In this document: one piece after another, positions 1-55,640 of the stretch
How the letters are laid out: each line of letters starts with the position of its first letter
How positions within the stretch are numbered: the first letter of the stretch is position 1
From: a virus
Lineage: Duplodnaviria; Caudoviricetes
Reading direction: 5' to 3' (one strand)
Length of the DNA stretch: 55,640 nucleotides
Virus record (IMG/VR): IMGVR_UViG_3300009082_000005
Span: 1 to 55,640 of that record
Position numbers and translations under genes: made by a program
The notes under the pieces: model-generated
What the model was told of the DNA's origin: nothing
The model's database searches: none
The model's input: only the letters and a program-made list of their open reading frames with translations

Positions 1-123
1 CGGTATAGCTGTTGTTTTGATGTTTTATTTTCTTAAAAATAATCATAGAGCAATGACCGACTTATTGAAACAAAATGCTGAATTAATTAATGAAATAAGA
101 GATATAAAGCTTGAACAAAAAGA
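1..123. repeat. Terminal overlap, identical to 55518..55640 (circular assembly)
   Basis: First 123 nt (CGGTATAGCT...GAACAAAAAGA) recur exactly at the window end; an ORF reads through the junction. Confidence 0.97.
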
Positions 124-178
124 AATATATTCAATAGTTAAAAATTGCAAAAAAAATACTGGTTAGGAGGTATATATT

Positions 179-385
179 TTGTATAATAATAAGCAAGATA
201 GAATAAGAAGCAAAGCTGTTTGGGTATCTGTAATAAGTTTAATATTACTTATATTTAATAGCTTTGGAATATTTGAAAAAATTGGTGCAGATGAAACAGC
301 TTTTAAAACTATTTTTGAGATGATATTAACCATCCTAGTCGGCTTTGGAATCCTAAATAATCCTACAGATAAAGAAAATTTCTAA
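179..385 (+). CDS. Holin (phi LC3-like, two TM helices)
   Basis: RIRSKAVWVS start, two hydrophobic segments, GILNNPT C-terminal motif, AGGAGG RBS, follows endolysin across the junction. Confidence 0.85.
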   Translation: MYNNKQDRIRSKAVWVSVISLILLIFNSFGIFEKIGADETAFKTIFEMILTILVGFGILNNPTDKENF

Positions 386-391
386 AATTAT

Positions 392-420
392 TTGACATTA
401 TAATTTAGTTATTATATATT
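392..420 (+). promoter_or_regulatory. SigA-type promoter of the non-coding cassette
   Basis: TTGACA (392-397), 17 nt, TATATT (415-420); no ORF follows on this strand. Confidence 0.7.
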
Positions 421-422
421 GT

Positions 423-559
423 TTATGTAAGTTTCAATCTTTGCAGTACCATCCATTAAAACAAGGATTGAAACAAATTTAAACTACTCCGTAAGGAGAC
501 GAAAACACTATAATTTATAATTTAATCCCCGTAAGGGGACATGATTGAAACTTACATAA
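423..559 (+). ncRNA. Candidate RNA of three stacked CRISPR-repeat-like units enclosed by a 17-bp inverted repeat (Racr-like)
   Basis: TTATGTAAGTTTCAATC (423-439) / GATTGAAACTTACATAA (543-559); units end in AAAACAAGGATTGAAAC (474), CTCCGTAAGGAGACGAAAAC (506), CCCCGTAAGGGGAC (540). Confidence 0.65.
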
Positions 560-650
560 TAATTTAGGTGCACTCTAGATTGTTATTGTAAAAGGTCTTA
601 CGTCACAGGGTATTTTTACAAGTTAAATGCTAGTTAACAATCGTTCTTTA

Positions 651-690
651 AAAAAAGTTCTCTTTTATTTATGCCATTGGGAACTTTTTT
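651..690 (+). terminator. Terminator-like hairpin
   Basis: AAAAAAGTTCTC ... GGGAACTTTTTT. Confidence 0.5.
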
Positions 691-702
691 GTTATATATG
701 GC

Positions 703-734
703 AAAAAAATAACCAGGTTACCTGGTTATTTTTT
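703..734. terminator. Bidirectional intrinsic terminator
   Basis: AAAAAAATAACCAGG-TTA-CCTGGTTATTTTTT between convergent units. Confidence 0.8.
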
Positions 735-1032
735 ATATTATATTTGTATTTTTTACTTTAGCTTGAAATGTTATTGGGTATTGGCTATCTACAATACCCT
801 CTATCAGTACATTCAATTCTCCTGCTATGTCATAGATGTCTAAATTTTTATATATCATTTCTTCATATTTAGAGCCTTTTTTGAAATCTTTTACATACCA
901 TTTTCCATTTTCAAATTTATTATAAGAATAATTATCCATGATTACATGTCCATCATATTCTTTGATTATGTCGTCTATTATGCCTAATAAACAATCTCTG
1001 AAAAACGATTTTTTATTTGTCATCTTCTTCAC
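733..1032 (-). CDS. Hypothetical protein
   Basis: 99-aa ORF with upstream GAAAGGG, end of leftward operon. Confidence 0.6.
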   Translation of the reverse strand: MKKMTNKKSFFRDCLLGIIDDIIKEYDGHVIMDNYSYNKFENGKWYVKDFKKGSKYEEMIYKNLDIYDIAGELNVLIEGIVDSQYPITFQAKVKNTNII

Positions 1033-1064
1033 CCTTTCTATTTATATTAAAAATATAAGTTGTT

Positions 1065-1253
1065 TTATTCTTTTTTAGATTTTTTAATAAATCCTTCAAT
1101 ATCCTTCAAAGATATAAAATTATTTTCCTTTTTGTTTAAAATAGTTAAAACTATTACTACAATAACAAAAATTATTCCCTTCCAACTTATGAAAAAATCT
1201 AATAATAAATTACCTACTTGACTTTTTTCCAATTTATCAATTATATGTTCCAT
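1065..1253 (-). CDS. Small single-TM membrane protein
   Basis: AAAGGAA RBS, hydrophobic GIIFVIVVIVLTIL segment. Confidence 0.6.
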   Translation of the reverse strand: MEHIIDKLEKSQVGNLLLDFFISWKGIIFVIVVIVLTILNKKENNFISLKDIEGFIKKSKKE

Positions 1254-1268
1254 TTTTAAATTCCTTTC

Positions 1269-2033
1269 TTATATATCAAATTTTGTCCCAGATAAATCTA
1301 TTTCTCTGTCATTTTCGTCGATGTATATATTTAATGTTTTAGTATTCTCATGTCCAAGATACTTTCTTAATAGTTCTTTTCGTTCTTCTTCACTTTTAGC
1401 AGAATATCTTAGATTAATAGTTTTTGCGGCCACTTTTCTTAATTTATGTGTTTTAAACCCTAAATTCCAGGCTTTTACTCTAAGAGTGCTCTCAGAGTAA
1501 AACATAATGCCTTTTCTTTCTTCAAGGTTTTGGAGTTCTCTAGATAACCAGGCATCTTTTAGAATCGTCGATACTTTCCTACTTTTTCCGCCCTTAGAAT
1601 CTCTTACAGTTACAAATACTTTTCCATCTTTAAATTCTATATCATTTTTTGTAAGTTTTGAAACTTCCCCTATTCTCAGGCCCGCCAATTGTTGAAGTCG
1701 AAAAGCTAATTTAATTCTTTTATTTTTTATAGCATTTATTTTCTTATTTACTGTAGATATTTTTGTAATAGTCTTTGCAGATCTTTTTTTAACTGTTTTT
1801 TTCTGCATATCAGATAATTCATTGATATTTTTATGAAAATATATATCATGAAACTTATAATAATACTTTAGAGCGTTTTTAGTTTGACATATGTATTCCT
1901 TACTTTTGCCTTCTAAACTATTATTTCGATAGAATTTTAGTCTATTGTAATATGTTGTTGCTGTCTGTTTTGATATTCCTTTTTTATTTAGATATTCAAG
2001 ATACTCATTTTTAGTCAAAAAAATATCCTCCAT
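1269..2033 (-). CDS. Tyrosine recombinase (Xer-like, short)
   Basis: AGLRIGE, SKGGKSR, HKLRK, LGHENTKTLNIY catalytic motifs; short SAM-like N-terminus. Confidence 0.9.
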   Translation of the reverse strand: MEDIFLTKNEYLEYLNKKGISKQTATTYYNRLKFYRNNSLEGKSKEYICQTKNALKYYYKFHDIYFHKNINELSDMQKKTVKKRSAKTITKISTVNKKINAIKNKRIKLAFRLQQLAGLRIGEVSKLTKNDIEFKDGKVFVTVRDSKGGKSRKVSTILKDAWLSRELQNLEERKGIMFYSESTLRVKAWNLGFKTHKLRKVAAKTINLRYSAKSEEERKELLRKYLGHENTKTLNIYIDENDREIDLSGTKFDI

Positions 2034-2219
2034 TTCGTTCCGTCACTATAAAAAAATATATCAGGTGGTCGGCTACCCCTCCCACCTATATATATATTAT
2101 ATATAGTGATAACCGTTATTTTTTTTATAATGCTCTATCTATTGTTAATAGTAATATTTAGGTATTTATTTTATTAATGAGTAAAGCTGTTGTCAATTAC
2201 TTTTATTTTTATTTGTCTT

Positions 2220-3407
2220 TTAATCCAGCTCTATATCTATAGTTTCAATATCATTTTCAATTTCTGTATTCCCTTTTACAATTTTCAAATCATTTTTGGC
2301 TAATTTTTTATTTTTAATTTCAGATAATGTTTCCTTATCCCAGAAAAAAACCTGTGTTTCAATAAAATTAGTACCTTGCATTACTATTGCCCTTCCCTTG
2401 ATGTCTTGAAGCTCACTAGCTATTTTACTATTTAAAACTATACTACTAGTCGTATGTATAGATTTAAAGCAGACACGCCCGCCGAACTGGTCACGTGTTT
2501 GACCTTCGAGAATATTAACGTCTGGTCGTTGAGTTCCGCAAATTAAATTTACCCCAAACGCACGCCCTAACCTTGCAATAGATTTAATATTATTCTCGAT
2601 ATCCTTTTTCAATTGCTTTACTTCCTTTTCAGATAATCCATCAACCTCAAAAATCTCCATTGCTTCGCCTAACTCATCGATAAATAGATATTGCCTTTTT
2701 AAATTTTCCCCTGTAAATTGGTTATATTCCTGTAAGTTTTCAGCTCCTATATTTATAAACAGTTGTTGCCTTATCTTAATTTCTTTTCTAAATTGCAGTA
2801 ATACATTAAGTAGTTCTGTATGTTCTGTTATTACATCTGCTTTATTCATAAATCTTATTGTATCTACTCCACCCTTAAAATCTGCTACATAACATCTGCA
2901 ACCATATTTTAAACATTGAAATACTATTAACTGTATCAATTTTGTCTTACCAGTTCCGGGCATCCCTCCAACTAATAAATTAGAATTTACATTAAAGTCT
3001 ACAGTAATTAATTTACCTGTTTTAATGTCTTTTCCAATGTTAAATATTCCGTCTTTAATGAGATATTTATTATCCCACTTTATAATATTTTCTAACTCCA
3101 TCATCTTTCTAGCTCTTTCTTTACTTTCAATTACCCGTTTTAGTCTCAAAATTTCATTTTCTTGTGATTTTCTTTTCTCAGTATAAGTAACTTTGCCTAT
3201 AATCCAAGCTGGCATTTTAAAAAATATATAATATGGCATCTTCAATATGATCATAAAAGTTTCCCATTGTTCCTCATTTTCTTGGTGCCTTTTTCTTGAA
3301 AACTCTATATCTGCAATTTCTTGCTTATCAAGAGTTTTTTTATTTTGTTTTTGTTTTTCCTCGTATAGTTCCATTTTAGATTTATTATTTTCCATATCAC
3401 ACCTCAA
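2220..3407 (-). CDS. FtsK/SpoIIIE-family ATPase (TraB/TcpA-like)
   Basis: Walker A GGMPGTGKT, ADFKGG, Walker B LFIDE, ARLGRAFG, TQRP, KGRA; no gamma domain. Confidence 0.92.
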   Translation of the reverse strand: MRCDMENNKSKMELYEEKQKQNKKTLDKQEIADIEFSRKRHQENEEQWETFMIILKMPYYIFFKMPAWIIGKVTYTEKRKSQENEILRLKRVIESKERARKMMELENIIKWDNKYLIKDGIFNIGKDIKTGKLITVDFNVNSNLLVGGMPGTGKTKLIQLIVFQCLKYGCRCYVADFKGGVDTIRFMNKADVITEHTELLNVLLQFRKEIKIRQQLFINIGAENLQEYNQFTGENLKRQYLFIDELGEAMEIFEVDGLSEKEVKQLKKDIENNIKSIARLGRAFGVNLICGTQRPDVNILEGQTRDQFGGRVCFKSIHTTSSIVLNSKIASELQDIKGRAIVMQGTNFIETQVFFWDKETLSEIKNKKLAKNDLKIVKGNTEIENDIETIDIELD

Positions 3408-4378
3408 TTTAATTCAATTTCGTTAATTACAAATGTCTTATTTTTAGTTGTTTCAATAAATCCTTGGTTAGTTAACTCCCTTTTTGCTGACTGTATTATG
3501 CTTTTTTGAAGTCCAGTTATTTCAACCAGCTTTGGTATGCTTGGAGATACTCCATTTACTTGATTTTCATTTATAGCTTTTTTTACAATTTCTATTTGCT
3601 CATTATTTGCCTTGACAAATTCATAAGGTTCTTTATTTTCTAAATCACTGTCATATGTTAATTTATTGTTTGAAGTATTTGCCTTGACAAATGATTCACT
3701 GGATTCATTATTTAATAATTTTATTTCTTTGTTCATTTCTACAATTTTTATATCATCATGTTTATCAACTTTTACACCTACAACCTTTTTATGTAAGTTA
3801 TCAATCACACGCTCAGGTATAACAGTTACAATTTCCTTTATTTTTTCAAAGTTTGTTTCTGCTGAAGATATTTTATTTTTTCTATCCATGTCCTTTTCAA
3901 GAAAGAGAACCGGAGCAAGCATAGGAAGAAATATAATAAATGCTTCAACCAAAATTGATAGAGACATAGTTGATACAAACTGAGCAAATTGTAGTGGTAT
4001 AATTTTAAGTATAGGAATATATGTATATAAAAGAGTTACAACATTACTAGCAGGTGAACGTTCTATTTCTCCACCACTCATGAAAAAATACATTGATGCC
4101 ATAATTGATAAGAAAAAACAAATTTTAAGATAATATAATACTTTCTTTTCTCTTTTTATATCCCTGTACTGCATAAATGGATAACTAGCAGCTAATATTA
4201 TTTTTATAAATTCAAGCATTCCTGCTAATCCACCCATTGCCCACATATTCCATCCTGTCTGGCTCTGTGCATAAAATACAATTGAAAAATATCCAGATAA
4301 AATTGCTAATAATAAAGCACTTATATAACAAATAACTGCAAAAAATACTTTTGGTATAGTTATAAAAAACTTCTTCAT
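3404..4378 (-). CDS. Four-TM membrane protein with C-terminal winged-HTH-like segment
   Basis: Likely start MKKFF at 4378, overlapping the upstream stop; four hydrophobic helices; PSIPKLVEITGLQKSIIQSAKRELTNQGFI looks like an HTH. Confidence 0.7.
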   Translation of the reverse strand: MKKFFITIPKVFFAVICYISALLLAILSGYFSIVFYAQSQTGWNMWAMGGLAGMLEFIKIILAASYPFMQYRDIKREKKVLYYLKICFFLSIMASMYFFMSGGEIERSPASNVVTLLYTYIPILKIIPLQFAQFVSTMSLSILVEAFIIFLPMLAPVLFLEKDMDRKNKISSAETNFEKIKEIVTVIPERVIDNLHKKVVGVKVDKHDDIKIVEMNKEIKLLNNESSESFVKANTSNNKLTYDSDLENKEPYEFVKANNEQIEIVKKAINENQVNGVSPSIPKLVEITGLQKSIIQSAKRELTNQGFIETTKNKTFVINEIELN

Positions 4379-4563
4379 ATCTTCACCCCATATAACATTA
4401 ATATTTTCTTGATTGCTTTTTCTGATGTAATTTTCCCAGAAAGAAAATTTCTGGTAATTATTCTTCCTGCAATTGAAGGATAACAATTTTCAATTGCCAA
4501 TGTTCCAGCGATATTTCTTTCTATAAAAAAGATTTCTTGATTTGTTAATGAAATTTTATTCAT
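4375..4563 (-). CDS. VbhA-family (Fic) antitoxin-like protein
   Basis: 62 aa; TLAIEN matches the (S/T)xxxE(G/N) Fic-inhibitory motif; GKITSE helix-hairpin; GAAGGGG RBS. Confidence 0.65.
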   Translation of the reverse strand: MNKISLTNQEIFFIERNIAGTLAIENCYPSIAGRIITRNFLSGKITSEKAIKKILMLYGVKI

Positions 4564-4585
4564 AAAAAACACCCCTTCCAGAATA

Positions 4586-4685
4586 TTGTATTTTTACTCC
4601 AGGGGTTATATAATATCCCTAGAGGTATTATTGATTTAGCAGTGTTTTAATTTGTCAGGTTAGGCACTGCTATTTCAATTTTCTT
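4586..4685 (+). ncRNA. Candidate antisense RNA with own promoter and hairpin
   Basis: TTGTAT (4586-91), 17 nt, TATAAT (4609-14), then TAGCAGTG...CACTGCTA hairpin, opposite the leftward operon. Confidence 0.4.
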
Positions 4686-4828
4686 TTTAATTCTTCTTCA
4701 TCCCTTAACAAATTGCTGTCATATTCTACAGTTTTATTGCCAAGTATAATCTTTTGAATTTCTTTTTCTTTTTGTTTATTTTTTTTAGTATAATTTAAAT
4801 ACTTAAATAATTTCCAAATCGAAATCAT
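4670..4828 (-). CDS. Small basic hypothetical protein (52 aa, not in ORF track)
   Basis: MISIWKLFKYLNY...KRKLK with AAAGGAA RBS. Confidence 0.5.
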   Translation of the reverse strand: MISIWKLFKYLNYTKKNKQKEKEIQKIILGNKTVEYDSNLLRDEEELKRKLK

Positions 4829-4897
4829 GTCAATTCCTTTTCTTATGCAAAGTAATCATAATTTACACTTGATTGCCCACATATAAATTATAATTAC

Positions 4898-5071
4898 TTA
4901 TATATCCCTTTCTATTACACTAACTAATTTAAAAATGTCTTTAACTCCAAACTTTTTAATGATAATTCTGGTTAATACCTTCAACGCCAAAGTTTTATTT
5001 GGTTGTTTTTCCCAGAATTCTATTACATCATTATCCAAGTCTTTATTTAATCTTATATTTAAATTTCTCAT
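4898..5071 (-). CDS. Ribbon-helix-helix-like DNA-binding protein (57 aa, not in ORF track)
   Basis: MRNLNIRLNKDLDNDVIEFWEKQPNKTLALKVLTR: alternating beta strand then two helices; GGAGG upstream. Confidence 0.6.
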   Translation of the reverse strand: MRNLNIRLNKDLDNDVIEFWEKQPNKTLALKVLTRIIIKKFGVKDIFKLVSVIERDI

Positions 5072-5098
5072 ACCTTAATTATCCTCCATTATGTAATA

Positions 5099-5127
5099 AT
5101 TATACAACAATGTATCGCAAAATGCAA
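5099..5127 (-). promoter_or_regulatory. Leftward SigA promoter
   Basis: Minus strand TTGCAT, 17 nt, TATAAT. Confidence 0.6.
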
Positions 5128-5229
5128 CACAATAAAATCAAATAAAAAAATCTAAAAATATTATATTATAAATAAAATTCAAATATTTTAATTTTAAATT
5201 AAATATTGTTTTAAAATTATAAATAAATA

Positions 5230-5258
5230 TTGACGGTATTCTTTTTATAAATTACAAT
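5230..5258 (+). promoter_or_regulatory. Rightward SigA promoter
   Basis: TTGACG (5230-35), 17 nt, TACAAT (5253-58). Confidence 0.65.
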
Positions 5259-5295
5259 ATTAAAAATAGTATTATTTTTATTTTATTTATAAGGA

Positions 5296-5517
5296 GTGTT
5301 TATTATGAATGCAGATTACAAAGATAAAATAAGAGCATTTATGATTTTAAAGAAACTTAATAGGGAAGATGTATCTAAAGAAATCGGTATATGCAAAACT
5401 AGTTTTTGTCTTAAATTAAATGGGCATAATGAATTTTTAATTTCAGAAGCCATAAAATTGGCTAAAATTCTCGGATGTACAATAGATGATATTTTTGGAG
5501 AAAACGAAGCAGCTTGA
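5296..5517 (+). CDS. XRE/Cro-like HTH regulator
   Basis: REDVSKEIGICKTSFCLKLNG...F..SEAIKLAKILG.TIDDIF; real start probably ATG 5305. Confidence 0.85.
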   Translation: MFIMNADYKDKIRAFMILKKLNREDVSKEIGICKTSFCLKLNGHNEFLISEAIKLAKILGCTIDDIFGENEAA

Positions 5518-5756
5518 AATTTAAATAAAAAACAATAGCAAAAAGAAGTGTCCTCCACATCCAGGCAACACTTCTTTAAAAATATTATTTTCACAAATTT
5601 TATTATTGCAATTATAAATTAATATTTTTGCAACATTTTCTTAATATACTACTTTTTAAATTTAACATAATTTAGAAATAAAGTCAAATTTAAAATTGAA
5701 AATAATATAAATTTAAATAATTAAGATAAATAATTCAAGTTTTAAGGAGAAAAGTT

Positions 5757-6650
5757 ATGAATTATAGTTTTGATGTTGATGTTGCAACTTATTTAAAAAA
5801 TGTTAACGAGGCTGTTTTCGTTCATAATATAGCATATTGGATATTGCATAATAAAGCAAACGATACAAATTTTAATGATGGATATTATTGGACTTATAAT
5901 ACTCAACAAGCTTTTTCAGAATTATTCCCATTCTGGACAAGAAGACAAATAAGGACAATAGTTGATAATTTAAAATCTAAAAATATTTTAATTGTTAATC
6001 AATTTAATAAAAAAAATTATGACCAAACTAAATGGTATACCTTGAATCATTCATTTACAAAGGAATTTTATAAAGAAATATATATAGAATCAACTAATAA
6101 TGCCAATGGTCAAATCGGTCAATTCGATAATAATGATAGTTTTATGCAAAAAAATACTTCACAATCCACTAATGACCTGAATGGTCAAATCAGTCAATTG
6201 AAATTGACTAAAAAGTCAATTTCAATTGACCAAAGTGTCAATCCTATACCAAATATAAACACAAATATAAACACAAATAATAATAATATATTGGCGATTG
6301 AAGAAAATTTTGAAAACCTCTGGTCTTTATTCCCTAATAAAAAAGGGAAGGCATCTGTAAATAAAAAATCAAAGGAATATTTTTATAATTTAGGTTTTGA
6401 AAAGTCTAAAGAAATAATTCAAAGATACCTGGATTATGTTTCAGAAAGAAGAAAAGAGTTTTCTAGTCTAAATTATCAAAATGGGTCTACTTTTTTTAAT
6501 AGTGGATATGTTGATTATTTAGATGAAAATTATACAGAATATAAGGCTAAAGTTTACAACAAGCCACAGCAGACGACAAATTATGAACAAAGAAAATATG
6601 ATGATGATTTCTTTGATAATTTGTATGACAATGTTGAATATATTAAATAA
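5757..6650 (+). CDS. Phage replication initiator 1 (N-terminal wHTH, internal iterons)
   Basis: DGYYWTYNT...LFPFW...DQTKWY N-domain; FENLWSLFPNKKGK and NGSTFFN C-domain; internal repeats. Confidence 0.8.
   Translation: MNYSFDVDVATYLKNVNEAVFVHNIAYWILHNKANDTNFNDGYYWTYNTQQAFSELFPFWTRRQIRTIVDNLKSKNILIVNQFNKKNYDQTKWYTLNHSFTKEFYKEIYIESTNNANGQIGQFDNNDSFMQKNTSQSTNDLNGQISQLKLTKKSISIDQSVNPIPNINTNINTNNNNILAIEENFENLWSLFPNKKGKASVNKKSKEYFYNLGFEKSKEIIQRYLDYVSERRKEFSSLNYQNGSTFFNSGYVDYLDENYTEYKAKVYNKPQQTTNYEQRKYDDDFFDNLYDNVEYIK
6106..6243. repeat. Iteron-like repeats, probable origin 1
   Basis: AATGGTCAAATC(G/A)GTCAATT twice plus inverted AATTGAC copies, followed by AT-rich AAATATAAACAC repeats. Confidence 0.65.
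6576..6650 (+). repeat. 75-nt segment duplicated at 20246..20320 (69/75 identical)
   Basis: Encodes TNYEQRKYDDDFFxNLYDNxxYIK at the end of both initiators; first 39 nt identical. Confidence 0.95.
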
Positions 6651-6662
6651 AGGGAGAGACTT

Positions 6663-6989
6663 ATGAAAAAAAATAAAAAGAATAAAATGTTTGATTTGCA
6701 CTTTGATGATGACATAAACTTAGTTTTCAACAGCAGAGCAACTGAGTATATTAATAAGCTTAGAATAGGAAATATAATTAATTTTTCTTTCAGAAATGAT
6801 GGTAGGATTAGCAAAAATAAAAAGTTAAAAAATAATAAATATTATACGGGTATGGTTAAAAGCATATACCCAAATAAATTTTGTATTAACGTTGGGCTTG
6901 AAAATAGAAAAGAGCTAATGTTAATAACTGTAAACGATATTTGCGATGGCAGATATCAAGAAATAAAAGAAGAAAGGATTACAGGGTAA
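6663..6989 (+). CDS. Hypothetical basic protein
   Basis: 108-aa ORF, GGGAGAG RBS. Confidence 0.65.
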   Translation: MKKNKKNKMFDLHFDDDINLVFNSRATEYINKLRIGNIINFSFRNDGRISKNKKLKNNKYYTGMVKSIYPNKFCINVGLENRKELMLITVNDICDGRYQEIKEERITG

Positions 6990-7219
6990 TGAGAAAAACT
7001 AAACCAAAGTTAAAAAATAATGTACAAAAGTACAGGGTATGGAAAAATATACAACAGAAGGATTTAGCTAAAAAAGTAAATATTTCTATATCTACATTGG
7101 CTTTAATAGAAAGGCATCATATAAAAAGACCTAGACTTGACTTAAGGCTTAGGATATGTGAATTTTTTGGTGTTAGCCATGACCAAATGTTTTTTGAAGA
7201 TGATGAAGTTTTTTCATAA
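6989..7219 (+). CDS. XRE-family HTH regulator
   Basis: QKDLAKKVNISISTLALIER...P...ICEFFGV; start moved to ATG 6989. Confidence 0.85.
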   Translation: MRKTKPKLKNNVQKYRVWKNIQQKDLAKKVNISISTLALIERHHIKRPRLDLRLRICEFFGVSHDQMFFEDDEVFS

Positions 7220-7352
7220 TACAGAAATAAATATTATTTATATTTGCAAAAATACAACACTATAATATACAAAAAGAAAAAACATAGATTTATACATAAA
7301 TTTCCGCAGTCGATTTAAGGCACAATTTTGAAAGAAAAAATGATAAATTAAA

Positions 7353-7835
7353 TTGGAGGATGAAATGTATATTTTGACAGATGAAACATACGAAAATTTA
7401 AAAAAAGAGTTGGAAGAAGATTTTATAATGTTAAAAGATAAATGCGATTACAACACTGCTTTAAAACAAAGAATTGAAATTGAAAATTCTAACAAGGAAC
7501 GAAATCAAGAAACTATAAAACAATTGATTATTGATTTAAATTTTGCTAAATCTGATATTGTAAAATTATCTGTAAAAACAGATATACTGAGCAAAATATT
7601 AAAAGACATAGATGCAACAAAAAACAATGTAAGATTTTATTTGATAATTCTTGATGAATCAAATCAAGTACAATATCAGGAGATTAAGTCTAGCTACACG
7701 GATTTTGTGCCTCAACAAAATGAAATTATCGTGATATCTGGTGAATATTTCTGTGTAACCAAAAGAATATTTAATATTGACAATAATATATTGGATATTT
7801 ATTTGTCTAAAACTAAGAGGTGTGGCAATGAATAG
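7353..7835 (+). CDS. Hypothetical protein with coiled-coil N-terminus
   Basis: 160-aa ORF; GGAGG precedes ATG 7365. Confidence 0.65.
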   Translation: MEDEMYILTDETYENLKKELEEDFIMLKDKCDYNTALKQRIEIENSNKERNQETIKQLIIDLNFAKSDIVKLSVKTDILSKILKDIDATKNNVRFYLIILDESNQVQYQEIKSSYTDFVPQQNEIIVISGEYFCVTKRIFNIDNNILDIYLSKTKRCGNE

Positions 7836-8037
7836 AGAAGAACATTTGAATTGGTGTAAAAAAAGAGCTTTAGAATATTTAAAACCTAAAGATATGTGGG
7901 GTAGTTTTGTATCTGATATGAAAAAACATGAAGAAACAAAAAATCATATGGCTATTGAATTAGGTGCTATGCTATTTTTTACTGGAAATCTTAATACTGT
8001 TGAAGAAATGAGAAAATTTATAAATGATTTTAACTAA
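7828..8037 (+). CDS. Conserved-looking small phage protein
   Basis: MNREEHLNWCKKRALEYL...SDMKKHEET; GAGGTG RBS. Confidence 0.65.
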   Translation: MNREEHLNWCKKRALEYLKPKDMWGSFVSDMKKHEETKNHMAIELGAMLFFTGNLNTVEEMRKFINDFN

Positions 8038-8046
8038 AAACGAAAG

Positions 8047-8355
8047 GTGAAAATTATGTTAAAAGAAGAAGATATAAAAAGAATATTCATAAATGAATCA
8101 GGTGGAGTACATCCAACAGAATTACAAGAGGTTGAGTTTATCCAACCACCTGAATTAAAAGAGATAGCTAAACAGCTTAAAATAGCAAATAAACTTAAGA
8201 TTTTTGAAATAGTTTTACAAATTCCTAGTTTAGGATTTCATGAAGCTGATTTATTTACAGATTTATTTATGGACCAACTTAAAGATTTAACAAAAATTAA
8301 GGATGAACTGTATAGTGAAAAATCTAAAAATGAGGAATGTGATAATGAAAAATAA
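8047..8355 (+). CDS. Hypothetical protein
   Basis: ORF in tightly packed early operon. Confidence 0.6.
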   Translation: MKIMLKEEDIKRIFINESGGVHPTELQEVEFIQPPELKEIAKQLKIANKLKIFEIVLQIPSLGFHEADLFTDLFMDQLKDLTKIKDELYSEKSKNEECDNEK

Positions 8356-8493
8356 AATAATAAATGCAAAATATAGTGTTTTCAAGGACTATGGAAACAT
8401 ATATATTGGCAGACTTACATCAGACATGATTGAAGTTTTGGAAAACAAAATTGCAGAAAATAACATGAAACATAAGATATGTAATAATTATAT

Positions 8494-8802
8494 GTGGAGG
8501 ATAAAATAATGTTAGTTGAATTAATTGAAAAACTAGAACATGGACTACTTAAAGAAACAGAAAAAGAAGATTATACAACATTTAAAGAGTGCAATTGCAA
8601 GCTTATTAAAATAAAAGCAATGTCAAATCATTGGGCATTATTTTTTAAAAATAATAATTCATTTTTCAAACTGCCTATATACAGGCTACCTGAATTTGAC
8701 AACAAAGATTTTACGAGCTATAAGGTAAATAGCTATTATAATATAAAATTCAAAATTGAAAATGCTATAGTGGAAAATGTACTGAAGGAGAATGAAGAAT
8801 GA
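8494..8802 (+). CDS. Hypothetical protein
   Basis: GGAGG before ATG 8509. Confidence 0.6.
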   Translation: MEDKIMLVELIEKLEHGLLKETEKEDYTTFKECNCKLIKIKAMSNHWALFFKNNNSFFKLPIYRLPEFDNKDFTSYKVNSYYNIKFKIENAIVENVLKENEE

Positions 8803-8984
8803 TTATTCCTATTATTTTAATAACTATGAATATAATTGGTATTGCTTTATGTGTTGTCGCTTTAATATTATTTATATACCAACAAATAGATTTGCCAAAT
8901 CATTTTGATAATAAAATTAAAATTATACTTTTTAGCATACTTTTAATTTTAAATATATTATCAATTGTTAATTTTGTAATTTAA
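8799..8984 (+). CDS. Two-TM small membrane protein
   Basis: Two long hydrophobic segments; ATGA coupling. Confidence 0.6.
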   Translation: MIIPIILITMNIIGIALCVVALILFIYQQIDLPNHFDNKIKIILFSILLILNILSIVNFVI

Positions 8985-9072
8985 AAATAAAAAAAAGAGT
9001 AGGGCAACACCTACTCTGAAAAATTTATCCGACAGCCTTTTTAATAATTATAGCAGAAAGGGCTGATTATAT

Positions 9073-9594
9073 GTGAAAATTTTATATAACTATATTTCTA
9101 TAAAAACAGAAATATCGATAATTGAAAATAACATAGAATATTACGAAAAACTACTGAGACAGGAAGACTTATCGGAACTAGAATACTACAAACATGCCAC
9201 TTTTTTTGGAGTAAGAGACGTAAGTATTATATATTCAGAGGTAGAGAAACAAGTATTGAAAAGAGAAACAGCCCACAAAATGAATCATCAAATAATCAGA
9301 GAATTATTGGCAAGAGCAAAAACAAAATTGCTGGAAAGGAGAAATCAGGTTGATAATATTGATAAAGCAATTAATGCTCTTACCTTTGAAAATAAATATA
9401 TTGTAAAATGTAAATATTTTTATAAAATGACTTATAAAGATATTGCTGAAAACTATAGCAGAAAGTTTAAGATATATTTGACAGAACAAACACTAGCAAA
9501 AAGGGTAAAAGATTCTGTCAAAAAAATAAAATATAGGATTAATCCGATATATGATACAAGCATAATGAACATAAATTTTAATTATTTGAAATGA
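9073..9594 (+). CDS. RinA/ArpU-like transcriptional regulator
   Basis: IDKAINALTFENKYIVKCKYF..MTYKDIA, sigma-70 region 4-like C-terminus. Confidence 0.7.
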   Translation: MKILYNYISIKTEISIIENNIEYYEKLLRQEDLSELEYYKHATFFGVRDVSIIYSEVEKQVLKRETAHKMNHQIIRELLARAKTKLLERRNQVDNIDKAINALTFENKYIVKCKYFYKMTYKDIAENYSRKFKIYLTEQTLAKRVKDSVKKIKYRINPIYDTSIMNINFNYLK

Positions 9595-9607
9595 AAGGAT
9601 AATAAGT

Positions 9608-9823
9608 ATGTTTGGCAAAAGAAAATTTGAAATGTATTCAATGGCTACAAACAAAAATAAAGAAATTATTGATTGCCCAGAGTGCAAAGGCATTCTTTGG
9701 ATGAGTCATAATTCTAATATTATATCTTGTCATAATTGTTCATTTTCTACAACTCGCTCTAAACTATTAGAAATGAAACCAATTAAAGATAAAAGATGGT
9801 GGAACTATGAAAAAATTAATTGA
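9608..9823 (+). CDS. Zinc-ribbon protein
   Basis: CPEC...CHNC. Confidence 0.6.
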   Translation: MFGKRKFEMYSMATNKNKEIIDCPECKGILWMSHNSNIISCHNCSFSTTRSKLLEMKPIKDKRWWNYEKIN

Positions 9824-10040
9824 AAAAATTCTAATCAAGCTCGGTATTCTTGCAAATGAACAAGAAAATAAAATTTGTAATGATATTGATTTGCAATTAG
9901 AAAAAGAAAATAAATTAAATGGTTTCTGTGATGATTGCTATATATACAATAATTGTGGATGGTTTTGCAATATAGAAAAAGACGAGGACAACAATCCATC
10001 AGAACCATGTTTTTCGAAAGAAATAGAAAGGATAAATTAA
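9807..10040 (+). CDS. Cys-rich hypothetical protein
   Basis: CDDC..C...C pattern. Confidence 0.55.
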   Translation: MKKLIEKILIKLGILANEQENKICNDIDLQLEKENKLNGFCDDCYIYNNCGWFCNIEKDEDNNPSEPCFSKEIERIN

Positions 10041-10042
10041 AA

Positions 10043-10639
10043 ATGAGTGAATATACTGGAACTTATATAAACGATGATGGAAATCACTACTGTCCAAAAT
10101 GTAAAAATATAATTTTGTTGCCAAATGCTGCAACACCTTTATGTAATACATGTTTTAAAGGACAGTATCGAGAACCATTTAAAAACGAAGATGAATCAAA
10201 AATGCCATTTAGTCATATTGAAATGGTACATGCTTGTCCAAAATGTGGACTTGCTAATTTTGAGCCATTATCAAATACTGATTTATGCAGAGATTGTTAT
10301 AAAAAACAGTTTAAAGATGAAGTTTTTAATAGAACAGAAAATACAATTATACCTGGTGAAACATTTATAAATGGCAAAACTTATTCTAATCAAGATTTAT
10401 TTGAATTAGGTGTTATTCAAATAAATAAAGCATATGAAATTGATAATTTTACTTTTGATACATTGAATACAAAAACTGTAGAAGGTAAATTATTATTATC
10501 AGCCTTAAGTATCTTTACAACAACAGAATTTAATTTTAAAAATAATAAAATAAATGGTAGCAAAAAACACCCAGAAGATATTTGCAAAATGTTAAAAGAA
10601 TTGGCAAAAGATATATTTATAAATACAGAGGTGAAATAA
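10043..10639 (+). CDS. Double zinc-ribbon protein
   Basis: CPKC..LCNTC and CPKC..LCRDC; start reassigned to ATG 10043. Confidence 0.65.
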   Translation: MSEYTGTYINDDGNHYCPKCKNIILLPNAATPLCNTCFKGQYREPFKNEDESKMPFSHIEMVHACPKCGLANFEPLSNTDLCRDCYKKQFKDEVFNRTENTIIPGETFINGKTYSNQDLFELGVIQINKAYEIDNFTFDTLNTKTVEGKLLLSALSIFTTTEFNFKNNKINGSKKHPEDICKMLKELAKDIFINTEVK

Positions 10640-10900
10640 ATGAATATGCTAGACAACTTAAATTTACAGGAAAGAAGAATATATACATATATTCAAGAGA
10701 AAAATACAATAAAACAAATCGCAGGAAAATTAAACATTCCGCTGTATGAAGTAAAAGAAACACAGAAAATAATATATAAAAAATTAAATATACATGGAAG
10801 GCTTGATGTATTGAACGGAAGATTTAATACAATGGATCCTGCGAATTATAGCTTGAAAAATAGAAAAAGATTGGGAATGGTGAATAATGAATTATCTTGA
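10640..10900 (+). CDS. LuxR-type HTH protein
   Basis: LNLQERRI...IKQIAGKLNI...V......IYKKLNIHGR. Confidence 0.75.
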   Translation: MNMLDNLNLQERRIYTYIQEKNTIKQIAGKLNIPLYEVKETQKIIYKKLNIHGRLDVLNGRFNTMDPANYSLKNRKRLGMVNNELS

Positions 10901-11237
10901 TAAAAAAGAACCAACAACTTATGAAATAAAAAAAATAATACTAAAAGATGGCACAATTTTAGATATTGACAAAATTACTCATGTTGCTGTAATAAAAGAA
11001 AAAGAAACTAATAAAAACGAAGAAATATATTATGACTGGAAAATAACTTATGCTGCAAAAAACAAAAATGATTTACTTGCATTGTCAAATCAATGCAGTA
11101 TGTTAGCGCATGCATTTAAATTTATGAGACAATATGATATTGATTTTGATAAAGCATGTATTATGTATGATGAATTGATAGAAGAAGGTAGAAAGCTTTT
11201 GAAAAATAAAAAAGAAAGGTACTGGAGGTTAAAATGA
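10887..11237 (+). CDS. Hypothetical protein
   Basis: 116-aa ORF in operon. Confidence 0.6.
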   Translation: MNYLDKKEPTTYEIKKIILKDGTILDIDKITHVAVIKEKETNKNEEIYYDWKITYAAKNKNDLLALSNQCSMLAHAFKFMRQYDIDFDKACIMYDELIEEGRKLLKNKKERYWRLK

Positions 11238-11401
11238 ATTGGATAGGATTCACTATATTCTGGATAATAAATAATGTAGCTATAATTTTTGTAGTTAGAA
11301 AATATTATCTTAAAAAATATGAGGATTATTGGAAGCCTTACGAAAGCTTTAGAAAAGTAAAAAATAGGATGAATAAATTTTAATAATTTGGAGGAATTAA
11401 A

Positions 11402-11677
11402 TTGAGAGAAACAGCAATAAATTGGGATAATGAAAACAATGAAGTTATGATAAGTACATCGGAAACAAATATAAAAGAAAGACTTGATAAATTATGTAGT
11501 AAGTTTCCAAAACATTATAAATTTAAAGGTGAATCAGATGAATATAAAAATTATATATGTCTTGAAAAGAAATTAATAAAATTTTCAAAGCCAGTAATTT
11601 ATTCTGAAGAACAAAAAGAAAAATTAAGAACTCAAGCTAGAAAAAATTTTAATTTAAACGCCCGACAAACTCCTTGA
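11402..11677 (+). CDS. Conserved-looking phage protein
   Basis: GGAGG RBS, TTG start, 91 aa. Confidence 0.65.
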   Translation: MRETAINWDNENNEVMISTSETNIKERLDKLCSKFPKHYKFKGESDEYKNYICLEKKLIKFSKPVIYSEEQKEKLRTQARKNFNLNARQTP

Positions 11678-11748
11678 TAAAAAATGCTAGAATCGATTTA
11701 AATATTAAATACTTAAATTTATACTAGTAAAATTAAAATACAAAATAG

Positions 11749-11783
11749 AAAAAATATACCCAAGTTATAAGGGTATATTTTTT
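11749..11783. terminator. Bidirectional terminator
   Basis: AAAAATATACCC...GGGTATATTTTTT between convergent genes. Confidence 0.7.
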
Positions 11784-11800
11784 GTGTTCACAATAGTATA

Positions 11801-12262
11801 TTATAAAGACTTCAATCTTGTAACATCTTTTGGCAAATGTCCGTCCCATTCAGGGGCATTTGGAATTTCTTTTATATTTTCAAAGTGATCCCAATATTCC
11901 ATATGATAATGATAACTATATTGTCCTTCTGGAGTATTAATTCCAACTATAAAATAATTTTCAAACATTGTACCATCATAGTGTAATTTTGATTTCCAAG
12001 CCTTTAATATATTTTGCTCACATATCACAGAAAATAAAATCATTCTATGAAAATATAATTCATCAAAAGTATGATATCCATCAGAAACAGTTTCTATTTC
12101 TCTATTATTTATTATTTCTATACATTCTCTGTATGCTTGCATTTTAAATGTGAATTCTGCTTCTAATGATTGTCTTTTATTACCTGAATTTTTATCAAGT
12201 GTTTTTAATAAGTTTATTTTTTTAAGTTTTAGTTCTTCAATCTTATCAATTATTTTTTGCAT
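11801..12262 (-). CDS. Conserved phage protein with His-rich WDGH-type domain
   Basis: DGYHTFDELYFHR, WKSKLHYDG, GQYSYHY, PEWDGH motifs. Confidence 0.7.
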   Translation of the reverse strand: MQKIIDKIEELKLKKINLLKTLDKNSGNKRQSLEAEFTFKMQAYRECIEIINNREIETVSDGYHTFDELYFHRMILFSVICEQNILKAWKSKLHYDGTMFENYFIVGINTPEGQYSYHYHMEYWDHFENIKEIPNAPEWDGHLPKDVTRLKSL

Positions 12263-12788
12263 TTTTTAACCTCATTAAAAATAAAAACATTCCCGAACTT
12301 CCAACCAAAACAATACCAAAAATTATTAATATTGCTGTGTCTGTATCGCCTGTATCTGGCATTTCGTCAACATCAGAATTTTTTGGAGTCTCTGTAGGTG
12401 TTGCTGTAACTTCTGTAATTTCTGGTGTTATATCTCCAGTATTGACTGGCGTTGATGTAATAGTATCTGTATTTGTTGCTGTTGCTTCTGGTGTTGCTGT
12501 AGTTTCTGCTGTAGTTTCTGCTGTAGTTTCTGGATATTCTTCAACTTCCAGAACTTCTTCTCCTTCAAAATAAACTGATTCAAAATTAGTTGACACTAAT
12601 TTTTTGTACCCATCTAAGCCATTTACCCTAATGTCTAATTTCTGAACTCCAAGGCTATTTTTTAGCCCTTCAATCTTAGTTAATTTTACAACTGCCCCTG
12701 CTGGTGTTTCTGTTTCTGCAAATATAGCCATTGTTGCAATAATTATAAATGCAAATATTAAAAATATACTGATTGCTTTTTTAAACAT
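12246..12788 (-). CDS. Secreted protein with LPXTG-like cell-wall sorting signal
   Basis: N-terminal signal peptide (..AIFA|E), Thr/Pro/Glu-rich stalk, MPDTGD + TM + basic tail. Confidence 0.8.
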   Translation of the reverse strand: MFKKAISIFLIFAFIIIATMAIFAETETPAGAVVKLTKIEGLKNSLGVQKLDIRVNGLDGYKKLVSTNFESVYFEGEEVLEVEEYPETTAETTAETTATPEATATNTDTITSTPVNTGDITPEITEVTATPTETPKNSDVDEMPDTGDTDTAILIIFGIVLVGSSGMFLFLMRLKNAKNN

Positions 12789-12863
12789 TAATCATTCGCT
12801 CCTTTGTATTTTTATCAAAATTTTATCACATATATTTTATACAAATATTACAATTATATTACA

Positions 12864-12906
12864 TTACCATATTTATATTGCTTTTACCATATTTATATGG
12901 TAAAAT
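12864..12906 (+). promoter_or_regulatory. Promoter with palindromic operator
   Basis: TTGCTT (12878), 17 nt, TAAAAT (12901); inverted repeat TTTTACCATAT-TT-ATATGGTAAAA (12882-905); direct copy TTACCATATTTATAT at 12864. Confidence 0.75.
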
Positions 12907-12952
12907 ATATTTAGAGGTTGAGAGACCTACTAAATTTAAAGGAGATAATACA

Positions 12953-13318
12953 ATGACAAGATTAGATTATTCAAAAATTATTAACTGGAGAGGGACTGCA
13001 ACAAGAGAAATACAAATAGATGAGCTTCCAGAGTATGAAATAGGTCGAGTATTAAATCCTGGGTTATGTTGGACAGATGGTGGACAATTTAACGTTGAAA
13101 CAAGTGGAAAATATTCAGTAATATTTGTAATAGAAAATGATGTCGAAGGACATCAAGTTGATTATGATAATGAACAAGAATGTGAAGATTTGGGATGTGA
13201 AGATTGTTCTAGTGAAAAAGAAAGTTTAATTAACAAAGATTTTATAGTAACTGATTTTTGGGCTTGGGATGAAGAAACAAAATTTGCAAAAGTATTTTTG
13301 AAGGAAGTTAACTGTTAG
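12953..13318 (+). CDS. Small acidic hypothetical protein (121 aa)
   Basis: AAAGGAG RBS before ATG 12953; D/E-rich. Confidence 0.75.
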   Translation: MTRLDYSKIINWRGTATREIQIDELPEYEIGRVLNPGLCWTDGGQFNVETSGKYSVIFVIENDVEGHQVDYDNEQECEDLGCEDCSSEKESLINKDFIVTDFWAWDEETKFAKVFLKEVNC

Positions 13319-13384
13319 TGCTTATCTAGCAGGTAGGCACTATAGAGTTAATTACTCTAAATAAAATTATAAAGGGAGATTATT

Positions 13385-13918
13385 ATGAAAAAATTGTTTG
13401 ATTATAACATACAAATTGAAGGAGACAACAAAATATATATTCAAGGAGATTATACTCCTTGGTACAACAAAGATAATAATTGTTTATCAGGACAAAATTG
13501 TCCATTGCTTTACGAAAACTTAGAATTGATATCTATAGACCAAAATGGTTTGTGGTTAGAGACAATTGGGAAAGAAAAATTATTAGAGGATAAATATTGG
13601 TATATTACTGAAGTAGATTCAGTTGGTTGCAAGTTCAACCATATTGGATCATATACATTATGGGAAGAACTTGCCGATAGATTGTATATAACAGAGGAAG
13701 AAGAAAAAAATTTAAAAAATTTTTATGGTGAAAAACTTCCAAAGGGTTCAAAAAGCGAAAATATGATTTGTACAAGAGAAGAATTTATAAGAAATAAGTA
13801 TGAAACCAGTAGTAAAAATGGAATATGGGCAGATACAAAGGAAGAAGTCGAAATGTATTTATCAAAACTAAATAAAAATTTTTTGGAGGTAGAAAATAAT
13901 GAAAGAAATTTTAATTAA
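13385..13918 (+). CDS. Acidic hypothetical protein
   Basis: GGGAG RBS, 177 aa. Confidence 0.75.
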   Translation: MKKLFDYNIQIEGDNKIYIQGDYTPWYNKDNNCLSGQNCPLLYENLELISIDQNGLWLETIGKEKLLEDKYWYITEVDSVGCKFNHIGSYTLWEELADRLYITEEEEKNLKNFYGEKLPKGSKSENMICTREEFIRNKYETSSKNGIWADTKEEVEMYLSKLNKNFLEVENNERNFN

Positions 13919-14804
13919 TTTATCCAAATTAGAAAACTCTTCTGAAATGAAATTTGGAAAAGTAACAAATTTAAAACAAGTAGATTTATCACATAAAATG
14001 TGGGAATATACAAGCACAGAAGAATCATATTTTATGAAAATTATCTGTGAAGATATAGAAGATGTTGAAATAATAAAAATGTCCTTTTCTGGTAGAAAAG
14101 ATTATATATCTAATAATATAACAGTATATTACAACATAGATGATATTATAGAAAATGTTATTTATATATCAAAAAGATATAGAGATTTTGAAGCAGAAAA
14201 AGAAGAAGAACTGGAAGAATGGGCAAAAGTAACTATGATTGAAAAAGTAGCTACATTTGTATCTGACTTCATGAAAGCGACTGATATCAAATTTCATGAA
14301 ATAATAAGCAAAATTATGGACTTTTTAAATGAGAATCCAGAACTTTTTGAAAATTTAGAATTTAAAAATATTGAATTTAAAAAAATAACAGATCCAATAG
14401 AGTTTTCAAAAGAAATAATTTTAGAAGACCACTCGCGTTCGCATAGTTGGGCAGGAAGCGAAGGAACCGAGGAAACTGGATATTTATTATATTCATCAGA
14501 TTCAAAACTTGAATTTGGAATTGATTATGAAAACGAACATAGCAACAATGGTCAATCAGAAACGTCATCAGATGAATATGAAGAAGGGAATTTTAATATT
14601 GATAGAACTTATGTAATACTAAAAAAGAAAGAGGGATGGTTTCATTACAATAATAATGGAGATACAAGTAATGACTATGTAAAATATGAATGTATAGCAT
14701 ATGTTGGTGATGATGCTGTATATCAATTTGAGCATGAAGAAATTATAAAAAAATATGAAATAGACAAAAAAGTTTTGGAAAGGAATGTTTTAAATGAAAA
14801 CTAA
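13899..14804 (+). CDS. Acidic hypothetical protein
   Basis: GGAGG RBS, 301 aa, very Glu-rich. Confidence 0.75.
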   Translation: MKEILINLSKLENSSEMKFGKVTNLKQVDLSHKMWEYTSTEESYFMKIICEDIEDVEIIKMSFSGRKDYISNNITVYYNIDDIIENVIYISKRYRDFEAEKEEELEEWAKVTMIEKVATFVSDFMKATDIKFHEIISKIMDFLNENPELFENLEFKNIEFKKITDPIEFSKEIILEDHSRSHSWAGSEGTEETGYLLYSSDSKLEFGIDYENEHSNNGQSETSSDEYEEGNFNIDRTYVILKKKEGWFHYNNNGDTSNDYVKYECIAYVGDDAVYQFEHEEIIKKYEIDKKVLERNVLNEN

Positions 14805-14967
14805 AAAATCATATACACTATCTGATGAAACAATAAAACTAATGAAAGAAATAGAAGAAAAAACAATGCTATCAAAAGTAAAAATTATAGAAATTGCAGT
14901 TTTTGGACTTCATGAAATGATTACAAGGGAAGGATATGACTTGACAAAGTTAAAAATGAAAATTTAG
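14794..14967 (+). CDS. Ribbon-helix-helix regulator (57 aa, not in ORF track)
   Basis: MKTKKSYTLSDETIKLMKEIEEKTMLSKVKIIEIAV fits CopG/RHH pattern; last gene before AGCCGAAAGCTTTTT hairpin. Confidence 0.7.
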   Translation: MKTKKSYTLSDETIKLMKEIEEKTMLSKVKIIEIAVFGLHEMITREGYDLTKLKMKI

Positions 14968-15060
14968 CCGAAAGCTTTTTCTTTTATTGATTTATTCATA
15001 TTTATAATATAAAATAAGTATGAATAATAAAAATCATGTTTAGTATTAAGTGTTTCTACC

Positions 15061-15092
15061 AAAAAAAAAGAGCTTTTACAGGCTCTTTTTTA
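15061..15092. terminator. Bidirectional terminator
   Basis: AAAAAAGAGC-TTTTACAG-GCTCTTTTTT. Confidence 0.7.
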
Positions 15093-15584
15093 TATTATTG
15101 TATACTCATGTATTTTAAGCTTATTATCATAAAGAATATATCTTTCATTTCCATCCTTATCCTTTATTTCAATCCTTGCCTCTAATACCTCAATAGCTGA
15201 TTCTTTTATATCATCATCAATCAAAGAAAAGTCAAACTCTGGTGATGTTTCTCCGGGCAATACAGTTTCACTGCTGTCAATGTATTCTGTAGTATTATTA
15301 TCTTTAAAAATTACTTTAAATTCTATTTTAGTTATAGCATATTCAGAATTATTTTTATATATTCCAACAAGATTATTGGACCCATAAGATGTTTTCTTCA
15401 ATTCAAATTTTACTTCCAGATCGTTATAAATTTCTGGGGCTTTTTCTTTTTCCGTAACTTCTGTTTTTTCTGTTGTTGTTGTAGCATCTGTATTTTTCCC
15501 ATCATATTTTTCAACTTCTGGTCCATAATCACAGCCAGACAAAATGCAAACCATTATTATCATTACTAAAATTGTTTTTTTCAT
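15090..15584 (-). CDS. Lipoprotein
   Basis: MKKT + hydrophobic core + lipobox LSGC; Ig-like C-domain with VLPGETSPEF. Confidence 0.8.
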   Translation of the reverse strand: MKKTILVMIIMVCILSGCDYGPEVEKYDGKNTDATTTTEKTEVTEKEKAPEIYNDLEVKFELKKTSYGSNNLVGIYKNNSEYAITKIEFKVIFKDNNTTEYIDSSETVLPGETSPEFDFSLIDDDIKESAIEVLEARIEIKDKDGNERYILYDNKLKIHEYTII

Positions 15585-15692
15585 AGGGATCTCCTTTGTT
15601 TTATTTTTACTTAATTATATATACTTCAAATATTTCCTAATATTAAAAATTTATTAAATTAATTAAATTAAAAATACCTCATTGATTTTTTT

Positions 15693-16047
15693 CTTTACAT
15701 TTCACCATGGTCGTATTAATACGATAACAAACTTTATAAAGTTGAATTGGTAAGTCTCCTTTACATTTCACCATGGTCGTATTAATACTTTTAAAGATAT
15801 AAAAGAAAATTATTATATATACCTTTACATTTCACCATGGTCGTATTAATACTTTGATAACATGATTGCTTTCCTATTTGATTTTGCTTTACATTTCACC
15901 ATGGTCGTATTAATACCAAATATTATCATGAATACTATTAATATTTGTTATCCTTTACATTTCACCATGGTCGTATTAATACGAAACAAGTTGAATAATA
16001 AAATTTCTAATCTTGAGCTTTACATTTCACCATGGTCGTATTAATAC
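15693..16047 (-). CRISPR. CRISPR array: 6 identical 30-nt repeats, 5 spacers of 34-36 nt
   Basis: CTTTACATTTCACCATGGTCGTATTAATAC at 15693, 15759, 15823, 15887, 15953, 16018; minus-strand sense GTATTAATACGACCATGGTGAAATGTAAAG. Confidence 0.98.
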
Positions 16048-16150
16048 CCACTACAAAACATACTGTTTTCAAGTGCTATGAAGCAAAAAAAAGTAAAATT
16101 TATATGTCAATGTTCGATAATGTAAAAACCATAGTAGATCGACATATTTT
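16048..16150 (-). promoter_or_regulatory. CRISPR leader with inverted-repeat motif
   Basis: AT-rich; ATATGTCAAT (16102-11) / ATCGACATAT (16138-47) 9/10 inverted repeat. Confidence 0.6.
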
Positions 16151-16159
16151 ATTATGTAT

Positions 16160-16292
16160 ATATTTATTTTCGACCAATTATAGTGTAAATGTTCGACCTT
16201 TAGTCGAGCTGCTCACTACATAATTACGTAGCTGCTTGGCGAGTTCTAATATAGCCTCGCCTTTAGGACGGCAAATCGCCCCCGGCTATCCC
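16160..16292 (-). ncRNA. Candidate Cas12f tracrRNA
   Basis: Anti-repeat TTTACA-N7-TGGTCG on the minus strand (16171-16189) pairs with repeat TGTAAA and CGACCA; several GC-rich stems upstream. Confidence 0.7.
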
Positions 16293-17534
16293 AAAATCAG
16301 GATTTGCAATATTAAAAGCTGCATTATAATCAGCATTTTCAGAAAAATCACAGTTTTTACAAATGAATTTTGATTGACTTTTCCTGTTTTCTTTATCTTT
16401 AAATCCACATTTTGAGCATGTTTGACTTGTATATTTAGGATCAATCAATATTACATTTATACCTTCTTTTTCTGCTTTATATGTTATTTTACTTTGTAGA
16501 TCATAATATGTCCAATTTTTTAAAAATAAATTATCTTTTGATATTCCAGATAAATTTTCCATTCTAATTTCTTTACAATTTTCTCTAATGGCTAAATCAA
16601 TTATTCTTTTTGAATATCTATCATTTATTAAATTTCTAAACCTGGAAATTTTATCTGATATCTTTGTAACATTTTTTAACATGCAATTACGCCCACGACC
16701 TTTTCTACCTTTTCCAGCAACTAATAATTGTTGTCTTTTTTTATATCTTTCAGCCTCTACTTTTTTTCTAAATGCTTCTATTTCTCCGCCTGTAATTTTA
16801 TATCTTTTAAGAGTTCCAAAAATAGCCATGTATACAGGATAAATAATACCCATATCTATTCCCATTATGTTTAAACGTTCTACAGAAATTTGTTCAAAAG
16901 AATATGTTAAAAATAACATAAATTTTTTATTTTTTTTGTCATACCTTAATTGGCTTTCTTTTATGCTGTATTTTTCCTCGAAAATTCTTGATAAAATGCT
17001 TCTTTGTGAATTATCAGAAACAATTAAATTAAATAAAAACTTTCCAGATTCTCTGTTAATTTGTTTTTTGTGAACACAAGATAATAAACTTATATCTGCA
17101 AAATATTTTTTATCTTCTTTATGTAAATTAATACTTCTGTTATGTAATGTTATACAATTAGACTTTTTAAAAACACATAAAGTCTTTTCACCTTTGAGAA
17201 TGTCGATTCTATCATTATTAAATCTTCCAATAGCTTTTTTTACTGCACTTGTACGATTAGAACTGCAATTTTGGATATATTTTTTACCTAAAAATGAATC
17301 GATATATCCATCAAAAGTTTTGTAAAATTCAGCTTTTTCACATTTCTGTAGAATTTCATTAGGTTTAGGAAATAAACCATGTTTTTCTTTATAATCTAGC
17401 TTAAATGTAAAAAATTCATATGCTGCATTAATTGCAGTATTCATAACTTTTTTCTGTTCAAACATAAGTTCATGAATTATTTTATATTCACTTTTATTAT
17501 TTAAATATATTTCAAATTTACAAACTGCATTCAT
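16263..17534 (-). CDS. cas12f: Type V-F CRISPR nuclease, Cas12f1-like (TnpB-derived RuvC)
   Basis: RuvC motifs GIDMG, RMENL, NADYNAA; Zn finger CSKC/CKNC; GGEIEAFRKKVE and NWTYYDLQ.KI.YKAE recalled as shared with AsCas12f1; adjacent array. Confidence 0.88.
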   Translation of the reverse strand: MNAVCKFEIYLNNKSEYKIIHELMFEQKKVMNTAINAAYEFFTFKLDYKEKHGLFPKPNEILQKCEKAEFYKTFDGYIDSFLGKKYIQNCSSNRTSAVKKAIGRFNNDRIDILKGEKTLCVFKKSNCITLHNRSINLHKEDKKYFADISLLSCVHKKQINRESGKFLFNLIVSDNSQRSILSRIFEEKYSIKESQLRYDKKNKKFMLFLTYSFEQISVERLNIMGIDMGIIYPVYMAIFGTLKRYKITGGEIEAFRKKVEAERYKKRQQLLVAGKGRKGRGRNCMLKNVTKISDKISRFRNLINDRYSKRIIDLAIRENCKEIRMENLSGISKDNLFLKNWTYYDLQSKITYKAEKEGINVILIDPKYTSQTCSKCGFKDKENRKSQSKFICKNCDFSENADYNAAFNIANPDFGIAGGDLPS

Positions 17535-17543
17535 ATTTTTACC

Positions 17544-17813
17544 TCAATTTCTATTAAAATCATTTTTATTTTTTACAGTATAACTTATATTATAATTTTC
17601 ACCAGTAATTTTTAGAATATTATCTACTATTAAAGAATTATATCTAGTTTCTAAAATTCCTTTTGCAAATTCAGTCGGAACTTCCAAAATAATATTATTA
17701 TGATCAACTTGTAAAGGTATAATTGTCTTTATCCATGTGTTAAAGCTTAGTTCTGATAATTCATTTTTCAATAAATTTAATAATTTTGCCCATAAATCAT
17801 TCAATAAAACCAC
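17544..17813 (-). CDS. Stand-alone DnaA N-terminal domain (domain I) protein
   Basis: LW...L..LK.ELSELSFNTWIK.I.P......IILEVP.EFAKGILE.RY..LI; stops after about 86-89 aa; likely TTG start 17804 after AAGGAG. Confidence 0.85.
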   Translation of the reverse strand: MVLLNDLWAKLLNLLKNELSELSFNTWIKTIIPLQVDHNNIILEVPTEFAKGILETRYNSLIVDNILKITGENYNISYTVKNKNDFNRN

Positions 17814-18005
17814 TCCTTATTTATAAAATACATAAATATTATATACAAAATTTCCTATAATTTAAATTTAGTTAATCGAATAAGAAAAACAAAGCATACT
17901 TGCAAGAAAACAAGTAATGTATTGCAAATGTCAATACAAAGTCTCTTAATCGTGATTGACTTTATAACCAAGTACAACATAAAATTATAATAAAGTGAAT
18001 GGAGA

Positions 18006-18224
18006 GTGATATTTTTGGATAAAAATATTTTGTCAAAAGTTTTAACACTGGCTCAAGTTTCTGAGAAAATAAATACAACAAATCAAAATTTATATGATTT
18101 TATTGATAGGAACAGAATACCAACATACTTGTATGAATACAAAAAAGCAGATAAGCAAAAGAGAGGAGTGTATATATTCCATATTGATTTCTTAGAATAT
18201 TATGAAAAGAATCTAAAAAAATAA
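18006..18224 (+). CDS. Small HTH DNA-binding protein (excisionase-like)
   Basis: VLTLAQVSEKINTTNQNLYDFI; 72 aa; followed by terminator hairpin. Confidence 0.55.
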   Translation: MIFLDKNILSKVLTLAQVSEKINTTNQNLYDFIDRNRIPTYLYEYKKADKQKRGVYIFHIDFLEYYEKNLKK

Positions 18225-18273
18225 ACCTTACTAGGTTTTATTTTTTTTGTAATATAATTGTTATAATATTATA

Positions 18274-18302
18274 TTGACACTTTGTTGCAAGTAAGTTATA
18301 AT
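18274..18302 (+). promoter_or_regulatory. Consensus SigA promoter
   Basis: TTGACA (18274-79), 17 nt, TATAAT (18297-302). Confidence 0.85.
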
Positions 18303-18309
18303 TATAAAT

Positions 18310-18423
18310 GTAAGATGGTTGCTACGAACAACCACCTTACTGAGAAATTCCGGTACGATGTATACTAAAATCCCTAACTAATATTTAGTATACATCGTAC
18401 CTCCAAAAAAATCAATGGAGGTA
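18310..18423 (+). other. Structured 5' leader with 18-bp perfect inverted repeat and anti-SD hairpin
   Basis: GGTACGATGTATACTAAA (18352-69) / TTTAGTATACATCGTACC (18384-401); TACCTCCA (18398-405) pairs with TGGAGGTA (18416-23). Confidence 0.65.
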
Positions 18424-18430
18424 TTTTATT

Positions 18431-18580
18431 ATGTCAAATTATTACATGGAAAACATTGAAGGGTACGAAATGATTCCAGATTGGTACGCAGAGGAATTAG
18501 AAGCTCAAGAATTTGAAACATATCTTAAAACATCAGGTTATTACAACAGTTTTATTCCAGAAATGGAGGTGGCTGCTTAA
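18431..18580 (+). CDS. Small acidic protein (49 aa, not in ORF track)
   Basis: GGAGG RBS; MSNYYMENIEGYEMIPDWYAEELEAQEF...EVAA. Confidence 0.65.
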   Translation: MSNYYMENIEGYEMIPDWYAEELEAQEFETYLKTSGYYNSFIPEMEVAA

Positions 18581-18754
18581 ATGTCAAAATACACAATAAT
18601 ATCAAATAGATATATGAAACTTAGAAAATCCCTTATGTTGAAATGGAACATAGGAAAAATAAAAACACACAGATTCCTAAATACAGGTAATAAACTTTTT
18701 ATAAGGGAACAGGCAGAAAAGAGAATGGCATTAAACAGTTTACTAACAAAATAA
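18581..18754 (+). CDS. Small basic protein (57 aa, not in ORF track)
   Basis: GGAGGTG RBS; MSKYTIISNRYMKLRK... Confidence 0.55.
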   Translation: MSKYTIISNRYMKLRKSLMLKWNIGKIKTHRFLNTGNKLFIREQAEKRMALNSLLTK

Positions 18755-18801
18755 ATGAGAGGGTTTAAACCCTCTCTAAAATAAAATTTCTGGAGGTTAT
18801 T

Positions 18802-19497
18802 ATGATTAATATGGAAAATTCAAATATGAACTATAGCGAACTTTTAAAAGCCAGATTTGATAACGATGACATCGAATGGAGGGTTCAACAATCTGGACTT
18901 GATAAAAATGGAAAACCATGGTGTATGGTTATACCTTTTATACAGGCTAGAGCAATTCAAGAAAGATTAGATGATGTATTTGGTTTTGAAAACTGGGAAG
19001 ATACTTATAGGCAAACAACTAAAAATGGTTGGATATGTACATTGAAAGTTACTGTAAACGGTAAAACAGTTACAAAAGAAAATGGAGCAGATGAAACAAA
19101 CATTGAACCAACCAAAGGCGGAATATCAGACTCTTTTAAACGTGTTGCTTCATCTGGATATGGCATAGGAAGGTATCTGTATAAAGAAAAATTTAGGTTT
19201 GCCGAATGTAGCATAAATAAACAAAATGGATTCACGGAAAAAGCTAAAACAAAAAACGGTACTTATTTTTACTGGAAGATACCAACATTAGAAAATGTAT
19301 ATCAAACAACTCCAGAGCAAGTCAAAAGATTATGCACAATACAAACAAAAGCAAATGTATCAGATGAAATAATTAAAAATTTTATTATGAATGAATTTGG
19401 AATAAACTCAAGAAAAAAACTTAATAATTTGCAGTATGAAGCAGTTATAAAAAAGCTTGAAGCAACTATGAAAACTAACAAAAAGGAAGCCTCTTAA
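18802..19497 (+). CDS. Rad52/Sak-family single-strand annealing protein
   Basis: IEWRVQ, ARAIQERLDDVFG..NW, KGGISDSFKR, YGIGRYLY. Confidence 0.88.
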   Translation: MINMENSNMNYSELLKARFDNDDIEWRVQQSGLDKNGKPWCMVIPFIQARAIQERLDDVFGFENWEDTYRQTTKNGWICTLKVTVNGKTVTKENGADETNIEPTKGGISDSFKRVASSGYGIGRYLYKEKFRFAECSINKQNGFTEKAKTKNGTYFYWKIPTLENVYQTTPEQVKRLCTIQTKANVSDEIIKNFIMNEFGINSRKKLNNLQYEAVIKKLEATMKTNKKEAS

Positions 19498-19516
19498 GAG
19501 GTTTCCTGTGAGGTGA

Positions 19517-20320
19517 ATGATGGCTAAAAAATACTATTGGTTAAAGTTAAAAGATGATTTTTTTAGGCAAAAACAAATCAAAAAATTAAGGAAAATTGCT
19601 GGTGGAGATACATACACGATTATATATTTAAAAATGTTATTACTTAGTTTGCAACATGAAGGAAAATTATATTTTGAAGGTGTTGAAGATGATTTCTCAG
19701 AAGAAATTGCATTAGAAATAGATGAAGAATCGGAAAATGTAAAAGTCACAATGTTGTTTTTACTAAAAAATAATTTAATTAAAGAAGTTTCTACAGATGA
19801 ATTTTTTATGAACTCAGTTCCAAAAATGGTTGGAAAGGAATCTGAAAGTGCTGAAAGAACTAGAAGATACAGGGAAAGAAAGAATTTGATAGAATCAAAA
19901 ACGTCACAATGTGACGGCGATGTGACTTTGTGTGACACAGAGCAAGAGCAAGAGATAGAGCAAGAGATAGAGAAAGAGCAACAACAAGAGCAAAAGTCAA
20001 AACATGTTGTTGTTGTTGAACTAAAGAATAAAATTGAAAATATTATTAATTCTAAAATTACAATTAAGGGAGTAAATTCTCTTTTAGAAAAATCATCTTT
20101 GGAAACAATAAATTATTATCTTGATAACTGGGATAAATTTAAAAATAGGAATAAGGAAAATGTAACAGGATATTTTATAAATGCAGTTATAGATAAATAT
20201 AATATCCCAAAAGAAGAGAAAGGAAAAAGCAAACCAGTACAAAGTACAAATTATGAACAAAGAAAATATGATGATGATTTCTTTAATAATTTGTATGACA
20301 ATATTAAATATATAAAGTAG
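19517..20320 (+). CDS. Phage replisome organizer (replication initiator 2)
   Basis: KKYYWLKLKDDFF...IKKLRKIAGGDTYTIIYLKMLL; ESAERTRRYRER; internal repeats. Confidence 0.9.
   Translation: MMAKKYYWLKLKDDFFRQKQIKKLRKIAGGDTYTIIYLKMLLLSLQHEGKLYFEGVEDDFSEEIALEIDEESENVKVTMLFLLKNNLIKEVSTDEFFMNSVPKMVGKESESAERTRRYRERKNLIESKTSQCDGDVTLCDTEQEQEIEQEIEKEQQQEQKSKHVVVVELKNKIENIINSKITIKGVNSLLEKSSLETINYYLDNWDKFKNRNKENVTGYFINAVIDKYNIPKEEKGKSKPVQSTNYEQRKYDDDFFNNLYDNIKYIK
19903..19992. repeat. Iteron-like repeats, probable origin 2
   Basis: GTCACA followed by TGTGAC at 19910, 19921, 19931, then AGAGCA/AGAGAT tract. Confidence 0.65.
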
Positions 20321-20333
20321 GAGGAATGAGTTT

Positions 20334-20660
20334 ATGAAAATTAAAGAAGCTGACATAGTTGTAATATTTGATATAGGTATGAATGGAGAAATATTAGAAA
20401 GTAATTATGAAGAAAAAGAAGGAATAAATTTTGATGATTTTATAGGTGATAATTTAGGTGATTTAGTAGGAATAGAAGAAGGGCTGAAAGAGTATTTTGA
20501 TACAAAATCATGTTTTTTATTTAATTATAATTATTATGAAGGCAATGGACAATTTGATCCAATTGAATATGATGTATGCTTTGAGTTAGTAGATTCTTTT
20601 ATAATTGAAAAGGACATACATAAATATTACTTAGGAGAAGAAACAAGCAGAGATTTATAA
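20334..20660 (+). CDS. Acidic hypothetical protein (paralogue of 21421..21801)
   Basis: GGAGG RBS; IEYD...F.I..DI.KYY shared motif. Confidence 0.7.
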   Translation: MKIKEADIVVIFDIGMNGEILESNYEEKEGINFDDFIGDNLGDLVGIEEGLKEYFDTKSCFLFNYNYYEGNGQFDPIEYDVCFELVDSFIIEKDIHKYYLGEETSRDL

Positions 20661-20867
20661 AATTATTTAAAAATGAAAATAATACAGAATCTCAAAAGGA
20701 GGATTATGTAAAATGTCAAATAAAAATCATATGAGTATAAAAGTAATCAGTTTTGTAAATTTTGCTAAGAAAAGGTTTAATGATAATAATTTCAATTATA
20801 AAGTTGAATCTGTTGTAATTGGCAATGTGAGATATATAAATTCGGATTATAAGGGAAGTGAAGATAT

Positions 20868-21131
20868 ATGTGTATTGAAATAAAAATAAGTTATAGCTTG
20901 TATAAAAAGTATTCTGATTTACTGGACATAAAATTTAAACGAAGAGATAATCTTTCAAAAGAAAGGGCAAAGTTATTACTAAAAAGACCTGGCAATGAAG
21001 AAGAGCAAAGAATAGTTAACAATGACTTAAACATAGTAAATGACCAAATAACATATGCATCTGGTGAAATAGAAATACTGCGAAAATTTTTAAATGAAAT
21101 CGCAACAGAAAATAAAGAAGGTGGAGTATGA
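20868..21131 (+). CDS. Hypothetical coiled-coil protein
   Basis: 87-aa ORF. Confidence 0.55.
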   Translation: MCIEIKISYSLYKKYSDLLDIKFKRRDNLSKERAKLLLKRPGNEEEQRIVNNDLNIVNDQITYASGEIEILRKFLNEIATENKEGGV

Positions 21132-21424
21132 GGTGTGAAAAGTGTGGATGTGAAATAGATAGGGATATAATACTACAACTTTGTAATTGCTGTTTTGAAG
21201 AATACATAAAAAATTTGGATTTTGAATATTATGAAATGAAGGGAGAAAAGGACATGAGAAAGCATATAAAAAAATGTACAGTAATCGAAAAACTTAATGA
21301 GTACAGCAAAGATACGCTTATTGAATATATTATTACAGAGGGATTCATAAATTTCATGGAATTGGATAGGATTCAGAAAGATATTGAAAAGATGCTAGAG
21401 GGGGAAGCGAGGGAAGAGGTATGA
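21128..21424 (+). CDS. Zinc-finger hypothetical protein
   Basis: CEKC...LCNCC; ATGA coupling. Confidence 0.6.
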   Translation: MRCEKCGCEIDRDIILQLCNCCFEEYIKNLDFEYYEMKGEKDMRKHIKKCTVIEKLNEYSKDTLIEYIITEGFINFMELDRIQKDIEKMLEGEAREEV

Positions 21425-21801
21425 AAAAATGTGATGTAGTGATAACTGTTGATGTGTTCAATGATTCTGAAAGATTTATAAGTGATAGAGTTGAATATTC
21501 TTATGATGTTAAAGACGATTATGATTGTACTGATTCTATAGACATGTTACTTGAAAATTTGATAGATGCTAAAGAAATAGAAGTTGACAATAGATATATT
21601 ATTATTGCTAAATTAGAACAAGAGGAAACATATGATATGGAATATGGAATTGAATATGATGAATACTTAGATGTAATAGAAATATTTTTGATTGATACTG
21701 ATATTTGCAAGAAATATTATATTAATGAATGTGAAGAAGATTTAAAAAGTGATGGAATAAAATTGGTTAATCCTTTTTCACAGGAAGGATGGATAGAGTG
21801 A
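21421..21801 (+). CDS. Highly acidic hypothetical protein
   Basis: 126 aa, D/E-rich; ATGA coupling. Confidence 0.7.
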   Translation: MKKCDVVITVDVFNDSERFISDRVEYSYDVKDDYDCTDSIDMLLENLIDAKEIEVDNRYIIIAKLEQEETYDMEYGIEYDEYLDVIEIFLIDTDICKKYYINECEEDLKSDGIKLVNPFSQEGWIE

Positions 21802-22139
21802 CTATAAAAGAACAATGCAAAAATGATGAAGCTGGAATCAATGTAAGAGTTAGTAAGTATTTTGAGAAGAATTTAGCAGATATGCTTAAAGTATTGGCTA
21901 AAAAGAGAAAGGAAAGATTATGTTTAAAGTAAAAATTAAAGGAAAAGATGAAACTTCGTATTATAAGGTTTATGATGTAGTTAAAGAAAAAAATTATTTT
22001 GCTACTCATATTCATGGTGAGTATATAACTGAATTTTTAATACATGATTTTAAAAATGGATTTCACTGGGTTAATGCGAATTTATGTGAACCAGTATAAA
22101 GTAGATGGAGGTGTAACAGCCTCCAGAAAGGTTTTAAAA

Positions 22140-22319
22140 ATGAGTATTAAAAAAGTAAGTAGAGAAAAATCTCTAAGTATAATTGAAAATAGATTACCTT
22201 TAGGATTATTTTATACAATTGACAATGGAGTTTACATTGGAATTGATAATAAGGACAGCCATGCATGGACAGAAGAATTTAAGTCTCTAGGAAGTTGTAA
22301 AAGATGGTTAATGAGTTAG
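22140..22319 (+). CDS. Conserved small phage protein
   Basis: PLGLFY....YIGIDN....AWTEEF....CKRWL; likely start MSIKK. Confidence 0.6.
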   Translation: MSIKKVSREKSLSIIENRLPLGLFYTIDNGVYIGIDNKDSHAWTEEFKSLGSCKRWLMS

Positions 22320-22336
22320 GAAAGGAGGAATTTTGA

Positions 22337-22585
22337 TTGAATAAATTAATTGTAAAAACATTTTTAAAACATAATCCTCCAGTTAATTATTTTAAATTAT
22401 TAGATAATGCATTATTAATATGGAATGATGAAATAAAAGAAAAAACAGATTATAATTTTGATTATGCATTTACATATGATAGCATTAATGTTTTAAAAGA
22501 TGATAAAGATTATATATATTTAAATTTTGGAGAAGATAGACCACAAACATTAAAATTTAAAAAGAAAAGTAAAAATAAGATGTGA
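22337..22585 (+). CDS. Hypothetical protein
   Basis: AGGAGG RBS, TTG start. Confidence 0.6.
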   Translation: MNKLIVKTFLKHNPPVNYFKLLDNALLIWNDEIKEKTDYNFDYAFTYDSINVLKDDKDYIYLNFGEDRPQTLKFKKKSKNKM

Positions 22586-22609
22586 TTGTGAATTTATACA
22601 GGAGGAATT

Positions 22610-22852
22610 TTGATGGATGATTATGAAATCAAAAAAGCTAATTATTATAAAACTTTAGATGCTGATAAAACTATTCCAAAGTTAAAAATAGGTCAGAAAT
22701 ATATTGGGTTAAAGTCAAATAAAATTTATATTGTTTATTTTAACGATGAAGAACAGAGAATAGCAATGAAAAGAATTGAAAAAAAATCTCATTTTTTAGA
22801 TTGTCATTTAGATATGTTTGAATGGGATTTATTAAGAATAGTAGAAGAATAG
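22610..22852 (+). CDS. Hypothetical protein
   Basis: AGGAGG RBS. Confidence 0.6.
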   Translation: MMDDYEIKKANYYKTLDADKTIPKLKIGQKYIGLKSNKIYIVYFNDEEQRIAMKRIEKKSHFLDCHLDMFEWDLLRIVEE

Positions 22853-22864
22853 GATGGATTTAAA

Positions 22865-23050
22865 ATGAAAAAATTAGGTTACATACACGATGTTGCAAGT
22901 GATATGATTAATATGTTAATTCAGTATAAGGAATTAGAAGAACTAGAAGGCAGCGGAAAAGATTTTGAAAATGAGATATACAAAATTAAAGCAGTCAAAA
23001 AAGATGGAAAAATAATTATTGAAATAGAACAACAACAAAAAGAGCTGTAA
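22865..23050 (+). CDS. Hypothetical protein
   Basis: Last gene before AAAAAGAGC...GCTCTTTTT terminator. Confidence 0.55.
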   Translation: MKKLGYIHDVASDMINMLIQYKELEELEGSGKDFENEIYKIKAVKKDGKIIIEIEQQQKEL

Positions 23051-23070
23051 TGGCTCTTTTTTATACTCAC

Positions 23071-23340
23071 TTAAAATTTTTTGTAAAAATTATTATATAA
23101 ATATTTTTTTATTTTTTCAATTTCATCAAAGTTAAATTTAATAAAATCATTTTCGTTTTCTAATATAAAATAATAATCTCTAAACTCTTTATTTGGATAT
23201 TTTTTATGGATTCCCCATCTACCAGTAAATGAAAAATAATACATTAGGATTCTTTTATTGATATAATATATTGGTTTTACATATCCTTTAAATCCAAAAC
23301 TATCAAAAATTTCAATTAATTGAGTTTCTATTTTTTTCAC
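23071..23340 (-). CDS. Hypothetical protein
   Basis: AGGTGG RBS, GTG start. Confidence 0.55.
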   Translation of the reverse strand: MKKIETQLIEIFDSFGFKGYVKPIYYINKRILMYYFSFTGRWGIHKKYPNKEFRDYYFILENENDFIKFNFDEIEKIKKYLYNNFYKKF

Positions 23341-23357
23341 TAAATACCACCTATATT

Positions 23358-23519
23358 TTAAACATAAAATAACCTTCCTAATAAATTAATGATGCCTGCT
23401 ACAATATAAAAAGGCAACAATATAATAATATAGCATATATAAAAAATTGCAAATATCATGCATATTACAAAGAAAAATAATAAAATTATGAAGAAAAATA
23501 GCCATTCTAATACATTCAT
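23358..23519 (-). CDS. Very hydrophobic 53-aa membrane peptide (not in ORF track)
   Basis: MNVLEWLFFFIILLFFFVICMIFAIFYICYIIILLPFYIVAGIINLLGRLFYV. Confidence 0.45.
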   Translation of the reverse strand: MNVLEWLFFFIILLFFFVICMIFAIFYICYIIILLPFYIVAGIINLLGRLFYV

Positions 23520-23722
23520 ATTGCACCAACTTTTTTAAAGAATTATACCATATATTTTTTTATTTTTATGATATAATTCAGATAGGTTTTTGCCGTTTTA
23601 TCCTGAAAAAACGAGTATTAAATATCTATATATTAAATAATAAATAAAGATGTACAAAAAAAAGCCTTATCCCACATAAGGCTTTTTTGTTGTTTATTAC
23701 ACTTATATTACATAGTATTGTC

Positions 23723-23762
23723 TATTGACTTATATAGTACTTTATAGTATTATATAAGTATA
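23723..23762 (+). promoter_or_regulatory. Promoter, copy 1 of a duplicated 40-nt element
   Basis: TTGACT, 17 nt, TATTAT; 34/40 identical to 27306..27345. Confidence 0.75.
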
Positions 23763-23784
23763 ATATTTGATGGAGGAATGAGTC

Positions 23785-24963
23785 ATGGCATGGTATTATG
23801 GAACATTTTCATGTGGGTGCGAAGGAAGGGTTAATATAATTGGCCCAGTTAAAAACAGGCAATGGATTGCAGACAAAAAGTTTGAAAATCTTTGCGAAGA
23901 ATGCTATAAAAAAGCATTTTTAGAAAAATTGGAAAAGGAGAAAAAGGAAGCAACAGAAAAGGCAAAAGAAATGGAATTGCCTGAATTACAAGGCACAGAA
24001 AAACAAGTACCTTGGGCAAATACAATTAGGCAAAAATTTATAGAAAAAATTGAAAATAAATATATTTATTTTGATAAAGAAGATGACTATTTTAGAATCT
24101 CTGAAATTGTTCTTGATACTAGATATATTTCAAGAACAGCAAAAGAGTTTGATTCAAAAAAATTTTTAAACTGGATATTGGAAAATAAAGTTACAGCAAA
24201 ATTTTATATAGACAATAGGGAATTTTATTCAAGTACTATGAGTAAGATTTTTAAAGAATTTTTAAATGATATTGTTGAAAATAAAATTGAGAAAGAATTT
24301 GAAAAGGAAATTGAAACAGAATTAACAGCATATCCAGAAAATTCAGAATCTTTAGAACCTGTAATTTTGACTATGCGTAAAAATAAAATTACAGCTAAGT
24401 ACAGCAAAGACGATAAATTCAAAGAAATAATCAAATCAAAAGATTTTTGCTGGGATTGGAGTAATTATACCTGGGAATTAATTATAAATAGTAAAAATGG
24501 AACTATAGAAGATAGAATAATCGAAGCAGGAAACAAGCTTCTTAATGCTGGCTTTCCTGTGAAATTTGATAGCATTGAATTAAAAAATAAAGCTATCAAA
24601 GGAGAATACAAAGAAGAAATAACAAAATGGATTGTTTTACTGGAAAATGGAAGATTGGGTATCTGGTTTAAATTTAGAAATGATACTTTATATAAGACAG
24701 CCAAAACAATAAAAAGCTCAAAATGGGAAAGTCCATACATATCGGTTAAAATTGAACATTTTGAAGAAGTATTGGATTATGCAGAATTAAATGGATTTAC
24801 TGTAAAAGAAAATGCAATGAAGACAATAGAAAAATTCAGGGAAAGTATAGAAAAAATTGAAACTGTAAATCCAGAAACAAAGAATACTAGCAATAAAGAA
24901 GTAAATAAGTTAGAAGAAATTTTAAATAGTAAGGATGATATTTTAGATGATCTTAAAGACTAA
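23785..24963 (+). CDS. Conserved phage protein coupled to SNF2 helicase
   Basis: N-terminal SCGC...CEEC, LPELQGTEKQV.WA..IR motif; overlaps helicase start. Confidence 0.75.
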   Translation: MAWYYGTFSCGCEGRVNIIGPVKNRQWIADKKFENLCEECYKKAFLEKLEKEKKEATEKAKEMELPELQGTEKQVPWANTIRQKFIEKIENKYIYFDKEDDYFRISEIVLDTRYISRTAKEFDSKKFLNWILENKVTAKFYIDNREFYSSTMSKIFKEFLNDIVENKIEKEFEKEIETELTAYPENSESLEPVILTMRKNKITAKYSKDDKFKEIIKSKDFCWDWSNYTWELIINSKNGTIEDRIIEAGNKLLNAGFPVKFDSIELKNKAIKGEYKEEITKWIVLLENGRLGIWFKFRNDTLYKTAKTIKSSKWESPYISVKIEHFEEVLDYAELNGFTVKENAMKTIEKFRESIEKIETVNPETKNTSNKEVNKLEEILNSKDDILDDLKD

Positions 24964-26311
24964 ACTCAAAGAGCATCAAATAAAGGCAGTTGAAAAATTA
25001 TCAAAAATTAAAATAGGTGCCTTGTATATGGAGCAAGGCACAGGAAAGACAAGGACAGCCTTAGAACTTATAAAAAATCGATTAGAATCAAGCAAAGTCG
25101 AAAAGGTTCTTTGGCTTTGTCCATGTTCTGTTAAGTCTGAAATAAAAAAAGAGCTGGATAAGCATGTTGGATCTGATTATAATAATATAATTTTGATTCA
25201 TGGAATAGAAAGCTTGTCCAGTTCAATTAGATTGAATTCACTATTATTAAAATTGGTCAATAAATTTAAGACTTATCTTATAATAGATGAATCAAATCTT
25301 GTAAAAAATCCTGCAACAATGAGGACTAAAAATATCCAGAGATTAGCTGATATATGTAAATATAAGTTAATCTTAAATGGTACTCCAGTTAGCAAAAACG
25401 AGGCAGACTTATATTCACAATGGTATATTTTAGATTGGAGAATTTTAGGATACAAGTCTTTCTGGAGTTTTTCTGCAAATCATCTTGAATACGATGATTA
25501 CGGCAGAATAAGAAGGACATTAAATGTTGATTATTTATCAAGAAAGATTGCACCATATACTTATCAGGTGAAAAAATCTGAGTGTATAGATTTACCTGAT
25601 AAAAAATACAATGAATATGGATTTGAAATGACAGAAAAGCAAGCTGAACATTATATTGAAGTCAAATTTGAATTTTTGGAACAAGTGGATGAGTATGATC
25701 CAACAACAATATACCGCTTGTTTACAGCATTACAACACGTTACATCAGGGAATAGAATTATATCAAACTATAAATATAGGATAAGAACAAAACCATTTTT
25801 TGAAAATCCCTTGCATAATCCAAGAATGAAAAAACTACTTGATATACTATCAGATGAAAAATACATCATCTGGTGCAAATATACAAGTGAAATAAAAGAT
25901 ATAGAAAAAATATTATCTGAAAAGTATGGACCAGAAATGGTTACCACTTTTTACGGAGAAATAAAACAAAAGCAAAGGATTGAAAATATAGAAAAATTCA
26001 GGAATAAAGCACTATTTTTTATAGCAAATAAAACATGTGCAGGATATGGATTAAATCTTCAATTCTGCAATAGGGCTATATATTACAGTAATGATTTTGA
26101 CTTTGCAACTAGAAGTCAAAGCGAAGACAGAATATATAGGATTGGACAGGATAAAGAGACATGGATTTATGACATAAAGGCATATGATTCTATAGATGAA
26201 GTAATATTAAACTGCTTATTCAGAAAAGAAAAATTAGTTAATGCTTTCAAAAGATGGATAGACAACTATAAAAATAAAAATTTAAAGGAGAAAAAATATG
26301 AAAACAAATGA
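24947..26311 (+). CDS. SNF2-family (SF2) helicase
   Basis: MEQGTGKT, IIDES, LNGTP, GYGLNLQ, QSEDRIYRIGQ. Confidence 0.93.
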   Translation: MILKTKLKEHQIKAVEKLSKIKIGALYMEQGTGKTRTALELIKNRLESSKVEKVLWLCPCSVKSEIKKELDKHVGSDYNNIILIHGIESLSSSIRLNSLLLKLVNKFKTYLIIDESNLVKNPATMRTKNIQRLADICKYKLILNGTPVSKNEADLYSQWYILDWRILGYKSFWSFSANHLEYDDYGRIRRTLNVDYLSRKIAPYTYQVKKSECIDLPDKKYNEYGFEMTEKQAEHYIEVKFEFLEQVDEYDPTTIYRLFTALQHVTSGNRIISNYKYRIRTKPFFENPLHNPRMKKLLDILSDEKYIIWCKYTSEIKDIEKILSEKYGPEMVTTFYGEIKQKQRIENIEKFRNKALFFIANKTCAGYGLNLQFCNRAIYYSNDFDFATRSQSEDRIYRIGQDKETWIYDIKAYDSIDEVILNCLFRKEKLVNAFKRWIDNYKNKNLKEKKYENK

Positions 26312-27299
26312 AATTGAAATGACAAATGAAATGTTACTTAATCAATTGAAAGATTGTGAATTACTTTTTAAAAGAACAGAAGGCGATAATAATAAGTGGG
26401 TGTCTACTAGAAGATACGGAATAGGCGGGAGTGAAATAGGTACTATATGCGGAGTTAATCCATATGCTTGCTTGATGGACTTATATTTATACAAGGTATA
26501 TGGAACTAGGCAAGAATTTACTGAAGAAGCAAAAGAAAGAATGCGTTGGGGTACAATTTTAGAAGATGTAATTGCAATGGAATTTGAAAGAAAAAATAAT
26601 GCAAAATGTTACAAAATTGATATGTTGAAAAATAAAAATTATAATTTTTTACTTGCAAATGTTGACAGGCTGATTACAGAAAATGGAGAAGTAACAGCGA
26701 TTTTAGAGTGCAAAACAGCAGGAGCAAGTTCTAAAGATGATTGGATTAACGGAATAATACCTGTATCCTATGTATATCAAGTTCAATGGTACATGTATAT
26801 TACTGGTATACATAAAAGTTATATTGCTGGGTTAATAGGTGGTCAAGTTTATACCCAGAAGGAAATTATATATGATTCAAATTTGATTGAAAATATATTA
26901 TTGCCAAAAGCATGGGATTTTTGGCATAAAAATGTATTAGCAAAAGAAGAGCCTGAAATTGATGGCAGTCAAGCTGCTGTTAATTTTATAAAAAATAAAT
27001 ATCCTACTCCTACAAGTAAAGAAATATGTAGTTTAGATACCGATTACGAAGAAATGATTATTAAGTTAAAAGAACTAAAAGAAAAGAAAGCAGAAATAGA
27101 AGAAGAAATAAATTTATATGAAAATAAAATAAAACTTGCTATGGATGGAGGTAGCAAGGCAGAAACAAATAATTTTTATATTAATTGGGGATTAAGAAAA
27201 ACAACAAGAGTAGATACAGATAGGTTGAAGAAAGATTTTCTATATGATGAATACTCTAAACAGAGTGAATTCAGGGTATTTATCATAAAAGAAAAATAA
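26298..27299 (+). CDS. YqaJ-family (lambda-type) exonuclease
   Basis: RRYGIGGSE, WGTILE, ANVDR, LECKT, YVYQVQWYM. Confidence 0.93.
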   Translation: MKTNEIEMTNEMLLNQLKDCELLFKRTEGDNNKWVSTRRYGIGGSEIGTICGVNPYACLMDLYLYKVYGTRQEFTEEAKERMRWGTILEDVIAMEFERKNNAKCYKIDMLKNKNYNFLLANVDRLITENGEVTAILECKTAGASSKDDWINGIIPVSYVYQVQWYMYITGIHKSYIAGLIGGQVYTQKEIIYDSNLIENILLPKAWDFWHKNVLAKEEPEIDGSQAAVNFIKNKYPTPTSKEICSLDTDYEEMIIKLKELKEKKAEIEEEINLYENKIKLAMDGGSKAETNNFYINWGLRKTTRVDTDRLKKDFLYDEYSKQSEFRVFIIKEK

Positions 27300-27305
27300 T
27301 ACATG

Positions 27306-27345
27306 TATTGACTAATATAATTCTATGTAGTATTATATATGTATA
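27306..27345 (+). promoter_or_regulatory. Promoter, copy 2 of the duplicated element
   Basis: TATTGACTAATATAATTCTATGTAGTATTATATATGTATA. Confidence 0.75.
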
Positions 27346-27381
27346 GTACTATGTAGAATTATTTGATTTAGGAGGTATAAA

Positions 27382-28680
27382 ATGGCAAAAATATATAAAA
27401 ATGAAACATGTTTAGATGCCTGTTTGAAAAGATATGATTATATATTTACAGAATTTGAAAATATATATTTCAGCGTATCAGGCGGAAAAGATAGCTCTGT
27501 TATGCTTCAATTAGCTAATATGAAAGCTAAAGAGCATAATAAAAAATTCGATATTCTTTTTATTGATTTAGAAGCACAATATAAAGCAACTATTGACCAT
27601 GTGCAAGAATTGTTTGATTCGTGTACACAGATTAATAAAATATACTGGATATGTCTACCTTTATCTTTACGTAATGCAGTGTCTATTTTACAGCCAAAAT
27701 GGACATGCTGGGATATTTCAGAAAAAAATAAGTGGGTTCGTGATATGCCTAAAAATAAGCATGTTATAAATGAATCCAAAATAGAAAAATTAAACTGGAA
27801 TTGGTTTAAACCTCAAATGGAATTTGAAGAATTTATTATTGAATTCGCAAAATGGTATTCAGAAAAAAACGGATTAACAGCAACAGGGATTGGAATAAGA
27901 AGTGATGAATCGCTAAACCGTTTCACTACTATAATTTCAGAATCAAAAGAAAAGTATAAAAATAAACAGTGGACTACTAGAGTTCGAAAAAATGCTAAAC
28001 CTTTTTACTGTTATAATTTTTTTCCTCTATATGATTTTCGCACAGAGGATATATGGGGAACAGTATTCAAATATAATTTTTTATACAATGAAATATATGA
28101 AATGATGTATAAAAATGGGTTATCAATTCATGAACAAAGACTATGTCAACCTTATGGAGATGACCAAAGAAATGGATTAGACCAGTTTAAAGCTCTTGAA
28201 TACGAAACTTGGGAAAAAGTTTTGAACAGGGTAAACGGAGTTAATTTTGGAAATATTTATGCAAGGACTAGTTTATTAGGTAATCTTACAACTCAAAAGC
28301 CAGATGAAATGAACTGGCAAGAATATACAGTATTTTTATTAGAATCAATTAGAATTTATGCTCCAGAACTAGAGGAACATTATTATAATAAAATTAAAAC
28401 TGCTATGGCTTGGTGGGAAGAAAAAGAAAATACGCCAGTTGAAAAAATAGCAGATACAGGAGATTTAAAACTAGAATCTGAAAGAAAAATTGCTACATGG
28501 AGAAGGATAGCAAGAGCAATTGAAAAAAATGACTTTTGGATGAAAAGACTTAGCTTTGCAGCAACTAAGTCAGATGTTGAAAAACTTAACAAGCTTAAAG
28601 AAAAATATAGAAAGCTTGTTGGAGATGGGAAAATTGACAAAGACATGAATAGATATTTGAAAGGAGAATTATGTGTATGA
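27382..28680 (+). CDS. ibrA: PAPS-reductase/PP-loop family protein with DUF3440-type C-terminus (IbrA/YbdN-like)
   Basis: SVSGGKDS, FIDLEAQY, GIRSDESLNR, PLYDF.TEDIW, QRLCQPYGD.QR.GL, RVNGVNFGNIY. Confidence 0.88.
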   Translation: MAKIYKNETCLDACLKRYDYIFTEFENIYFSVSGGKDSSVMLQLANMKAKEHNKKFDILFIDLEAQYKATIDHVQELFDSCTQINKIYWICLPLSLRNAVSILQPKWTCWDISEKNKWVRDMPKNKHVINESKIEKLNWNWFKPQMEFEEFIIEFAKWYSEKNGLTATGIGIRSDESLNRFTTIISESKEKYKNKQWTTRVRKNAKPFYCYNFFPLYDFRTEDIWGTVFKYNFLYNEIYEMMYKNGLSIHEQRLCQPYGDDQRNGLDQFKALEYETWEKVLNRVNGVNFGNIYARTSLLGNLTTQKPDEMNWQEYTVFLLESIRIYAPELEEHYYNKIKTAMAWWEEKENTPVEKIADTGDLKLESERKIATWRRIARAIEKNDFWMKRLSFAATKSDVEKLNKLKEKYRKLVGDGKIDKDMNRYLKGELCV

Positions 28681-29201
28681 AAAAATTAACAATGCCATGC
28701 ATGGAAGTAAAATTAATACCTGTAGAAAAAGTATATAGTAATGAATATAACCCTAATAAGGTAGCAACACCAGAAATGAAACTTTTAAGAAAATCTATTG
28801 AAGAAGATGGTGTCACAATGCCAATAGTTGTAATTTATGATAAAGAAAAAGATATATATGTTGTGGTAGATGGTTTTCATAGATATACCGTTTTAAAGGA
28901 TTATTTTAAATCTAATGTAATACCATGTAGCATAATTGATAAAGATATATCTAATAGAATGGCAAGCACAATAAGACATAACAGAGCGAGAGGAACACAC
29001 CAAATAAAAGAAATGAGCAAAATAGTACTTGAACTTACCAAAGACGGTTGGGACGAAGAAAGAATATCAAAACATCTTGGAATGGAACTTGATGAAATTA
29101 TTAGATTAAAACAGATAACCGGACTTAGAGAAGCGTTTAGCAATCATACATTTTCTAAGTCTTGGGAAGAATACGAAAAGAGAAAGAAGGTTGAAGCATG
29201 A
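28671..29201 (+). CDS. ibrB: ParB/Srx-like protein (IbrB/YbdM-like)
   Basis: NEYNPNKVA.PEM.LL..SI.EDG.T.PIV, VDGFHR, STIRHNRARG.H. Confidence 0.9.
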   Translation: MCMKKLTMPCMEVKLIPVEKVYSNEYNPNKVATPEMKLLRKSIEEDGVTMPIVVIYDKEKDIYVVVDGFHRYTVLKDYFKSNVIPCSIIDKDISNRMASTIRHNRARGTHQIKEMSKIVLELTKDGWDEERISKHLGMELDEIIRLKQITGLREAFSNHTFSKSWEEYEKRKKVEA

Positions 29202-29488
29202 ACGACTTGAACGCAAAGAGTATACAAATGTTAAAAATACTTAAAAAAGGAGAAAGGATTAATAAAACTGTCTTGGCAGAAAAATTAGGCGTAAAGCCAA
29301 GGCAGATATATCATTATAAAATTTTATTGGAACAATTAGGATACCTAATTGATTCCAAAGCAGGAAACAAAGACCATGGGTATATGCTTATACAGGAAAA
29401 GCTAACAACAGAAGAAAAAAAAGAAATTAAAGAGAAACTTAACAAAGAATTGTTTTTAAAAATATTAAGGATTATAGACAAAATCTAA
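29198..29488 (+). CDS. HTH regulator resembling the N-terminus of YafY/WYL proteins, without a WYL domain
   Basis: LAEKLGVKPRQIYHY...L...G..I.SKAG...GY.L....LT.EE. Confidence 0.65.
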   Translation: MNDLNAKSIQMLKILKKGERINKTVLAEKLGVKPRQIYHYKILLEQLGYLIDSKAGNKDHGYMLIQEKLTTEEKKEIKEKLNKELFLKILRIIDKI

Positions 29489-29634
29489 TCTAACACAATA
29501 TGTATTATGTTAGATTAAGAAAAGTATATCAAACTATCTATTTTATTTGGCTTGCTATACTTTTTTATTTTTAATTTTAAATTAGTGGGAAAATAATCTA
29601 ACATATGATATAATATTAGTGTATTATGTTAAAT
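29486..29634. other. dif/res-like tyrosine-recombinase site
   Basis: ATCTAACACAA-TATGTA-TTATGTTAGAT (11-6-11, 29488-515); further arms TAATCTAACATA (29594) and TTATGTTAAAT (29624-34). Confidence 0.6.
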
Positions 29635-29656
29635 AGAAAGAAGGTGAAAAAATAAT

Positions 29657-30220
29657 ATGAATTTAAAAGAATTTCATAATAATGGCTCAGATATTTTTGA
29701 AATAATTGAGCATGAAACAGAGAAATTTATCTGTAAAGTAAAAGTTAATAGAAAAAATTTTTTTGATTTAATACAGATTGAGGAAGATGTATATAGTATT
29801 CTTTCAGTCAGTACAATTTCAGAAAATGTATTTGGAGTAAAAAAGATAAGTTTTAATTTCAAACCAAAAATTTTATATCATTATAGCAATGTTTTTCATT
29901 GTCCTTATTGCAATCATAAAAGTATTAGAAACGATACATTTGGACGTTGTTATATTTGCAAAAGCAAATCAAAGTTAGAAAAAATTGCACTTAATATATG
30001 TATGCCTCAGGTAATTCATAGTTTTGAACAAGAGCAAATAGATACAATTAAGGCATTAAGAAGGAGGATACTAAATATTTATATAAACAATAAAATAACT
30101 CCTTATCGTAAAGCAAGAATTATGAAATGTGAAAATATCATTAAAAAACATGTACCTTTGAAAAATCAAATTAACTTGAAAGATATATTGAAAAGGAGTG
30201 TTTTAGATGAATACAGTTGA
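29657..30220 (+). CDS. Zinc-ribbon hypothetical protein
   Basis: CPYC...CYIC. Confidence 0.6.
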   Translation: MNLKEFHNNGSDIFEIIEHETEKFICKVKVNRKNFFDLIQIEEDVYSILSVSTISENVFGVKKISFNFKPKILYHYSNVFHCPYCNHKSIRNDTFGRCYICKSKSKLEKIALNICMPQVIHSFEQEQIDTIKALRRRILNIYINNKITPYRKARIMKCENIIKKHVPLKNQINLKDILKRSVLDEYS

Positions 30221-30779
30221 ACCAATCAGGGATAAAAATAAAATTAAATTAATAAAAGCTGTCCTGAGGAATAAAAATATTAGAGATTATTTATTATTTA
30301 CAATTGGAATAAATACAGGTCTAAGAATAAGCGACTTGTTAAAATTAAAATTATCTGATGTAATGGATCATAAATGTAAAGCTAAAGATAATATTTACAT
30401 CAGGGAAAAAAAGACTGGAAAAGAAAAAGTATTCAAGATGAATAAAATTGCAAAAGAAGCTATAAAAGAATATATAATCAGTTTAAATAATTATGATTTA
30501 GATTGGTATTTATTTAAGAGCAAAAAGGGCAACAACAAAGCAATAAGCAGAATACATGCATATGATATATTGAATGATGTTGCCAAAGAAGTTGGAATAA
30601 AAGATAAAATTGGTACTCATACATTGAGAAAAACATTTGGTTATCATGCCAGAATGAAAGGAGTTGGGATTGAGATATTGCAAAAAATATTTAATCATTC
30701 TGCACCAGGTATTACAATGAGATATATTGGAATAGCTCAGGATGAAATGGAAGATGTTTATTTAGATTTAAATTTATAA
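30207..30779 (+). CDS. Tyrosine recombinase, catalytic domain only (resolvase-like)
   Basis: MNTVEPIRD start, TGLRISD, EKKTGK, HTLRKTFGY, FNH....TMRYIG. Confidence 0.92.
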   Translation: MNTVEPIRDKNKIKLIKAVLRNKNIRDYLLFTIGINTGLRISDLLKLKLSDVMDHKCKAKDNIYIREKKTGKEKVFKMNKIAKEAIKEYIISLNNYDLDWYLFKSKKGNNKAISRIHAYDILNDVAKEVGIKDKIGTHTLRKTFGYHARMKGVGIEILQKIFNHSAPGITMRYIGIAQDEMEDVYLDLNL

Positions 30780-30791
30780 AGGAGGATTAAA

Positions 30792-31109
30792 ATGTTTAAA
30801 GGTTATTTAGTAGACGAAAATGGCAGGTATGGAGAACCAATTGAATTAGATAATCCTGAATTATCTGTATTGTTTGTACAAGAAAATATTGACAAGTACC
30901 ATGAAATTATAATAGTTGATGATGATGGATTTATAGTAATGAATACTTTTAAAGGTAAAATTACATTTCCTTTTCAGATAAAATGTGAAGTTTGCGGGAA
31001 AATTTTTAGTACAGATAATAAAAAACAAGCAGCTTGCATAGAATGCTATCGTAACTCAGGTTTGCCTGAGATGATAGAGGAAATGTTCAAGGAGGATAAA
31101 AATGAATAA
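30792..31109 (+). CDS. Hypothetical protein with C-terminal Zn ribbon
   Basis: AGGAGG RBS; CEVC...CIEC. Confidence 0.65.
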   Translation: MFKGYLVDENGRYGEPIELDNPELSVLFVQENIDKYHEIIIVDDDGFIVMNTFKGKITFPFQIKCEVCGKIFSTDNKKQAACIECYRNSGLPEMIEEMFKEDKNE

Positions 31110-31430
31110 AATAATTAAGGCAGGTGAATGACTTGGATGAATATACAACATATGATAAACCTTTTTACAGAATTTGTCCTGAGTGTGGATGTCCAAAAGA
31201 AAGACCAGATGACGAAGATGAATTAATAATATGTGAAATTTGCAATACTCATTTTATGAAGATAAAAAAAGTGTAATGTTTTAGATAAAGCTTATTCAGC
31301 TTTATTTTTTTTGAAAAAAATTTATTCAATTTTATAATATACATTCCCTTATAAAAACATAATAAATATATATTAGTCTATTTTGATTTTGTACAATGTA
31401 ACAGTATTGCAATAAATTATATTACAGTAA

Positions 31431-31531
31431 TATAGATTGATTGAATATATTATCAGTATAGATTAAGTATAGTTTAAGTATAGATTTGTATATAGATTTT
31501 ATATAGATTGAGTATAGATAAAATATAGTTG
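31431..31531. repeat. Phased array of TATAG(A/T)T units, 11-bp period
   Basis: Units start at 31457, 31468, 31479, 31491, 31502, 31513, 31524, plus 31431. Confidence 0.75.
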
Positions 31532-31813
31532 AAAGATACTTTGTTTTGTGCGATGATTACAATGTCGAGAAACACAAAAAAAATTATATTCAAGATATTT
31601 TAAAATATTTACAGAGGGGCTCTCCCCTATTTTTTTTTACAAAAATTATGGAAAGTATATTAACGTGGTGTGAAAGATGCAGGACAATTAGCCTTACATG
31701 GTCGCTAAGATGTCCTTTTTGTATGCAAGAAAGAAAATTTGATATTGAAATAAAAGTTGAAAATAAGAGAAGCAGCCGAAAAAGAAAAGATGGAAAAGCA
31801 AGTATAAAAAAGA

Positions 31814-32098
31814 ATGAAAGAAAAAAGTTGGAATAAATTAAAAAATAAATATTCAATTATAGAAAATGGATATACATCATTTATTCAATTTGATAATAAA
31901 AAAAATGCTGATGATTTTTGCAAAAAGTTAAATAAAATTTATAAAAATAAATATTCAGTAGTAAAAGTTAAAATTTTTGAACTTGATATTATTAAAAAGT
32001 TTAAAAAAATTTCTGAAATGAAGGTAAAGAGTAATAGAGTATTAAAGTTAAACAAAATACAAATAATTAATATATTTGGAATAGATTTTGATATTTAA
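31814..32098 (+). CDS. Hypothetical basic protein
   Basis: 94-aa ORF, weak RBS. Confidence 0.4.
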   Translation: MKEKSWNKLKNKYSIIENGYTSFIQFDNKKNADDFCKKLNKIYKNKYSVVKVKIFELDIIKKFKKISEMKVKSNRVLKLNKIQIINIFGIDFDI

Positions 32099-32393
32099 AT
32101 GCATAATAAAAATAAAAGCTATAAAATGTAATTAAACCTAAACAACTTAAAAATTTGTTTCTAAATAATTTAGGTTTTGGAATATCCTAAAATTTTACAT
32201 GGTTTTAACTAATGGTTACAACTTATTTTTTTAAAAATTTAAAAGTGGCTCTTATAGTTCAAAGGGTTAGTTTTAATTGATTATATATACAATTATAACC
32301 AATGATTTTATTTTTATGTAGCTATAAAACATAAACATATTTTAATTTCAAAATTTAAACAGCCACTTTTATTGCTTGGAGTGATTTTAACAA

Positions 32394-32927
32394 ATGATAT
32401 GCTTTCCAATAGTGCATAAACAGACAGAAAGAAAAATTATAAGACTTGCATACAAGACAGATACTAAATATGGTATTATGGCTGAGCTTTTGTTCAGCTG
32501 TGGTTATAGAATGTGTGATGTAATAACTTTAAAAAAAAGCCACGTTTTTAATGGTTCAAATGCCACTTTTTATATAAAAGAGAAAAAAACAGGAATAAAA
32601 AGATTGTTCAAAGACAGTGATATACCTGCTTCGGTAAATAGGTATATAGAATCTTTAAAGTGGCATAATTATTTATTTCCATCAAATAGAAGACTAGAAA
32701 ATGGTAATTATAATCATATTTCATCAAGTAGGGTAAAACAGGTATTTAGAGAAATATTTTCAAGCATACCTAAACTACGTGGAGCATATGGAACACATAT
32801 ATTTAGAAAAACTTTTGCTTATAATAAATACAAACAAGGCGATATATATACAGCTAAAATAGCTTTAGGACATAAAAATATAAATTCTACAGTTAAATAC
32901 ATACCTGAGGATATAATTAAGAGTTGA
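32394..32927 (+). CDS. Short tyrosine recombinase-family protein at the head of the packaging operon
   Basis: GYRMCD, EKKTG, HIFRKTFAY, LGHKNINSTVKY. Confidence 0.85.
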   Translation: MICFPIVHKQTERKIIRLAYKTDTKYGIMAELLFSCGYRMCDVITLKKSHVFNGSNATFYIKEKKTGIKRLFKDSDIPASVNRYIESLKWHNYLFPSNRRLENGNYNHISSSRVKQVFREIFSSIPKLRGAYGTHIFRKTFAYNKYKQGDIYTAKIALGHKNINSTVKYIPEDIIKS

Positions 32928-32931
32928 TTAA

Positions 32932-33423
32932 ATGGCAAATAAAACAAAATACATACCTGAATTTAACCAAATAATTTTTGAATTAAAGATTACAGGTAAA
33001 AACATTACTGAAATTTGTTCGATTTTGAAAATAGATAAAAAAACATTTTATAGGTGGTTAAAAAGATATGATAATTTTAAAATAAGTTATGAAAAAGCTA
33101 ATAATGCAAAATTTAAGGCAAAAGAAACTTTAATTGATAAAGCTTTAGGGTTTACTAGGAACATAAAAGAACTTACACCAACCGGGAAATTAATAAAATA
33201 TGATAAATATTATCCACCTGATTTTCAATCAATTAAATATCTTTTAAGGAATATAAGCGGTTTTGACAAAGAATTGGAAAATAAAATTAAAATAGATAAT
33301 AAAAGACTTGAACTTGAAGAAAAGAAATTGAATACTGATACAAATACTGAAGGTAAAGTAATAATTGTTGAAGGTGAAGACAAATATTTAGAGTGGAAAA
33401 ATAAAAAAAATGCTGGAAGCTAA
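32932..33423 (+). CDS. terS: Terminase small subunit
   Basis: TKY, HTH with TFYRWLK, ALG, YYPPD; directly before TerL. Confidence 0.8.
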   Translation: MANKTKYIPEFNQIIFELKITGKNITEICSILKIDKKTFYRWLKRYDNFKISYEKANNAKFKAKETLIDKALGFTRNIKELTPTGKLIKYDKYYPPDFQSIKYLLRNISGFDKELENKIKIDNKRLELEEKKLNTDTNTEGKVIIVEGEDKYLEWKNKKNAGS

Positions 33424-34690
33424 CATTGATAAGATAGATATTTTCAATTTGATTAATGAAAATTTTTATGAATGGTGGTATGAAATAGCTGATAAATATT
33501 TATATAGAGTGCTTAAGGGTGGGAGGAATTCTGCAAAATCAACACATGTAAGCTTTAGAAAAATTTATAGAATGATGAAATATCCTATCAATACTTTAGT
33601 TGTTCGTAAAGTCGCTGGAACATTAGCGACTTCTGTTTTTGAGCAATTAAAAGAAGCTATATGCTTGATGAATGTTGATTATTATTGGAAAGATTATAAA
33701 AGCCCTTTAAGGTTAGTATATAAACCAACTGGACAGGAAATTTTATTCAGGGGAGCAGATGACCCACAAAAAATAAAATCAATTAAAACATCAAGATTTC
33801 CTTTATCTGAATTATGGATTGAGGAACTGTCAGAGTTTAGAAGCGAAGATGAAGTACAAACAATTGTTGACTCAGTTGTAAGAGCTAAATTAAAAAATGG
33901 TTTAAATTATGGGATTGATTTTACTTATAATCCTCCAAAAAATAAAGCTAATTGGTGTAACAAAAAATACAATACTCAATTTTTACCTTCAAATACCCAT
34001 GTTCATCATAGTACTTATTTAGATAATTTACACGTTTCAGAAGCTTTTATTGAAGAAGCCGAAGAGGTAAAAAAGCTTAATCAGAATAGATATAAATGGC
34101 TATATCTTGGTGAAGCTCTCGGAGGTGGAATTGTTCCATTTTCTAACTTGGAATTCAGAACAATTACTGATGATGAAATAAAAAGATTTGATAATATTAA
34201 ACAAGGTCATGACTTTGGTTTTAGTGTTGACCCTGCTAATTTTGGAAGACAACATCTTGATAAAACAAGGGCAATACTTTATTTTATAGATGAAATTAGA
34301 GCAGTAAAACTTAAAAATAAAATATTGGCAGATAAAATTATTGAAAGAAATTACAATGATTCAATAATAATTGCTGATAGTGAAAATCCACAGGGGATAG
34401 ATGAATTAAGAAGTTATGGTATAAAAATTAAGGGAGCCAAAAAAGGACCCGGCTCAGTTGAGTATGGTCTTGAATGGTTAGATACTTTAAATAAAATTGT
34501 AATAGATTATAAAAGAACTCCGGGAGCTGCAAAAGAATTTGAGTCTGCTGATTATAAATTAGACAAAGATGGAAACCAAACTGCTGAATTAGATGGCGAG
34601 GATCATTCAATCGACCAAACTAGGTATAGCCTCGAAAATGATATGAAAAATAAAGTTTTAGGATGGAAAGAAAGGAATAAAGCATGTTAA
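33410..34690 (+). CDS. terL: Terminase large subunit, PBSX family
   Basis: KGGRNSAKS, LWIEE, TYNPP, HSTYLDN, DFGFSVDP, DHSIDQTRY. Confidence 0.95.
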   Translation: MLEANIDKIDIFNLINENFYEWWYEIADKYLYRVLKGGRNSAKSTHVSFRKIYRMMKYPINTLVVRKVAGTLATSVFEQLKEAICLMNVDYYWKDYKSPLRLVYKPTGQEILFRGADDPQKIKSIKTSRFPLSELWIEELSEFRSEDEVQTIVDSVVRAKLKNGLNYGIDFTYNPPKNKANWCNKKYNTQFLPSNTHVHHSTYLDNLHVSEAFIEEAEEVKKLNQNRYKWLYLGEALGGGIVPFSNLEFRTITDDEIKRFDNIKQGHDFGFSVDPANFGRQHLDKTRAILYFIDEIRAVKLKNKILADKIIERNYNDSIIIADSENPQGIDELRSYGIKIKGAKKGPGSVEYGLEWLDTLNKIVIDYKRTPGAAKEFESADYKLDKDGNQTAELDGEDHSIDQTRYSLENDMKNKVLGWKERNKAC

Positions 34691-34983
34691 AAAGTATAGA
34701 ACAATTAAAAATATTGGAAGAAAGAAACTTAGCTAATGAAGAAGAAATAATAAGGCTTAGGGGTGGAATACAAAGAAATAATATTTCTGCAAATCTAACT
34801 ATAAGTTTAATTATTAAACTATCTGATGAAATAGAAAATTTGAAAAGCGAAATATCTGAATTAAATGCAAAATTTAAAACTGCTGATTTGTTAAATGATA
34901 TTAACCATGATTTGGATAAAAAATCAAAAAATAAACCTAATGAAATAAAACCAGAATCAAAAAATAAATCTAAGGAACAATAA
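34684..34983 (+). CDS. Coiled-coil hypothetical protein
   Basis: 99 aa between terL and portal. Confidence 0.6.
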   Translation: MLKSIEQLKILEERNLANEEEIIRLRGGIQRNNISANLTISLIIKLSDEIENLKSEISELNAKFKTADLLNDINHDLDKKSKNKPNEIKPESKNKSKEQ

Positions 34984-34985
34984 TA

Positions 34986-36338
34986 ATGGAATTATCTATT
35001 GAAAAAGTAATCAAGCTAATTGAAGAAAAAAAGAAAAAAGAATACAAGGGTAGAAAGTATTATTATTACAAACCTGAACAAATGCCATTTTACCAACAGC
35101 CCAATTTACAAAATAAAATTGTTACAAAACAGGTTGAAAATACAAAAGAGGTTTATACTAATTGGTTTAAGGTACTTGTTAATCAAAAGATTGATTATTC
35201 TTTGTCTAAGCCTGTCACTGTAAAACCCAATATTCCTGAACAATTCAACATCGAGGATATAGTTGACAAAACAGCATTAAATGCTTCTATGGATAGTATA
35301 GGGTGGGTACAGATTTATATAAATAAGCAAAAAAAGCTTGATTGGATTAATAGAAACGATTCTCAAATTATTTCTATTTTTGATGAATATAACAAATATA
35401 TTGAAAATATAATTTATTTCTGGGTAGATGAAGAATCAGAAAAAGAGAAAAATGAATCTGAAAAAATATATAATGTACAGGTTTGGGATAATTCACAGGT
35501 AACAGAATTTCAAATAAAAGATAATAAGCTATATGGAACAACAACAACAAAAAATCATTACCTTGAAGTAATAAAATATAGAGATGTAGAAGAAGAAATA
35601 AACCCAAAAAGCTTTGGTTTTGTGCCTTTTATACCTCTTTATAATAATAAGAATCACGAATCAGACCTTGAAGGAATAGACATTTTACTTGATTGTTATA
35701 ATGAGATTGCTACAGGATTTATAAAAAATGTCCGAAAATTTCAAGAAATGGTTATGATGTTACGTGGGTATGGTGGACAAGATTTAGACGAATTTATGGA
35801 ACAACTTAAAAAGTATAATGTAATTCCAGTCGATGAAAAAGGTGATTTTGACTTTGTAAAGGTTGATATTCCTGTCGAGGCAAGGTCTGTTTTAATGGAT
35901 ATAATACGAAGGAATATATTTATACTTGGCAGAGGCGTTGACCCTACTGAGGATTTTGGCGGCAGTAATATAACAAATACTCTTATAAAAACCAGATACT
36001 CTAATCTTGACATGAAATGCTCTGATATGGAAAAACAAATCAGATTATTTTACATACAACTTATTGCAATTATCAATTTATATTATTCTGTAAATATTAA
36101 CAATGAAATAAAGTTTACAAGAAGCCAGATATTTAACGAGACTGAGCAGATTGACAATTGTGTAAAAAGCATGGGTTTAGTTAGCGAAGAAACTATACTT
36201 GAAAATCACCCTTTTGTTGAAGACGTGAAGAAAGAATTAACTAAATTAGATGCAGAAAAAGAAAAAAATATGAAATTATTTAATGACTCAACACATGATA
36301 GAAAAGTGTTTGATGATAAAGAAAGTAGTGTGGCATGA
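34986..36338 (+). CDS. Portal protein, SPP1 Gp6-like
   Basis: LVNQKIDY, FGFVPFIP.YNN....SDL, L.GYGG, Y..LD.K, S.ETILENHPFVED. Confidence 0.92.
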   Translation: MELSIEKVIKLIEEKKKKEYKGRKYYYYKPEQMPFYQQPNLQNKIVTKQVENTKEVYTNWFKVLVNQKIDYSLSKPVTVKPNIPEQFNIEDIVDKTALNASMDSIGWVQIYINKQKKLDWINRNDSQIISIFDEYNKYIENIIYFWVDEESEKEKNESEKIYNVQVWDNSQVTEFQIKDNKLYGTTTTKNHYLEVIKYRDVEEEINPKSFGFVPFIPLYNNKNHESDLEGIDILLDCYNEIATGFIKNVRKFQEMVMMLRGYGGQDLDEFMEQLKKYNVIPVDEKGDFDFVKVDIPVEARSVLMDIIRRNIFILGRGVDPTEDFGGSNITNTLIKTRYSNLDMKCSDMEKQIRLFYIQLIAIINLYYSVNINNEIKFTRSQIFNETEQIDNCVKSMGLVSEETILENHPFVEDVKKELTKLDAEKEKNMKLFNDSTHDRKVFDDKESSVA

Positions 36339-36667
36339 AATCAGTAAATTTAATTAAAATAAAAAAATATAAAAAGTTGTTATATAAAATTCAAAATTCA
36401 ATAAATTCTAATTATGATGAATGTTTTAAATGGTATGAAATTCTTTTGAAATTAGGTATAAAAAGTGATGCATATGTTGGCAGCACAAAATTAAAATACA
36501 ATTCAAGAAAATCTAAGTTAAGGAAAATAGAATGGTATCTTGGTCAATTTGTGAATGCAATGGATCATAAATGCATTCATACTATGATGGCATGGGAAAA
36601 TTGCTTTGATAAATTTGTTAATGATGTGAAATATATAAAACCAAAATTGGGTACTTTGCATGGATAA
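36335..36667 (+). CDS. Hypothetical protein
   Basis: ATGA-coupled to portal. Confidence 0.5.
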   Translation: MKSVNLIKIKKYKKLLYKIQNSINSNYDECFKWYEILLKLGIKSDAYVGSTKLKYNSRKSKLRKIEWYLGQFVNAMDHKCIHTMMAWENCFDKFVNDVKYIKPKLGTLHG

Positions 36668-36696
36668 AGTTGTAGGAACTGTTGATATACTAGAAA

Positions 36697-37014
36697 GTGA
36701 ATATGGTGATGATGAAGAATACAAAAATAATAAGATTAGAAGAAAAGAAAGATACATTAGTAAATTATCTGAAAAAAATATTAGACATGGCAGAAAAAGG
36801 CGAAATTGAAAATATATTAATTGCTTCATTTTTGAAAAGAGAAATATCAGAAGCTGAAATAGTTGATGATTGTTTAGTTCATGAAACTTTGACAGGATAT
36901 TATAAATTATGTGATTTGGAAAAACAATATCTTATTTCAGCATTACAAATTGACCTAAATTACAATATTGTGAAGGCTAATATAGATGACCTTATAGAAA
37001 TAATTAATGAATAG
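36697..37014 (+). CDS. Hypothetical protein
   Basis: 105-aa ORF. Confidence 0.55.
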   Translation: MNMVMMKNTKIIRLEEKKDTLVNYLKKILDMAEKGEIENILIASFLKREISEAEIVDDCLVHETLTGYYKLCDLEKQYLISALQIDLNYNIVKANIDDLIEIINE

Positions 37015-37045
37015 ATATATAATACCTTAAAAGCGAGGTGTTTAT

Positions 37046-37579
37046 ATGGAAATATCAAAAAAAATGAGTCAAGAACAAATTAAACAATATTTTTTAGAAA
37101 ATAAAAATCAAATATCTGATATTCAATTAGGGGATATTGGATTTGACGATATAACTTTTATTTTCGGAAATGGAGTTAAAATTACTGCTTATTCTGATAT
37201 GACAGAAGCAAATATACGCGTTGGTAATGATAGAGTTAGCAGTAGCAATAATATTATGAGACATGTTATAAAAAAAAATGAGCCATTACCATATATGATG
37301 GTTAATGATGAAAACAAAATAAATTTTAACAAAATTGTTTCAGAATATATGCCAATTCCAGCTAAGGTTGAATATTATTTTAAATATTATTTTAATTTTG
37401 CAATGAATATTATTAAAAACAATTTAAAAGAAAATAAGCAAGATAAATCTGGTGAAGGTCTGTATTATGTATGGCAATCTAATTTAACATGTATAATTAT
37501 GGATAATTCAGATTTAGAACATGATAAAGCTAATGAAATAGCTTGTAAATTTTTAGATAGATTGATTGGTGAAAGATAA
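37046..37579 (+). CDS. Hypothetical protein
   Basis: GAGGTG RBS, 177 aa. Confidence 0.65.
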   Translation: MEISKKMSQEQIKQYFLENKNQISDIQLGDIGFDDITFIFGNGVKITAYSDMTEANIRVGNDRVSSSNNIMRHVIKKNEPLPYMMVNDENKINFNKIVSEYMPIPAKVEYYFKYYFNFAMNIIKNNLKENKQDKSGEGLYYVWQSNLTCIIMDNSDLEHDKANEIACKFLDRLIGER

Positions 37580-37737
37580 GAAGGTGATATGATGCAAGAA
37601 AAATCATGCAAAACATGCAACAACAACAAAGAAGGATACTGCAAATTTAAACAAAAAAATATAGAAGGTGATTTATCTCAACAAGGCTGTGGAGATTGGG
37701 AAGAAAAAGAAGTTGAAATTAATTAAATAAGATAATA

Positions 37738-37762
37738 CAAGACCTTTCGAGGTCTTTTTTTA
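37738..37762 (+). terminator. Intrinsic terminator
   Basis: AAGACC-TTTCGA-GGTCTTTTTTT. Confidence 0.75.
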
Positions 37763-37844
37763 TGCAATAAATTCGCAATTATGCGTAAAATAATTAACCT
37801 TCGTGGACTATACCACGTTAATAAATGTAAAGGGAGCAAATTTA

Positions 37845-38405
37845 ATGAAAAGAGAATTTTTACAAGAATTAAAGTTAGAAGATGAAGTTATAGAAAAAAT
37901 AATGATTGAACATGGCAAAACCGTTAACGGAGTAAAGAAAAAGTTAGATGAGAGCGAAGAAAAGCTAAAAGCTACAACTGAAAAAGTAACAAGTTATGAA
38001 ACACAGTTAGAAGAAACAAAGAAATTACTTGGAGAATCAGAAAAATTTAAAGAAGAATCAGAAGAATTTAAAACAAAATACTCTGATTTGGAAACTAAGT
38101 TTAATTCTGAAATTGAATTAAAAAATAAAGAAATTGAAAATGTATTAAAGAAAAGTTTGGTGAAAGAAAGTCTAGTTGGAGCAGGAGCAAAGCATATTGA
38201 CTTATTAATGCATCAAATAAATTTTGATGATGTAAAAATAGATAATGAAAAATTATTTGGTTTTGATACTCAATTGGAAAGTATTAAGACTAATTATGCT
38301 GATTTATTTACAACAAAAGAAAATACACAAGATGTCAGAACAGGTCAAAATAATGACCCTGCAACAAGTGGTGATATAGACCTTTCTTTTATGGACAAAC
38401 TGTAA
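37845..38405 (+). CDS. Head scaffolding protein (GP20-like)
   Basis: MKREFLQEL.L....IEKIM.EHGK, coiled coil, GAK, QL..IK..Y..LF; GGGAG RBS. Confidence 0.88.
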   Translation: MKREFLQELKLEDEVIEKIMIEHGKTVNGVKKKLDESEEKLKATTEKVTSYETQLEETKKLLGESEKFKEESEEFKTKYSDLETKFNSEIELKNKEIENVLKKSLVKESLVGAGAKHIDLLMHQINFDDVKIDNEKLFGFDTQLESIKTNYADLFTTKENTQDVRTGQNNDPATSGDIDLSFMDKL

Positions 38406-38424
38406 AAGAATTGGAGTGAAATAA

Positions 38425-39315
38425 ATGGCTTATAATAACAGCATTGCATATGCTTCAAAATATGTAGAAATGTTGGATAGGGTATATAAAGCTGGCTCAG
38501 TTACAAGCATATTAGAACCAGCTGCAAACTTATATAAATTTGATAGTATTAATGAAAAAACTGTATACATTAAAACTTTGTCGGCTGAGGGTCTTGGAAC
38601 TTATAATAGGAGCACCGGGTATGATGATGGTGACTTAACAATCACATGGGCTTCTCACCAGTTTAGTCAAGATAGGGGTAAAAGGTTTATTCTTGATACA
38701 CAGGATGAAAAAGAAGCAATGATACAAATGGCAGAAGTAGGGGCTGAGTTTCAACGTGTTTATGTAAATTCAGAAGTTGACGCGTACCGTTTTGAAACAC
38801 TTTGTACAAATGCAGGTACTACAGCAACACCAGCAGCATTAACTTATGATACTGTTATAGCTGCAATTAGAACAGCGATACAAACACTGGATAATGCAGA
38901 AGTTCCACAAGACCAGAGAATTTTATTTGTATCGGCTGCAATTATGCAAGCAATGGAAGATTCAGGAGAATTTTTTAAGACAATAAATGTTACACAAAAT
39001 AATGGAACAATTGATACAACTATTAAATCATTTAATAATATGCCTGTTATTCAAGTGCCTTTGGGAAGGTTTTATAATAATTTTGATTTCAGTGCTACAA
39101 ATGGTTATAGTGTTGCTGCTGGTGGAGATGCTATTAATTTTATATTAGTTTATAAACCTGCTGCAATGGCAATTATAAAGTACAAAACAAGTAATATTAT
39201 AGATGCAGCAGCAAACCAGACAGCAGATGGGTACATTCTAAAATATAGAATTTACCATGATTGTTTCTGTCCCGCCAATAAGGTTAATGGAATATATGTT
39301 CATAAAGCTACTTAA
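38425..39315 (+). CDS. Major capsid protein
   Basis: GLG.Y.R..GY..G, QDRG..F..D..D..E, EVDAYRF, YRIYHD.F...NK..GIY.H; follows scaffold. Confidence 0.9.
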   Translation: MAYNNSIAYASKYVEMLDRVYKAGSVTSILEPAANLYKFDSINEKTVYIKTLSAEGLGTYNRSTGYDDGDLTITWASHQFSQDRGKRFILDTQDEKEAMIQMAEVGAEFQRVYVNSEVDAYRFETLCTNAGTTATPAALTYDTVIAAIRTAIQTLDNAEVPQDQRILFVSAAIMQAMEDSGEFFKTINVTQNNGTIDTTIKSFNNMPVIQVPLGRFYNNFDFSATNGYSVAAGGDAINFILVYKPAAMAIIKYKTSNIIDAAANQTADGYILKYRIYHDCFCPANKVNGIYVHKAT

Positions 39316-39410
39316 TAAAATTTTAGTAAGTAAAATTCATTAAAATAAATTGAGGCAATAACAAGACTTAAACAGTCTTTTTTTATTGCCTTTTTTCGTA
39401 TAAAAAAGAG

Positions 39411-40517
39411 GTGAAAAATTTGGCTAATACATTTGAAGGAAGAATAGCGGAAATTGAAACATCTGTAACACAGGTAACAAGTTCAGCGTCTTCCATAGCT
39501 TCTAGTGCAACAGTTCTTGATTCTCTTGTTACTGCACAATCAGGTAATGTAAGTACAATAGAAAGTACTGCATCAACAATTGATAGTTCAGCAAGCATAA
39601 TGGAAAGTGTTGCAAGTTTAGTTGATAGCATTGGAACTGAGCAAGATACAATAATTTCTAATGTTTCAACTGTAGATAGTAAAGTAGTAGTAAATAGCAC
39701 ATCAGTAAGCACTGTAGATTCAAAAGTAGTTGTTGTTTCTACAGCAACAAGTACAGTAGATAGTAAATTATTATCTGTGAACACTGCTCTATCTGGTGTC
39801 GTTTCTGTAGCAGATTCCAAAGTTGTATCTACAGCAAACAAAGTTGATAGTACAGCAGTTTTAGTTTCAACATGTGATTCGAAAGTTGTAAGTGTTAATA
39901 CTGCCTTAAGTACAAGCATAAGTACTGCAAGTAGCAAAGCTACAGTAAACAGTACATCAATAAGCACAGCAGATTCAAAAATAGTTGTTGTTTCTACAGC
40001 TTTAAGCACATTAACTGGCAATTTAAGTACAGCAGATAGTAAAATAGTAATAGTTGATAGCAAGATAGTTGTAAATAGCACATCTATAAGCACAGCTATT
40101 GTAAACATATCTACATTAGATAGTAAAGTAGTTGTTGTTGATAGTGTAGCAGATGCAATTGTTACAGCTGTATCTACAGTTGATTCCAAGGTCGTAATAG
40201 TAGATAGTGTAGCAGATGCAATTGTTACAGCTGTATCTACAGTTGATAGTAAGATAGTAATAGTTGATAGCAAAGTAGTTGTAAATAGCACATCGATAAG
40301 TACAGCTATTGTAAACATATCTACAGTAGATAGTAAAGTAGTTGTTGTTGATAGTGTAGCAGATGCAATTGTTACAGCTGTATCAACAGCTGATAGTAAG
40401 ATAGTAATAGTAGATAGTGTGGCAGATGTAATTGCCGTTGATACTGCTACAATTATAAGCACTTTGGCAGTATTAAGTGCTGCTATAAGCGTTGTAGACA
40501 GCAAAGTAACTACCTAA
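39411..40517 (+). CDS. Ser/Thr/Val/Asp-rich heptad-repeat fibre-like protein
   Basis: 7-residue units such as VSTVDSK/VVVNSTS; no Pro, Trp, Tyr, His; GAGGTG likely serves as RBS for TTG 39420. Confidence 0.8.
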   Translation: MKNLANTFEGRIAEIETSVTQVTSSASSIASSATVLDSLVTAQSGNVSTIESTASTIDSSASIMESVASLVDSIGTEQDTIISNVSTVDSKVVVNSTSVSTVDSKVVVVSTATSTVDSKLLSVNTALSGVVSVADSKVVSTANKVDSTAVLVSTCDSKVVSVNTALSTSISTASSKATVNSTSISTADSKIVVVSTALSTLTGNLSTADSKIVIVDSKIVVNSTSISTAIVNISTLDSKVVVVDSVADAIVTAVSTVDSKVVIVDSVADAIVTAVSTVDSKIVIVDSKVVVNSTSISTAIVNISTVDSKVVVVDSVADAIVTAVSTADSKIVIVDSVADVIAVDTATIISTLAVLSAAISVVDSKVTT

Positions 40518-40621
40518 TTAATAAAATTAAAATTATGAGAGCTAGATTTCTAGAATCGAAAGTGGCATTCCCTGCCACCGCTCTCTTTTATTTTGGGATA
40601 TAACTAAGGGAGGTTGTTTAG

Positions 40622-41677
40622 TTGGATAAAAAAATAAAGATAGGACATATAAGTTTTTTTGCACCTAGTAGGTCTGGATTATATGAAGCTTCAAGGGATA
40701 TGTGCAAGGCTGATATATTAGGCGGAAATGAAGCATATTTTTTTGATGCTGGTGTGCCTGAAAAAGATGGAAGAGCAGAAATAAAAGTTGGGGCAGAGGA
40801 TAATAGGGCAGGATTTAAGTTAATTACATCAAATCCAGAATTAATACAGGATATGGATATTTTAATAATGCATACTGGAATTGATGATAAATATGTTGTA
40901 AAAAGTCAATCTCCAATAATCTGGGTAGTTCATGGAAAACCATTAGACTGTTATAGGCCAGAAATGAATGGACAAAGAAACAGCTATACTTTATATAATG
41001 AGTTGTCAAAATGGCCTAGAGCAAAATATATGTTATATTTCTGGAATGAATATAAACCATATTGGGCTTGTTTTCCTGAACAAAAACATCTTATTTTTGA
41101 TTATCCTGTAATTGATGAAGAAAGATTTAATAACACAGGAGATATATACAAAATCACAGATAAAGGTAAATATAATATTCTTATATGTGACTCAGACAGG
41201 GCAGATACAGACAAATTTGAATTAATTATTTCAGCAATTGAAGTTTCAAAAAAAATTGAAGGAATAAAATTTCATTTTGCTGGTCTTGATATGCCTTTTA
41301 AAACTTGTGAAAGAGCATTACTTGATAAACTACAAAAAGTTGGAGGTCTGGGAGACATAATCAAAAGGACAGATAATATGCAAGCTGTTTATAAATCAAT
41401 GGACTTAACTTTTAGCCCAAATAGAATAATAAATCGTGTAATTGCTGAATCGCTATGTTGTGGAACTCCTGTAATGACTGAAATAGGTTGCAAAGTATCT
41501 GATTATACTACATATGTTCCTGATTCAAATAAAGTTATAGATTCTATTAAAAATTTTATAAATGATTTTGATAATAATTTGATAGATAAACAAAAGATAA
41601 TAGAAAGAAGCAAAGTATTTAACATGAAAAACTATTATACACGCATGAACGAAGTGTATAAGGAGGTGTTGGCTTAA
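40622..41677 (+). CDS. Glycosyltransferase, GT-B fold (GT4-like)
   Basis: ILIMH, PIIWVVHG, IDEERF, MQAVYKSMDL, VIAESLCCGTPV. Confidence 0.82.
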   Translation: MDKKIKIGHISFFAPSRSGLYEASRDMCKADILGGNEAYFFDAGVPEKDGRAEIKVGAEDNRAGFKLITSNPELIQDMDILIMHTGIDDKYVVKSQSPIIWVVHGKPLDCYRPEMNGQRNSYTLYNELSKWPRAKYMLYFWNEYKPYWACFPEQKHLIFDYPVIDEERFNNTGDIYKITDKGKYNILICDSDRADTDKFELIISAIEVSKKIEGIKFHFAGLDMPFKTCERALLDKLQKVGGLGDIIKRTDNMQAVYKSMDLTFSPNRIINRVIAESLCCGTPVMTEIGCKVSDYTTYVPDSNKVIDSIKNFINDFDNNLIDKQKIIERSKVFNMKNYYTRMNEVYKEVLA

Positions 41678-42034
41678 ATGGCTGACGGAGATAGAACAAA
41701 TAAGGGATTACTGAATGATATTTTAGATGCCATTCAAAACATTGCTACAAATAATATAGTTAATACATCTGATTCAAATATGTTAGCTTATTCTTTTGCT
41801 AGTGGCAAAAGTCAAAAACAGAATGGATCTGGAACAATAACACCTGTTTCTGGCACTACTTTTTATAAAATAGAATTTCACAATAGTACAGCAATAACTG
41901 CCATGACTGTTGTATCTGGATGGGCTGATTACACAGGAATAACAATGCCTGCTGGTTCTTATGCTATAACAAATTGTACAAGTATACAAATATCATCCGG
42001 GCTTATTACTGCTTATCAAAGGAGTACAGCATAA
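41678..42034 (+). CDS. Small beta-rich structural protein
   Basis: GGAGGTG RBS; G/S/T-rich C-terminal half. Confidence 0.6.
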   Translation: MADGDRTNKGLLNDILDAIQNIATNNIVNTSDSNMLAYSFASGKSQKQNGSGTITPVSGTTFYKIEFHNSTAITAMTVVSGWADYTGITMPAGSYAITNCTSIQISSGLITAYQRSTA

Positions 42035-42792
42035 TGTTAGGGTTAGGACTTGGATTAGATAAGTCAAATACAAAAGTTAATTACCATATTTCTGTATGGG
42101 ATACAACAAAGACATCTTCAGGTAGTAGTAATAGCAATCAAATTAAACTACCTGCCTATAATGGGGGAACTTATGCTTTTACTATCTACTGGGATGATGG
42201 CACAAGTAGTTACATTACAAGCTGGAATGATGCTGCATTAACACATACTTATGCAATAGAAGGAATCAAAAGAATAATTATAATTGGGCAATTCGAAGGA
42301 TTCAAGTTTGACAATAGTGGTGATAGATTAAAATTAATTACTATTGAAAGCGGTGGAAATGGATTTAAACTTGGTTCTGGTGGTGGGTATTTTTATGGCT
42401 GTGCTAATCTAACAACTATAGACAATTTAAGTACAACTGGGATTCAAAATATGACAGCCGCTTTTCGTGGGTGTTCTAAGTTAAATTGTCTATTAAATTT
42501 AGATACGGCAAGTGCAACAACTATGTATACTTTTTTATATCAAGCAACTGCTTTTAATAATTCAGTTAAACAGTTGAGTATAGCACTTTGCACGAATCTT
42601 AATTTGATGTTATCAAGCACAGCAATATCAAATACACATTATTCTGATGCATTAATAGCATGGAACGCTTTGCCTCATCAAAATTCTGTTACTTTAGCAT
42701 GTCCAGCTAAATATGAAGCAAGAGCAGCAGCAGCAAGAACAGATTTTATTAATAATCACTCTTGGACAATAAATGATGGTGGAGCAGCTTAA
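42034..42792 (+). CDS. BspA/DUF285-like surface protein with PKD-like N-domain
   Basis: MLGLGLGL start, IYWDDG...THTY, FYGC.NL, NM..AF.GCSKLN, WTINDGG. Confidence 0.65.
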   Translation: MLGLGLGLDKSNTKVNYHISVWDTTKTSSGSSNSNQIKLPAYNGGTYAFTIYWDDGTSSYITSWNDAALTHTYAIEGIKRIIIIGQFEGFKFDNSGDRLKLITIESGGNGFKLGSGGGYFYGCANLTTIDNLSTTGIQNMTAAFRGCSKLNCLLNLDTASATTMYTFLYQATAFNNSVKQLSIALCTNLNLMLSSTAISNTHYSDALIAWNALPHQNSVTLACPAKYEARAAAARTDFINNHSWTINDGGAA

Positions 42793-43386
42793 TTGTTAAA
42801 AAATAATATTAATTATTACAAAAAAATCTCTGATGAAGCATCAAGCAGTTTATCATCAAATCAAAAATATAAATTCACTGTAAATGAAAAATTATTACAG
42901 GATAATATATCTAATTTTCTTAAAATTGATGATTCAAAAGCTTCAAAAGAATTAATTGATAAATATAAAAAAGATATGCATAAAATGTTTAATACTGCAA
43001 ATATTGAATACAACAAAGTATTTAATAAGCTTAATTCTACAGATGACGAAATTTTAAAACAAAAAATATTAAATGATTATACTGATAGCGGAATTATAGG
43101 ATTTAAGGCAAAAAACGGAGCAAGATGGAATATTGAAACATATTCAAACATGTATACAAGGCATGTTAATAATGAATGTGTGAGAAATTCTGTTTTGGAA
43201 CAATCTAAAAAACAGGGCAAAGAAAGAGTTAAAATATCTACTCATGGTACTAAATGTGATTTGTGTAAACCATGGGAAGGAAAAATTTTAACTTTTGAAC
43301 AAGTTGAAACTGCCAAAAGTGCAGGTTTATTTCATCCAAATTGTCTGCATATAATTTTATTTGTTGTAGGAAGGATTGAATTTTGA
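42793..43386 (+). CDS. Minor capsid protein
   Basis: GARWNIETYSNM.TR, STHG..C..C.PWEGKI, GLFHPNC.H. Confidence 0.85.
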   Translation: MLKNNINYYKKISDEASSSLSSNQKYKFTVNEKLLQDNISNFLKIDDSKASKELIDKYKKDMHKMFNTANIEYNKVFNKLNSTDDEILKQKILNDYTDSGIIGFKAKNGARWNIETYSNMYTRHVNNECVRNSVLEQSKKQGKERVKISTHGTKCDLCKPWEGKILTFEQVETAKSAGLFHPNCLHIILFVVGRIEF

Positions 43387-43574
43387 ATTTAGAAAAAATA
43401 TCAAATTTAAGCTATGAAAAGCAACAACAAGAATTAAATAAATTAGTTATGCCTATCATAGAAACCGAAACCTTGCTAAGAAAATGGCAAAGAAGATTAT
43501 TAGTAGCATTGACGGATGAAGAAAAACAGAAATGTAAGGCAAAAATAAAAGAGTATGAGAGGGTTAACAAATGA
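43383..43574 (+). CDS. Small protein resembling the C-terminal part of minor capsid proteins
   Basis: YEKQQ...E..LRKWQRR.......KAKIKEY. Confidence 0.5.
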   Translation: MNLEKISNLSYEKQQQELNKLVMPIIETETLLRKWQRRLLVALTDEEKQKCKAKIKEYERVNK

Positions 43575-44179
43575 TTACTCTTACAGAGGTAAAAACATTA
43601 TTACAAATTTCAGATACAACTTATGATACATTTATTACTTTTAATATTCCTCTTGTTGTAGAGTCTATCTGTGAATACTGCAAAAATCATTTTATTGATA
43701 TTGATTACATTGATAATGATACATATATTCGTTCTAATGATGTGGTATTTGCTAGTTCCGATAAGTCTATAACAATAAGCGATTTTAATAATGAGTTCAT
43801 TGCTGGAGATTATTTGAGGATATATGGAACTAAAAGGAATAACGGACATTGCAAAGTTGATTCTATTAATTCAACAAAATTAGTTGTATCTGAAATTGAT
43901 ATTATAAATGAAACTATTTCCAGCAATACAGATAACAGTATAGTAATATTTAGGGCTGATTATCCGAGGTCAATTAAATTACCTGCAAGCAAACTATTTA
44001 AATACCTTATTGATAAAGAAAATCCAAATGTAAAAAGTGAAAAAATAGACGATTATTCAATTACTTACAAAGATTCAAAAATAATAAATGGTTTTCCAGC
44101 AGAATTGATGGAAAGTTTCAATAGGTGGAAGAAAGTATTTTTTGAAAGAGTATTTTTAGATAATAATGTTTATTATTAA
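43571..44179 (+). CDS. Head-tail connector (adaptor)
   Basis: MITLTEVK.LL, I.EYC.N.F, VKSEKIDDYSITY. Confidence 0.8.
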   Translation: MITLTEVKTLLQISDTTYDTFITFNIPLVVESICEYCKNHFIDIDYIDNDTYIRSNDVVFASSDKSITISDFNNEFIAGDYLRIYGTKRNNGHCKVDSINSTKLVVSEIDIINETISSNTDNSIVIFRADYPRSIKLPASKLFKYLIDKENPNVKSEKIDDYSITYKDSKIINGFPAELMESFNRWKKVFFERVFLDNNVYY

Positions 44180-44191
44180 GGTCGTGATTAT

Positions 44192-44548
44192 ATGAGAGTG
44201 CAAAGCATGTCAAATGGTGGAATAATAATGCAGGTCACAAATAATATTCCAAGTTTTTTAGATATTTTTAGAAGAAATAAAGTTAAAACCCTTACGGAAA
44301 TAGGAAAGTTCTGCAAGGGTAAAATGGATTATTATGTACCTGTCGATACTGGATATTTAAGAAGCAGAAACGACTACAGAATAACAATGGATAAAAACTT
44401 ACAGCTAATAAATAACTGTCATTATGCAGGCTATCAGGAATTTGGAACATATAAAATGAATGCACAGCCATTTATGAGACCATCTGTTTATGGACATTTA
44501 GCAGAAATAGAAATGATTGCAGGAAGGAATATGAGTTTAAACTTATGA
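44192..44548 (+). CDS. HK97 gp10-like tail component
   Basis: PVDTGYLRS, YAGYQEFGT.KM.AQPFMRP. Confidence 0.9.
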   Translation: MRVQSMSNGGIIMQVTNNIPSFLDIFRRNKVKTLTEIGKFCKGKMDYYVPVDTGYLRSRNDYRITMDKNLQLINNCHYAGYQEFGTYKMNAQPFMRPSVYGHLAEIEMIAGRNMSLNL

Positions 44549-44940
44549 CTTTAAGTGAATTGAAACTATATGTTAAAGCTAGATTGGAGGCTTTATCTGG
44601 CATAACTGTATATGATGGGGAGGCTGACAGTGAAGAAACCTTCCCTTATTTATGTTTCCATTTTCCAAGTGCAAGTTTTCAATATAGAAACAAAGATGAC
44701 AGGATAATGGAAATAGATTATTACAATGATAGCAATGATGATACTGAAATATTAGCAGCTGCCGAAAAAGTAAGAAATGGGACAACTGTTGGAGTCGAAA
44801 CAGTTTATGGCCTTGATAAATCTTTTCAGGATGAATCAGAAGGCTTTTACAAATGCAATATAGAATTTGAAGGCGAAATAAAAACACAAGAAAAAAATAC
44901 ATGCAGATTTAATCAAAGATATTTATTTGAAGTGAGGTGA
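44545..44940 (+). CDS. Tail terminator-like protein
   Basis: VYD..A.....FPY, position before tail tube. Confidence 0.7.
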   Translation: MTLSELKLYVKARLEALSGITVYDGEADSEETFPYLCFHFPSASFQYRNKDDRIMEIDYYNDSNDDTEILAAAEKVRNGTTVGVETVYGLDKSFQDESEGFYKCNIEFEGEIKTQEKNTCRFNQRYLFEVR

Positions 44941-44944
44941 TATA

Positions 44945-46051
44945 ATGCCAGTTGGAGTAGTAACAACAACAGTACCAGAGGTAAACGATATAGTTCAAGG
45001 CGAGTTTAAGGCTTATTATAATTACAGGCAACCTACACAGCTATTAATTGGAGCAACACAGGGCGGGGCAAAATTAGACATAAATAGGGTAATTGATGAA
45101 ATAAAGTTCGATGGTTCGTATGGACCAACTCTGGATACTAATGGAGTACCATTGATAAGAACTAGAGAAATAATAGGCACAATAACGCTTGAATCACTAT
45201 ATCTAAAATATTACAATAGAAAAATTATTTCTAATTGCGAAAGCACTGGTACATGGGAATCTAAAGAATGGGCAGGAGCAGCAGGTGGAACATATGCAGC
45301 AGAAACAACTATAGTAAATAGTGGCGACCAATCCGCAAAAGCAACAATACCATTGTCGACTGCAAATGCTGGTATACATGAAGTTTTTGCAAGTGCTAAA
45401 GACTTAACAGTATTTGATAATAGTGAAACAAGTGTAGTCGGTGATTATATTGGATTTGCAATATATATAACAACTCAGGATAAAGCAGATTTGGGAAGTG
45501 CAGATATAAGAATAGCTTTTCATATGGATGCAGAACTTACAGAAACTAATTTATATTATTATGATGTTGCTGCAAGTGCTTTAACAGCTAATGATTGGAC
45601 TACTTTTAAAATAGCAAAATCAAGTTTTACACAAAGTGGAACTGGAAATTGGGCAGCGGTTACAGGGGTAAGTTTCAAGGTAGATGCTGGAACAACAGCA
45701 GAAACTGTATTTTATGTTGATTCTATAGAATTAATACAAAATCATACTTATTCCGCACCGGTAGCAATAAACGGAAGTGGCATGACTTATACCGATGAAA
45801 CAACTTATCGAAAAATTAAGGAATCTCTTGAAATAGTTGATGATGATTATATTAATAATATAACAGTTGTTGGCCAAAAAGGTGATGGGTATACCTTTGA
45901 ATGGATTTTTGAAAATTGCCTGAATGATGGAGCAATAAGCCTTGCTTTACAGGAAAAACAAGAAATTGTTTCCTCAACACAATTTACAGCACATTACAAT
46001 AAAAATACAATGACAACGGTACCAATAAAAATTAGAGAATATGTAGCGTAG
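44945..46051 (+). CDS. Tail tube protein paralogue with about 180-aa inserted carbohydrate-binding-like domain
   Basis: IGATQGG.KL.I.R....IKFDGSYGP and ENCLN.G...LQEK.E shared with next gene; insert with W.TFKI.KSSF and FYVD.I. Confidence 0.75.
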   Translation: MPVGVVTTTVPEVNDIVQGEFKAYYNYRQPTQLLIGATQGGAKLDINRVIDEIKFDGSYGPTLDTNGVPLIRTREIIGTITLESLYLKYYNRKIISNCESTGTWESKEWAGAAGGTYAAETTIVNSGDQSAKATIPLSTANAGIHEVFASAKDLTVFDNSETSVVGDYIGFAIYITTQDKADLGSADIRIAFHMDAELTETNLYYYDVAASALTANDWTTFKIAKSSFTQSGTGNWAAVTGVSFKVDAGTTAETVFYVDSIELIQNHTYSAPVAINGSGMTYTDETTYRKIKESLEIVDDDYINNITVVGQKGDGYTFEWIFENCLNDGAISLALQEKQEIVSSTQFTAHYNKNTMTTVPIKIREYVA

Positions 46052-46065
46052 GAGGGTGAAAAATT

Positions 46066-46614
46066 ATGTCTACTTTTGTATTTAACCCGGCTGTGCCTGC
46101 TAAAAGTAACGATATATTATTAGGTGAAGGTATTGTAAAAAATAATGGTACTGTAATCGGAGCAACACAGGGCGGCAGCAGGCTTGAAATAGATAGAAAT
46201 ATAAAAGTTATAAAATTCGATGGTTCATATGGGCCTGTCAAAAGCTTAAGAAGGCACGAAAGAAGAGTAGCAAAATTAATAATAAATTTCTTGAAAATAA
46301 ATTATACAAATATTGCATATGGCTTGAATGTAACTGTAAGTGATGGGAGCAATGCAACTGGAACGTATAAACAAATAGCCTTTGATTTAGATTTTGAATC
46401 AACTGATGTCTTAGACAACGTTACATTTGAAGGGTATAAGCACGATGGAACAGCCTGCATTATAAGGCTTGAAAATGCTTTGAATCTCGGTAATTTAGCA
46501 TGGGAATTGAAAGAAAAATCAGAAGTTGTCCTTCCTTTCGAATATACAGGCTTTTACACATATGCAGCACCTACTACTGTACCTGACGAAATAAGGGATT
46601 ATGTACCAACTTAA
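46066..46614 (+). CDS. Major tail tube protein
   Basis: ILLGEG, IGATQGG, ENALN.G, K.EVV. Confidence 0.8.
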   Translation: MSTFVFNPAVPAKSNDILLGEGIVKNNGTVIGATQGGSRLEIDRNIKVIKFDGSYGPVKSLRRHERRVAKLIINFLKINYTNIAYGLNVTVSDGSNATGTYKQIAFDLDFESTDVLDNVTFEGYKHDGTACIIRLENALNLGNLAWELKEKSEVVLPFEYTGFYTYAAPTTVPDEIRDYVPT

Positions 46615-46632
46615 GAATAAAAGTGAGGACTT

Positions 46633-47094
46633 ATGAGAAAATTAAAATTTAAAGAAGTTAGTATGATTACAAAAATATTCAAGCAGCTCGGAATAAAAGC
46701 ATATAAAAAAGAGCTAATGTCAAATCTTAACTTTGAAAAAATAGATAAATTACAGCTTGAATTATTGAAAGAAAAAGATATTGAAAAGAAAAGTATATTA
46801 CAGCAACAAATAGCTATTGAAGCAGCAAGTCTTAAAAAAAATTTAGCAATTGATCTATTAATATTTATTATAGAAAAATATGATGAAATAGAGGAACAAT
46901 TATTTGTTTTTATTGCAAGTTTTACAAATTTATCAATTGATGTTGTACAGGAAAAAGAAATAGACTGGGTAATTGAAACTGGTAAAGAAATATGGAAAAA
47001 TGCATTACCTGTATCATTAAAAAACTTTATTGAATCTCATATCGACTTAAAAGAAGTTGAAAAAGAGGTTAAAAAAAAGATAGAAGACAGCTAA
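46633..47094 (+). CDS. Tail assembly chaperone (G)
   Basis: MRKL start, position, slippery A AAA AAG at 47073-79. Confidence 0.8.
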   Translation: MRKLKFKEVSMITKIFKQLGIKAYKKELMSNLNFEKIDKLQLELLKEKDIEKKSILQQQIAIEAASLKKNLAIDLLIFIIEKYDEIEEQLFVFIASFTNLSIDVVQEKEIDWVIETGKEIWKNALPVSLKNFIESHIDLKEVEKEVKKKIEDS

Positions 47095-47483
47095 CATTTA
47101 AAGAAAATTTATTAATTTGGTTTGACTTTGCTGAAAATTTAACAAAGTTATTTGATGAAGAAAAAATTATTGAATCACTTATGAATCAGTACAGGGATTT
47201 TAATTATGTAAGCTATATTTTTGATTGTGAATTCAGTCAGGGATATAGCTTATTTTTGGAATCAAGGGAAAGAGAAAAGAAAGAAAAGTATTGGGATCTG
47301 TTTTTGGTTGATAGAAGTGGTGGATATAAAGGAAATTTTGAGGATTATTACAAAGAAAATACCAGACAGGCAAAGCAAAATGTAATGTCTTATGATGAAA
47401 AAGAGGCAGAGGAAAAAAGAATAATTGAAAAAGTATCTAAAATAGACTGGTCTAACATAAAAGATAAGGAAATAATAATATAA
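47079..47483 (+). CDS. Tail assembly chaperone -1 frameshift extension (GT)
   Basis: -1 frame is open from the slippery site into ORF 47181..47483. Confidence 0.75.
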   Translation, partial: DRRQLTFKENLLIWFDFAENLTKLFDEEKIIESLMNQYRDFNYVSYIFDCEFSQGYSLFLESREREKKEKYWDLFLVDRSGGYKGNFEDYYKENTRQAKQNVMSYDEKEAEEKRIIEKVSKIDWSNIKDKEIII

Positions 47484-47806
47484 TGCTTATTGAAAAATTT
47501 TATATAGATTGTACCCATAAAGTTAAAACTAAAAATCAAAGTACTACAAATAGGTCTATTCCAAAATATACAGATATTTCAATTAAAGGTTATATTAGCT
47601 CTCAGAGGGATATTCCTGTTGTTGTTGCTGGAAAAAAGACAATTGATACAACATATAAGTTTTTTAGCTCAACATATAATTTTAAAAATGGTGACTTAAT
47701 TATTTACGATGGTGATACTTATGAAGTTGCTGGAATGCCAAAAAATACAGCAAACAAAAGCCATCATTGCAGGATTTATGTAAGAAAAATAGAGGGAGTA
47801 ACATAA
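47483..47806 (+). CDS. Head closure (stopper)-like protein, displaced
   Basis: GD.I...G.TYEV...P.N.....HH. Confidence 0.7.
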   Translation: MLIEKFYIDCTHKVKTKNQSTTNRSIPKYTDISIKGYISSQRDIPVVVAGKKTIDTTYKFFSSTYNFKNGDLIIYDGDTYEVAGMPKNTANKSHHCRIYVRKIEGVT

Positions 47807-49686
47807 TGCAAATATTTGATTTGTTTGGCGATGTATCTATAAGAGGCGATTCGCAAGTTAATAATTCACTAAATAAAATTGGAGATACATTGTCCAATGT
47901 TGGCGGAAAAATGATGCAATTTGGAGGTGCTTTGACAGCAGGTATTACAGTTCCTTTAGCTGGTTTAGTTTTTCAGGGTGTGAAATATAATAGTACTGTA
48001 GAAGATTTACAAACAAGTTTTAGTGTTTTATTGGGTTCTGAGGAAAAAGCAATAGACCTTACTGGCGAACTTAAAAAAGTAGGAGCATCAACACCGTTTG
48101 AAATCACTGGATTGGCTCAGGCTTCTAAAACATTGCTGGCTTTTGGAGTAGAGCAAGAAAAACTTATTCCAACAATGACAAAAATAGGTGATGTATCTTT
48201 AGGAAATAATGAAGCTTTTCAAAGCATGTCAAGAGTTATGGGTCAAATTTCGGCATTAGGAAAATTGCAAGGTGGAGATTTAAACCAGCTTATTAACTGG
48301 GGTTGGAATCCTCTTAATGAAATTACAAACCGTACTGGTGAAAGCATGGAAAAAGTAAGAAAAAGAATGTCAGCAGGTAAAGTATCTTACAAAGAAGTTG
48401 AGCAAGCTTTAAAAGATGCAACATCAGAAGGCGGTCGTTTTTATGAAGGCATGGCAAAAGGCTCTGAAACTTTATCAGGCAAATTAAGCACATTGTCAGA
48501 TGTATTTAATGATTTTCTAGGCAAAGTCACAAAACCTTTGTTTGATTATATACAGAATAAAGCAGTTCCATTCTTGACTAATTTAATTGAAAAATTTGAT
48601 AAATTGGATCCGTGGGTAAAAGATATTTCTGTGAAATTTGCTTTATTATTTGGCGCGATTGGCCCATTGTTGTTAGTCGGAGGAACGCTAATAACTGTAC
48701 TTGGTGGAATTGTAACAGCTATATCTGCAATTAGTTTGCCTGTTGTTGCGGTAATTGGTGCTTTAGTTGTTTTCGTTGCAGAATGGGCAGCAATTATAAC
48801 AGTGTTTACAATAATTGCTCAGAAAACAGGTATATTGCAAGCAGTTTTTAATTTTTTAAAAGATGTAATATCTGCTATAAATGCTGTGATACAAGGGGAC
48901 ACACAAAAAAGTTTTGAAATATTAACAGAAAAACTAGGTATGAGTGCAGAAGATGCAAAAAATTGGACATCTAAAATTTATGACGCAAAAGAAGCAGTGT
49001 TAAAAGTAATTGAAGTTGTAAAAAGTGTTGCTAAGTTAATTGGAGCAATATTTACAAATGATTCTCAGGCTATGGTTGATTTATTACAACAAAAATTTAA
49101 ATTTACCTGGGAAGAAGCTGTTCAATTTGCTAAAAAAGTAAATGAATTAAGACACAAGATAAAGGAAATGGGAGAAAAAGCGAAAGAAATAGCATTGAAT
49201 TTTATTGCAAAATTTGCAGACAAGATAAAGGAAACAGCCCAGCAAATTTGGGATCATAGGCAAGAAATAGCGAAATCAATAGAAAAGCTAATTGAATTTG
49301 GTACAGCAGCAGCAGATTTGGCGAAAAAGTTTTATAAAGCTTTTTCTGATATAAAGAAAACAGCAAAAGATACAATGAACGCAATAAGTCAGATTGCTAT
49401 GCCAGGCTTTAATATTGTTGGAAATGCTTCGGGTTCTATGAATTTTGGTGGAGGAATGACATGGGTTGGTGAAAGAGGGGCAGAACTTGTTACATTGCCA
49501 CGAGGTTCAAGAATCCATACAGCAGCAGAAAGTAGAAACATTATGAATAGAACATCAAACAATAATAGTAATGATGTTTATAACCTAAATGTAACCATTG
49601 ATGCTAAAAATGTTAAAGATTTTAATAATGTTATAGCATGGATTGAAAATTTGAAGGTTGAAGCTGTAACAAGGAGGTATGCTTAA
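47806..49686 (+). CDS. Tape measure protein
   Basis: LTAGITVPL, STPFE, GK.QG.DLNQL, TLSGKLSTLSD, VGERGAELV.LPRGS. Confidence 0.93.
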   Translation: MQIFDLFGDVSIRGDSQVNNSLNKIGDTLSNVGGKMMQFGGALTAGITVPLAGLVFQGVKYNSTVEDLQTSFSVLLGSEEKAIDLTGELKKVGASTPFEITGLAQASKTLLAFGVEQEKLIPTMTKIGDVSLGNNEAFQSMSRVMGQISALGKLQGGDLNQLINWGWNPLNEITNRTGESMEKVRKRMSAGKVSYKEVEQALKDATSEGGRFYEGMAKGSETLSGKLSTLSDVFNDFLGKVTKPLFDYIQNKAVPFLTNLIEKFDKLDPWVKDISVKFALLFGAIGPLLLVGGTLITVLGGIVTAISAISLPVVAVIGALVVFVAEWAAIITVFTIIAQKTGILQAVFNFLKDVISAINAVIQGDTQKSFEILTEKLGMSAEDAKNWTSKIYDAKEAVLKVIEVVKSVAKLIGAIFTNDSQAMVDLLQQKFKFTWEEAVQFAKKVNELRHKIKEMGEKAKEIALNFIAKFADKIKETAQQIWDHRQEIAKSIEKLIEFGTAAADLAKKFYKAFSDIKKTAKDTMNAISQIAMPGFNIVGNASGSMNFGGGMTWVGERGAELVTLPRGSRIHTAAESRNIMNRTSNNNSNDVYNLNVTIDAKNVKDFNNVIAWIENLKVEAVTRRYA

Positions 49687-52538
49687 TGCCTTGGCTATAC
49701 AGTAATACAGAATATCCAGACGAACCAGCCAGTTATGAATGGCGTGGAGTAAATACATATAACCAACATTGTGCGGCGATTGGTAGTATACCTGCTAATG
49801 CTGCTATAACTCAATTAAGAGCTTATGCAGCTGGCAGGACAAGTGCAGTGAATACTTATTTAGTACTCTGGTCTGCTGGCGGAAGTGTAATAAAATATTC
49901 TGCTCAATTTTCTATGGCTGCTGGAACTGAAACCGGCGGTGGACAAGCATGGCAAACAAAGTCTATTACAGCGATAAAAGTATCAGGCGGAACTTACTGG
50001 GTAGGTTTATATAGAAATCCATCAGGAGGGCATATTTTTGGGCGGCCAAGTTCTCCGGGTGCAAGTGCTTACCAAAAAACAAATACATCAAGCTTTCCAA
50101 GTGTTTCATCAATGTCTGGATATAGTACAGATTCAGGCGACGAGGTAACGGTTGGATTATTTTATATTACTGCGCCCGATGACCCAACAAGTGCAAGCGT
50201 AACAAGGACAAGTGATACAAGGCACACAATAAGCTGGACAAGAAATGCAGATTCAGACAAGCCAGTTTATAATCAGTATGTACAGCGTTATGACAATGTG
50301 TCAGGAACATGGGCTACAATAGCAACAATAACAACAGATTATACAACAAATGGAGCACAAAGTTATACAGATACTACAACAGTAGCAAATAAAAGATATA
50401 GATACAGGGTTTATGCAAATAATACTTCTGGTAATTCTGGATATGCTTATACAGATTATATAAGGACTACTCCTGCTGTACCTACAAGTGTTGTCGCAAC
50501 GAGGTCAGGCAGCAGTGTAATAATTACATGGAATGACAATGCAACAGCAGAGACAAATCAAACTATACAAAGAAAAACAAGTGCTGATAATGTAACATGG
50601 GGTAGCTATTCCACGTTGTCAAGTGCAATTGCAACAGATACAGAAAGCTATACAGATAACAGCCCAGCAAATTATAACAAATATCAGGTAAGGGCAGACT
50701 GTACAGATCCAACATTAAATAGCTCATATGTTGAGTCTGATGTTGTAATAATAATTCAACCACCATCAGCACCAACGAGCTTAATTCCAAGTGACTCAAC
50801 TGCAATTGATGCAGATAATGCTTATACATTTAGCTGGACACACAATTCATTAGATGGCACAAGTCAGTCTAAATTTTCACTTCAATATAGAGAACAGGGC
50901 GGAGCATGGCCTGGAACTCCACAATATAATGAAACAGCAAGTACAGATAATTTTGTTGAAATTGCTGGAAGTACTTTTACAAATGGAACAACTTACGAAT
51001 GGCAAGTAAAAACATGGGGTCAACATGCAACTGCTGGTGATTGGTCTGATACTGCAACATTTGTTGCAAGTACAACACCAGTAACAACAATTACAGACCC
51101 AACAGAAATAACAAATTATGCTTATAGTAGTCTTGAAGTTGATTGGGATTATACACAGCCAGATTCATCAAATCAGGTTGAATATATTTGTAGTTTATAT
51201 GATTCTAGTGATACATTATTGGAAACTTTAACAGAAAATACAGATATAGCAAATGGTGGAAGTGATACGGCAGTTTTTACAACTGCACTTACAAACAGTA
51301 CAACTTATACAATTATATTATTAGTTAAAAGTGCTGCTGGTTTGTGGTCTGCTGAAAATGAAGTAACATTTACTACATCATTTTTAGAACCAACTACACC
51401 AGTTATTACGCTTCTTGAAAATGCTGACATTGGTGGAGTAAATATTTCTATTACGAATCCAGCAATTGAAGTTACTTATACAAAAGATTCAATGCAAGAC
51501 ACTTATATAAATAGTACATATTCAGCAGCAAATTATAATGATAATGGTCAGCTTGACTTGATTGATGATACTGGTGGTGGTACAGACAAAAGTATTATTT
51601 TATTAGATTTTGATTTGTCTGAATTCACAGGAGATACAATAGTTAGTGCATACCTTTATTTATACAGAAAATATGCTTTGACTCCTGGTATTGATAGCAC
51701 AATTAATTATATAAAAACTTCTTTTGATGAAACAACTGTTACTTATGCCACAATACCAACACTTGATACAACTGACCACGACGACCATACACATAGTGCT
51801 GGTGATAGTGAAGTGTGGGATTTAGCCACATTAGTACAAGACATTTGTGATGGAGATATTACAGATTATGAAGGTTTAGCAGTTGTGGCAACAACAACAG
51901 ATGGCAGCGCCGATTATTTTTATGATAGTACAGTTGTTGGAAGTGAACCTGAATTAATTATAGAAATTTCACCAAGAAATGCTGAAACAACAAGCAATAA
52001 AGTATATAGGTCTGTAGATGGTGGAGCGTGGGAACTTGTTAGTGAAGATATTCCAGTAAATACTACTATTACAGATTATTTGCCTAACATAGGTGGAAAT
52101 ACTAATTATTATGCTGAGGCTGTAAGTGCTTTACCATCAAGCAAAAATAGTGCAGAGGTTGACATAGATATAAACCATACAGGATATTACTACCTAAATG
52201 GTGGAAATGGGTATGAAGATTATATAAAACTTAGAGGCGACACTTCTATAGGCGAGCAATTTGGAAGGGAAACAAAACTTAAGAAATATCATGGTAGAGA
52301 TTATCCAGTTAAGCATGAAGGCGAAAACAAAACACAAATTATTGTTTTTAGTTGCGATTTGCCAAAAGAAGACTTTGTAACTGTAAAAAATATTATAGAA
52401 ACAGCAGGAAATCATTTTTACAGAAGTTATGAAGGTGATTATTTTCAATGTGGTATAACAAATCCAAATAAAAAAGATAAATCAAATCAATCATATCAAC
52501 TATCATTGACTATAGAAAGGGTTGATAATAGTGGATAA
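49686..52538 (+). CDS. Large distal-tail/adhesin protein with fibronectin-III and DNRLRE-like domains
   Basis: Repeated P..P...ISW...YTDT...Y.YRV.A units; QDTYI...LL.FDLS...IVSA.LYLY...E..VTY; follows TMP. Confidence 0.75.
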   Translation: MPWLYSNTEYPDEPASYEWRGVNTYNQHCAAIGSIPANAAITQLRAYAAGRTSAVNTYLVLWSAGGSVIKYSAQFSMAAGTETGGGQAWQTKSITAIKVSGGTYWVGLYRNPSGGHIFGRPSSPGASAYQKTNTSSFPSVSSMSGYSTDSGDEVTVGLFYITAPDDPTSASVTRTSDTRHTISWTRNADSDKPVYNQYVQRYDNVSGTWATIATITTDYTTNGAQSYTDTTTVANKRYRYRVYANNTSGNSGYAYTDYIRTTPAVPTSVVATRSGSSVIITWNDNATAETNQTIQRKTSADNVTWGSYSTLSSAIATDTESYTDNSPANYNKYQVRADCTDPTLNSSYVESDVVIIIQPPSAPTSLIPSDSTAIDADNAYTFSWTHNSLDGTSQSKFSLQYREQGGAWPGTPQYNETASTDNFVEIAGSTFTNGTTYEWQVKTWGQHATAGDWSDTATFVASTTPVTTITDPTEITNYAYSSLEVDWDYTQPDSSNQVEYICSLYDSSDTLLETLTENTDIANGGSDTAVFTTALTNSTTYTIILLVKSAAGLWSAENEVTFTTSFLEPTTPVITLLENADIGGVNISITNPAIEVTYTKDSMQDTYINSTYSAANYNDNGQLDLIDDTGGGTDKSIILLDFDLSEFTGDTIVSAYLYLYRKYALTPGIDSTINYIKTSFDETTVTYATIPTLDTTDHDDHTHSAGDSEVWDLATLVQDICDGDITDYEGLAVVATTTDGSADYFYDSTVVGSEPELIIEISPRNAETTSNKVYRSVDGGAWELVSEDIPVNTTITDYLPNIGGNTNYYAEAVSALPSSKNSAEVDIDINHTGYYYLNGGNGYEDYIKLRGDTSIGEQFGRETKLKKYHGRDYPVKHEGENKTQIIVFSCDLPKEDFVTVKNIIETAGNHFYRSYEGDYFQCGITNPNKKDKSNQSYQLSLTIERVDNSG

Positions 52539-53625
52539 CAGTATATTTACAGGCAATAGATATGAAACATGGAAATTTGAAAAATTAATCTTGGCTAATG
52601 GTGAATATGTCCATGGCGGCTGGATAACTGAATATATAGAAGATGCAAGTATAAGCATAGATTTTGAAAGGGATATAAGTGGTACAGCCAAATTTAAAAT
52701 TGATAATTCTTTAGATATAGATTATTTAGCAGACAGGATAAAAATATATTATTGTTTATCTGGTTATGAATTTCCTTTAGGTGTGTATATGCCATTGCAG
52801 TCACCACAACATTTTCAAGATACAGATGTTACAAGAAATATACAGGCATATGACCAATTAAAAGCTTTAGAAGATGACAAAATAACAACATCTTTCTCAA
52901 TTGTTTCTGCTTCTGTGATTACAGATGAAATAGAAAGTGTATTAAGTGGTGTTGGAACATGGGTAAAATATAACGTTGAACCTTCGACAGAAACTTTGCC
53001 AGCAGACAAAAGTTATGAAATAGGTACAAGCAAATTATTTATAATAAATTCTCTTTTGAATATGATTAATTATTATCCTATATGGGTATCTGGAAATGGT
53101 GTATTTCGTGCAATTCCTTGGAATTCTGTACAAAATATAACATGGTATTTTCAAGGTGATTCATTGAATTTATATGAGCCTGATGTAACAAGAGATACAG
53201 ACTACACAAACGCTTACAATAAAGTATTAATAATTGCTAATCAATTGTCGAGTTCTGCAAATTTATATAAAGAATGGAGCATGGAAGATGAAGGAATAGA
53301 AACTCATCCATTTTCCTATACTAATATAGGCAGATATGTAACAAAAGTATTTTACAGTGAAGCAAGCAGCCAAGATTATGTCGATTTAAGGGCAATAAGA
53401 GAAATAAGAAAAATGATGGAACTGGCTGAAACTATAGATTATCCACACGCTTTTATTACGTCAAGGGAAAATGATGGTTTACCTTATCAGGGTGACCATT
53501 TTAAATTTAAAAATACTGAATTAAGCATAGATGAAACTTATAAAATTATTAGACATGACTGGAATTTAAATGTCGGACAAAGTGTAATTAGCAAAATAAG
53601 GAGAGTAACAGAACCGCAGACATGA
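52522..53625 (+). CDS. Baseplate hub/tail protein
   Basis: FPLGVY, AYD.L..L, IN.LL..INY, NKV; position. Confidence 0.7.
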   Translation: MIIVDNSIFTGNRYETWKFEKLILANGEYVHGGWITEYIEDASISIDFERDISGTAKFKIDNSLDIDYLADRIKIYYCLSGYEFPLGVYMPLQSPQHFQDTDVTRNIQAYDQLKALEDDKITTSFSIVSASVITDEIESVLSGVGTWVKYNVEPSTETLPADKSYEIGTSKLFIINSLLNMINYYPIWVSGNGVFRAIPWNSVQNITWYFQGDSLNLYEPDVTRDTDYTNAYNKVLIIANQLSSSANLYKEWSMEDEGIETHPFSYTNIGRYVTKVFYSEASSQDYVDLRAIREIRKMMELAETIDYPHAFITSRENDGLPYQGDHFKFKNTELSIDETYKIIRHDWNLNVGQSVISKIRRVTEPQT

Positions 53626-54320
53626 GTATATATGATTATATTTTAAATAAAAATACTGGACAGCAATTTTATACTGGTACAGTAATAACATTAAACCCAT
53701 TGACTGTAAAATTATTTGATGATGATACAGCAATTCCAGTTGTGTCTACATCAAATTTAACTGGTACAATTATTGGATCTAAATTAATTTTTACTAAAAT
53801 TGGTAATCAATTTTTTGCTATTGGAATAATTAATGATTATGTAGCAAATCCTCAATATATTAGAAAAATTAATAGTCAAGATTTTAGCAATACATCATAC
53901 ACAGACTCAACTAATATGGTAGTTACAATTCCTGGTGATGGAAATTATTATTCTGTAGATGTTTGGATTGTAGCATGGTCATCATCGGCAACTCCGCAAA
54001 TAAAAGTAGCATGGACAGCAAGTGGAGGAGCCTACGAAAATACAAGTTATAGAATTTGCACTGGGTTTGATGGTGATGGAGCCGCCGACGCTTCTGGAAG
54101 GATACAAAAATCAGGTGTTTACTTAATTACTGATGGAGTAAGATATCCAGTAAATGATACAACTCCTGATGAGAGTGTAATTAAAGAGCATTTTGTTGTT
54201 AAATGCACTACATCAACAGCAGCAGTTTTTCAAATGACAGCGGGTCAATATACGTCAAGCGGAACTAATGTAACAATGTCAGGTGCTAGTCATATAATTA
54301 GAACTAAATTATATGAATAA
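53622..54320 (+). CDS. Tail spike/receptor-binding protein
   Basis: OB-like N-terminus (GTV...NPL.V) plus beta-sandwich C-domain. Confidence 0.6.
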   Translation: MSIYDYILNKNTGQQFYTGTVITLNPLTVKLFDDDTAIPVVSTSNLTGTIIGSKLIFTKIGNQFFAIGIINDYVANPQYIRKINSQDFSNTSYTDSTNMVVTIPGDGNYYSVDVWIVAWSSSATPQIKVAWTASGGAYENTSYRICTGFDGDGAADASGRIQKSGVYLITDGVRYPVNDTTPDESVIKEHFVVKCTTSTAAVFQMTAGQYTSSGTNVTMSGASHIIRTKLYE

Positions 54321-54361
54321 ATAACAAAAATGCATATTAAATTTTGAATGGAAGTGTAATT

Positions 54362-55180
54362 ATGATTGATTCAAGCGGATTAATAAATGTAAAAGAAATA
54401 TATGGAACTCCTGTAATTGTTGATATATTGCCTAAAAAATCAAACTATTCTAATTGGGTAAAAAAAGATAATGAATATTTGACAAACCACAATACTGGCA
54501 ATAGTTCTAAAGGTGCAAATGCTTTGATGCACGCAAATTATTTAAAAAATCTCACTGAAAAAAAGAGCTGGCATGTTACAGTTGATGATAAATATATAAT
54601 TCAACATTTACCTTTGAATGTTAATGGATGGCATTGTAGCGATGGCGTCGGCTCTGATTCTGGAAATATGAATAGTATTGGTATAGAAGGCTGCATGAAT
54701 TCAGATGGAAATTGGCAAAAAACCAGATTGAACATGATTAAATTTGATGTTTTTTGCATGAATAATCTGCCTAATTTAATAGGAGACAACTGGAAAAAAA
54801 CAATTGTCCCACACAAACACTGGTATAATAAAAATTGTCCAAGTGTAATACTGGCTGAGTCAGGTGGATTTGATAAATTTGTTGCTGATTGTATAAATTA
54901 TAATTTAAATCTAAGCAGCATAAAAAATAGTTCAGATGAAGAATATATAAAAATATTAAAGTTGGTTTCTCCAGTATATTATAATACATGGATTCCTTTC
55001 ATTGAAAAATATCACGTAGAAGGAATGTTGAATGTAAAAGGTTTGGTTAAAGCTATATTTGAATACAATTTAAAAGAATTAGAAAAATCAAAAATAGATT
55101 ACTCAGAATTGAAAAATAAAATAAATAAAATAAATAAACTATGGGATGAATATAATGAAAAATTTAAATCAATTGCTTAA
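54362..55180 (+). CDS. Endolysin, N-acetylmuramoyl-L-alanine amidase (Amidase_2)
   Basis: HNTGN, SWHVTVDD, GWHC.DG, N..SIGIE, PHKHW..KNCP. Confidence 0.92.
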   Translation: MIDSSGLINVKEIYGTPVIVDILPKKSNYSNWVKKDNEYLTNHNTGNSSKGANALMHANYLKNLTEKKSWHVTVDDKYIIQHLPLNVNGWHCSDGVGSDSGNMNSIGIEGCMNSDGNWQKTRLNMIKFDVFCMNNLPNLIGDNWKKTIVPHKHWYNKNCPSVILAESGGFDKFVADCINYNLNLSSIKNSSDEEYIKILKLVSPVYYNTWIPFIEKYHVEGMLNVKGLVKAIFEYNLKELEKSKIDYSELKNKINKINKLWDEYNEKFKSIA

Positions 55181-55493
55181 ATTGCCTGTGCTGGATTATA
55201 AAAATAGTTTAATAGATAAATCTAATTTTGAAAAAAATCAAATAGATAAAATTCTTGAAGAGATAGAAGAATTTGAAACTGAAAAAGACTATCTGAAAAA
55301 ATGCTGTGAATGTTTGGACGTGATCCAGGTTTCATTTTCTTTATTAGAATTATTTAATCAGGATATAATTGACCAGGCATGGAGATTGCATAATGAAAAA
55401 CTTAAAAAGAAAAAGAGTTTTGAAATAAAAGGAATTTTTGAAATATTTCAGATTTGCAATAGAATAAAATTACAGGAGAAAACTAATGAATGA
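55146..55493 (+). CDS. MazG-like all-alpha NTP pyrophosphatase-like protein
   Basis: Q..KILEEIEEF...ECLDVIQ...H.EKL. Confidence 0.6.
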   Translation: MNIMKNLNQLLKLPVLDYKNSLIDKSNFEKNQIDKILEEIEEFETEKDYLKKCCECLDVIQVSFSLLELFNQDIIDQAWRLHNEKLKKKKSFEIKGIFEIFQICNRIKLQEKTNE

Positions 55494-55640
55494 GATACTA
55501 ACATTTGTTACAAATAACGGTATAGCTGTTGTTTTGATGTTTTATTTTCTTAAAAATAATCATAGAGCAATGACCGACTTATTGAAACAAAATGCTGAAT
55601 TAATTAATGAAATAAGAGATATAAAGCTTGAACAAAAAGA
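55486..55640 (+). CDS. Holin-like single-TM protein (65 aa), continues through the junction to position 166
   Basis: GGAG RBS; MNEILTFVTNNGIAVVLMFYFLKNN...KNTG; TAG at 164-166. Confidence 0.75.
   Translation, partial: MNEILTFVTNNGIAVVLMFYFLKNNHRAMTDLLKQNAELINEIRDIKLEQK

Follow-up and report, generated by a model that had tools for sequence, protein, structure and literature searches.

A phage cassette of spacer-less CRISPR-repeat mimics within an inverted repeat: a candidate multivalent decoy RNA

Organization of the locus

The window, which is the whole 55,640-nt stretch of phage DNA analyzed here, is the record of a complete virus with terminal repeats. At positions 392-559 it holds a cassette comprised of a sigma-70-like promoter, a perfect 17-bp inverted repeat and three CRISPR-repeat-like units (A, B and C; Table 1), placed in an accessory locus with the lysis module on one side and the integrase on the other. 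No ORF of at least 30 aa was found in any frame within 392-626, in agreement with the ORF-free region described in an earlier sequence-only reading of this DNA. A 99-aa minus-strand ORF at 733-1032 was considered as an Acr, and gave no lead in Pfam, PHROG, PDB or Atlas.

Table 1. Features of the cassette, its surroundings and the phage's own CRISPR array, in window positions
Feature	Position	Strand	Description
Holin gene, directly 5' of the cassette	179-385	+	Pfam Phage_holin_1; PHROG holin families
Predicted sigma-70-like promoter	392-420	+	TTGACA (392-397), 17-nt spacer, TATATT (415-420); 11/12 match
Left arm of inverted repeat	423-439	+	TTATGTAAGTTTCAATC; includes GTTTCAATC (431-439)
Unit A	438-474	+	Full-length mimic of the 37-nt CRISPR-DR7 repeat; weak hairpin ATCC/GGAT; tag ATTGAAAC
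Unit B	475-506	+	5' AAATTTAAACTA; hairpin CTCC-GTAA-GGAG (487-498); 8-nt tag ACGAAAAC (499-506)
AT-rich linker, B to C	507-514	+	Most variable part among relatives; substitutions at 508, 509, 512 and 514
Unit C	515-551	+	AATTTAAT; hairpin (T)CCCC-GTAA-GGGG(A) (526-539); tail ACATGATTGAAAC where tag ACGGAAAC is expected
Right arm of inverted repeat	543-559	+	GATTGAAACTTACATAA; overlaps the unit C tail
Non-coding, structured, variable tail of the predicted transcript	560-702	+	Terminator-like hairpin and T-run at ~667-700; fold computed
Bidirectional intrinsic-terminator-like palindrome	704-734	.	Between the cassette and converging minus-strand genes; kept in the related phage
Small tyrosine integrase/recombinase	1269-2033	-	Pfam Phage_integrase, E = 7e-12; PHROG integrase families
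Phage's own CRISPR array	15693-16047	-	6 repeats of 30 nt, adjoining a Cas12f-like gene (16263-17534)

The predicted promoter, already proposed in the sequence-only reading and with its letters confirmed here, is the top-scoring sigma-70-like site within positions 1-1300, sits immediately past the holin stop codon with 2 nt between it and the stem, and is identical in a related phage. Sites with at least 11 of 12 matches are not enriched overall in the window (7 observed vs. 6.05 +/- 2.55 in Markov simulations), and the promoter therefore carries weight because of its position. A start 5-9 nt past the -10 box would place the first transcribed nucleotide at ~425-430, inside the left arm; thus the enclosing stem, which does span 17 bp in the DNA as previously claimed, is predicted to be about 10-15 bp long in the RNA.

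The two arms of the inverted repeat, 423-439 and 543-559, are perfectly complementary over 17 bp, as had been stated. Within the window, 13 inverted-repeat pairs with members no more than 200 nt apart were detected, three of them perfect and at least 17 bp long, and the pair that brackets the cassette is the only one of these three with a long interval; about 0.013 such perfect 17-bp repeats are expected from base composition. The segment GTTTCAATC of the left arm can pair with GATTGAAAC either at 466-474 or at 543-551. The two alternative pairings were noticed before, and the one with unit A proved to extend over 13 bp rather than 9 bp, forming a hairpin (431-443/462-474) with a predicted energy of -14.2 kcal/mol (z = -4.8). 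The fold of the RNA 421-565 was computed at -37.3 kcal/mol with z = -6.28, a value equalled by none of 200 shuffles.

A direct comparison bore out the earlier claim that units A-C are unlike the repeat of the phage's own Cas12f-like system, with which they show no likeness. The nearest cas-like gene lies ~15.7 kb from the cassette and is accompanied by this unrelated repeat.

Repeat families represented in the cassette

Unit A matches the Rfam family RF01320 (CRISPR-DR7) over model positions 1-37 with a score of 39.4 bits, above the gathering threshold of 37 (whole-window E = 1.7e-4), and is the sole match at the curated threshold across the window. Its final 24 nt occur exactly in repeats at no fewer than 120 genome loci from bacteria and archaea, and among the matches listed, most of these loci carry many copies at a spacing of ~73 nt. 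The 5' 13 nt of DR7-type repeats are free to vary between arrays, and this is likewise the variable part of unit A. A 107-nt contig from run X2, in which two copies of 443-474 (0 and 2 mismatches) lie 44 nt apart, reads as an array, with a repeat that agrees with unit A in this variable 5' part too; the same run contains 76% of sampled words from window positions 150-1100. The three A-type arrays that were checked for neighboring genes adjoin cas7b/cas5b/cas3 (L050, type I-B), cmr2 (L096, type III-B) and a csm5-like gene (L033). Among 15 other viral loci with the 24-mer that were inspected, six hold two-repeat mini-arrays of the DR7 family and none has a second repeat type beside the 24-mer. 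A further A-like match, a lone 37-nt unit on a 1.8-kb contig of genome G340, is uninformative.

Unit B has the features of type III-A repeats from csm-adjacent arrays, namely a short G+C hairpin followed by a 3' 8-nt tag of the form ACGRAAAC. Its final 20 nt (hairpin and tag) are found exactly in the arrays L166 (3 of 7 repeats) and L172 (4 of 4), and with 19 of 20 matches in very large arrays, with repeat numbers from 25 to above 100. An array of 17 repeats in genome G066, matching the end of unit B at 18 of 20 positions, adjoins a full type III-A operon (cas6-csm5-csm4-csm3-cas10/csm1-csm6). This was the only array detected with the unit B end in a sample of 401 Clostridia-class genomes; six other genomes gave single matches, all six of which were examined and fell in coding-looking DNA, and the reversed-sequence control gave single matches in seven genomes. 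Beside two B-type arrays (L156 and L166), neither csm nor other cas genes were seen in the retrieved flanks, which hold housekeeping genes only. On its 5' side, unit B is ~4 nt short of the 36-nt natural repeats and differs from them in sequence.

For unit C, a stretch of 17 nt (AATCCCCGTAAGGGGAC, consisting of AAT, the hairpin and AC) is found exactly in array repeats of two viral contigs (L197 and L198), and the hairpin with AC also occurs in arrays of genomes G170, G340 and G816. Where type III-A repeats carry ACGRAAAC, unit C carries ACATGATTGAAAC, and this tail forms the closing stem. The description of B and C as type III repeats with a hairpin and a handle therefore holds for unit B, whereas unit C, with an authentic hairpin and no authentic tag, is not a mimic of this form as it stands; for a likeness of either unit to type I-D repeats, no support was found. 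Neither unit gave a significant match in Rfam, the best partial matches being 14.7 (B) and 10.9 bits (C) against a gathering score of 38.

Aligned with each other (AATTTAA, a 4-bp stem, GTAA, the stem and AC), B and C reach a local score of 13 that none of 500 shuffles matched, while A and B reach a score of 6, no better than shuffles. Units B and C thus belong to the same family and the stack represents two repeat families, so that the sequence-only reading was mistaken in seeing three different mimics. Its letters and coordinates for the units (A at 439-474, B at 475-506, C at 512-551) were exactly right. Units A and B abut without a gap, as it had claimed for all three; B and C are separated by 5 nt (507-511) with those boundaries, or 5-10 nt overall, and start 42 nt apart. 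The proposal that the units resemble known repeats was also upheld, since the likeness of all three to genuine CRISPR repeats goes far beyond chance, and the class 1 character attributed to their handles agrees with the I-B, III-B and Csm genes beside A-type arrays and with the full III-A operon beside a B-like array.

Relatives, recurrence and host arrays

Besides a related phage, contigs from another three metagenome runs also carry the cassette. In the phage, the promoter and the three hairpins are all retained, as are the two arms with 16 of the 17 bp, and the fold is similarly strong (z = -5.89). The related phage differs by six substitutions within the cassette, all in 462-514, and the homology stops exactly at the right arm; the tail 560-702 is missing, with ~30 unrelated nt in its place in L020. 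A contig from run X3 has a single change in the cassette (T492C, by which the loop GTAA becomes GCAA and is still a GNRA loop) and 10 substitutions and 4 indels in the tail at 588-679.

Across 421-559, only one of 13 variant sites falls in the core stems, where the pair is preserved (U-A to U.G; P = 0.016); with the whole predicted fold used instead, 3 of the 13 fall at paired positions, which is marginal (P = 0.057). Two of the variants reproduce natural repeat polymorphisms, CTCCGCAAGGAG and AAAATAAGG (the latter in L102). The block from the holin to the cassette is 98.9% identical between the two phages and the adjacent DNA ~87%, and recent exchange, rather than selection, may be the cause of part of the conservation of the cassette. 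The 17-bp bracket was also considered as a mobile element and rejected as such: the 17-mer of the arm occurs in 16 viral loci, of which 15 are single sites in coding-looking DNA and one (L008) is the true relative.

A comparable pairing of units recurs in an unrelated element (L159/L162), in which an A-like unit lies within a 12-bp bracket and a B-like unit (CTCCGCAAGGAGACGAAAAC) follows 47 nt further in a terminator-like bracket. Beyond the units, this element could not be aligned with the cassette by global alignment; its A-like unit in L159 scores 21.6 bits (E = 0.058), below the RF01320 threshold. Heterotypic stacks were found in this element and in one phage lineage, and nowhere else in the searches. 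Gapped patterns in IMG/VR (the A tag, then the B/C tag after 15-45 or 46-76 nt) gave one chance match in G+C-rich coding DNA and no match, respectively; blastn of the cassette against GenBank phages and PLSDB plasmids gave no match, and blastn of the L159 cassette gave weak AT-rich matches only (E >= 0.1).

Host searches were made on samples of genomes, in which absence from the sample does not show absence. None of the genomes searched combines all matching arrays with a related prophage. A-type arrays were seen in 47 genomes, and one of the 47 (G816, a Bacillota MAG) also has an 11-repeat array of C-type ending in CCCCGTAAGGGGACGGAAAC. In a sample of 401 genomes belonging to the same family as G001, no repeats of B/C type were found, and unit B was absent from G001-G005 with up to three mismatches allowed. 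No array locus retrieved held a spacer with a convincing match to the phage, and no prophage copy of the phage was present in the collections searched.

These comparisons bear on the view that the cassette is an inert, decaying relic, in which illegitimate recombination or imprecise excision brought in pieces of host CRISPR arrays (repeats that were terminal or degenerate), and the promoter and stem are there by coincidence. Such an origin agrees with the shortened unit B and the tagless unit C, both of which look like the degenerate repeats at array ends, for example the final ones of L156 and L177, with the possibly recent exchange of the block, and with the clustering of six substitutions in A/B between otherwise near-identical copies, which could reflect relaxed constraint. 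However, host arrays do not set repeats of two families adjacent without spacers, the hairpin stems are intact in all variants seen, and the unrelated L159/L162 shows the same pairing of A-like and B-like units, each bracketed. A perfect 17-bp bracket together with a near-consensus promoter 2 nt ahead of it would also be improbable by accident, and the relic is consequently judged unlikely.

Interpretation as a candidate decoy RNA

Viral solitary repeat units are established as RNA anti-CRISPRs, or Racrs (Camara-Wilpert et al., Nature 2023, PMC10651486), as the sequence-only reading had noted. [quoted passage not shown] Racr tests are reported for I-F, I-E, I-C and V-A, and a text search of PMC10651486 gave no hit for III-A, III-B or I-B, whereas the families in the cassette are I-B/III-type and III-A-type. 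Racrs are moreover solitary, whereas the cassette stacks three units of two families in 113 nt (439-551) enclosed by a long stem. CRISPR arrays, from which both RF01320 and the III-A repeats with ACGRAAAC are defined, consist of near-identical repeats with spacers of ~30-40 nt; the cassette lacks this organization and carries single copies on a phage. The virus-borne mini-arrays described in PMC11656645 share with it host-type repeats on a virus without cas genes, but as far as that account goes they have identical repeats and one or two true spacers targeting related viruses, in contrast to the unlike repeats and missing spacers seen here.

Cracr arrays, as presented in the accessible part of 10.1101/2024.10.29.618823, likewise place several CRISPR-like RNA units in one viral transcription unit and are proposed to inactivate two or more CRISPR-Cas systems simultaneously. 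They combine repeats of one subtype (I-C, I-E, I-F) with pseudo-spacers for cas or toxin promoters, having at least nine PAM-proximal matches to the cas or creT promoter, whereas the cassette mixes families and has essentially no spacers. The cassette could nevertheless be a guide-bearing RNA of this kind or a mini-array, in which, after processing, the stretches between tags would act as short pseudo-spacers that steer host effectors to a target such as a cas or toxin promoter or a competing phage, beyond any mere sequestering of Cas proteins. The same source describes viral crRNA-like arrays that have shortened spacers and reprogram Cas proteins, the related units B and C with their offset of 42 nt resemble a degenerate two-repeat mini-array, and the A family forms two-repeat mini-arrays in the six viral loci noted above. 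Yet the gaps between the units are below any known guide length and too short for a Cracr-type pseudo-spacer, each tag precedes another repeat rather than unique sequence, and the cases in the part of the preprint available concern I-C, I-E, I-F and V-A with identical repeats, with no type III and no mixed families. A guiding function is thus considered quite improbable.

The position of the cassette between the lysis genes and the integrase is a frequent location of attP, and the 17-bp repeat begins upstream of the likely RNA start, so that part of it is meaningful as DNA only. Both observations would suit a DNA recombination site, with unit A or the whole palindromic cassette as the attachment or resolution site of the neighboring tyrosine recombinase and integration into host CRISPR repeats disrupting the array. 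According to PMC10651486, viral solitary repeats have been proposed to serve integration into arrays, and 32 nt of unit A match a repeat from an environmental array. The arms of the cassette lie 103 nt apart, unlike those of a core-type recombinase site, where inverted binding sites flank an overlap of 6-8 bp. Additionally, the collections searched yielded no prophage junction, L159/L162 has two separate brackets of which one is a terminator, and a recombination site would leave the three units of two families and the inward promoter unexplained; this role is regarded as very improbable. Least probable of all is a structured regulatory sRNA, or a processing or stability element at the lysis-lysogeny junction, whose likeness to CRISPR would be incidental: the strong conserved fold, the two GNRA tetraloop hairpins and the alternative 13-bp hairpin as a possible switch would suit it, but no other Rfam family matches, and an unrelated RNA would not be expected to share exact stretches of 24, 20 and 17 nt with the array repeats of two families.

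The analysis establishes the build of the sequence, its likeness to CRISPR repeats, the cas types that adjoin matching arrays, and the reappearance of the arrangement among relatives and in an unrelated element, while transcription, processing, Cas binding and inhibition are inferred. The cassette is probably, if far from certainly, a Racr-like, multivalent RNA decoy against class 1 systems. It would then be a gene for a non-coding RNA, driven by its own promoter, in a temperate Bacillota phage (~28% G+C), and would encode a spacer-less stack that mimics repeats of two class 1 families. Transcription would run from ~425-430 to the terminators at ~700 or 734, and in the RNA a clamp of ~10-15 bp would close a loop displaying unit A and the GNRA-capped hairpins of B and C. 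Host Cas6 enzymes would bind the mimics and possibly cut them, with cleavage upstream of the last 8 nt of A and at the foot of the B hairpin yielding pseudo-crRNAs that have authentic 5' tags (ATTGAAAC... and ACGAAAAC...) and a neighboring mimic where a spacer would be. These pseudo-crRNAs, or the uncut transcript, would trap Cas6 and subunits of Cascade, Csm or Cmr in complexes that lack a guide, lowering type I-B and type III interference in the manner of solitary-repeat Racrs. Because it has a true hairpin and no true tag, unit C would be limited to soaking up Cas6 and supplying the 3' half of the clamp.

To our knowledge, RNA anti-CRISPRs so far are single repeat mimics directed at one system each. 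If the decoy reading is true, phages multiplex RNA decoys across CRISPR types, the cassette is the first candidate RNA inhibitor of type III systems, and a stem-clamped loop of Cas6 hairpins offers a compact design for shutting off several CRISPR systems together. A broader scheme, which we put forward tentatively and consider possible rather than probable, is that such cassettes are modular anti-CRISPR RNAs in which the stem bracket is a chassis and the loop carries exchangeable Cas6-binding mimics, so that a single short transcript would disarm several class 1 systems across the host range (including type III) and spare the phage's own class 2, Cas12f-like system. The 13-bp hairpin might hide unit A until the right arm is transcribed and so time the release of the decoy co-transcriptionally, and the fast-changing A/B segment might track repeat variants of the host.

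Under the same scheme, such RNAs would have been missed by pipelines that look for solitary repeats, and any search demanding solitary repeats would have a blind spot in which such cassettes are discarded. SRUFinder, as described in the available PMC10651486 text, drops full matches less than 100 bp apart as arrays, so that stacks like the cassette may be filtered out by design; by its rule that no other match lies within 100 bp, the three units do not count as solitary.

Genomic setting and structure of the cassette

The complete virus record (55,640 bp; G+C content of 28%) carries a terminal repeat, the window's first 123 bp recurring at its end, and its protein matches point to an affinity with Bacillota phages. 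The cassette (392-559) lies at the junction of two gene modules, one upstream of it and one converging on it from the minus strand. Inspection of the window sequence recovered all of the features described in the sequence-only reading, including the promoter, the perfect inverted repeat and the letters of the three units; the region was also described as ORF-free, and 392-626 holds no ORF of at least 30 aa.

Features of the virus record and of a second stack on two metagenome contigs
Feature	Position	Strand	Remarks
Amidase endolysin	54344-55180	+	module upstream of cassette
Small ORFs	between endolysin and holin	+	
Holin	179-385	+	
Predicted promoter	392-420		TTGACA, 17 nt, TATATT
Perfect 17-bp inverted repeat	423-439/543-559		
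Unit A	439-474		
Unit B	475-506		
Unit C	512-551		
ORF, 99 aa		-	no known family; converges on cassette
ORF, 62 aa		-	no known family; converges on cassette
Tyrosine integrase, 254 aa	1269-2033	-	converges on cassette
FtsK/SpoIIIE-like ATPase		-	same minus-strand module as integrase
Phage's own CRISPR array	15693-16047		six 30-nt repeats, five spacers of 34-36 nt
Cas12f-like/TnpB-like protein, 423 aa	16263-17534		Cas12f1-like TNB domain; adjoins phage's own array
A-like/B-like element	L159:1741-1840 (minus strand); L162:400-500		AT-rich

Across the whole window, promoter-like sites of the quality of the cassette promoter are not rarer than chance (7 observed vs. 6.05 +/- 2.55 expected), which leaves the case for this predicted promoter to depend on where it lies and which way it points; 1-1300 holds no better site, and its 3' end lies 2 nt ahead of the stem. 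If transcription starts at the usual distance (~425-430), the start would fall inside the left arm, so that the stem in the RNA would comprise ~10-15 bp. Of the 13 inverted-repeat pairs within 200 nt in the window, three are perfect and at least 17 bp long, among which that of the cassette is the sole one with a long interval; ~0.013 such inverted repeats are expected from composition. The predicted fold of the RNA from 421 to 565 (-37.3 kcal/mol, z = -6.28; none of 200 shuffles equally good) has the outer stem closing a loop that bears two tetraloop hairpins, CTCC-GUAA-GGAG and (U)CCCC-GUAA-GGGG(A).

Several observations concern other parts of the genome. Adjoining the Cas12f-like gene, 1.27 kb without an ORF of at least 90 aa (17535-18801) holds the window's only 12/12 consensus promoter (18274, plus strand) and a perfect 18-bp inverted repeat (18352-18369/18384-18401); a tracrRNA or other non-coding RNA could be encoded there. 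On the minus strand at 1269-4486, the small tyrosine recombinase has as neighbors the FtsK/SpoIIIE-like ATPase and a 360-aa ORF without a family assignment, an arrangement that resembles an Xer/FtsK-type resolution module; therefore, the phage might be kept as a plasmid instead of by integration. A 368-aa ORF (39411-40517) that looks like a repetitive structural protein contains repeats, both tandem and dispersed, of 63-nt and 84-nt period (40028-40434 and 39669-40025).

Repeat families of the three units

Unit A is the window's sole match at the curated thresholds of Rfam, aligning over its full length with CRISPR-DR7 (RF01320) at 39.4 bits vs. a threshold of 37. At least 120 loci of the species-genome collection contain its last 24 nt without a mismatch, most of them with many copies at a spacing of ~73 nt; the loci listed include Methanosarcina, Bathyarchaeia, Cloacimonadota, Desulfobacterales and Clostridia (e.g., Herbivorax, Tepidibacter, Anaeromicrobium and Clostridium liquoris). 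Among the matches listed, the first 13 nt of the 37-nt DR7-family repeats vary between arrays and the upstream 20 nt of unit A find a best match of 11/20; the 5' part of unit A fits the variation pattern of the family. Arrays of this A-type adjoin cas7b/cas5b/cas3 of type I-B (locus L050), cmr2 of type III-B (L096) and a csm5-like gene (L033).

The 24-mer was also found at 15 viral loci other than the cassette (L182-L196; nine solitary units and six two-repeat mini-arrays), none of which has a second repeat type nearby by inspection; these are candidate RNA anti-CRISPRs (Racrs) or mini-arrays of the DR7 family in unrelated viruses. Seemingly solitary DR7-family repeats away from arrays occur in several bacterial and archaeal genomes as well (single-copy matches among L025-L142, e.g., L063, L097, L099 and L135), and the L097 unit starts with TTTGCAGTA, as does unit A.

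For unit B, the Rfam search returned no significant match. Its last 20 nt, with at most two mismatches, occur in 7 of 401 genomes sampled from the class of genome G001, and a reversed control pattern gave single matches in 7 genomes of the same sample. Six of the seven unit B matches are single and lie in coding-looking DNA; the remaining genome, G066, has a 17-repeat array of GTTGCAATTAGCGCTCCGTGAGGGGACGAAAAC (18/20 to the unit B 20-mer, tag identical) adjoining a type III-A operon (cas6, csm5, csm4, csm3, cas10/csm1 and csm6). The metagenome scan, in which the exact 20-mer was sought with two variants known from relatives allowed, gave 21 loci. Exact unit B 20-nt ends are carried by 4/4 repeats of the L172 array and by 3/7 of the L166 array; an AATTTAA-like start motif is common to both arrays and unit B, the 5' side of which is ~4 nt shorter than in natural 36-nt repeats and divergent there. 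Arrays of 25 to >100 repeats with a period of ~76 nt (L156, L157, L161, L167, L174 and L175) have a 36-nt repeat ending CTCCG(T/C/A)AAGGAGACGGAAAC, 19/20 to unit B, and the same repeat is present in L171.

The unit C 14-mer CCCCGTAAGGGGAC was found in 3/401 genomes of the class sample, in two of them inside arrays: it is followed by GGAATC in the G170 array, and in G340 it constitutes the final, degenerate repeat of an array otherwise made up of CCCCGCAAGGGGACGGAAAC repeats. A viral scan for the B/C family gave 20 loci, many being arrays or two-repeat mini-arrays with repeats ...AATCCCCGTAAGGGGACGGAAAC. By these genomic and viral array matches, 17 nt of unit C (AAT, the hairpin and AC) are identical to real type III-A-style repeats. 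At the place of GGAAAC in those repeats, unit C has ATGATTGAAAC, a family-A tag shifted by 5 nt that doubles as the first half of the right arm; one of the three stack members is thus without a true tag.

Three different repeat mimics had been proposed from the sequence alone. Units B and C align with a score of 13 that none of 500 shuffles reaches, their stem difference is compensatory (CTCC/GGAG vs. CCCC/GGGG), and unit A is unlike both; therefore, the count is revised to two families. The proposal that no unit resembles the phage's own 30-nt repeat held on either strand (shuffle fractions 0.09 to 0.90). Additionally, one viral contig has a lone CCCCGTAAGGGGACGGAAAC unit (L203:9936-9955) in an AT-rich and apparently intergenic setting, possibly a solitary mimic of a type III-A-style repeat.

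The cassette as a candidate decoy RNA

The best-supported reading of this sequence is a multi-headed, Racr-like decoy RNA. In arrays, Cas6 cuts 8 nt before the repeat end, leaving the 8-nt tag as the crRNA 5' handle. If a cognate Cas6 cut the cassette RNA in the same way, three products would result: 467-498, with tag ATTGAAAC, the 5' part of unit B and its hairpin; 499-538, with tag ACGAAAAC, the 8-nt linker, the 5' part of unit C and its hairpin; and a tail that lacks a proper tag. The former two would resemble spacer-less intermediate crRNAs. Less likely readings, each of which would account for less of this anatomy, are a guide-bearing hijack RNA, an inert remnant of captured array ends, a recombination site for the nearby integrase and an unrelated structured sRNA. 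The stem may do no more than stabilize the RNA and present the hairpins. In the nascent transcript 427-476, a predicted alternative 13-bp hairpin (431-443/462-474; -14.2 kcal/mol, z = -4.8) would hide the unit A tag and is incompatible with the outer stem; this alternative hairpin might have a timing role, which is speculative.

Viral solitary repeats that lie behind promoters are described in PMC10651486 as binding Cas6 and Cas7 and as blocking interference, and a preprint (10.1101/2024.10.29.618823) presents multiplexed crRNA-like units of a single subtype. Compared with what these texts describe, the cassette mixes repeat families, is nearly without spacers, and adds a closing stem and candidate type III-A and I-B/III targets. 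In the accessible portions of the open-access literature, no account of heterotypic stacks of repeat mimics without spacers was found, nor any RNA anti-CRISPR that had been tested on type III or I-B systems. The published pipeline for solitary repeat units drops full matches lying at most 100 bp from one another (PMC10651486).

Variation, host arrays and a second stack

One related phage with the cassette was found (IMGVR_UViG_3300009009_000017; loci L008, L020 and L022), to which a metagenome contig (L164) is identical over 4,832 nt. Across 150-558 it differs from the window at six positions (C462T, A477T, C484T, G501A, T509C and T514A), all within 462-514 (approximate P = 2e-4 for all six inside a 53-nt span); apart from a further change, A559T, which opens the last stem pair, the holin, promoter, arms and all hairpin stems are unchanged. 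Right after the stem, ~30 unrelated nt replace window 560-702, and homology restarts at the shared terminator. When window 1-522 and 51123-55640 were compared against L020/L164, identity was 98.9% in 1-522 vs. ~87-88% in the tail/lysis genes; because of this mosaic, the holin-cassette block may have been exchanged recently, a possibility that weakens the argument from conservation.

Further variants came from contigs of four public DNA runs (X1-X4) aligned to 150-1100. The X3 contig (150-709) has one cassette change, T492C (GUAA to GCAA, GNRA loop retained), and 10 substitutions plus 4 indels in 588-679. Three cassette forms are present in X4: one with C484T, G501A, C508T, A512C and T514A, one with T492C, and a more distant one with an 11-nt deletion (441-451) and changes at 421 and 424. 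In X2, A539G replaces the closing U-A pair of hairpin C with U.G. With all variants pooled, 13 sites vary in 421-559, of which three are at paired positions of the 421-565 fold (P = 0.057; two at the stem's outer end, one keeping its pair) and one is in the core stems (P = 0.016). Two variants equal natural repeat polymorphisms, CTCCGCAAGGAG being the main form in L156 and AAAATAAGG occurring in one repeat of locus L102. In the predicted transcript, the stretch 560-702 adds another structured domain, which is non-coding, has nested hairpins and gave no Rfam match; the related phage lacks it, and in X3 it varies strongly.

Of the words sampled from the stretch searched (150-1100), 76% are present in run X2, and a 107-nt contig from this run has two copies of window 443-474 (0 and 2 mismatches) with 44 nt between them. 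This contig is an array with a repeat that agrees with unit A over eight letters of the variable 5' part as well, letters matched by none of the genomic 24-mer loci listed (at least 120); it fits, without proving, a host array from the same habitat. Among 47 genomes with A-type arrays (from 50 loci chosen among the 24-mer loci, archaeal loci excluded), one, the Bacillota MAG G816, has a second array, with 11 repeats of GTTTATAAACCCTCAACCCCGTAAGGGGACGGAAAC, so that a single cell can be served by both families. The searches did not bring the host to light: B/C-type repeats were absent from G001-G005, none of 401 sampled genomes of the G001 family had them, and no spacer of the retrieved arrays matched the phage.

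Two metagenome contigs, L159 (40.7 kb) and L162, which were single matches of the scan for the unit B 20-mer, have 548 nt in common at 99.8% identity and diverge just past a terminator. A 12-bp bracket (AATCTATGCAAT/ATTGCATAGATT) encloses an A-like unit, ATCCATAATAATAAGGATTGAAAC, that is 20/24 to the conserved part of unit A and scores below threshold against DR7 (21.6 bits, E = 0.058); 47 nt downstream, a B-like unit, CTCCGCAAGGAGACGAAAAC, lies in a terminator-like bracket (AAAAAAAGACTTGC/GCAAGTTTTTTTT). A mobile element is likely, since the neighbors are small ORFs, two of them with weak PHROG matches, and one stretch resembles window genes at 29.1-29.4 kb. A search of IMG/VR for A-then-B/C stacks with two gapped patterns gave one chance match only. 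Outside the units the element is not alignable with the window cassette; the pairing of a ATTGAAAC-tag mimic with a ACGAAAAC-tag mimic, each in a stem-closed loop, has thus arisen or been kept in two backgrounds. Just upstream of the element, two 17-nt direct repeats (ATGCGATAATAAACAAT twice) have an operator-like look.

What the first reader, a model, noticed from the sequence alone, without database searches (positions are those of the whole stretch)
15693..17534. Complete miniature CRISPR-Cas12f system carried by a 55-kb phage
Seen: 423-aa nuclease with all three RuvC acidic motifs (GID, MEN, NAD) and a C4 zinc finger, followed on the same strand by a structured intergenic region, leader and six perfectly identical repeats with five distinct spacers, all within 1.85 kb. 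No cas1, cas2, cas4, tnpA or IS ends are visible. Known: size and motifs match my recollection of AsCas12f1 (type V-F), a compact tracrRNA-dependent nuclease. One deviation is NAAFNIA where NAARNIA is usual. Inference: an active inter-phage weapon and a candidate new compact editor.
Basis: partly seen in the sequence, partly recalled or inferred. Interest (0 to 1): 0.9.

Follow-up and report, generated by a model that had tools for sequence, protein, structure and literature searches.

The report
Phage-borne miniature CRISPR-Cas12f system
A complete 55.6-kb tailed phage carries a real, self-contained miniature CRISPR system (a 423-residue Cas12f nuclease, its helper RNA and five guides); this kind is already known from bacteria and viral metagenomes, and its targets remain unknown.

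Summary
A 423-aa ORF (16263-17534, minus strand) is followed on the same strand by six identical 30-nt repeats with five unique 34-36-nt spacers (15693-16047). The protein is a full-length relative of solved Cas12f1 structures (E 7.5e-83) and of the PADLOC Cas12f and Cas12u3 profiles (375 and 364 bits). It keeps D227, E326, R384, D402 and the CCCC zinc finger. The 'NAAF' deviation falls at a naturally variable position.

I located the tracrRNA at 16283-16181 (minus), overlapping the last cas12f codons. A covariance model built only from relatives finds it as the single significant hit in the window. Across 13 loci, 96.5% of cells pair and 15 of 24 pairs show compensatory changes. An anti-repeat follows at 16193-16159.

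The record is a complete phage with terminal repeats, terminase, portal, head, tail and lysin genes. It has no Cas1, Cas2, Cas4 or TnpA. This is a type V-F1 (V-U3-like) system, a new member of a known kind.

The 'inter-phage weapon' reading is untested. None of the five spacers found a target in IMG/VR, GenBank phages, PLSDB or about 390 Clostridiaceae genomes.

In passing: a promoter-driven solitary repeat at 428-556 mimics a Clostridiaceae type I-B CRISPR repeat and is a candidate RNA anti-CRISPR.

The parts
16263..17534 (-). cas12f gene, 423 aa (type V-F1 / V-U3-like effector). Catalytic residues D227, E326, R384, D402; zinc finger C373, C376, C392, C395.
   Evidence: Searches give the ORF; phmmer against PDB gives E 7.5e-83 over residues 17-414. 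PADLOC Cas12f scores 375.4 bits and Cas12u3 363.6 bits, both full length. One search shows conservation across 40 homologues. One search lists the essential residues of AsCas12f1.
16181..16283 (-). tracrRNA scaffold with four helices. Helix 1 (about 16282-16266) lies inside the last codons of cas12f; the stop codon is at 16265-16263.
   Evidence: Model R1 was built from 7 relatives without the window. It gives one significant hit here, 35.9 bits, E 3.5e-5; the next best hit is 8.8 bits. Covariation across 13 loci is.
16159..16193 (-). anti-repeat of the tracrRNA. It pairs with repeat positions 1-27, interrupted by internal loops.
   Evidence: RNAduplex gives -18.5 kcal/mol, within the best 2.1% of 924 genome windows; the homologous position directly after helix 4 also gives the best duplex in 5 of 7 relatives examined.
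16048..16158 (-). A+T-rich spacer or leader between the anti-repeat and the first repeat. The promoter is not established.
   Evidence: One search gives the sequence; promoter-like sites are no more frequent than in shuffles (20 found against 20.9 expected), and no terminator-like site was found.
15693..16047 (-). CRISPR array of six identical 30-nt repeats and five spacers: S1 15983-16017, S2 15917-15952, S3 15853-15886, S4 15789-15822, S5 15723-15758.
   Evidence: Array pieces 15693-15786 and 15886-15980 were recovered with 0 differences in a run of another study.

Best explanation
This is a self-contained type V-F1 (V-U3-like) CRISPR-Cas12f module carried in the early/replication region of a complete, probably temperate, tailed phage of a low-G+C Firmicute, most likely in Clostridiaceae. 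The inferred mechanism follows the solved AsCas12f1 homologue. The cas12f mRNA, or a transcript starting near its 3' end, yields a roughly 135-nt tracrRNA with four helices and an anti-repeat. The array is transcribed in the same direction. Each repeat pairs with the anti-repeat. A Cas12f dimer binds the tracrRNA:crRNA duplex, and the 3'-flanking spacer guides PAM-dependent double-strand DNA cleavage by a single RuvC site (D227, E326, D402, with R384). With no Cas1, Cas2 or Cas4, the five guides are fixed cargo. They most plausibly serve conflict with other mobile elements such as competing phages or plasmids. Shown here: the gene, the repeats, the conserved RNA and its covariation, the missing adaptation genes, and the phage context. 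Inferred: transcription, processing, dimerisation, cleavage and the class of target.
For: Protein. phmmer against PDB gives E 7.5e-83 to 8.2e-82 to 422-446-aa chains 8j12, 8j3r, 7wju and 8dzj over residues 17-414. It gives 9.5e-72 to 'Cas12f' 9nzq and 5.7e-56 to 'Cas12f1' 9i8y, but only 3.2e-5 to ISDra2-type TnpB 8bf8. PADLOC Cas12f scores 375.4 bits and Cas12u3 363.6 bits, both full length. The four residues whose alanine substitution abolishes AsCas12f1 activity (D225, E324, R383, D401; passages of 10.1101/2023.07.03.547593) align to D227, E326, R384 and D402 (my indexing of the alignment). These are invariant or nearly so in 40 homologues.

tracrRNA. RNAalifold on 7 relatives predicts 4 helices, with 11 of 24 pairs compensatory. 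The model built from them finds the window once. On 13 loci, 96.5% of cells pair against 32-40% when the partner column is slid, 15 of 24 pairs change on both sides, and 0 of 500 shuffles reach the observed values.

Family context. Among loci with a near-full-length homologue and at least 600 nt of flank on both sides, an array-like repeat cluster lies within 1.2 kb in 23 of 31 viral, 31 of 39 genomic and 20 of 30 metagenomic loci (heuristic detector). The window's protein sits in an 8-row clade with support 100. All the other members carry the same RNA plus repeats.

Literature. V-U3 Cas12f1 systems lack adaptation genes and occur in Clostridia and Bacilli. Their minimal locus is gene, tracrRNA region and array. 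They cut dsDNA next to 5' T- or C-rich PAMs, and the As and Sp orthologues interfere with plasmids in E. coli (passages of PMC7229846).

Maintenance. The ORF is intact and the six repeats are identical. Locus pieces were recovered with 0 differences in two soil runs of another study dated 2024, against 2017 for the likely source run. Two 151-nt contigs of a metatranscriptome lie on the ORF at 16947-17234.
Against: None of the 5 spacers has a target. There was no self-match with up to 8 substitutions. There was no exact 26-nt hit in IMG/VR. GenBank phages, PLSDB and Clostridiaceae genomes gave only weak A+T-rich matches with 6 or more mismatches or gaps.

The anti-repeat duplex is modest. At -18.5 kcal/mol it falls in the best 2.1% of windows, and the last 3 nt of the repeat are unpaired. 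In an 8x8 energy matrix the cognate repeat was the best partner of its tracr region in only 1 of 8 rows, and the cognate tracr region was best for its repeat in 3 of 8 columns.

Promoter-like sites are not enriched and no terminator was found. The RNA contigs cover only part of the ORF, not the tracrRNA or array, and RNA libraries can contain DNA.

The residue aligned to AsCas12f1 R335 is Leu336; the R335A substitution reduces activity in that enzyme. Not all tested V-U3 orthologues interfered in E. coli. NCBIfam places the protein only in the general 'guided_TnpB' subfamily (152 bits, cut-off 100), and it falls below the Cas12f2 cut-off (119 against 450).
Confidence: 0.72

Rival explanations
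1. Same machinery, different purpose. The fixed guides target the host rather than rival phages, for example its chromosome, defence islands, resident prophages or plasmids. That would make this counter-defence or host takeover.
For: No phage protospacer was found in IMG/VR or GenBank phages. The review PMC11656645 (passages) states that some phage CRISPR systems target host defence systems. The phage also carries a likely anti-CRISPR repeat decoy against a host type I-B system, so it invests in counter-defence.
Against: There was no convincing match in 390 scored Clostridiaceae genomes or in 5 genomes holding Cas12f relatives, nor in 72,556 plasmids. However, only the two best candidates per genome were scored, and the true host is unknown.
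Confidence: 0.15
2. An inert passenger. The cassette was recently acquired from a bacterium or another element and is not expressed or not active in this phage.
For: There is no adaptation module, no identifiable target, no demonstrated promoter, and Leu at the R335-equivalent position. Flanking genes differ between relatives, so the cassette moves as a module.
Against: The 423-codon ORF is intact with all catalytic and zinc ligands. The six repeats are identical. The tracrRNA keeps pairing in all four helices. The sequence is unchanged in runs of another study. RNA-library contigs lie on the ORF (weak).
Confidence: 0.08
3. An IS200/IS605-type TnpB with an omega RNA that merely lies beside unrelated repeats, so the repeats are not its guides.
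For: NCBIfam 'guided_TnpB' scores above its cut-off and sources annotate homologues as 'transposase'. The scaffold RNA overlaps the 3' end of the ORF, as omega RNAs do (the omega RNA comparison is recalled, not from a call).
Against: There is no Y1 transposase in the genome. IS200_TnpB scores 54.9 against a cut-off of 425, and IS607_TnpB 27.6 against 350. PDB TnpB entries are about 78 orders of magnitude weaker than Cas12f1 entries. The scaffold RNA is followed by a segment complementary to the repeat, at the same place as in relatives. Most relatives carry arrays.
Confidence: 0.02
4. A guide-directed DNA binder used for regulation of phage or host genes, in the manner of TldR or Cas12m, rather than a nuclease.
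For: The locus lies in the early/regulatory region. It is next to a DnaA_N-domain protein and diverges from an HTH gene.
Against: All RuvC residues are intact, unlike nuclease-dead relatives. No spacer matches the phage itself.
Confidence: 0.03

Closest known systems
AsCas12f1 (Acidibacillus sulfuroxidans, type V-F1 / V-U3; PDB 7wju, 8dzj, 8j12, 8j3r). That these entries are AsCas12f1 is recalled; 7wju_A is 422 aa, the length the papers give.
   Same: Almost the same size (423 against 422 aa). Alignable over residues 17-414 at E about 1e-82, roughly 40% identical by my hand count of the match line. Shares D/E/R/D catalytic residues, the CCCC zinc finger, gene-tracrRNA-array order, a guide scaffold of four stems plus a split repeat:anti-repeat, and the absence of adaptation genes.
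   Different: It sits on a phage, not a bacterial chromosome. It has a different repeat and tracrRNA sequence. The scaffold is shorter: 103 nt plus an anti-repeat of about 35 nt, against the 171-nt sgRNA scaffold. Leu replaces R335. PAM, activity and dimerisation are untested.
Un1Cas12f1 / Cas14a (archaeal type V-F1)
   Same: Same superfamily and RuvC/zinc-finger core. tracrRNA-dependent.
   Different: A much weaker match: 7l48 and 7c7l at E about 1e-28, over residues 205-413 only. Some Cas14 loci include cas1, cas2 and cas4.
Virus-encoded compact type V systems (Cas12j/CasPhi, Cas-lambda; V-F1/V-U3-like effectors next to viral arrays)
   Same: A phage-borne single-effector type V system with a small array and no adaptation genes. 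[quoted passage not shown]
   Different: CasPhi entries match only weakly (7odf at 9.8e-7, C-terminal 70 residues). CasPhi needs no tracrRNA (recalled). The phage here is an ordinary 55.6-kb phage, not a huge one.
Bacillus phage Mgbh1 gp53 ('transposase-like protein', KU665491)
   Same: A cultured 58,951-bp phage encoding a homologue (34.6% identity over 93% of the query). A two-repeat, one-spacer mini-array lies just upstream (L203 2235-2337, 66-nt period).
   Different: Only one spacer, with the array upstream of the gene. Its paper does not mention the array: in PMC5135824 the word 'transposase' occurs 0 times, and CRISPR appears only in connection with host spacers.
ISDra2 TnpB (IS200/IS605 omega-RNA-guided nuclease)
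   Same: Ancestral fold, with the scaffold RNA beginning inside the 3' end of the ORF.
   Different: E is only 3.2e-5. There is no TnpA. It uses a multi-spacer array with a separate anti-repeat instead of a single fused guide.

Membership tests
Type V-F1 (V-U3) CRISPR-Cas12f | Effector homologous over its full length to characterised Cas12f1 | tested here: met
   E 7.5e-83 over residues 17-414. Cas12f 375.4 bits and Cas12u3 363.6 bits, profile positions 6-392 of 399.
Type V-F1 (V-U3) CRISPR-Cas12f | Intact tri-split RuvC (D, E, D), the essential Arg, and a CCCC zinc finger | tested here: met
   D227, E326, R384, D402, C373, C376, C392 and C395.
Type V-F1 (V-U3) CRISPR-Cas12f | A CRISPR array adjacent on the same strand | tested here: met
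   Six identical repeats and five spacers, 215 nt downstream of the stop codon.
Type V-F1 (V-U3) CRISPR-Cas12f | tracrRNA with an anti-repeat encoded between the gene and the array | tested here: met
   Searches show a conserved, covarying scaffold found by a model that excluded the window. Searches show the anti-repeat, which is weak taken alone. Transcription is not shown.
Type V-F1 (V-U3) CRISPR-Cas12f | No adaptation module (the feature that separates V-U3 from Cas14-type loci) | tested here: met
   Cas1, Cas2 and Cas4 HMMs give no hit at E<=0.1 in the complete genome.
Type V-F1 (V-U3) CRISPR-Cas12f | Guide- and 5'-PAM-dependent dsDNA cleavage by a homodimer on one guide RNA | not testable with these tools
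   No protospacer was found, so no PAM can be inferred. No complex prediction was run.
IS200/IS605 or IS607 TnpB | Scores above the curated IS-TnpB models | tested here: not met
   NF038281 scores 54.9 against 425, and NF038280 scores 27.6 against 350. Only the broad NF040570 passes (152 against 100).
IS200/IS605 or IS607 TnpB | Associated TnpA and transposon ends, with a single omega-RNA guide | tested here: not met
   There is no Y1 transposase in the genome, and there is an array of five guides instead of one. Transposon ends were not searched for as such.
Viral mini-array that relies on host Cas proteins | Repeats identical to a host array, with no effector of its own | tested here: not met
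   The locus has its own effector and tracrRNA. The exact repeat is absent from IMG/VR and JGI metagenome contigs. No repeat match was found in 390 scored Clostridiaceae genomes.
Solitary repeat unit / RNA anti-CRISPR (side feature at 428-556) | A single promoter-proximal unit that mimics a host CRISPR repeat and is not next to cas genes | tested here: met
   Rfam CRISPR-DR7 scores 39.4 bits against a gathering score of 37. There is 24-29 nt identity to long arrays in 13 of 389 Clostridiaceae genomes, one of them beside cas6b-cas3b-cas5b-cas7b-cas8b-cas4b-cas1b. Inhibition is not testable here.

The most novel reading that the evidence does not exclude
The phage fights on two CRISPR fronts with borrowed parts. 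First, it carries a portable, adaptation-free Cas12f cassette that hops between unrelated Clostridial phages and other mobile elements. Second, it carries a promoter-driven decoy of the host's type I-B repeat. The Cas12f lineage may itself parasitise type I-B. In relative L139 the tracrRNA anti-repeat pairs at -31 kcal/mol with a repeat that in Clostridiaceae belongs to a type I-B system. That would let such V-U3 cassettes use spacers made by host I-B adaptation. The window's solitary unit pairs with that foreign tracrRNA at -33.7 kcal/mol, so it could also sponge a rival Cas12f's tracrRNA. That would be a tracrRNA-directed RNA anti-CRISPR, which the Racr paper's main text does not describe ('tracrRNA' 0 times, 'V-F' 0 times).
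Probability: 0.15. Interest if true: 0.72.

Novelty: new member of a known kind. Interest (0 to 1): 0.42.

Why it matters
This is a clean, complete example of an ordinary-sized phage carrying its own miniature RNA-guided nuclease, helper RNA and guides in 1.85 kb.

The parts are now mapped well enough to clone and test directly: the gene, the tracrRNA limits, the anti-repeat, the repeat and the orientation. The protein is at most 57% identical to anything in a 5.8-billion-protein collection and is as small as AsCas12f1, so it is a reasonable candidate for compact-editor screening.

Biologically it adds a genome-resolved case to the survey-level observation that phages carry adaptation-free type V systems. 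With the type I-B repeat decoy at the genome end, it shows offence and counter-defence in one phage.

It does not change any established picture.

Tried and rejected
Target hunting found nothing:
- Exact 26-nt PAM-proximal prefixes of all 5 spacers gave 0 hits each in IMG/VR.
- The whole array by blastn against GenBank phages gave only A+T-rich matches at E>=0.03. Against PLSDB it gave E>=0.1.
- In 5 genomes with relatives and 390 scored Clostridiaceae genomes (11 genomes not scored, two candidates scored per genome), the six best places had 6-7 substitutions or needed gaps when re-examined. I reject them.
- Arrays of 135 related regions against the window gave no spacer hit.
- The exact repeat gave 0 hits in IMG/VR and in metagenome contigs.

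Other negative or weak results:
- Rfam gave no family for the main repeat or the tracrRNA.
- The 8x8 repeat-by-tracr energy matrix was not diagonal. It is not useful as a co-evolution test in such A+T-rich RNA.
- Promoter and terminator scans were uninformative.
- Model R1 does not reach L139's divergent tracr region (9.1 bits, E 0.53). That region rests on the duplex energy and my reading of the sequence only.
- PF01905 (DevR) missed the I-B Cas7 in 5 host genomes. PADLOC models then identified the system.
- Depth and coverage gaps of contig-only runs are not used as evidence. The absence of RNA contigs over the tracrRNA and array says nothing.

Tools and sources not available or not used:
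- The Cell 2022 paper on virus-encoded CRISPR systems is not held. What I say of it comes from citing passages in PMC12607003 and from recall.
- No structure or complex prediction was run, because the sequence match to solved structures already covers the protein.
- Supplements were not opened. Sequence tables of V-U3 loci (PMC7229846) and the subtype list of solitary repeats (PMC10651486) could bear on the novelty of both the cassette and the decoy.
Full report
OBSERVATION. The finding is accurate to the base. ORF 16263-17534 on the minus strand encodes 423 residues. Downstream on the same strand lie six identical 30-nt repeats, starting at 15693, 15759, 15823, 15887, 15953 and 16018. They are separated by five different spacers of 36, 34, 34, 36 and 35 nt. 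The protein has GID, MEN and NAD motifs and two CxxC pairs. The window is a whole IMG/VR virus record of 55,640 bp with direct terminal repeats, rated 100% complete. Bases 1-123 repeat at 55518-55640. PHROG matches identify large terminase (33410-34690), portal (34986-36338), major head (38425-39312), major tail (44945-46051), tape measure (47767-49686), endolysin (54344-55177), helicase, a RecE-like exonuclease and a weak integrase-like protein. Cas1, Cas2, Cas4 and Y1-transposase profiles find nothing in the genome at E<=0.1, while each rings in 6-9 of 14 control genomes.

THE PROTEIN. Against all PDB chains the best matches are 8j12, 8j3r, 7wju and 8dzj (422-446 aa). They score E 7.5e-83 to 1e-81 and align to residues 17-414. 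By recall these are AsCas12f1 entries. Next come 'Cas12f' 9nzq (9.5e-72) and 'Cas12f1' 9i8y (5.7e-56). Un1Cas12f1 entries match only the C-terminal half (about 1e-28), and ISDra2-type TnpB reaches only 3.2e-5. PADLOC's Cas12f and Cas12u3 profiles match end to end at 375.4 and 363.6 bits. Pfam sees only the C-terminal TNB domain. NCBIfam sees only the broad 'guided_TnpB' subfamily above its cut-off, so routine annotation would call this a TnpB or a transposase. The bioRxiv paper on the AsCas12f1 structure (passages) reports that D225A, E324A, R383A and D401A abolish cleavage. In the alignment these correspond to D227, E326, R384 and D402. All are invariant or nearly so among 40 homologues, as are the four zinc cysteines. 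One point against full activity is that the residue aligned to R335, whose alanine mutant is impaired, is Leu336.

THE HELPER RNA. The G+C-rich stretch that starts inside the last codons of cas12f is conserved next to the closest relatives. RNAalifold on seven relatives, without the window, predicts four helices, and 11 of 24 pairs show compensatory change. A covariance model built from those seven finds exactly one significant match in the 55.6-kb window, at 16283-16181 (minus). It spans the full model length at 35.9 bits, E 3.5e-5; the next hit scores 8.8 bits. Across 78 viral and metagenomic sources it finds 13 matches at E<=0.01, seven of which are its own training sequences. Across 80 genomic sources it finds 5. 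In several of these the RNA and array lie upstream of the gene instead. On the 13-sequence alignment, 96.5% of cells form standard pairs, against 32-40% when the 3' partner is slid by 1-3 columns. Fifteen of 24 pairs change on both sides, and no shuffle of 500 reaches any observed measure. The caveat is that this alignment was fitted to the model.

Directly after helix 4, positions 16193-16159 can pair with repeat positions 1-27 at -18.5 kcal/mol. Taken alone this is only within the best 2.1% of 924 genome windows, a set that includes the five windows overlapping the array itself. An 8x8 energy matrix did not single out cognate pairs: 1 of 8 rows and 3 of 8 columns. However, the best duplex falls at the homologous place in 6 of the 8 loci, and it is very strong in L127 at -35.3 kcal/mol. 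Four stems plus a split repeat:anti-repeat is the architecture reported for the AsCas12f1 guide. I therefore call 16283-16159 the tracrRNA gene. Its transcription, ends and processing are inferred.

FAMILY AND CONTEXT. The closest protein in a 5.8-billion-sequence collection is 57% identical. In a FastTree of 135 loci-encoded homologues, the window falls in an 8-member clade with support 100. The other members are three viral contigs (L004, L005, L006) and four metagenome contigs (L123-L126). All of them carry the RNA and 1 to about 15 repeats. Flanking genes are largely unrelated between these loci, so gene, RNA and array travel as a module. Among loci with enough flank, most homologues have an array-like cluster within 1.2 kb: 23 of 31 viral, 31 of 39 genomic and 20 of 30 metagenomic (a heuristic k-mer detector that missed the two-repeat L006). 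In the window the cassette lies in the early region. A DnaA_N-domain protein (17547-17813) ends 10 nt before cas12f on the same strand. An HTH gene, a Rad52-like annealase and a replisome organiser diverge from it. A cultured phage, Bacillus phage Mgbh1, encodes a 34.6%-identical 'transposase-like' gp53 with a two-repeat mini-array just upstream. Its paper does not mention this.

WHAT IT TARGETS. This is unknown. No spacer matches the phage itself with up to 8 substitutions. None has an exact 26-nt match in IMG/VR. GenBank phages, PLSDB, five genomes with relatives and 390 scored Clostridiaceae genomes gave only low-complexity matches, which fail on inspection. The 'inter-phage weapon' idea therefore rests only on analogy with viral mini-arrays and phage CRISPR systems (review passages).

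Pieces of the locus, including two array segments, occur with zero differences in two soil runs of a different study dated 2024. The probable source run is dated 2017. A metatranscriptome holds two 151-nt contigs inside the ORF. This suggests a stable, unchanging guide set and gives a weak hint of expression, no more.

COMPARISON WITH WHAT IS KNOWN. Karvelis et al. (PMC7229846, passages) describe V-U3 Cas12f1 systems as follows. They lack adaptation proteins, occur mostly in Clostridia and Bacilli, and are 422-497 aa long. Their minimal locus is gene, tracrRNA region and array. They recognise 5' T- or C-rich PAMs, and some orthologues show plasmid interference in E. coli. Every sequence-level criterion is met here; see the membership test. 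Phage carriage of compact type V effectors without adaptation genes, including ones near 'V-F1/VU-3', has been reported from viral metagenomes (PMC12607003, passages). That paper cites an earlier survey which is not held here. A 741,692-genome phage survey found only a single phage Cas12 sequence, a Cas12a, for its Cas12 tree (PMC12676247, passages), so such loci are easily missed. My verdict is a new member of a known kind.

NOTICED IN PASSING. Window 428-556 (+) holds a second CRISPR-related element. Rfam's CRISPR-DR7 model matches 439-474 above its gathering score (39.4 against 37 bits). The unit is enclosed by a perfect 13-nt inverted repeat and folds far better than shuffles (z -5.24, 0 of 200). 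It follows a near-consensus promoter, read by eye. Its 3' 24-29 nt are identical to the repeats of long arrays in 13 of 389 scored Clostridiaceae genomes. In one of these the array adjoins cas6b, cas3b, cas5b, cas7b, cas8b, cas4b and cas1b. This fits a solitary repeat unit, that is, a candidate RNA anti-CRISPR against a host type I-B system (PMC10651486, passages). It also points to a Clostridiaceae host.

The same repeat type forms the array beside a Cas12f relative on metagenome contig L139. The region after that gene contains a segment complementary to the repeat at -31.1 kcal/mol, and the window's unit pairs with it at -33.7 kcal/mol. The window's own tracrRNA pairs with the unit at only -12.6 kcal/mol. 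This hints that some V-U3 cassettes share repeats with type I-B systems. It rests on one locus.

LIMITS. The following were not done: a wet-lab test, PAM inference, a structure or complex prediction, and a tree with named reference proteins.

Noticed in passing
window 428-556 (+); promoter-like TTGACA 394-399 and TATATT 417-422: A solitary CRISPR repeat unit inside a strongly folded RNA. Rfam CRISPR-DR7 scores 39.4 bits against a gathering score of 37, and the fold has z -5.24. Its 3' 24-29 nt are identical to repeats of long arrays in 13 of 389 Clostridiaceae genomes, one of them beside a complete type I-B cas operon. It is a candidate RNA anti-CRISPR and a clue to the host. A degenerate second repeat end at 524-552 could instead make it a one-spacer mini-array.
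   Followed up: partly
L139 5237-6009 (metagenome contig): A Cas12f relative (39% identical) lies beside an array whose 37-nt repeat is of the Clostridiaceae type I-B kind. The region after the gene holds a complementary segment at about 5424-5441, with a duplex of -31.1 kcal/mol. This suggests an adaptation-free V-U3 cassette that shares repeats with type I-B. Model R1 does not reach this region.
   Followed up: partly
window 16266-16283 (-): Helix 1 of the tracrRNA lies within the last six codons of cas12f, which encode the unique tail ...GGDLPS. In relative L006 the ORF also reads through helix 1. This resembles the way TnpB omega RNAs overlap the 3' end of their gene (that comparison is recalled).
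   Followed up: partly
window 17547-17813 (-): An 89-aa protein made only of a DnaA N-terminal domain (PF11638, E 2.4e-13) ends 10 nt upstream of the cas12f start on the same strand. It may be co-transcribed. Its role is unknown.
   Followed up: no
L203 2235-2337 (Bacillus phage Mgbh1, KU665491 39257-39359): A cultured phage has a two-repeat, one-spacer mini-array directly upstream of gp53. gp53 is annotated as transposase-like but is a Cas12f homologue. The phage's paper does not mention it.
   Followed up: partly
L125 1372-1545: A close relative (53% identical) has the tracrRNA followed by a single repeat and no second copy. This is either a one-guide form or a decayed array.
   Followed up: no
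window 15400-17900 in runs X2, X3: Pieces of the locus, including the array segments holding spacers S5 and S2, occur with 0 differences in soil runs of a different study dated seven years after the likely source run. The guide set looks static.
   Followed up: partly
window 39669-40434 (+), inside ORF 39411-40517: Tandem repeats with periods of 63 and 84 nt (4 copies of a 197-nt register, 62-91% identical), plus a 102-nt repeat 255 nt apart. They lie in a 368-aa ORF next to the head gene that has no PHROG match. This is probably a repetitive structural or decoration protein.
   Followed up: no
window 5757-6650 and 19517-20320 (+): There are two paralogous replication-initiator or replisome-organiser genes. 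Their 3' ends share a 143-nt stretch at 75% identity (6520-6662 against 20190-20332).
   Followed up: no
window 27382-28680 (+): A phosphoadenosine phosphosulfate reductase-like gene (phrog_2302, E 2.4e-72) sits among the replication genes.
   Followed up: no
L228 10592-11605 (-) (genome G224): An AbiI-like abortive-infection gene (PADLOC, E 5.1e-46) sits inside a type I-B cas operon, between cas8b and cas4b.
   Followed up: no

What the first reader, a model, noticed from the sequence alone, without database searches (positions are those of the whole stretch)
17544..17813. Stand-alone DnaA domain I gene immediately upstream of cas12f
Seen: an ORF matching the DnaA N-terminal signature (SFNTWI, VP..F....LE.RY) with its own RBS and a clean stop where domain I ends, 9 nt before the cas12f start; no AAA+ remnant follows. 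Known: Firmicute DnaA domain I is the docking surface for DnaD and for the sporulation inhibitor SirA. Inference: a decoy that blocks host initiation or absorbs SirA-like inhibitors, or an adaptor for the phage initiators. Operon linkage with Cas12f may be a new accessory pairing that I do not recognise from described systems.
Basis: partly seen in the sequence, partly recalled or inferred. Interest (0 to 1): 0.75.

Follow-up and report, generated by a model that had tools for sequence, protein, structure and literature searches.

The report
Phage-borne free-standing DnaA domain I
A complete 55.6-kb phage carries a small intact gene that copies only the partner-docking tip of the bacterial replication starter DnaA; it probably interferes with or borrows the host's helicase-loading route, and its position next to a miniature CRISPR-Cas12f unit looks accidental.

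Summary
On the minus strand, 17804-17544 encodes an 86-aa protein (89 aa from an upstream GTG) that is a whole DnaA domain I: Pfam DnaA_N 50 bits, AlphaFold pLDDT 91, TM 0.84 to B. subtilis domain I. No AAA+ part exists anywhere in the phage. Nine bases downstream lies a genuine type V-F cas12f with a structured 215-nt gap and a six-repeat CRISPR array.

The Cas12f pairing is not supported. None of 162 loci holding Cas12f/TnpB relatives has a DnaA_N gene within 4 kb. The closest relatives sit in unrelated phages with unrelated neighbours.

The protein has diverged far from cellular DnaA (terminal branch 1.55 against a median of 0.09). It still keeps all 12 core consensus positions, including T26/W27/F49, the published DnaD-binding hot spot. 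Elsewhere, DnaA_N is fused to phage-type initiators.

My best reading (about 0.42) is a replication take-over factor that occupies DnaD's DnaA-binding site. Rivals are a trans-acting adaptor for the phage's own initiators, a Cas12f accessory (about 0.06), and a passenger. No stand-alone relative was found in phage collections, so no conservation or dN/dS test was possible. Interest is moderate.

The parts
17838..17866 (-). Promoter-like site (TTTAAA-17-TATAAT) upstream of the DnaA_N gene. It diverges from the + strand promoter-like site at 17956-17985.
   Evidence: This is only a consensus match: 29 sites were found against 25.6 expected in the region, so position is the only argument.
17813..17818 (-). 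Shine-Dalgarno AAGGAG, 8 nt before the TTG start
   Evidence: Read from the sequence.
17544..17804 (-). Stand-alone DnaA domain I gene (86 aa, TTG start, TGA stop; 89 aa if read from the GTG at 17813)
   Evidence: AF2 pLDDT 90.9. Foldseek 4tps_D/B: E 2e-8, TM 0.84, rmsd 0.8-0.9.
17542..17545 (-). GAGG ribosome-binding site of cas12f, overlapping the stop codon of the DnaA_N gene
   Evidence: Read from the sequence.
16263..17534 (-). cas12f (423 aa), type V-F / V-U3. The RuvC-type acidic residues D227, E326 and D402 and the CxxC...CxxC zinc-ribbon cysteines (C373, C376, C392, C395) are conserved.
   Evidence: Assigning these residues to the catalytic triad is recalled family knowledge.
16048..16262 (-). 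Structured non-coding gap between cas12f and the array; probable tracrRNA region
   Evidence: RNA fold z = -2.83, with 1 of 200 shuffles folding as well. GC 0.32 against 0.25 for cas12f. No convincing anti-repeat was mapped.
15693..16047 (-). CRISPR array: 6 identical 30-nt repeats and 5 spacers of 34-36 nt
15090..15584 (-). 164-aa predicted lipoprotein (signal peptide with LSGC), the last gene of the minus-strand block
   Evidence: No family hit in Pfam, PHROGs or PADLOC. The lipobox reading is by eye.
15064..15091 (.). Palindromic hairpin with A-run and T-run flanks. It is a terminator-like site that closes both the minus-strand block and the converging + operon.
18006..18224 (+). First gene of the divergent early operon (72 aa, weak HTH_17). 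The operon continues with Erf (18802-19497).
19517..20320 (+). Phage replisome organiser (DnaD-like helicase-loader family). It is a candidate partner or beneficiary of the domain I protein.
   Evidence: Pfam Phage_rep_org_N 75.6 bits. PHROG 5968/10469. Homologues are named from Clostridium and Paraclostridium species.
5757..6650 (+). Second initiator-like protein (PHROG 'replication initiation protein' families 11233, 270, 428). It shares a 30-aa C-terminal tail (80% identical) with the replisome organiser.
   Evidence: There are tandem repeats just upstream and inside.

Best explanation
The 86-aa protein is a free copy of DnaA domain I that the phage uses to manipulate the host's helicase-loading pathway.

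Shown:
- It is a complete, confidently folded domain I.
- It has none of the parts that bind ATP, oligomerise or bind DNA, so it cannot initiate replication itself.
- It keeps the T26/W27/F49 surface.

From the literature: in B. subtilis and S. aureus this surface is what DnaA uses to recruit the N-terminal winged-helix domain of DnaD. An isolated domain I is enough to bind that domain.

Inferred: when expressed, the phage protein occupies the DnaA-binding site of the host's DnaD. DnaA at oriC can then no longer recruit DnaD, and host initiation is throttled. The outcome would resemble SirA's, reached by mimicking the target rather than masking it. DnaD and the downstream loader and helicase would stay available to the phage's own DnaA-independent initiators, the replisome organiser at 19517-20320 and the Rep-like protein at 5757-6650.

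The gene belongs functionally to the adjacent early/replication region. The cas12f-tracr-CRISPR cassette lies downstream in the same transcription unit, but this is a juxtaposition particular to this phage.
For: 1. Identity and integrity.
- Pfam DnaA_N 50 bits.
- Ungapped alignment to B. subtilis domain I.
- AF2 pLDDT 90.9 with the alpha-alpha-beta-beta-alpha-beta order.
- Foldseek best hits are 4tps chains D and B, TM 0.84.
- No AAA+ domain in the genome.

2. Constraint on the right surface.
- In a tree of 55 domain I rows, the phage row has a terminal branch of 1.55 changes per column against a median of 0.09. Its median identity to the cellular rows is 51%.
- I took 82 distinct single-domain rows (83 proteins) from the unbiased HMMER search. 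They have 12 interior positions with at least 70% consensus: W8, K16, S23, T26, W27, P33, V45, F49, R57, Y58, L61, I62 in B. subtilis numbering. All 12 are identical in the phage protein.
- The frame is open where composition predicts a 4e-5 to 2e-4 chance.

3. Published function of that surface.
- T26A, W27A and F49A abolish DnaD binding and are lethal.
- His-tagged domain I alone retains the DnaD N-terminal domain.
- DnaD still reaches the plasmid-type origin oriN when the domain I mutants block oriC.
- These come from passages read.

4. The phage looks DnaA-independent.
- DnaA-box-like 9-mers are not enriched: 12 found, 22.8 +/- 4.9 expected.
- It encodes two non-DnaA initiator-type proteins.
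- No replicative helicase or loader was recognised among the 20 ORFs scanned against PHROGs from window 1269-4486, 5757-7835, 9073-10639 and 11801-26311.

5. Link between DnaA_N and mobile-element replication.
- The protein matches the C-terminal 77 positions of PHROG 26369, 'replication initiation protein'.
- P0101, P0092 and P0124 join phage-type initiator N-termini (HTH_36; PHROGs 270, 9773, 428) to a C-terminal DnaA_N.
- The phage's own Rep-like protein hits PHROGs 270 and 428 as well.

6. Position: the gene is the first one divergent from the early Erf/replisome-organiser operon.

7. Presence in RNA libraries.
- A 233-nt contig of a metatranscriptome run covers 17484-17711 with no differences, spanning the DnaA_N/cas12f junction.
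- A second RNA run covers 16947-17234.
- This is weak evidence, because DNA carry-over cannot be excluded and contigs carry no strand.
Against: - No binding or physiological result exists for this protein.
- The host is unknown. Its DnaD was not examined.
- Identity to the nearest cellular domain I is only 55-61%, so cognate recognition is assumed.
- No stand-alone relative was found in phage or plasmid collections, so no independent lineage shows that such a gene is selected.
- The only other copies, in runs of another study, are identical, so no dN/dS could be computed.
- The minus-strand block also carries a CRISPR unit and a lipoprotein, which are typical of genes expressed in lysogeny. 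If the block is expressed in lysogeny, a strong inhibitor of host initiation would be costly to the lysogen.
- The natural fusions argue as much for a recruiting role as for an inhibitory one.
- DnaD is also used for restart, so titrating it could hurt the phage too.
Confidence: 0.42

Rival explanations
1. Trans-acting adaptor. The free domain I is a detached subunit of the phage's own initiator. It docks on the replisome organiser or the Rep-like protein and gives them the DnaA-type handle that recruits host DnaD to the phage origin. It would do in trans what initiator-DnaA_N fusions do in cis.
For: - Fusions of phage-type initiators with a C-terminal DnaA_N exist: P0101, P0092, P0124 and PHROG 26369.
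- The phage's Rep-like protein belongs to the same PHROG families (270, 428) as the N-termini of two of these fusions.
- The two initiator-type proteins share a 30-aa C-terminal tail at 80% identity, as if both dock one common partner.
- The gene borders the replication operon.
Against: - Nothing shows a contact between the domain I protein and either initiator.
- The shared tail motif is widespread in replisome organisers of phages that have no domain I gene (alignment A4), so it more likely binds a host factor.
- The replisome organiser is itself DnaD-like and may not need DnaD.
- The gene is not in the same operon as either initiator.
Confidence: 0.2
2. Cas12f accessory. The domain I protein is a functional partner of the phage CRISPR-Cas12f unit, for example by tethering Cas12f to DnaD-loaded origins or forks of rival replicons, or by regulating it.
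For: - The gap is 9 nt, and the cas12f RBS overlaps the stop codon.
- A single promoter-like site lies upstream.
- An RNA-library contig spans the junction.
- A phage Cas12 that needs a small protein cofactor (host thioredoxin) has been reported (abstract of 10.1101/2025.01.20.633832).
Against: - 0 of 162 loci with Cas12f/TnpB relatives have a DnaA_N ORF within 4 kb at E<=0.01. L003 and L006 are one contig.
- The 36 loci with near-full-length relatives have diverse or no upstream same-strand neighbours.
- 0 of 5 whole virus records with the closest relatives (two of them complete) have PF11638.
- 0 of 51 loci of the closest domain I relatives have a Cas12f.
- The flanks of the eight closest loci share no other neighbouring gene with this phage; the only extra match is a distant 43-kb ORF hit in L003.
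- The conserved surface of the protein is the DnaD hot spot, not something new.
Confidence: 0.06
3. Passenger or relic. A captured dnaA 5' fragment that is still open but has no selected function, carried along at the head of the operon.
For: - It is an orphan: no stand-alone relative was found in IMG/VR pattern scans, INPHARED or PLSDB.
- Its terminal branch is long.
- Its GC content is the lowest of the block, 0.207.
Against: - After about 1.5 changes per site, the frame is still open where chance predicts at most 2e-4.
- All 12 core consensus positions are kept.
- The model folds with pLDDT 91.
- It has a canonical RBS and ends cleanly a few residues after the domain.
- The identical sequence recurs in a second study's runs.
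Confidence: 0.1
4. Poisoning of DnaA itself. The free domain I pairs with domain I of host DnaA, or with another domain I partner, rather than with DnaD. It would disturb DnaA self-association or regulation.
For: - Domain I mediates DnaA-DnaA contacts and is a hub for regulators (review passages; introduction passage).
- A cryptic-prophage protein, YfdR, acts on E. coli domain I.
- W8, the position equivalent to the E. coli dimerisation tryptophan (equivalence recalled), is kept.
Against: - Whether Firmicute domain I self-associates through this surface was not checked here.
- No test was made.
- The best-conserved patch is the DnaD hot spot.
Confidence: 0.1

Closest known systems
Domain I of cellular DnaA (Pfam DnaA_N, PF11638), e.g. 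B. subtilis DnaA residues 1-82 (PDB 4tps, 8btg)
   Same: Same fold and same length. It is 36% identical to B. subtilis in the structural alignment and 45-61% identical to Clostridia-type sequences. It has the same T26/W27/F49 hot spot.
   Different: It is a separate 86-aa polypeptide encoded by a phage, with no linker, AAA+ or DNA-binding domain anywhere in the genome. Its branch is much longer than those of cellular copies.
[quoted passage not shown]
   Same: The proposed outcome is the same: the DnaA-DnaD contact is broken and helicase recruitment to oriC stops (papers).
   Different: There is no homology. SirA binds DnaA, whereas this protein would bind DnaD by mimicking DnaA. The SirA family was over cut-off in 0 of 200 sampled Clostridia genomes.
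YfdR of E. coli cryptic prophage CPS-53
   Same: A prophage-encoded small protein that acts on the domain I interface and inhibits initiation when overexpressed (review passage).
   Different: YfdR is a ligand of domain I, not a copy of it. The host lineage and partner set differ (DiaA/DnaB rather than DnaD).
Initiator-DnaA_N fusions and DnaA_N-only proteins of mobile elements (PHROG 26369; P0101, P0092, P0124; triple-repeat P0002-P0004; DnaA_N hypothetical genes of the Orientia RAGE element)
   Same: A DnaA_N domain used outside DnaA, in replication proteins of phages or as cargo of mobile elements.
   Different: In those proteins the domain is fused to an origin-binding module or repeated in tandem. 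Here it is a single free domain. None of those was seen next to a Cas12f. Their functions are untested.
Type V-F (V-U3) CRISPR-Cas12f units on phages and plasmids
   Same: The neighbouring cassette is an ordinary member: a 423-aa effector, an array and no Cas1. Subtype V-F is reported as enriched on plasmids (review passage).
   Different: No described V-F locus that I saw, and none of the 162 loci examined here, has a DnaA_N gene.

Membership tests
DnaA_N / DnaA domain I (PF11638) | Sequence match above the curated cut-off over the whole domain | tested here: met
   50.0 bits against 24.6, covering profile positions 1-59 of 65. Own-genome search gives 49.8 bits.
DnaA_N / DnaA domain I (PF11638) | KH-like alpha-alpha-beta-beta-alpha-beta fold | tested here: met
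   AF2 pLDDT 90.9 with elements H2-15, H18-25, E29-34, E37-42, H45-67, E72-77. Foldseek 4tps_D/B: TM 0.84, rmsd 0.8-0.9 A.
DnaA_N / DnaA domain I (PF11638) | Interaction hot spot T26/W27/F49 (B. subtilis numbering) | tested here: met
   All three residues are identical in the ungapped alignment and in the consensus comparison. Their role comes from the papers read.
DnaA_N / DnaA domain I (PF11638) | Binds DnaD N-terminal domain | not testable with these tools
   Needs a binding experiment with the host's DnaD.
DnaA initiator protein (TIGR00362) | AAA+ domain III and DNA-binding domain IV on the same polypeptide | tested here: not met
   41.9 bits against a cut-off of 343.9, with only profile positions 1-77 of 437 matched. 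PF00308 gives 0 matches in the genome. The ORF ends 4-7 residues after the domain.
Type V-F CRISPR-Cas12f (the neighbour) | Cas12f effector with RuvC and zinc-ribbon motifs | tested here: met
   PADLOC Cas12f 375 bits and Cas12u3 364 bits. PDB 8j12_A 7.5e-83 and 9nzq_A 'Cas12f' 9.5e-72. D227 and E326 are invariant, D402 is nearly invariant, and four Cys are invariant in 18 sequences.
Type V-F CRISPR-Cas12f (the neighbour) | Adjacent CRISPR array in the same orientation | tested here: met
   6 identical 30-nt repeats at 15693-16047. Relatives carry arrays too.
Type V-F CRISPR-Cas12f (the neighbour) | tracrRNA with an anti-repeat | tested here: inconclusive
   The 215-nt gap is structured, z = -2.83. 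The best anti-repeat candidate pairs only 20-22 of 30 positions.
Cas12f accessory gene (hypothetical class) | Recurrent linkage with cas12f across independent loci | tested here: not met
   0 of 162 loci, 0 of 5 whole virus records, and 0 of 51 domain I loci with a Cas12f.
SirA family (PF10747) | Homology to SirA, or presence of SirA in the likely host class | tested here: not met
   The protein is DnaA_N, not SirA. SirA is over cut-off in 0 of 200 sampled Clostridia genomes, and the B. subtilis control is positive.

The most novel reading that the evidence does not exclude
The domain I protein is a true subunit or regulator of the phage CRISPR-Cas12f unit. Through its DnaD-binding surface it brings or restricts Cas12f to DnaD-loaded origins and restart sites. 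RNA-guided cutting would then be coupled to the replication initiation of rival phages or plasmids that depend on the same host adaptor. This would be the first link between a type V effector and the replication-initiation machinery.
Probability: 0.06. Interest if true: 0.85.

Novelty: new variant of a known kind. Interest (0 to 1): 0.47.

Why it matters
Phages are known to take over host replication with small proteins that bind host factors. A phage that carries a free copy of the initiator's own adaptor-docking domain would be take-over by mimicry of the initiator. I found no described case. My literature searches showed listings and a few passages only, and supplements were closed.

If the protein titrates DnaD, it offers two things:
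- A natural, minimal, genetically encoded inhibitor of the DnaA-DnaD contact in low-GC Gram-positive bacteria. This contact is essential and is discussed as a drug target.
- A simple handle for studying how DnaA-independent replicons share the helicase-loading pathway.

The finding also gives a clean negative. Tight operon linkage with a CRISPR effector in one genome is not evidence of a functional pairing.

Tried and rejected
1. Complex prediction with three chains (Cas12f, replisome organiser, domain I protein as partner). The verdict was 'no answer': scores 0.28 and 0.17 against a mark of 0.32, and controls were not run. This is not evidence either way.

2. Close stand-alone relatives in IMG/VR.
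- Single-protein scan: 29 pattern matches, 0 relatives.
- Alignment A3: 10 pattern matches, 0 relatives.
- These scans need exact short motifs and can miss distant copies.

3. INPHARED tblastn gave 2 weak hits. Both turned out to be bacterial dnaA loci on records labelled UNVERIFIED (rnpA-yidC-dnaA-dnaN, and a 463-aa dnaA).

4. PLSDB tblastn gave 3 hits, all annotated full-length dnaA.

5. Metagenome scan gave 51 loci.
- 40 have 443-494-aa frames.
- 9 are cut by contig ends.
- 2 have shorter frames inside contigs (120 and 337 aa).
- None is closer than 55-59% identity, so no dN/dS was possible.

6. Clostridia genome sample.
- 336 of 400 genomes match, almost always once.
- The one short frame among the listed matches (G145, 117 aa) is dnaA cut by the record end.
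- The second copy in G177 is a 319-aa truncated DnaA paralogue, and those in G370 are 438-440-aa frames.

7. Spacer targets.
- No self-target and no target in any fetched locus.
- Two spacer seeds had no exact match in IMG/VR.
- Three spacers were not scanned.

8. Triple-repeat protein P0002 was not found in IMG/VR. Relatives of the phage's Erf were not found in IMG/VR. In INPHARED the Erf relatives reach at most about 40% identity and are in unrelated phages. No syntenic relative lacking the cassette could therefore be compared.

9. Fold of the replisome organiser: pLDDT 67.5, with only the N-terminal 20-110 confident. Foldseek gives generic winged-helix regulators at E>=0.017, so no specific likeness to the DnaD N-terminal domain was shown. 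Profile and sequence searches of both initiators against PDB found nothing.

10. The conservation count on the metagenome set (30 of 32 positions identical) was set aside. That set was ascertained with motifs taken from the query. One search replaces it.

11. PADLOC: the domain I protein gives only a 14-bit, E 0.008 match to PDC-M48A. I treated this as noise.

No habitat claim is made from them.
Full report
**What the window is.** The window is a whole virus record of 55,640 bp with 123-bp direct terminal repeats. CheckV rates it 100% complete. GC content is 0.28. I infer, but have not shown, that the host is Clostridium-like, for two reasons:
- The replisome organiser has thousands of homologues. 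The named ones come from Clostridium gasigenes, C. botulinum, C. sporogenes and Paraclostridium tenue.
- Domain I of the protein in question is closest to Clostridia-type DnaA.

**The observation.** The ORF 17544..17813 is real and lies on the minus strand.
- The listed GTG start sits inside the AAGGAG ribosome-binding site. The TTG at 17804, 8 nt downstream, is the likelier start. It gives the 86-aa product that the public gene call also has.
- Pfam DnaA_N scores 50.0 bits against a cut-off of 24.6.
- The NCBIfam DnaA model matches only its first 77 of 437 positions.
- phmmer against PDB aligns residues 4-85 without a gap to residues 4-85 of B. subtilis DnaA (8btg_A, 4tps_B; E about 1e-11).
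- AlphaFold2 on a 25-row alignment gives pLDDT 90.9 and the alpha-alpha-beta-beta-alpha-beta order.
- Foldseek's best PDB hits are the two domain I chains of the SirA complex 4tps (E 2e-8, TM 0.84, rmsd 0.8-0.9 A). Next come E. coli and H. pylori domain I and the KH-like domain of DciA.
- The frame has no internal stop, while the other five frames of the same stretch have 3-16. Composition predicts a 4e-5 to 2e-4 chance of 89 open codons.
- No Bac_DnaA ATPase domain exists anywhere in the genome.
- The stop codon is 9 nt from the ATG of the next gene, and a GAGG overlaps the stop.

**The neighbour and the block.**
- The 423-aa downstream protein is a genuine type V-F effector. PADLOC Cas12f scores 375 bits over residues 4-413 and Cas12u3 scores 364 bits. 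NCBIfam guided_TnpB scores 152 bits. PDB chains 8j12_A, 7wju_A and 8dzj_A give E about 1e-82, and 9nzq_A ('Cas12f') gives 9.5e-72. That the first three are the Acidibacillus enzyme is my recollection.
- In an alignment of 18 relatives, D227 and E326 are invariant, D402 is nearly invariant, and four zinc-ribbon cysteines are invariant.
- A 215-nt gap follows that folds better than 199 of 200 shuffles (z -2.83). I could not map a convincing anti-repeat in it.
- After the gap come six identical 30-nt repeats with five spacers of 34-36 nt.
- After the array come a 164-aa lipoprotein-like gene and a palindromic terminator-like hairpin.
- There is no Cas1 in the genome.
- A promoter-like site lies just upstream of the DnaA_N gene, back to back with one that faces the early operon. 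That operon contains a small HTH protein, Erf and the replisome organiser. Such consensus sites are as common as chance in this AT-rich DNA (29 found, 25.6 expected), so only their position speaks.

**Is the linkage with cas12f conserved? No.**
- I collected 2 loci with the single protein, 80 viral loci and 80 genome loci with an 18-sequence alignment. Each has about 4 kb of flank. L003 and L006 are the same contig.
- I built an HMM from 166 DnaA_N domains of the unbiased protein search. It finds the window's own gene at E 1e-32 and nothing else: 0 of 162 loci at E<=0.01.
- Many of these loci are distant TnpB-like matches. For the 36 loci with near-full-length relatives, I listed the same-strand ORFs that end within 400 nt upstream. 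They are absent or unrelated in size, ranging from none to 661 aa.
- The two closest loci that I read have a head-morphogenesis-like gene (L003) or ParA plus a 142-aa gene (L004) upstream.
- PF11638 is absent from all 5 whole virus records that hold the closest relatives. Two of these records are complete.
- The eight closest loci share no other neighbouring gene with this phage. Beyond cas12f and its antisense shadow, the only match is one L003 ORF to a distant window ORF at 42793-43383. The cassette therefore moves between unrelated phages.
- In the other direction, the 51 metagenome loci with the most similar domain I sequences contain no Cas12f relative.

**Is a free domain I common? Not in what I could search.**
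- The exhaustive HMMER search over 1.84 billion representatives gave 1127 hits at E<=1e-3, 72 at E<=1e-10, and only the query itself at E<=1e-30.
- I classified the 149 best other hits:
  - 31 visibly continue into domain III.
  - 79 are short or tailed pieces without a domain III motif. These cannot be told apart from N-terminal fragments at contig ends. At least the cluster of P0005 consists of partial C. botulinum DnaA.
  - 20 have a 30-89-aa N-terminal extension.
  - 12 have two or three tandem DnaA_N domains. One of them, P0058, is a long DnaA by Pfam.
  - 7 carry the domain at the C-terminus.
- In 400 sampled Clostridia genomes, 336 match and almost all match once, in frames of about 440-490 aa, with at most 52% identity. 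The single short frame among the listed matches is dnaA cut by the end of a circular record. The extra copies in G177 and G370 are a truncated paralogue and ordinary-length frames.
- INPHARED (50,697 records) gave two weak tblastn hits. Both are bacterial dnaA loci on unverified records.
- PLSDB gave three annotated dnaA genes.
- Two motif scans of IMG/VR gave nothing.
- These searches are BLAST-level or motif-level. A profile census of viral contigs could not be run.

**Is the protein under constraint?** No close relative exists for a dN/dS test. The only other copies I found, in runs of a different study, are identical over the pieces covered. Indirect evidence is nevertheless strong:
- In a maximum-likelihood tree of 55 domain I rows (75 columns, so poorly resolved), the phage row has a terminal branch of 1.55 against a median of 0.09, and its placement is unresolved.
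- Its median identity to the cellular rows is 51%, while their own median of medians is 61%.
- Despite this divergence, the protein keeps every strongly conserved position. I took 82 distinct single-domain rows (83 proteins) from the unbiased search. They have 12 interior positions with at least 70% consensus, and all 12 are identical in the phage protein: W8, K16, S23, T26, W27, P33, V45, F49, R57, Y58, L61 and I62 in B. subtilis numbering.
- A first count on the metagenome set (30 of 32 identical) is discounted, because that set was found with motifs of the query.

Change has therefore fallen on the variable positions, as expected for a protein still selected to fold and to present the same surface.

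**What that surface does.**
- In passages of Matthews and Simmons (bioRxiv 313882) and Winterhalter et al. 2022 (PMC10201431), T26, W27 and F49 form the hot spot through which B. subtilis domain I binds the N-terminal winged-helix domain of DnaD.
- Alanine changes at these positions are lethal and abolish DnaD recruitment to oriC.
- The isolated domain I retains the DnaD N-terminal domain on a nickel column.
- SirA competes for the same site.
- The equivalent aromatic residues serve S. aureus DnaA-DnaD.
- DnaD still reaches the plasmid-type origin oriN when the domain I mutants block oriC.
- The same preprint notes that phages and plasmids of low-GC Gram-positive bacteria encode their own DnaD- and DnaB-like adaptors.
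- A review passage (PMC5448010) describes a prophage protein, YfdR, that binds E. coli domain I and inhibits initiation when its gene cluster is overexpressed.

**Mechanism proposed.** A free domain I with an intact hot spot, and nothing else, should bind the DnaD N-terminal domain and compete with DnaA. I therefore commit to a decoy that throttles host oriC firing at the helicase-recruitment step while sparing the phage's own replication. Three observations make the phage look DnaA-independent:
- DnaA-box-like 9-mers are, if anything, depleted: 12 found against 22.8 +/- 4.9 expected.
- The phage encodes a replisome organiser of the DnaD-like family and a second Rep-like protein with nearby tandem repeats.
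- I recognised no replicative helicase or loader among the 20 ORFs scanned against PHROGs from window 1269-4486, 5757-7835, 9073-10639 and 11801-26311. The helicase at 24947-26311 is of another type.

Which steps are shown, and which inferred:
- Shown: identity, fold, integrity and retention of the hot spot.
- From the literature: the function of the hot spot.
- Inferred: binding to this host's DnaD, and the physiological effect.

**The main rival within replication.**
- The protein matches the last 77 positions of PHROG 26369, 'replication initiation protein'.
- Among the C-terminal-domain hits, P0101 combines HTH_36 and PHROG 270-type initiator sequence with a C-terminal DnaA_N. P0092 and P0124 combine O-like initiator sequence (PHROG 9773, 428) with one.
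- The phage's own Rep-like protein hits PHROGs 270 and 428.
- Mobile-element initiators thus recruit this domain in cis, presumably to reach DnaD. A detached copy might do the same in trans.
- Against this, nothing links the free protein physically to either initiator.
- The 30-aa tail that the two initiators share (80% identical) is a motif common to replisome organisers of phages without such a gene.

**Expression.**
- Contigs of two metatranscriptome runs from a study other than the probable source match without any difference. One 233-nt contig covers 17484-17711, with 51 nt in cas12f and 168 nt in the DnaA_N gene. Two contigs of the other run cover 16947-17234 inside cas12f.
- This fits co-transcription of the two genes in nature.
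- Contigs carry no strand, DNA can contaminate RNA libraries, and a contig across two genes does not prove one transcript. I count it only as a weak hint.
- DNA runs of that study hold identical pieces of the whole block, so the arrangement is not an assembly artefact of one sample.

**Comparison with what is known, and novelty.**
- The domain is a textbook family, and the cassette beside it is an ordinary V-F unit.
- Subtype V-F is reported as enriched on plasmids, and CRISPR units and solitary repeats in viruses are reviewed (PMC11656645, passages).
- DnaA_N-domain hypothetical genes are cargo of the Orientia RAGE element, at 10-23 copies per genome and with function unknown (PMC10732058, passages).
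- What I did not find described is a phage-encoded single free domain I. I saw listings and selected passages only, from searches with 'DnaA domain I'+phage+DnaD (9 papers) and DnaA_N/PF11638/'DnaA N-terminal domain' (230 papers, 25 listed).
- I rate it a new variant of a known kind, namely small phage proteins that redirect host replication initiation. Interest is moderate: the eye-catching CRISPR pairing is most likely incidental, but the decoy hypothesis is specific and easy to test.

Noticed in passing
window 439-560: A solitary CRISPR-repeat-like unit (Rfam CRISPR-DR7, 39.4 bits against a gathering score of 37). It ends in ATTGAAAC and is followed about 60 nt later by a second ...GATTGAAAC element. 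It is unrelated to the Cas12f array repeat. It could be a solitary repeat unit or mini-array that exploits or blocks a host type I/III system.
   Followed up: no
window 5757-6650 and 19517-20320: Two otherwise unrelated initiator-type proteins end in the same 30-aa acidic-aromatic tail (24 of 30 identical; the DNA is 75% identical over 143 nt). The core of the tail (NF..R.YD.D.LE) recurs in many replisome organisers, which suggests a shared docking peptide for a host factor.
   Followed up: partly
window 1269-6650: A plasmid-like module: a short tyrosine recombinase (254 aa), an FtsK/SpoIIIE-like ATPase (395 aa), and a Rep-like protein flanked by tandem repeats (5657-5753, 6192-6279). The element may be a phage-plasmid.
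   Followed up: partly
window 15090-15584 (-): A 164-aa predicted lipoprotein with no family match closes the DnaA_N-cas12f-CRISPR block. It may be a superinfection-exclusion type moron.
   Followed up: no
whole window: DnaA-box-like 9-mers (TTATCCACA, up to 1 mismatch) are fewer than expected: 12 against 22.8 +/- 4.9, and 99 of 100 shuffles have at least 12.
   Followed up: yes
proteins P0002-P0004, P0015, P0024, P0026, P0040: Proteins of 230-315 aa made of two or three tandem DnaA_N domains, some with a C-terminal coiled coil and with no AAA+ domain. The P0002 cluster has 29 members on contigs of up to 68 kb. It is an uncharacterised family of DnaA_N-only proteins.
   Followed up: partly
proteins P0101, P0092, P0124, P0073: P0101, P0092 and P0124 join phage-type initiator N-termini (HTH_36, O-like) to a C-terminal DnaA_N. 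P0073 is a permuted form, with the DnaA ATPase domain placed before DnaA_N.
   Followed up: partly
L004 3790-6248 (IMG/VR record of 117,989 bp with terminal repeats): A 38%-identical Cas12f with a 5-repeat array lies directly behind parA and a 142-aa gene. This appears to be a large phage-plasmid that carries the same kind of cassette beside its partition genes.
   Followed up: no
L170 (OR846603.1) and L226 (MT838945.1): Two records filed as phage (both marked UNVERIFIED) carry ordinary bacterial dnaA neighbourhoods: rnpA-yidC-dnaA-dnaN in one and a 463-aa dnaA in the other. They are probably bacterial DNA.
   Followed up: yes
window 17544-17804 (-): A weak PADLOC match of the domain I protein to the N-terminus of the candidate defence protein PDC-M48A (E 0.008, 14 bits).
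   Followed up: no
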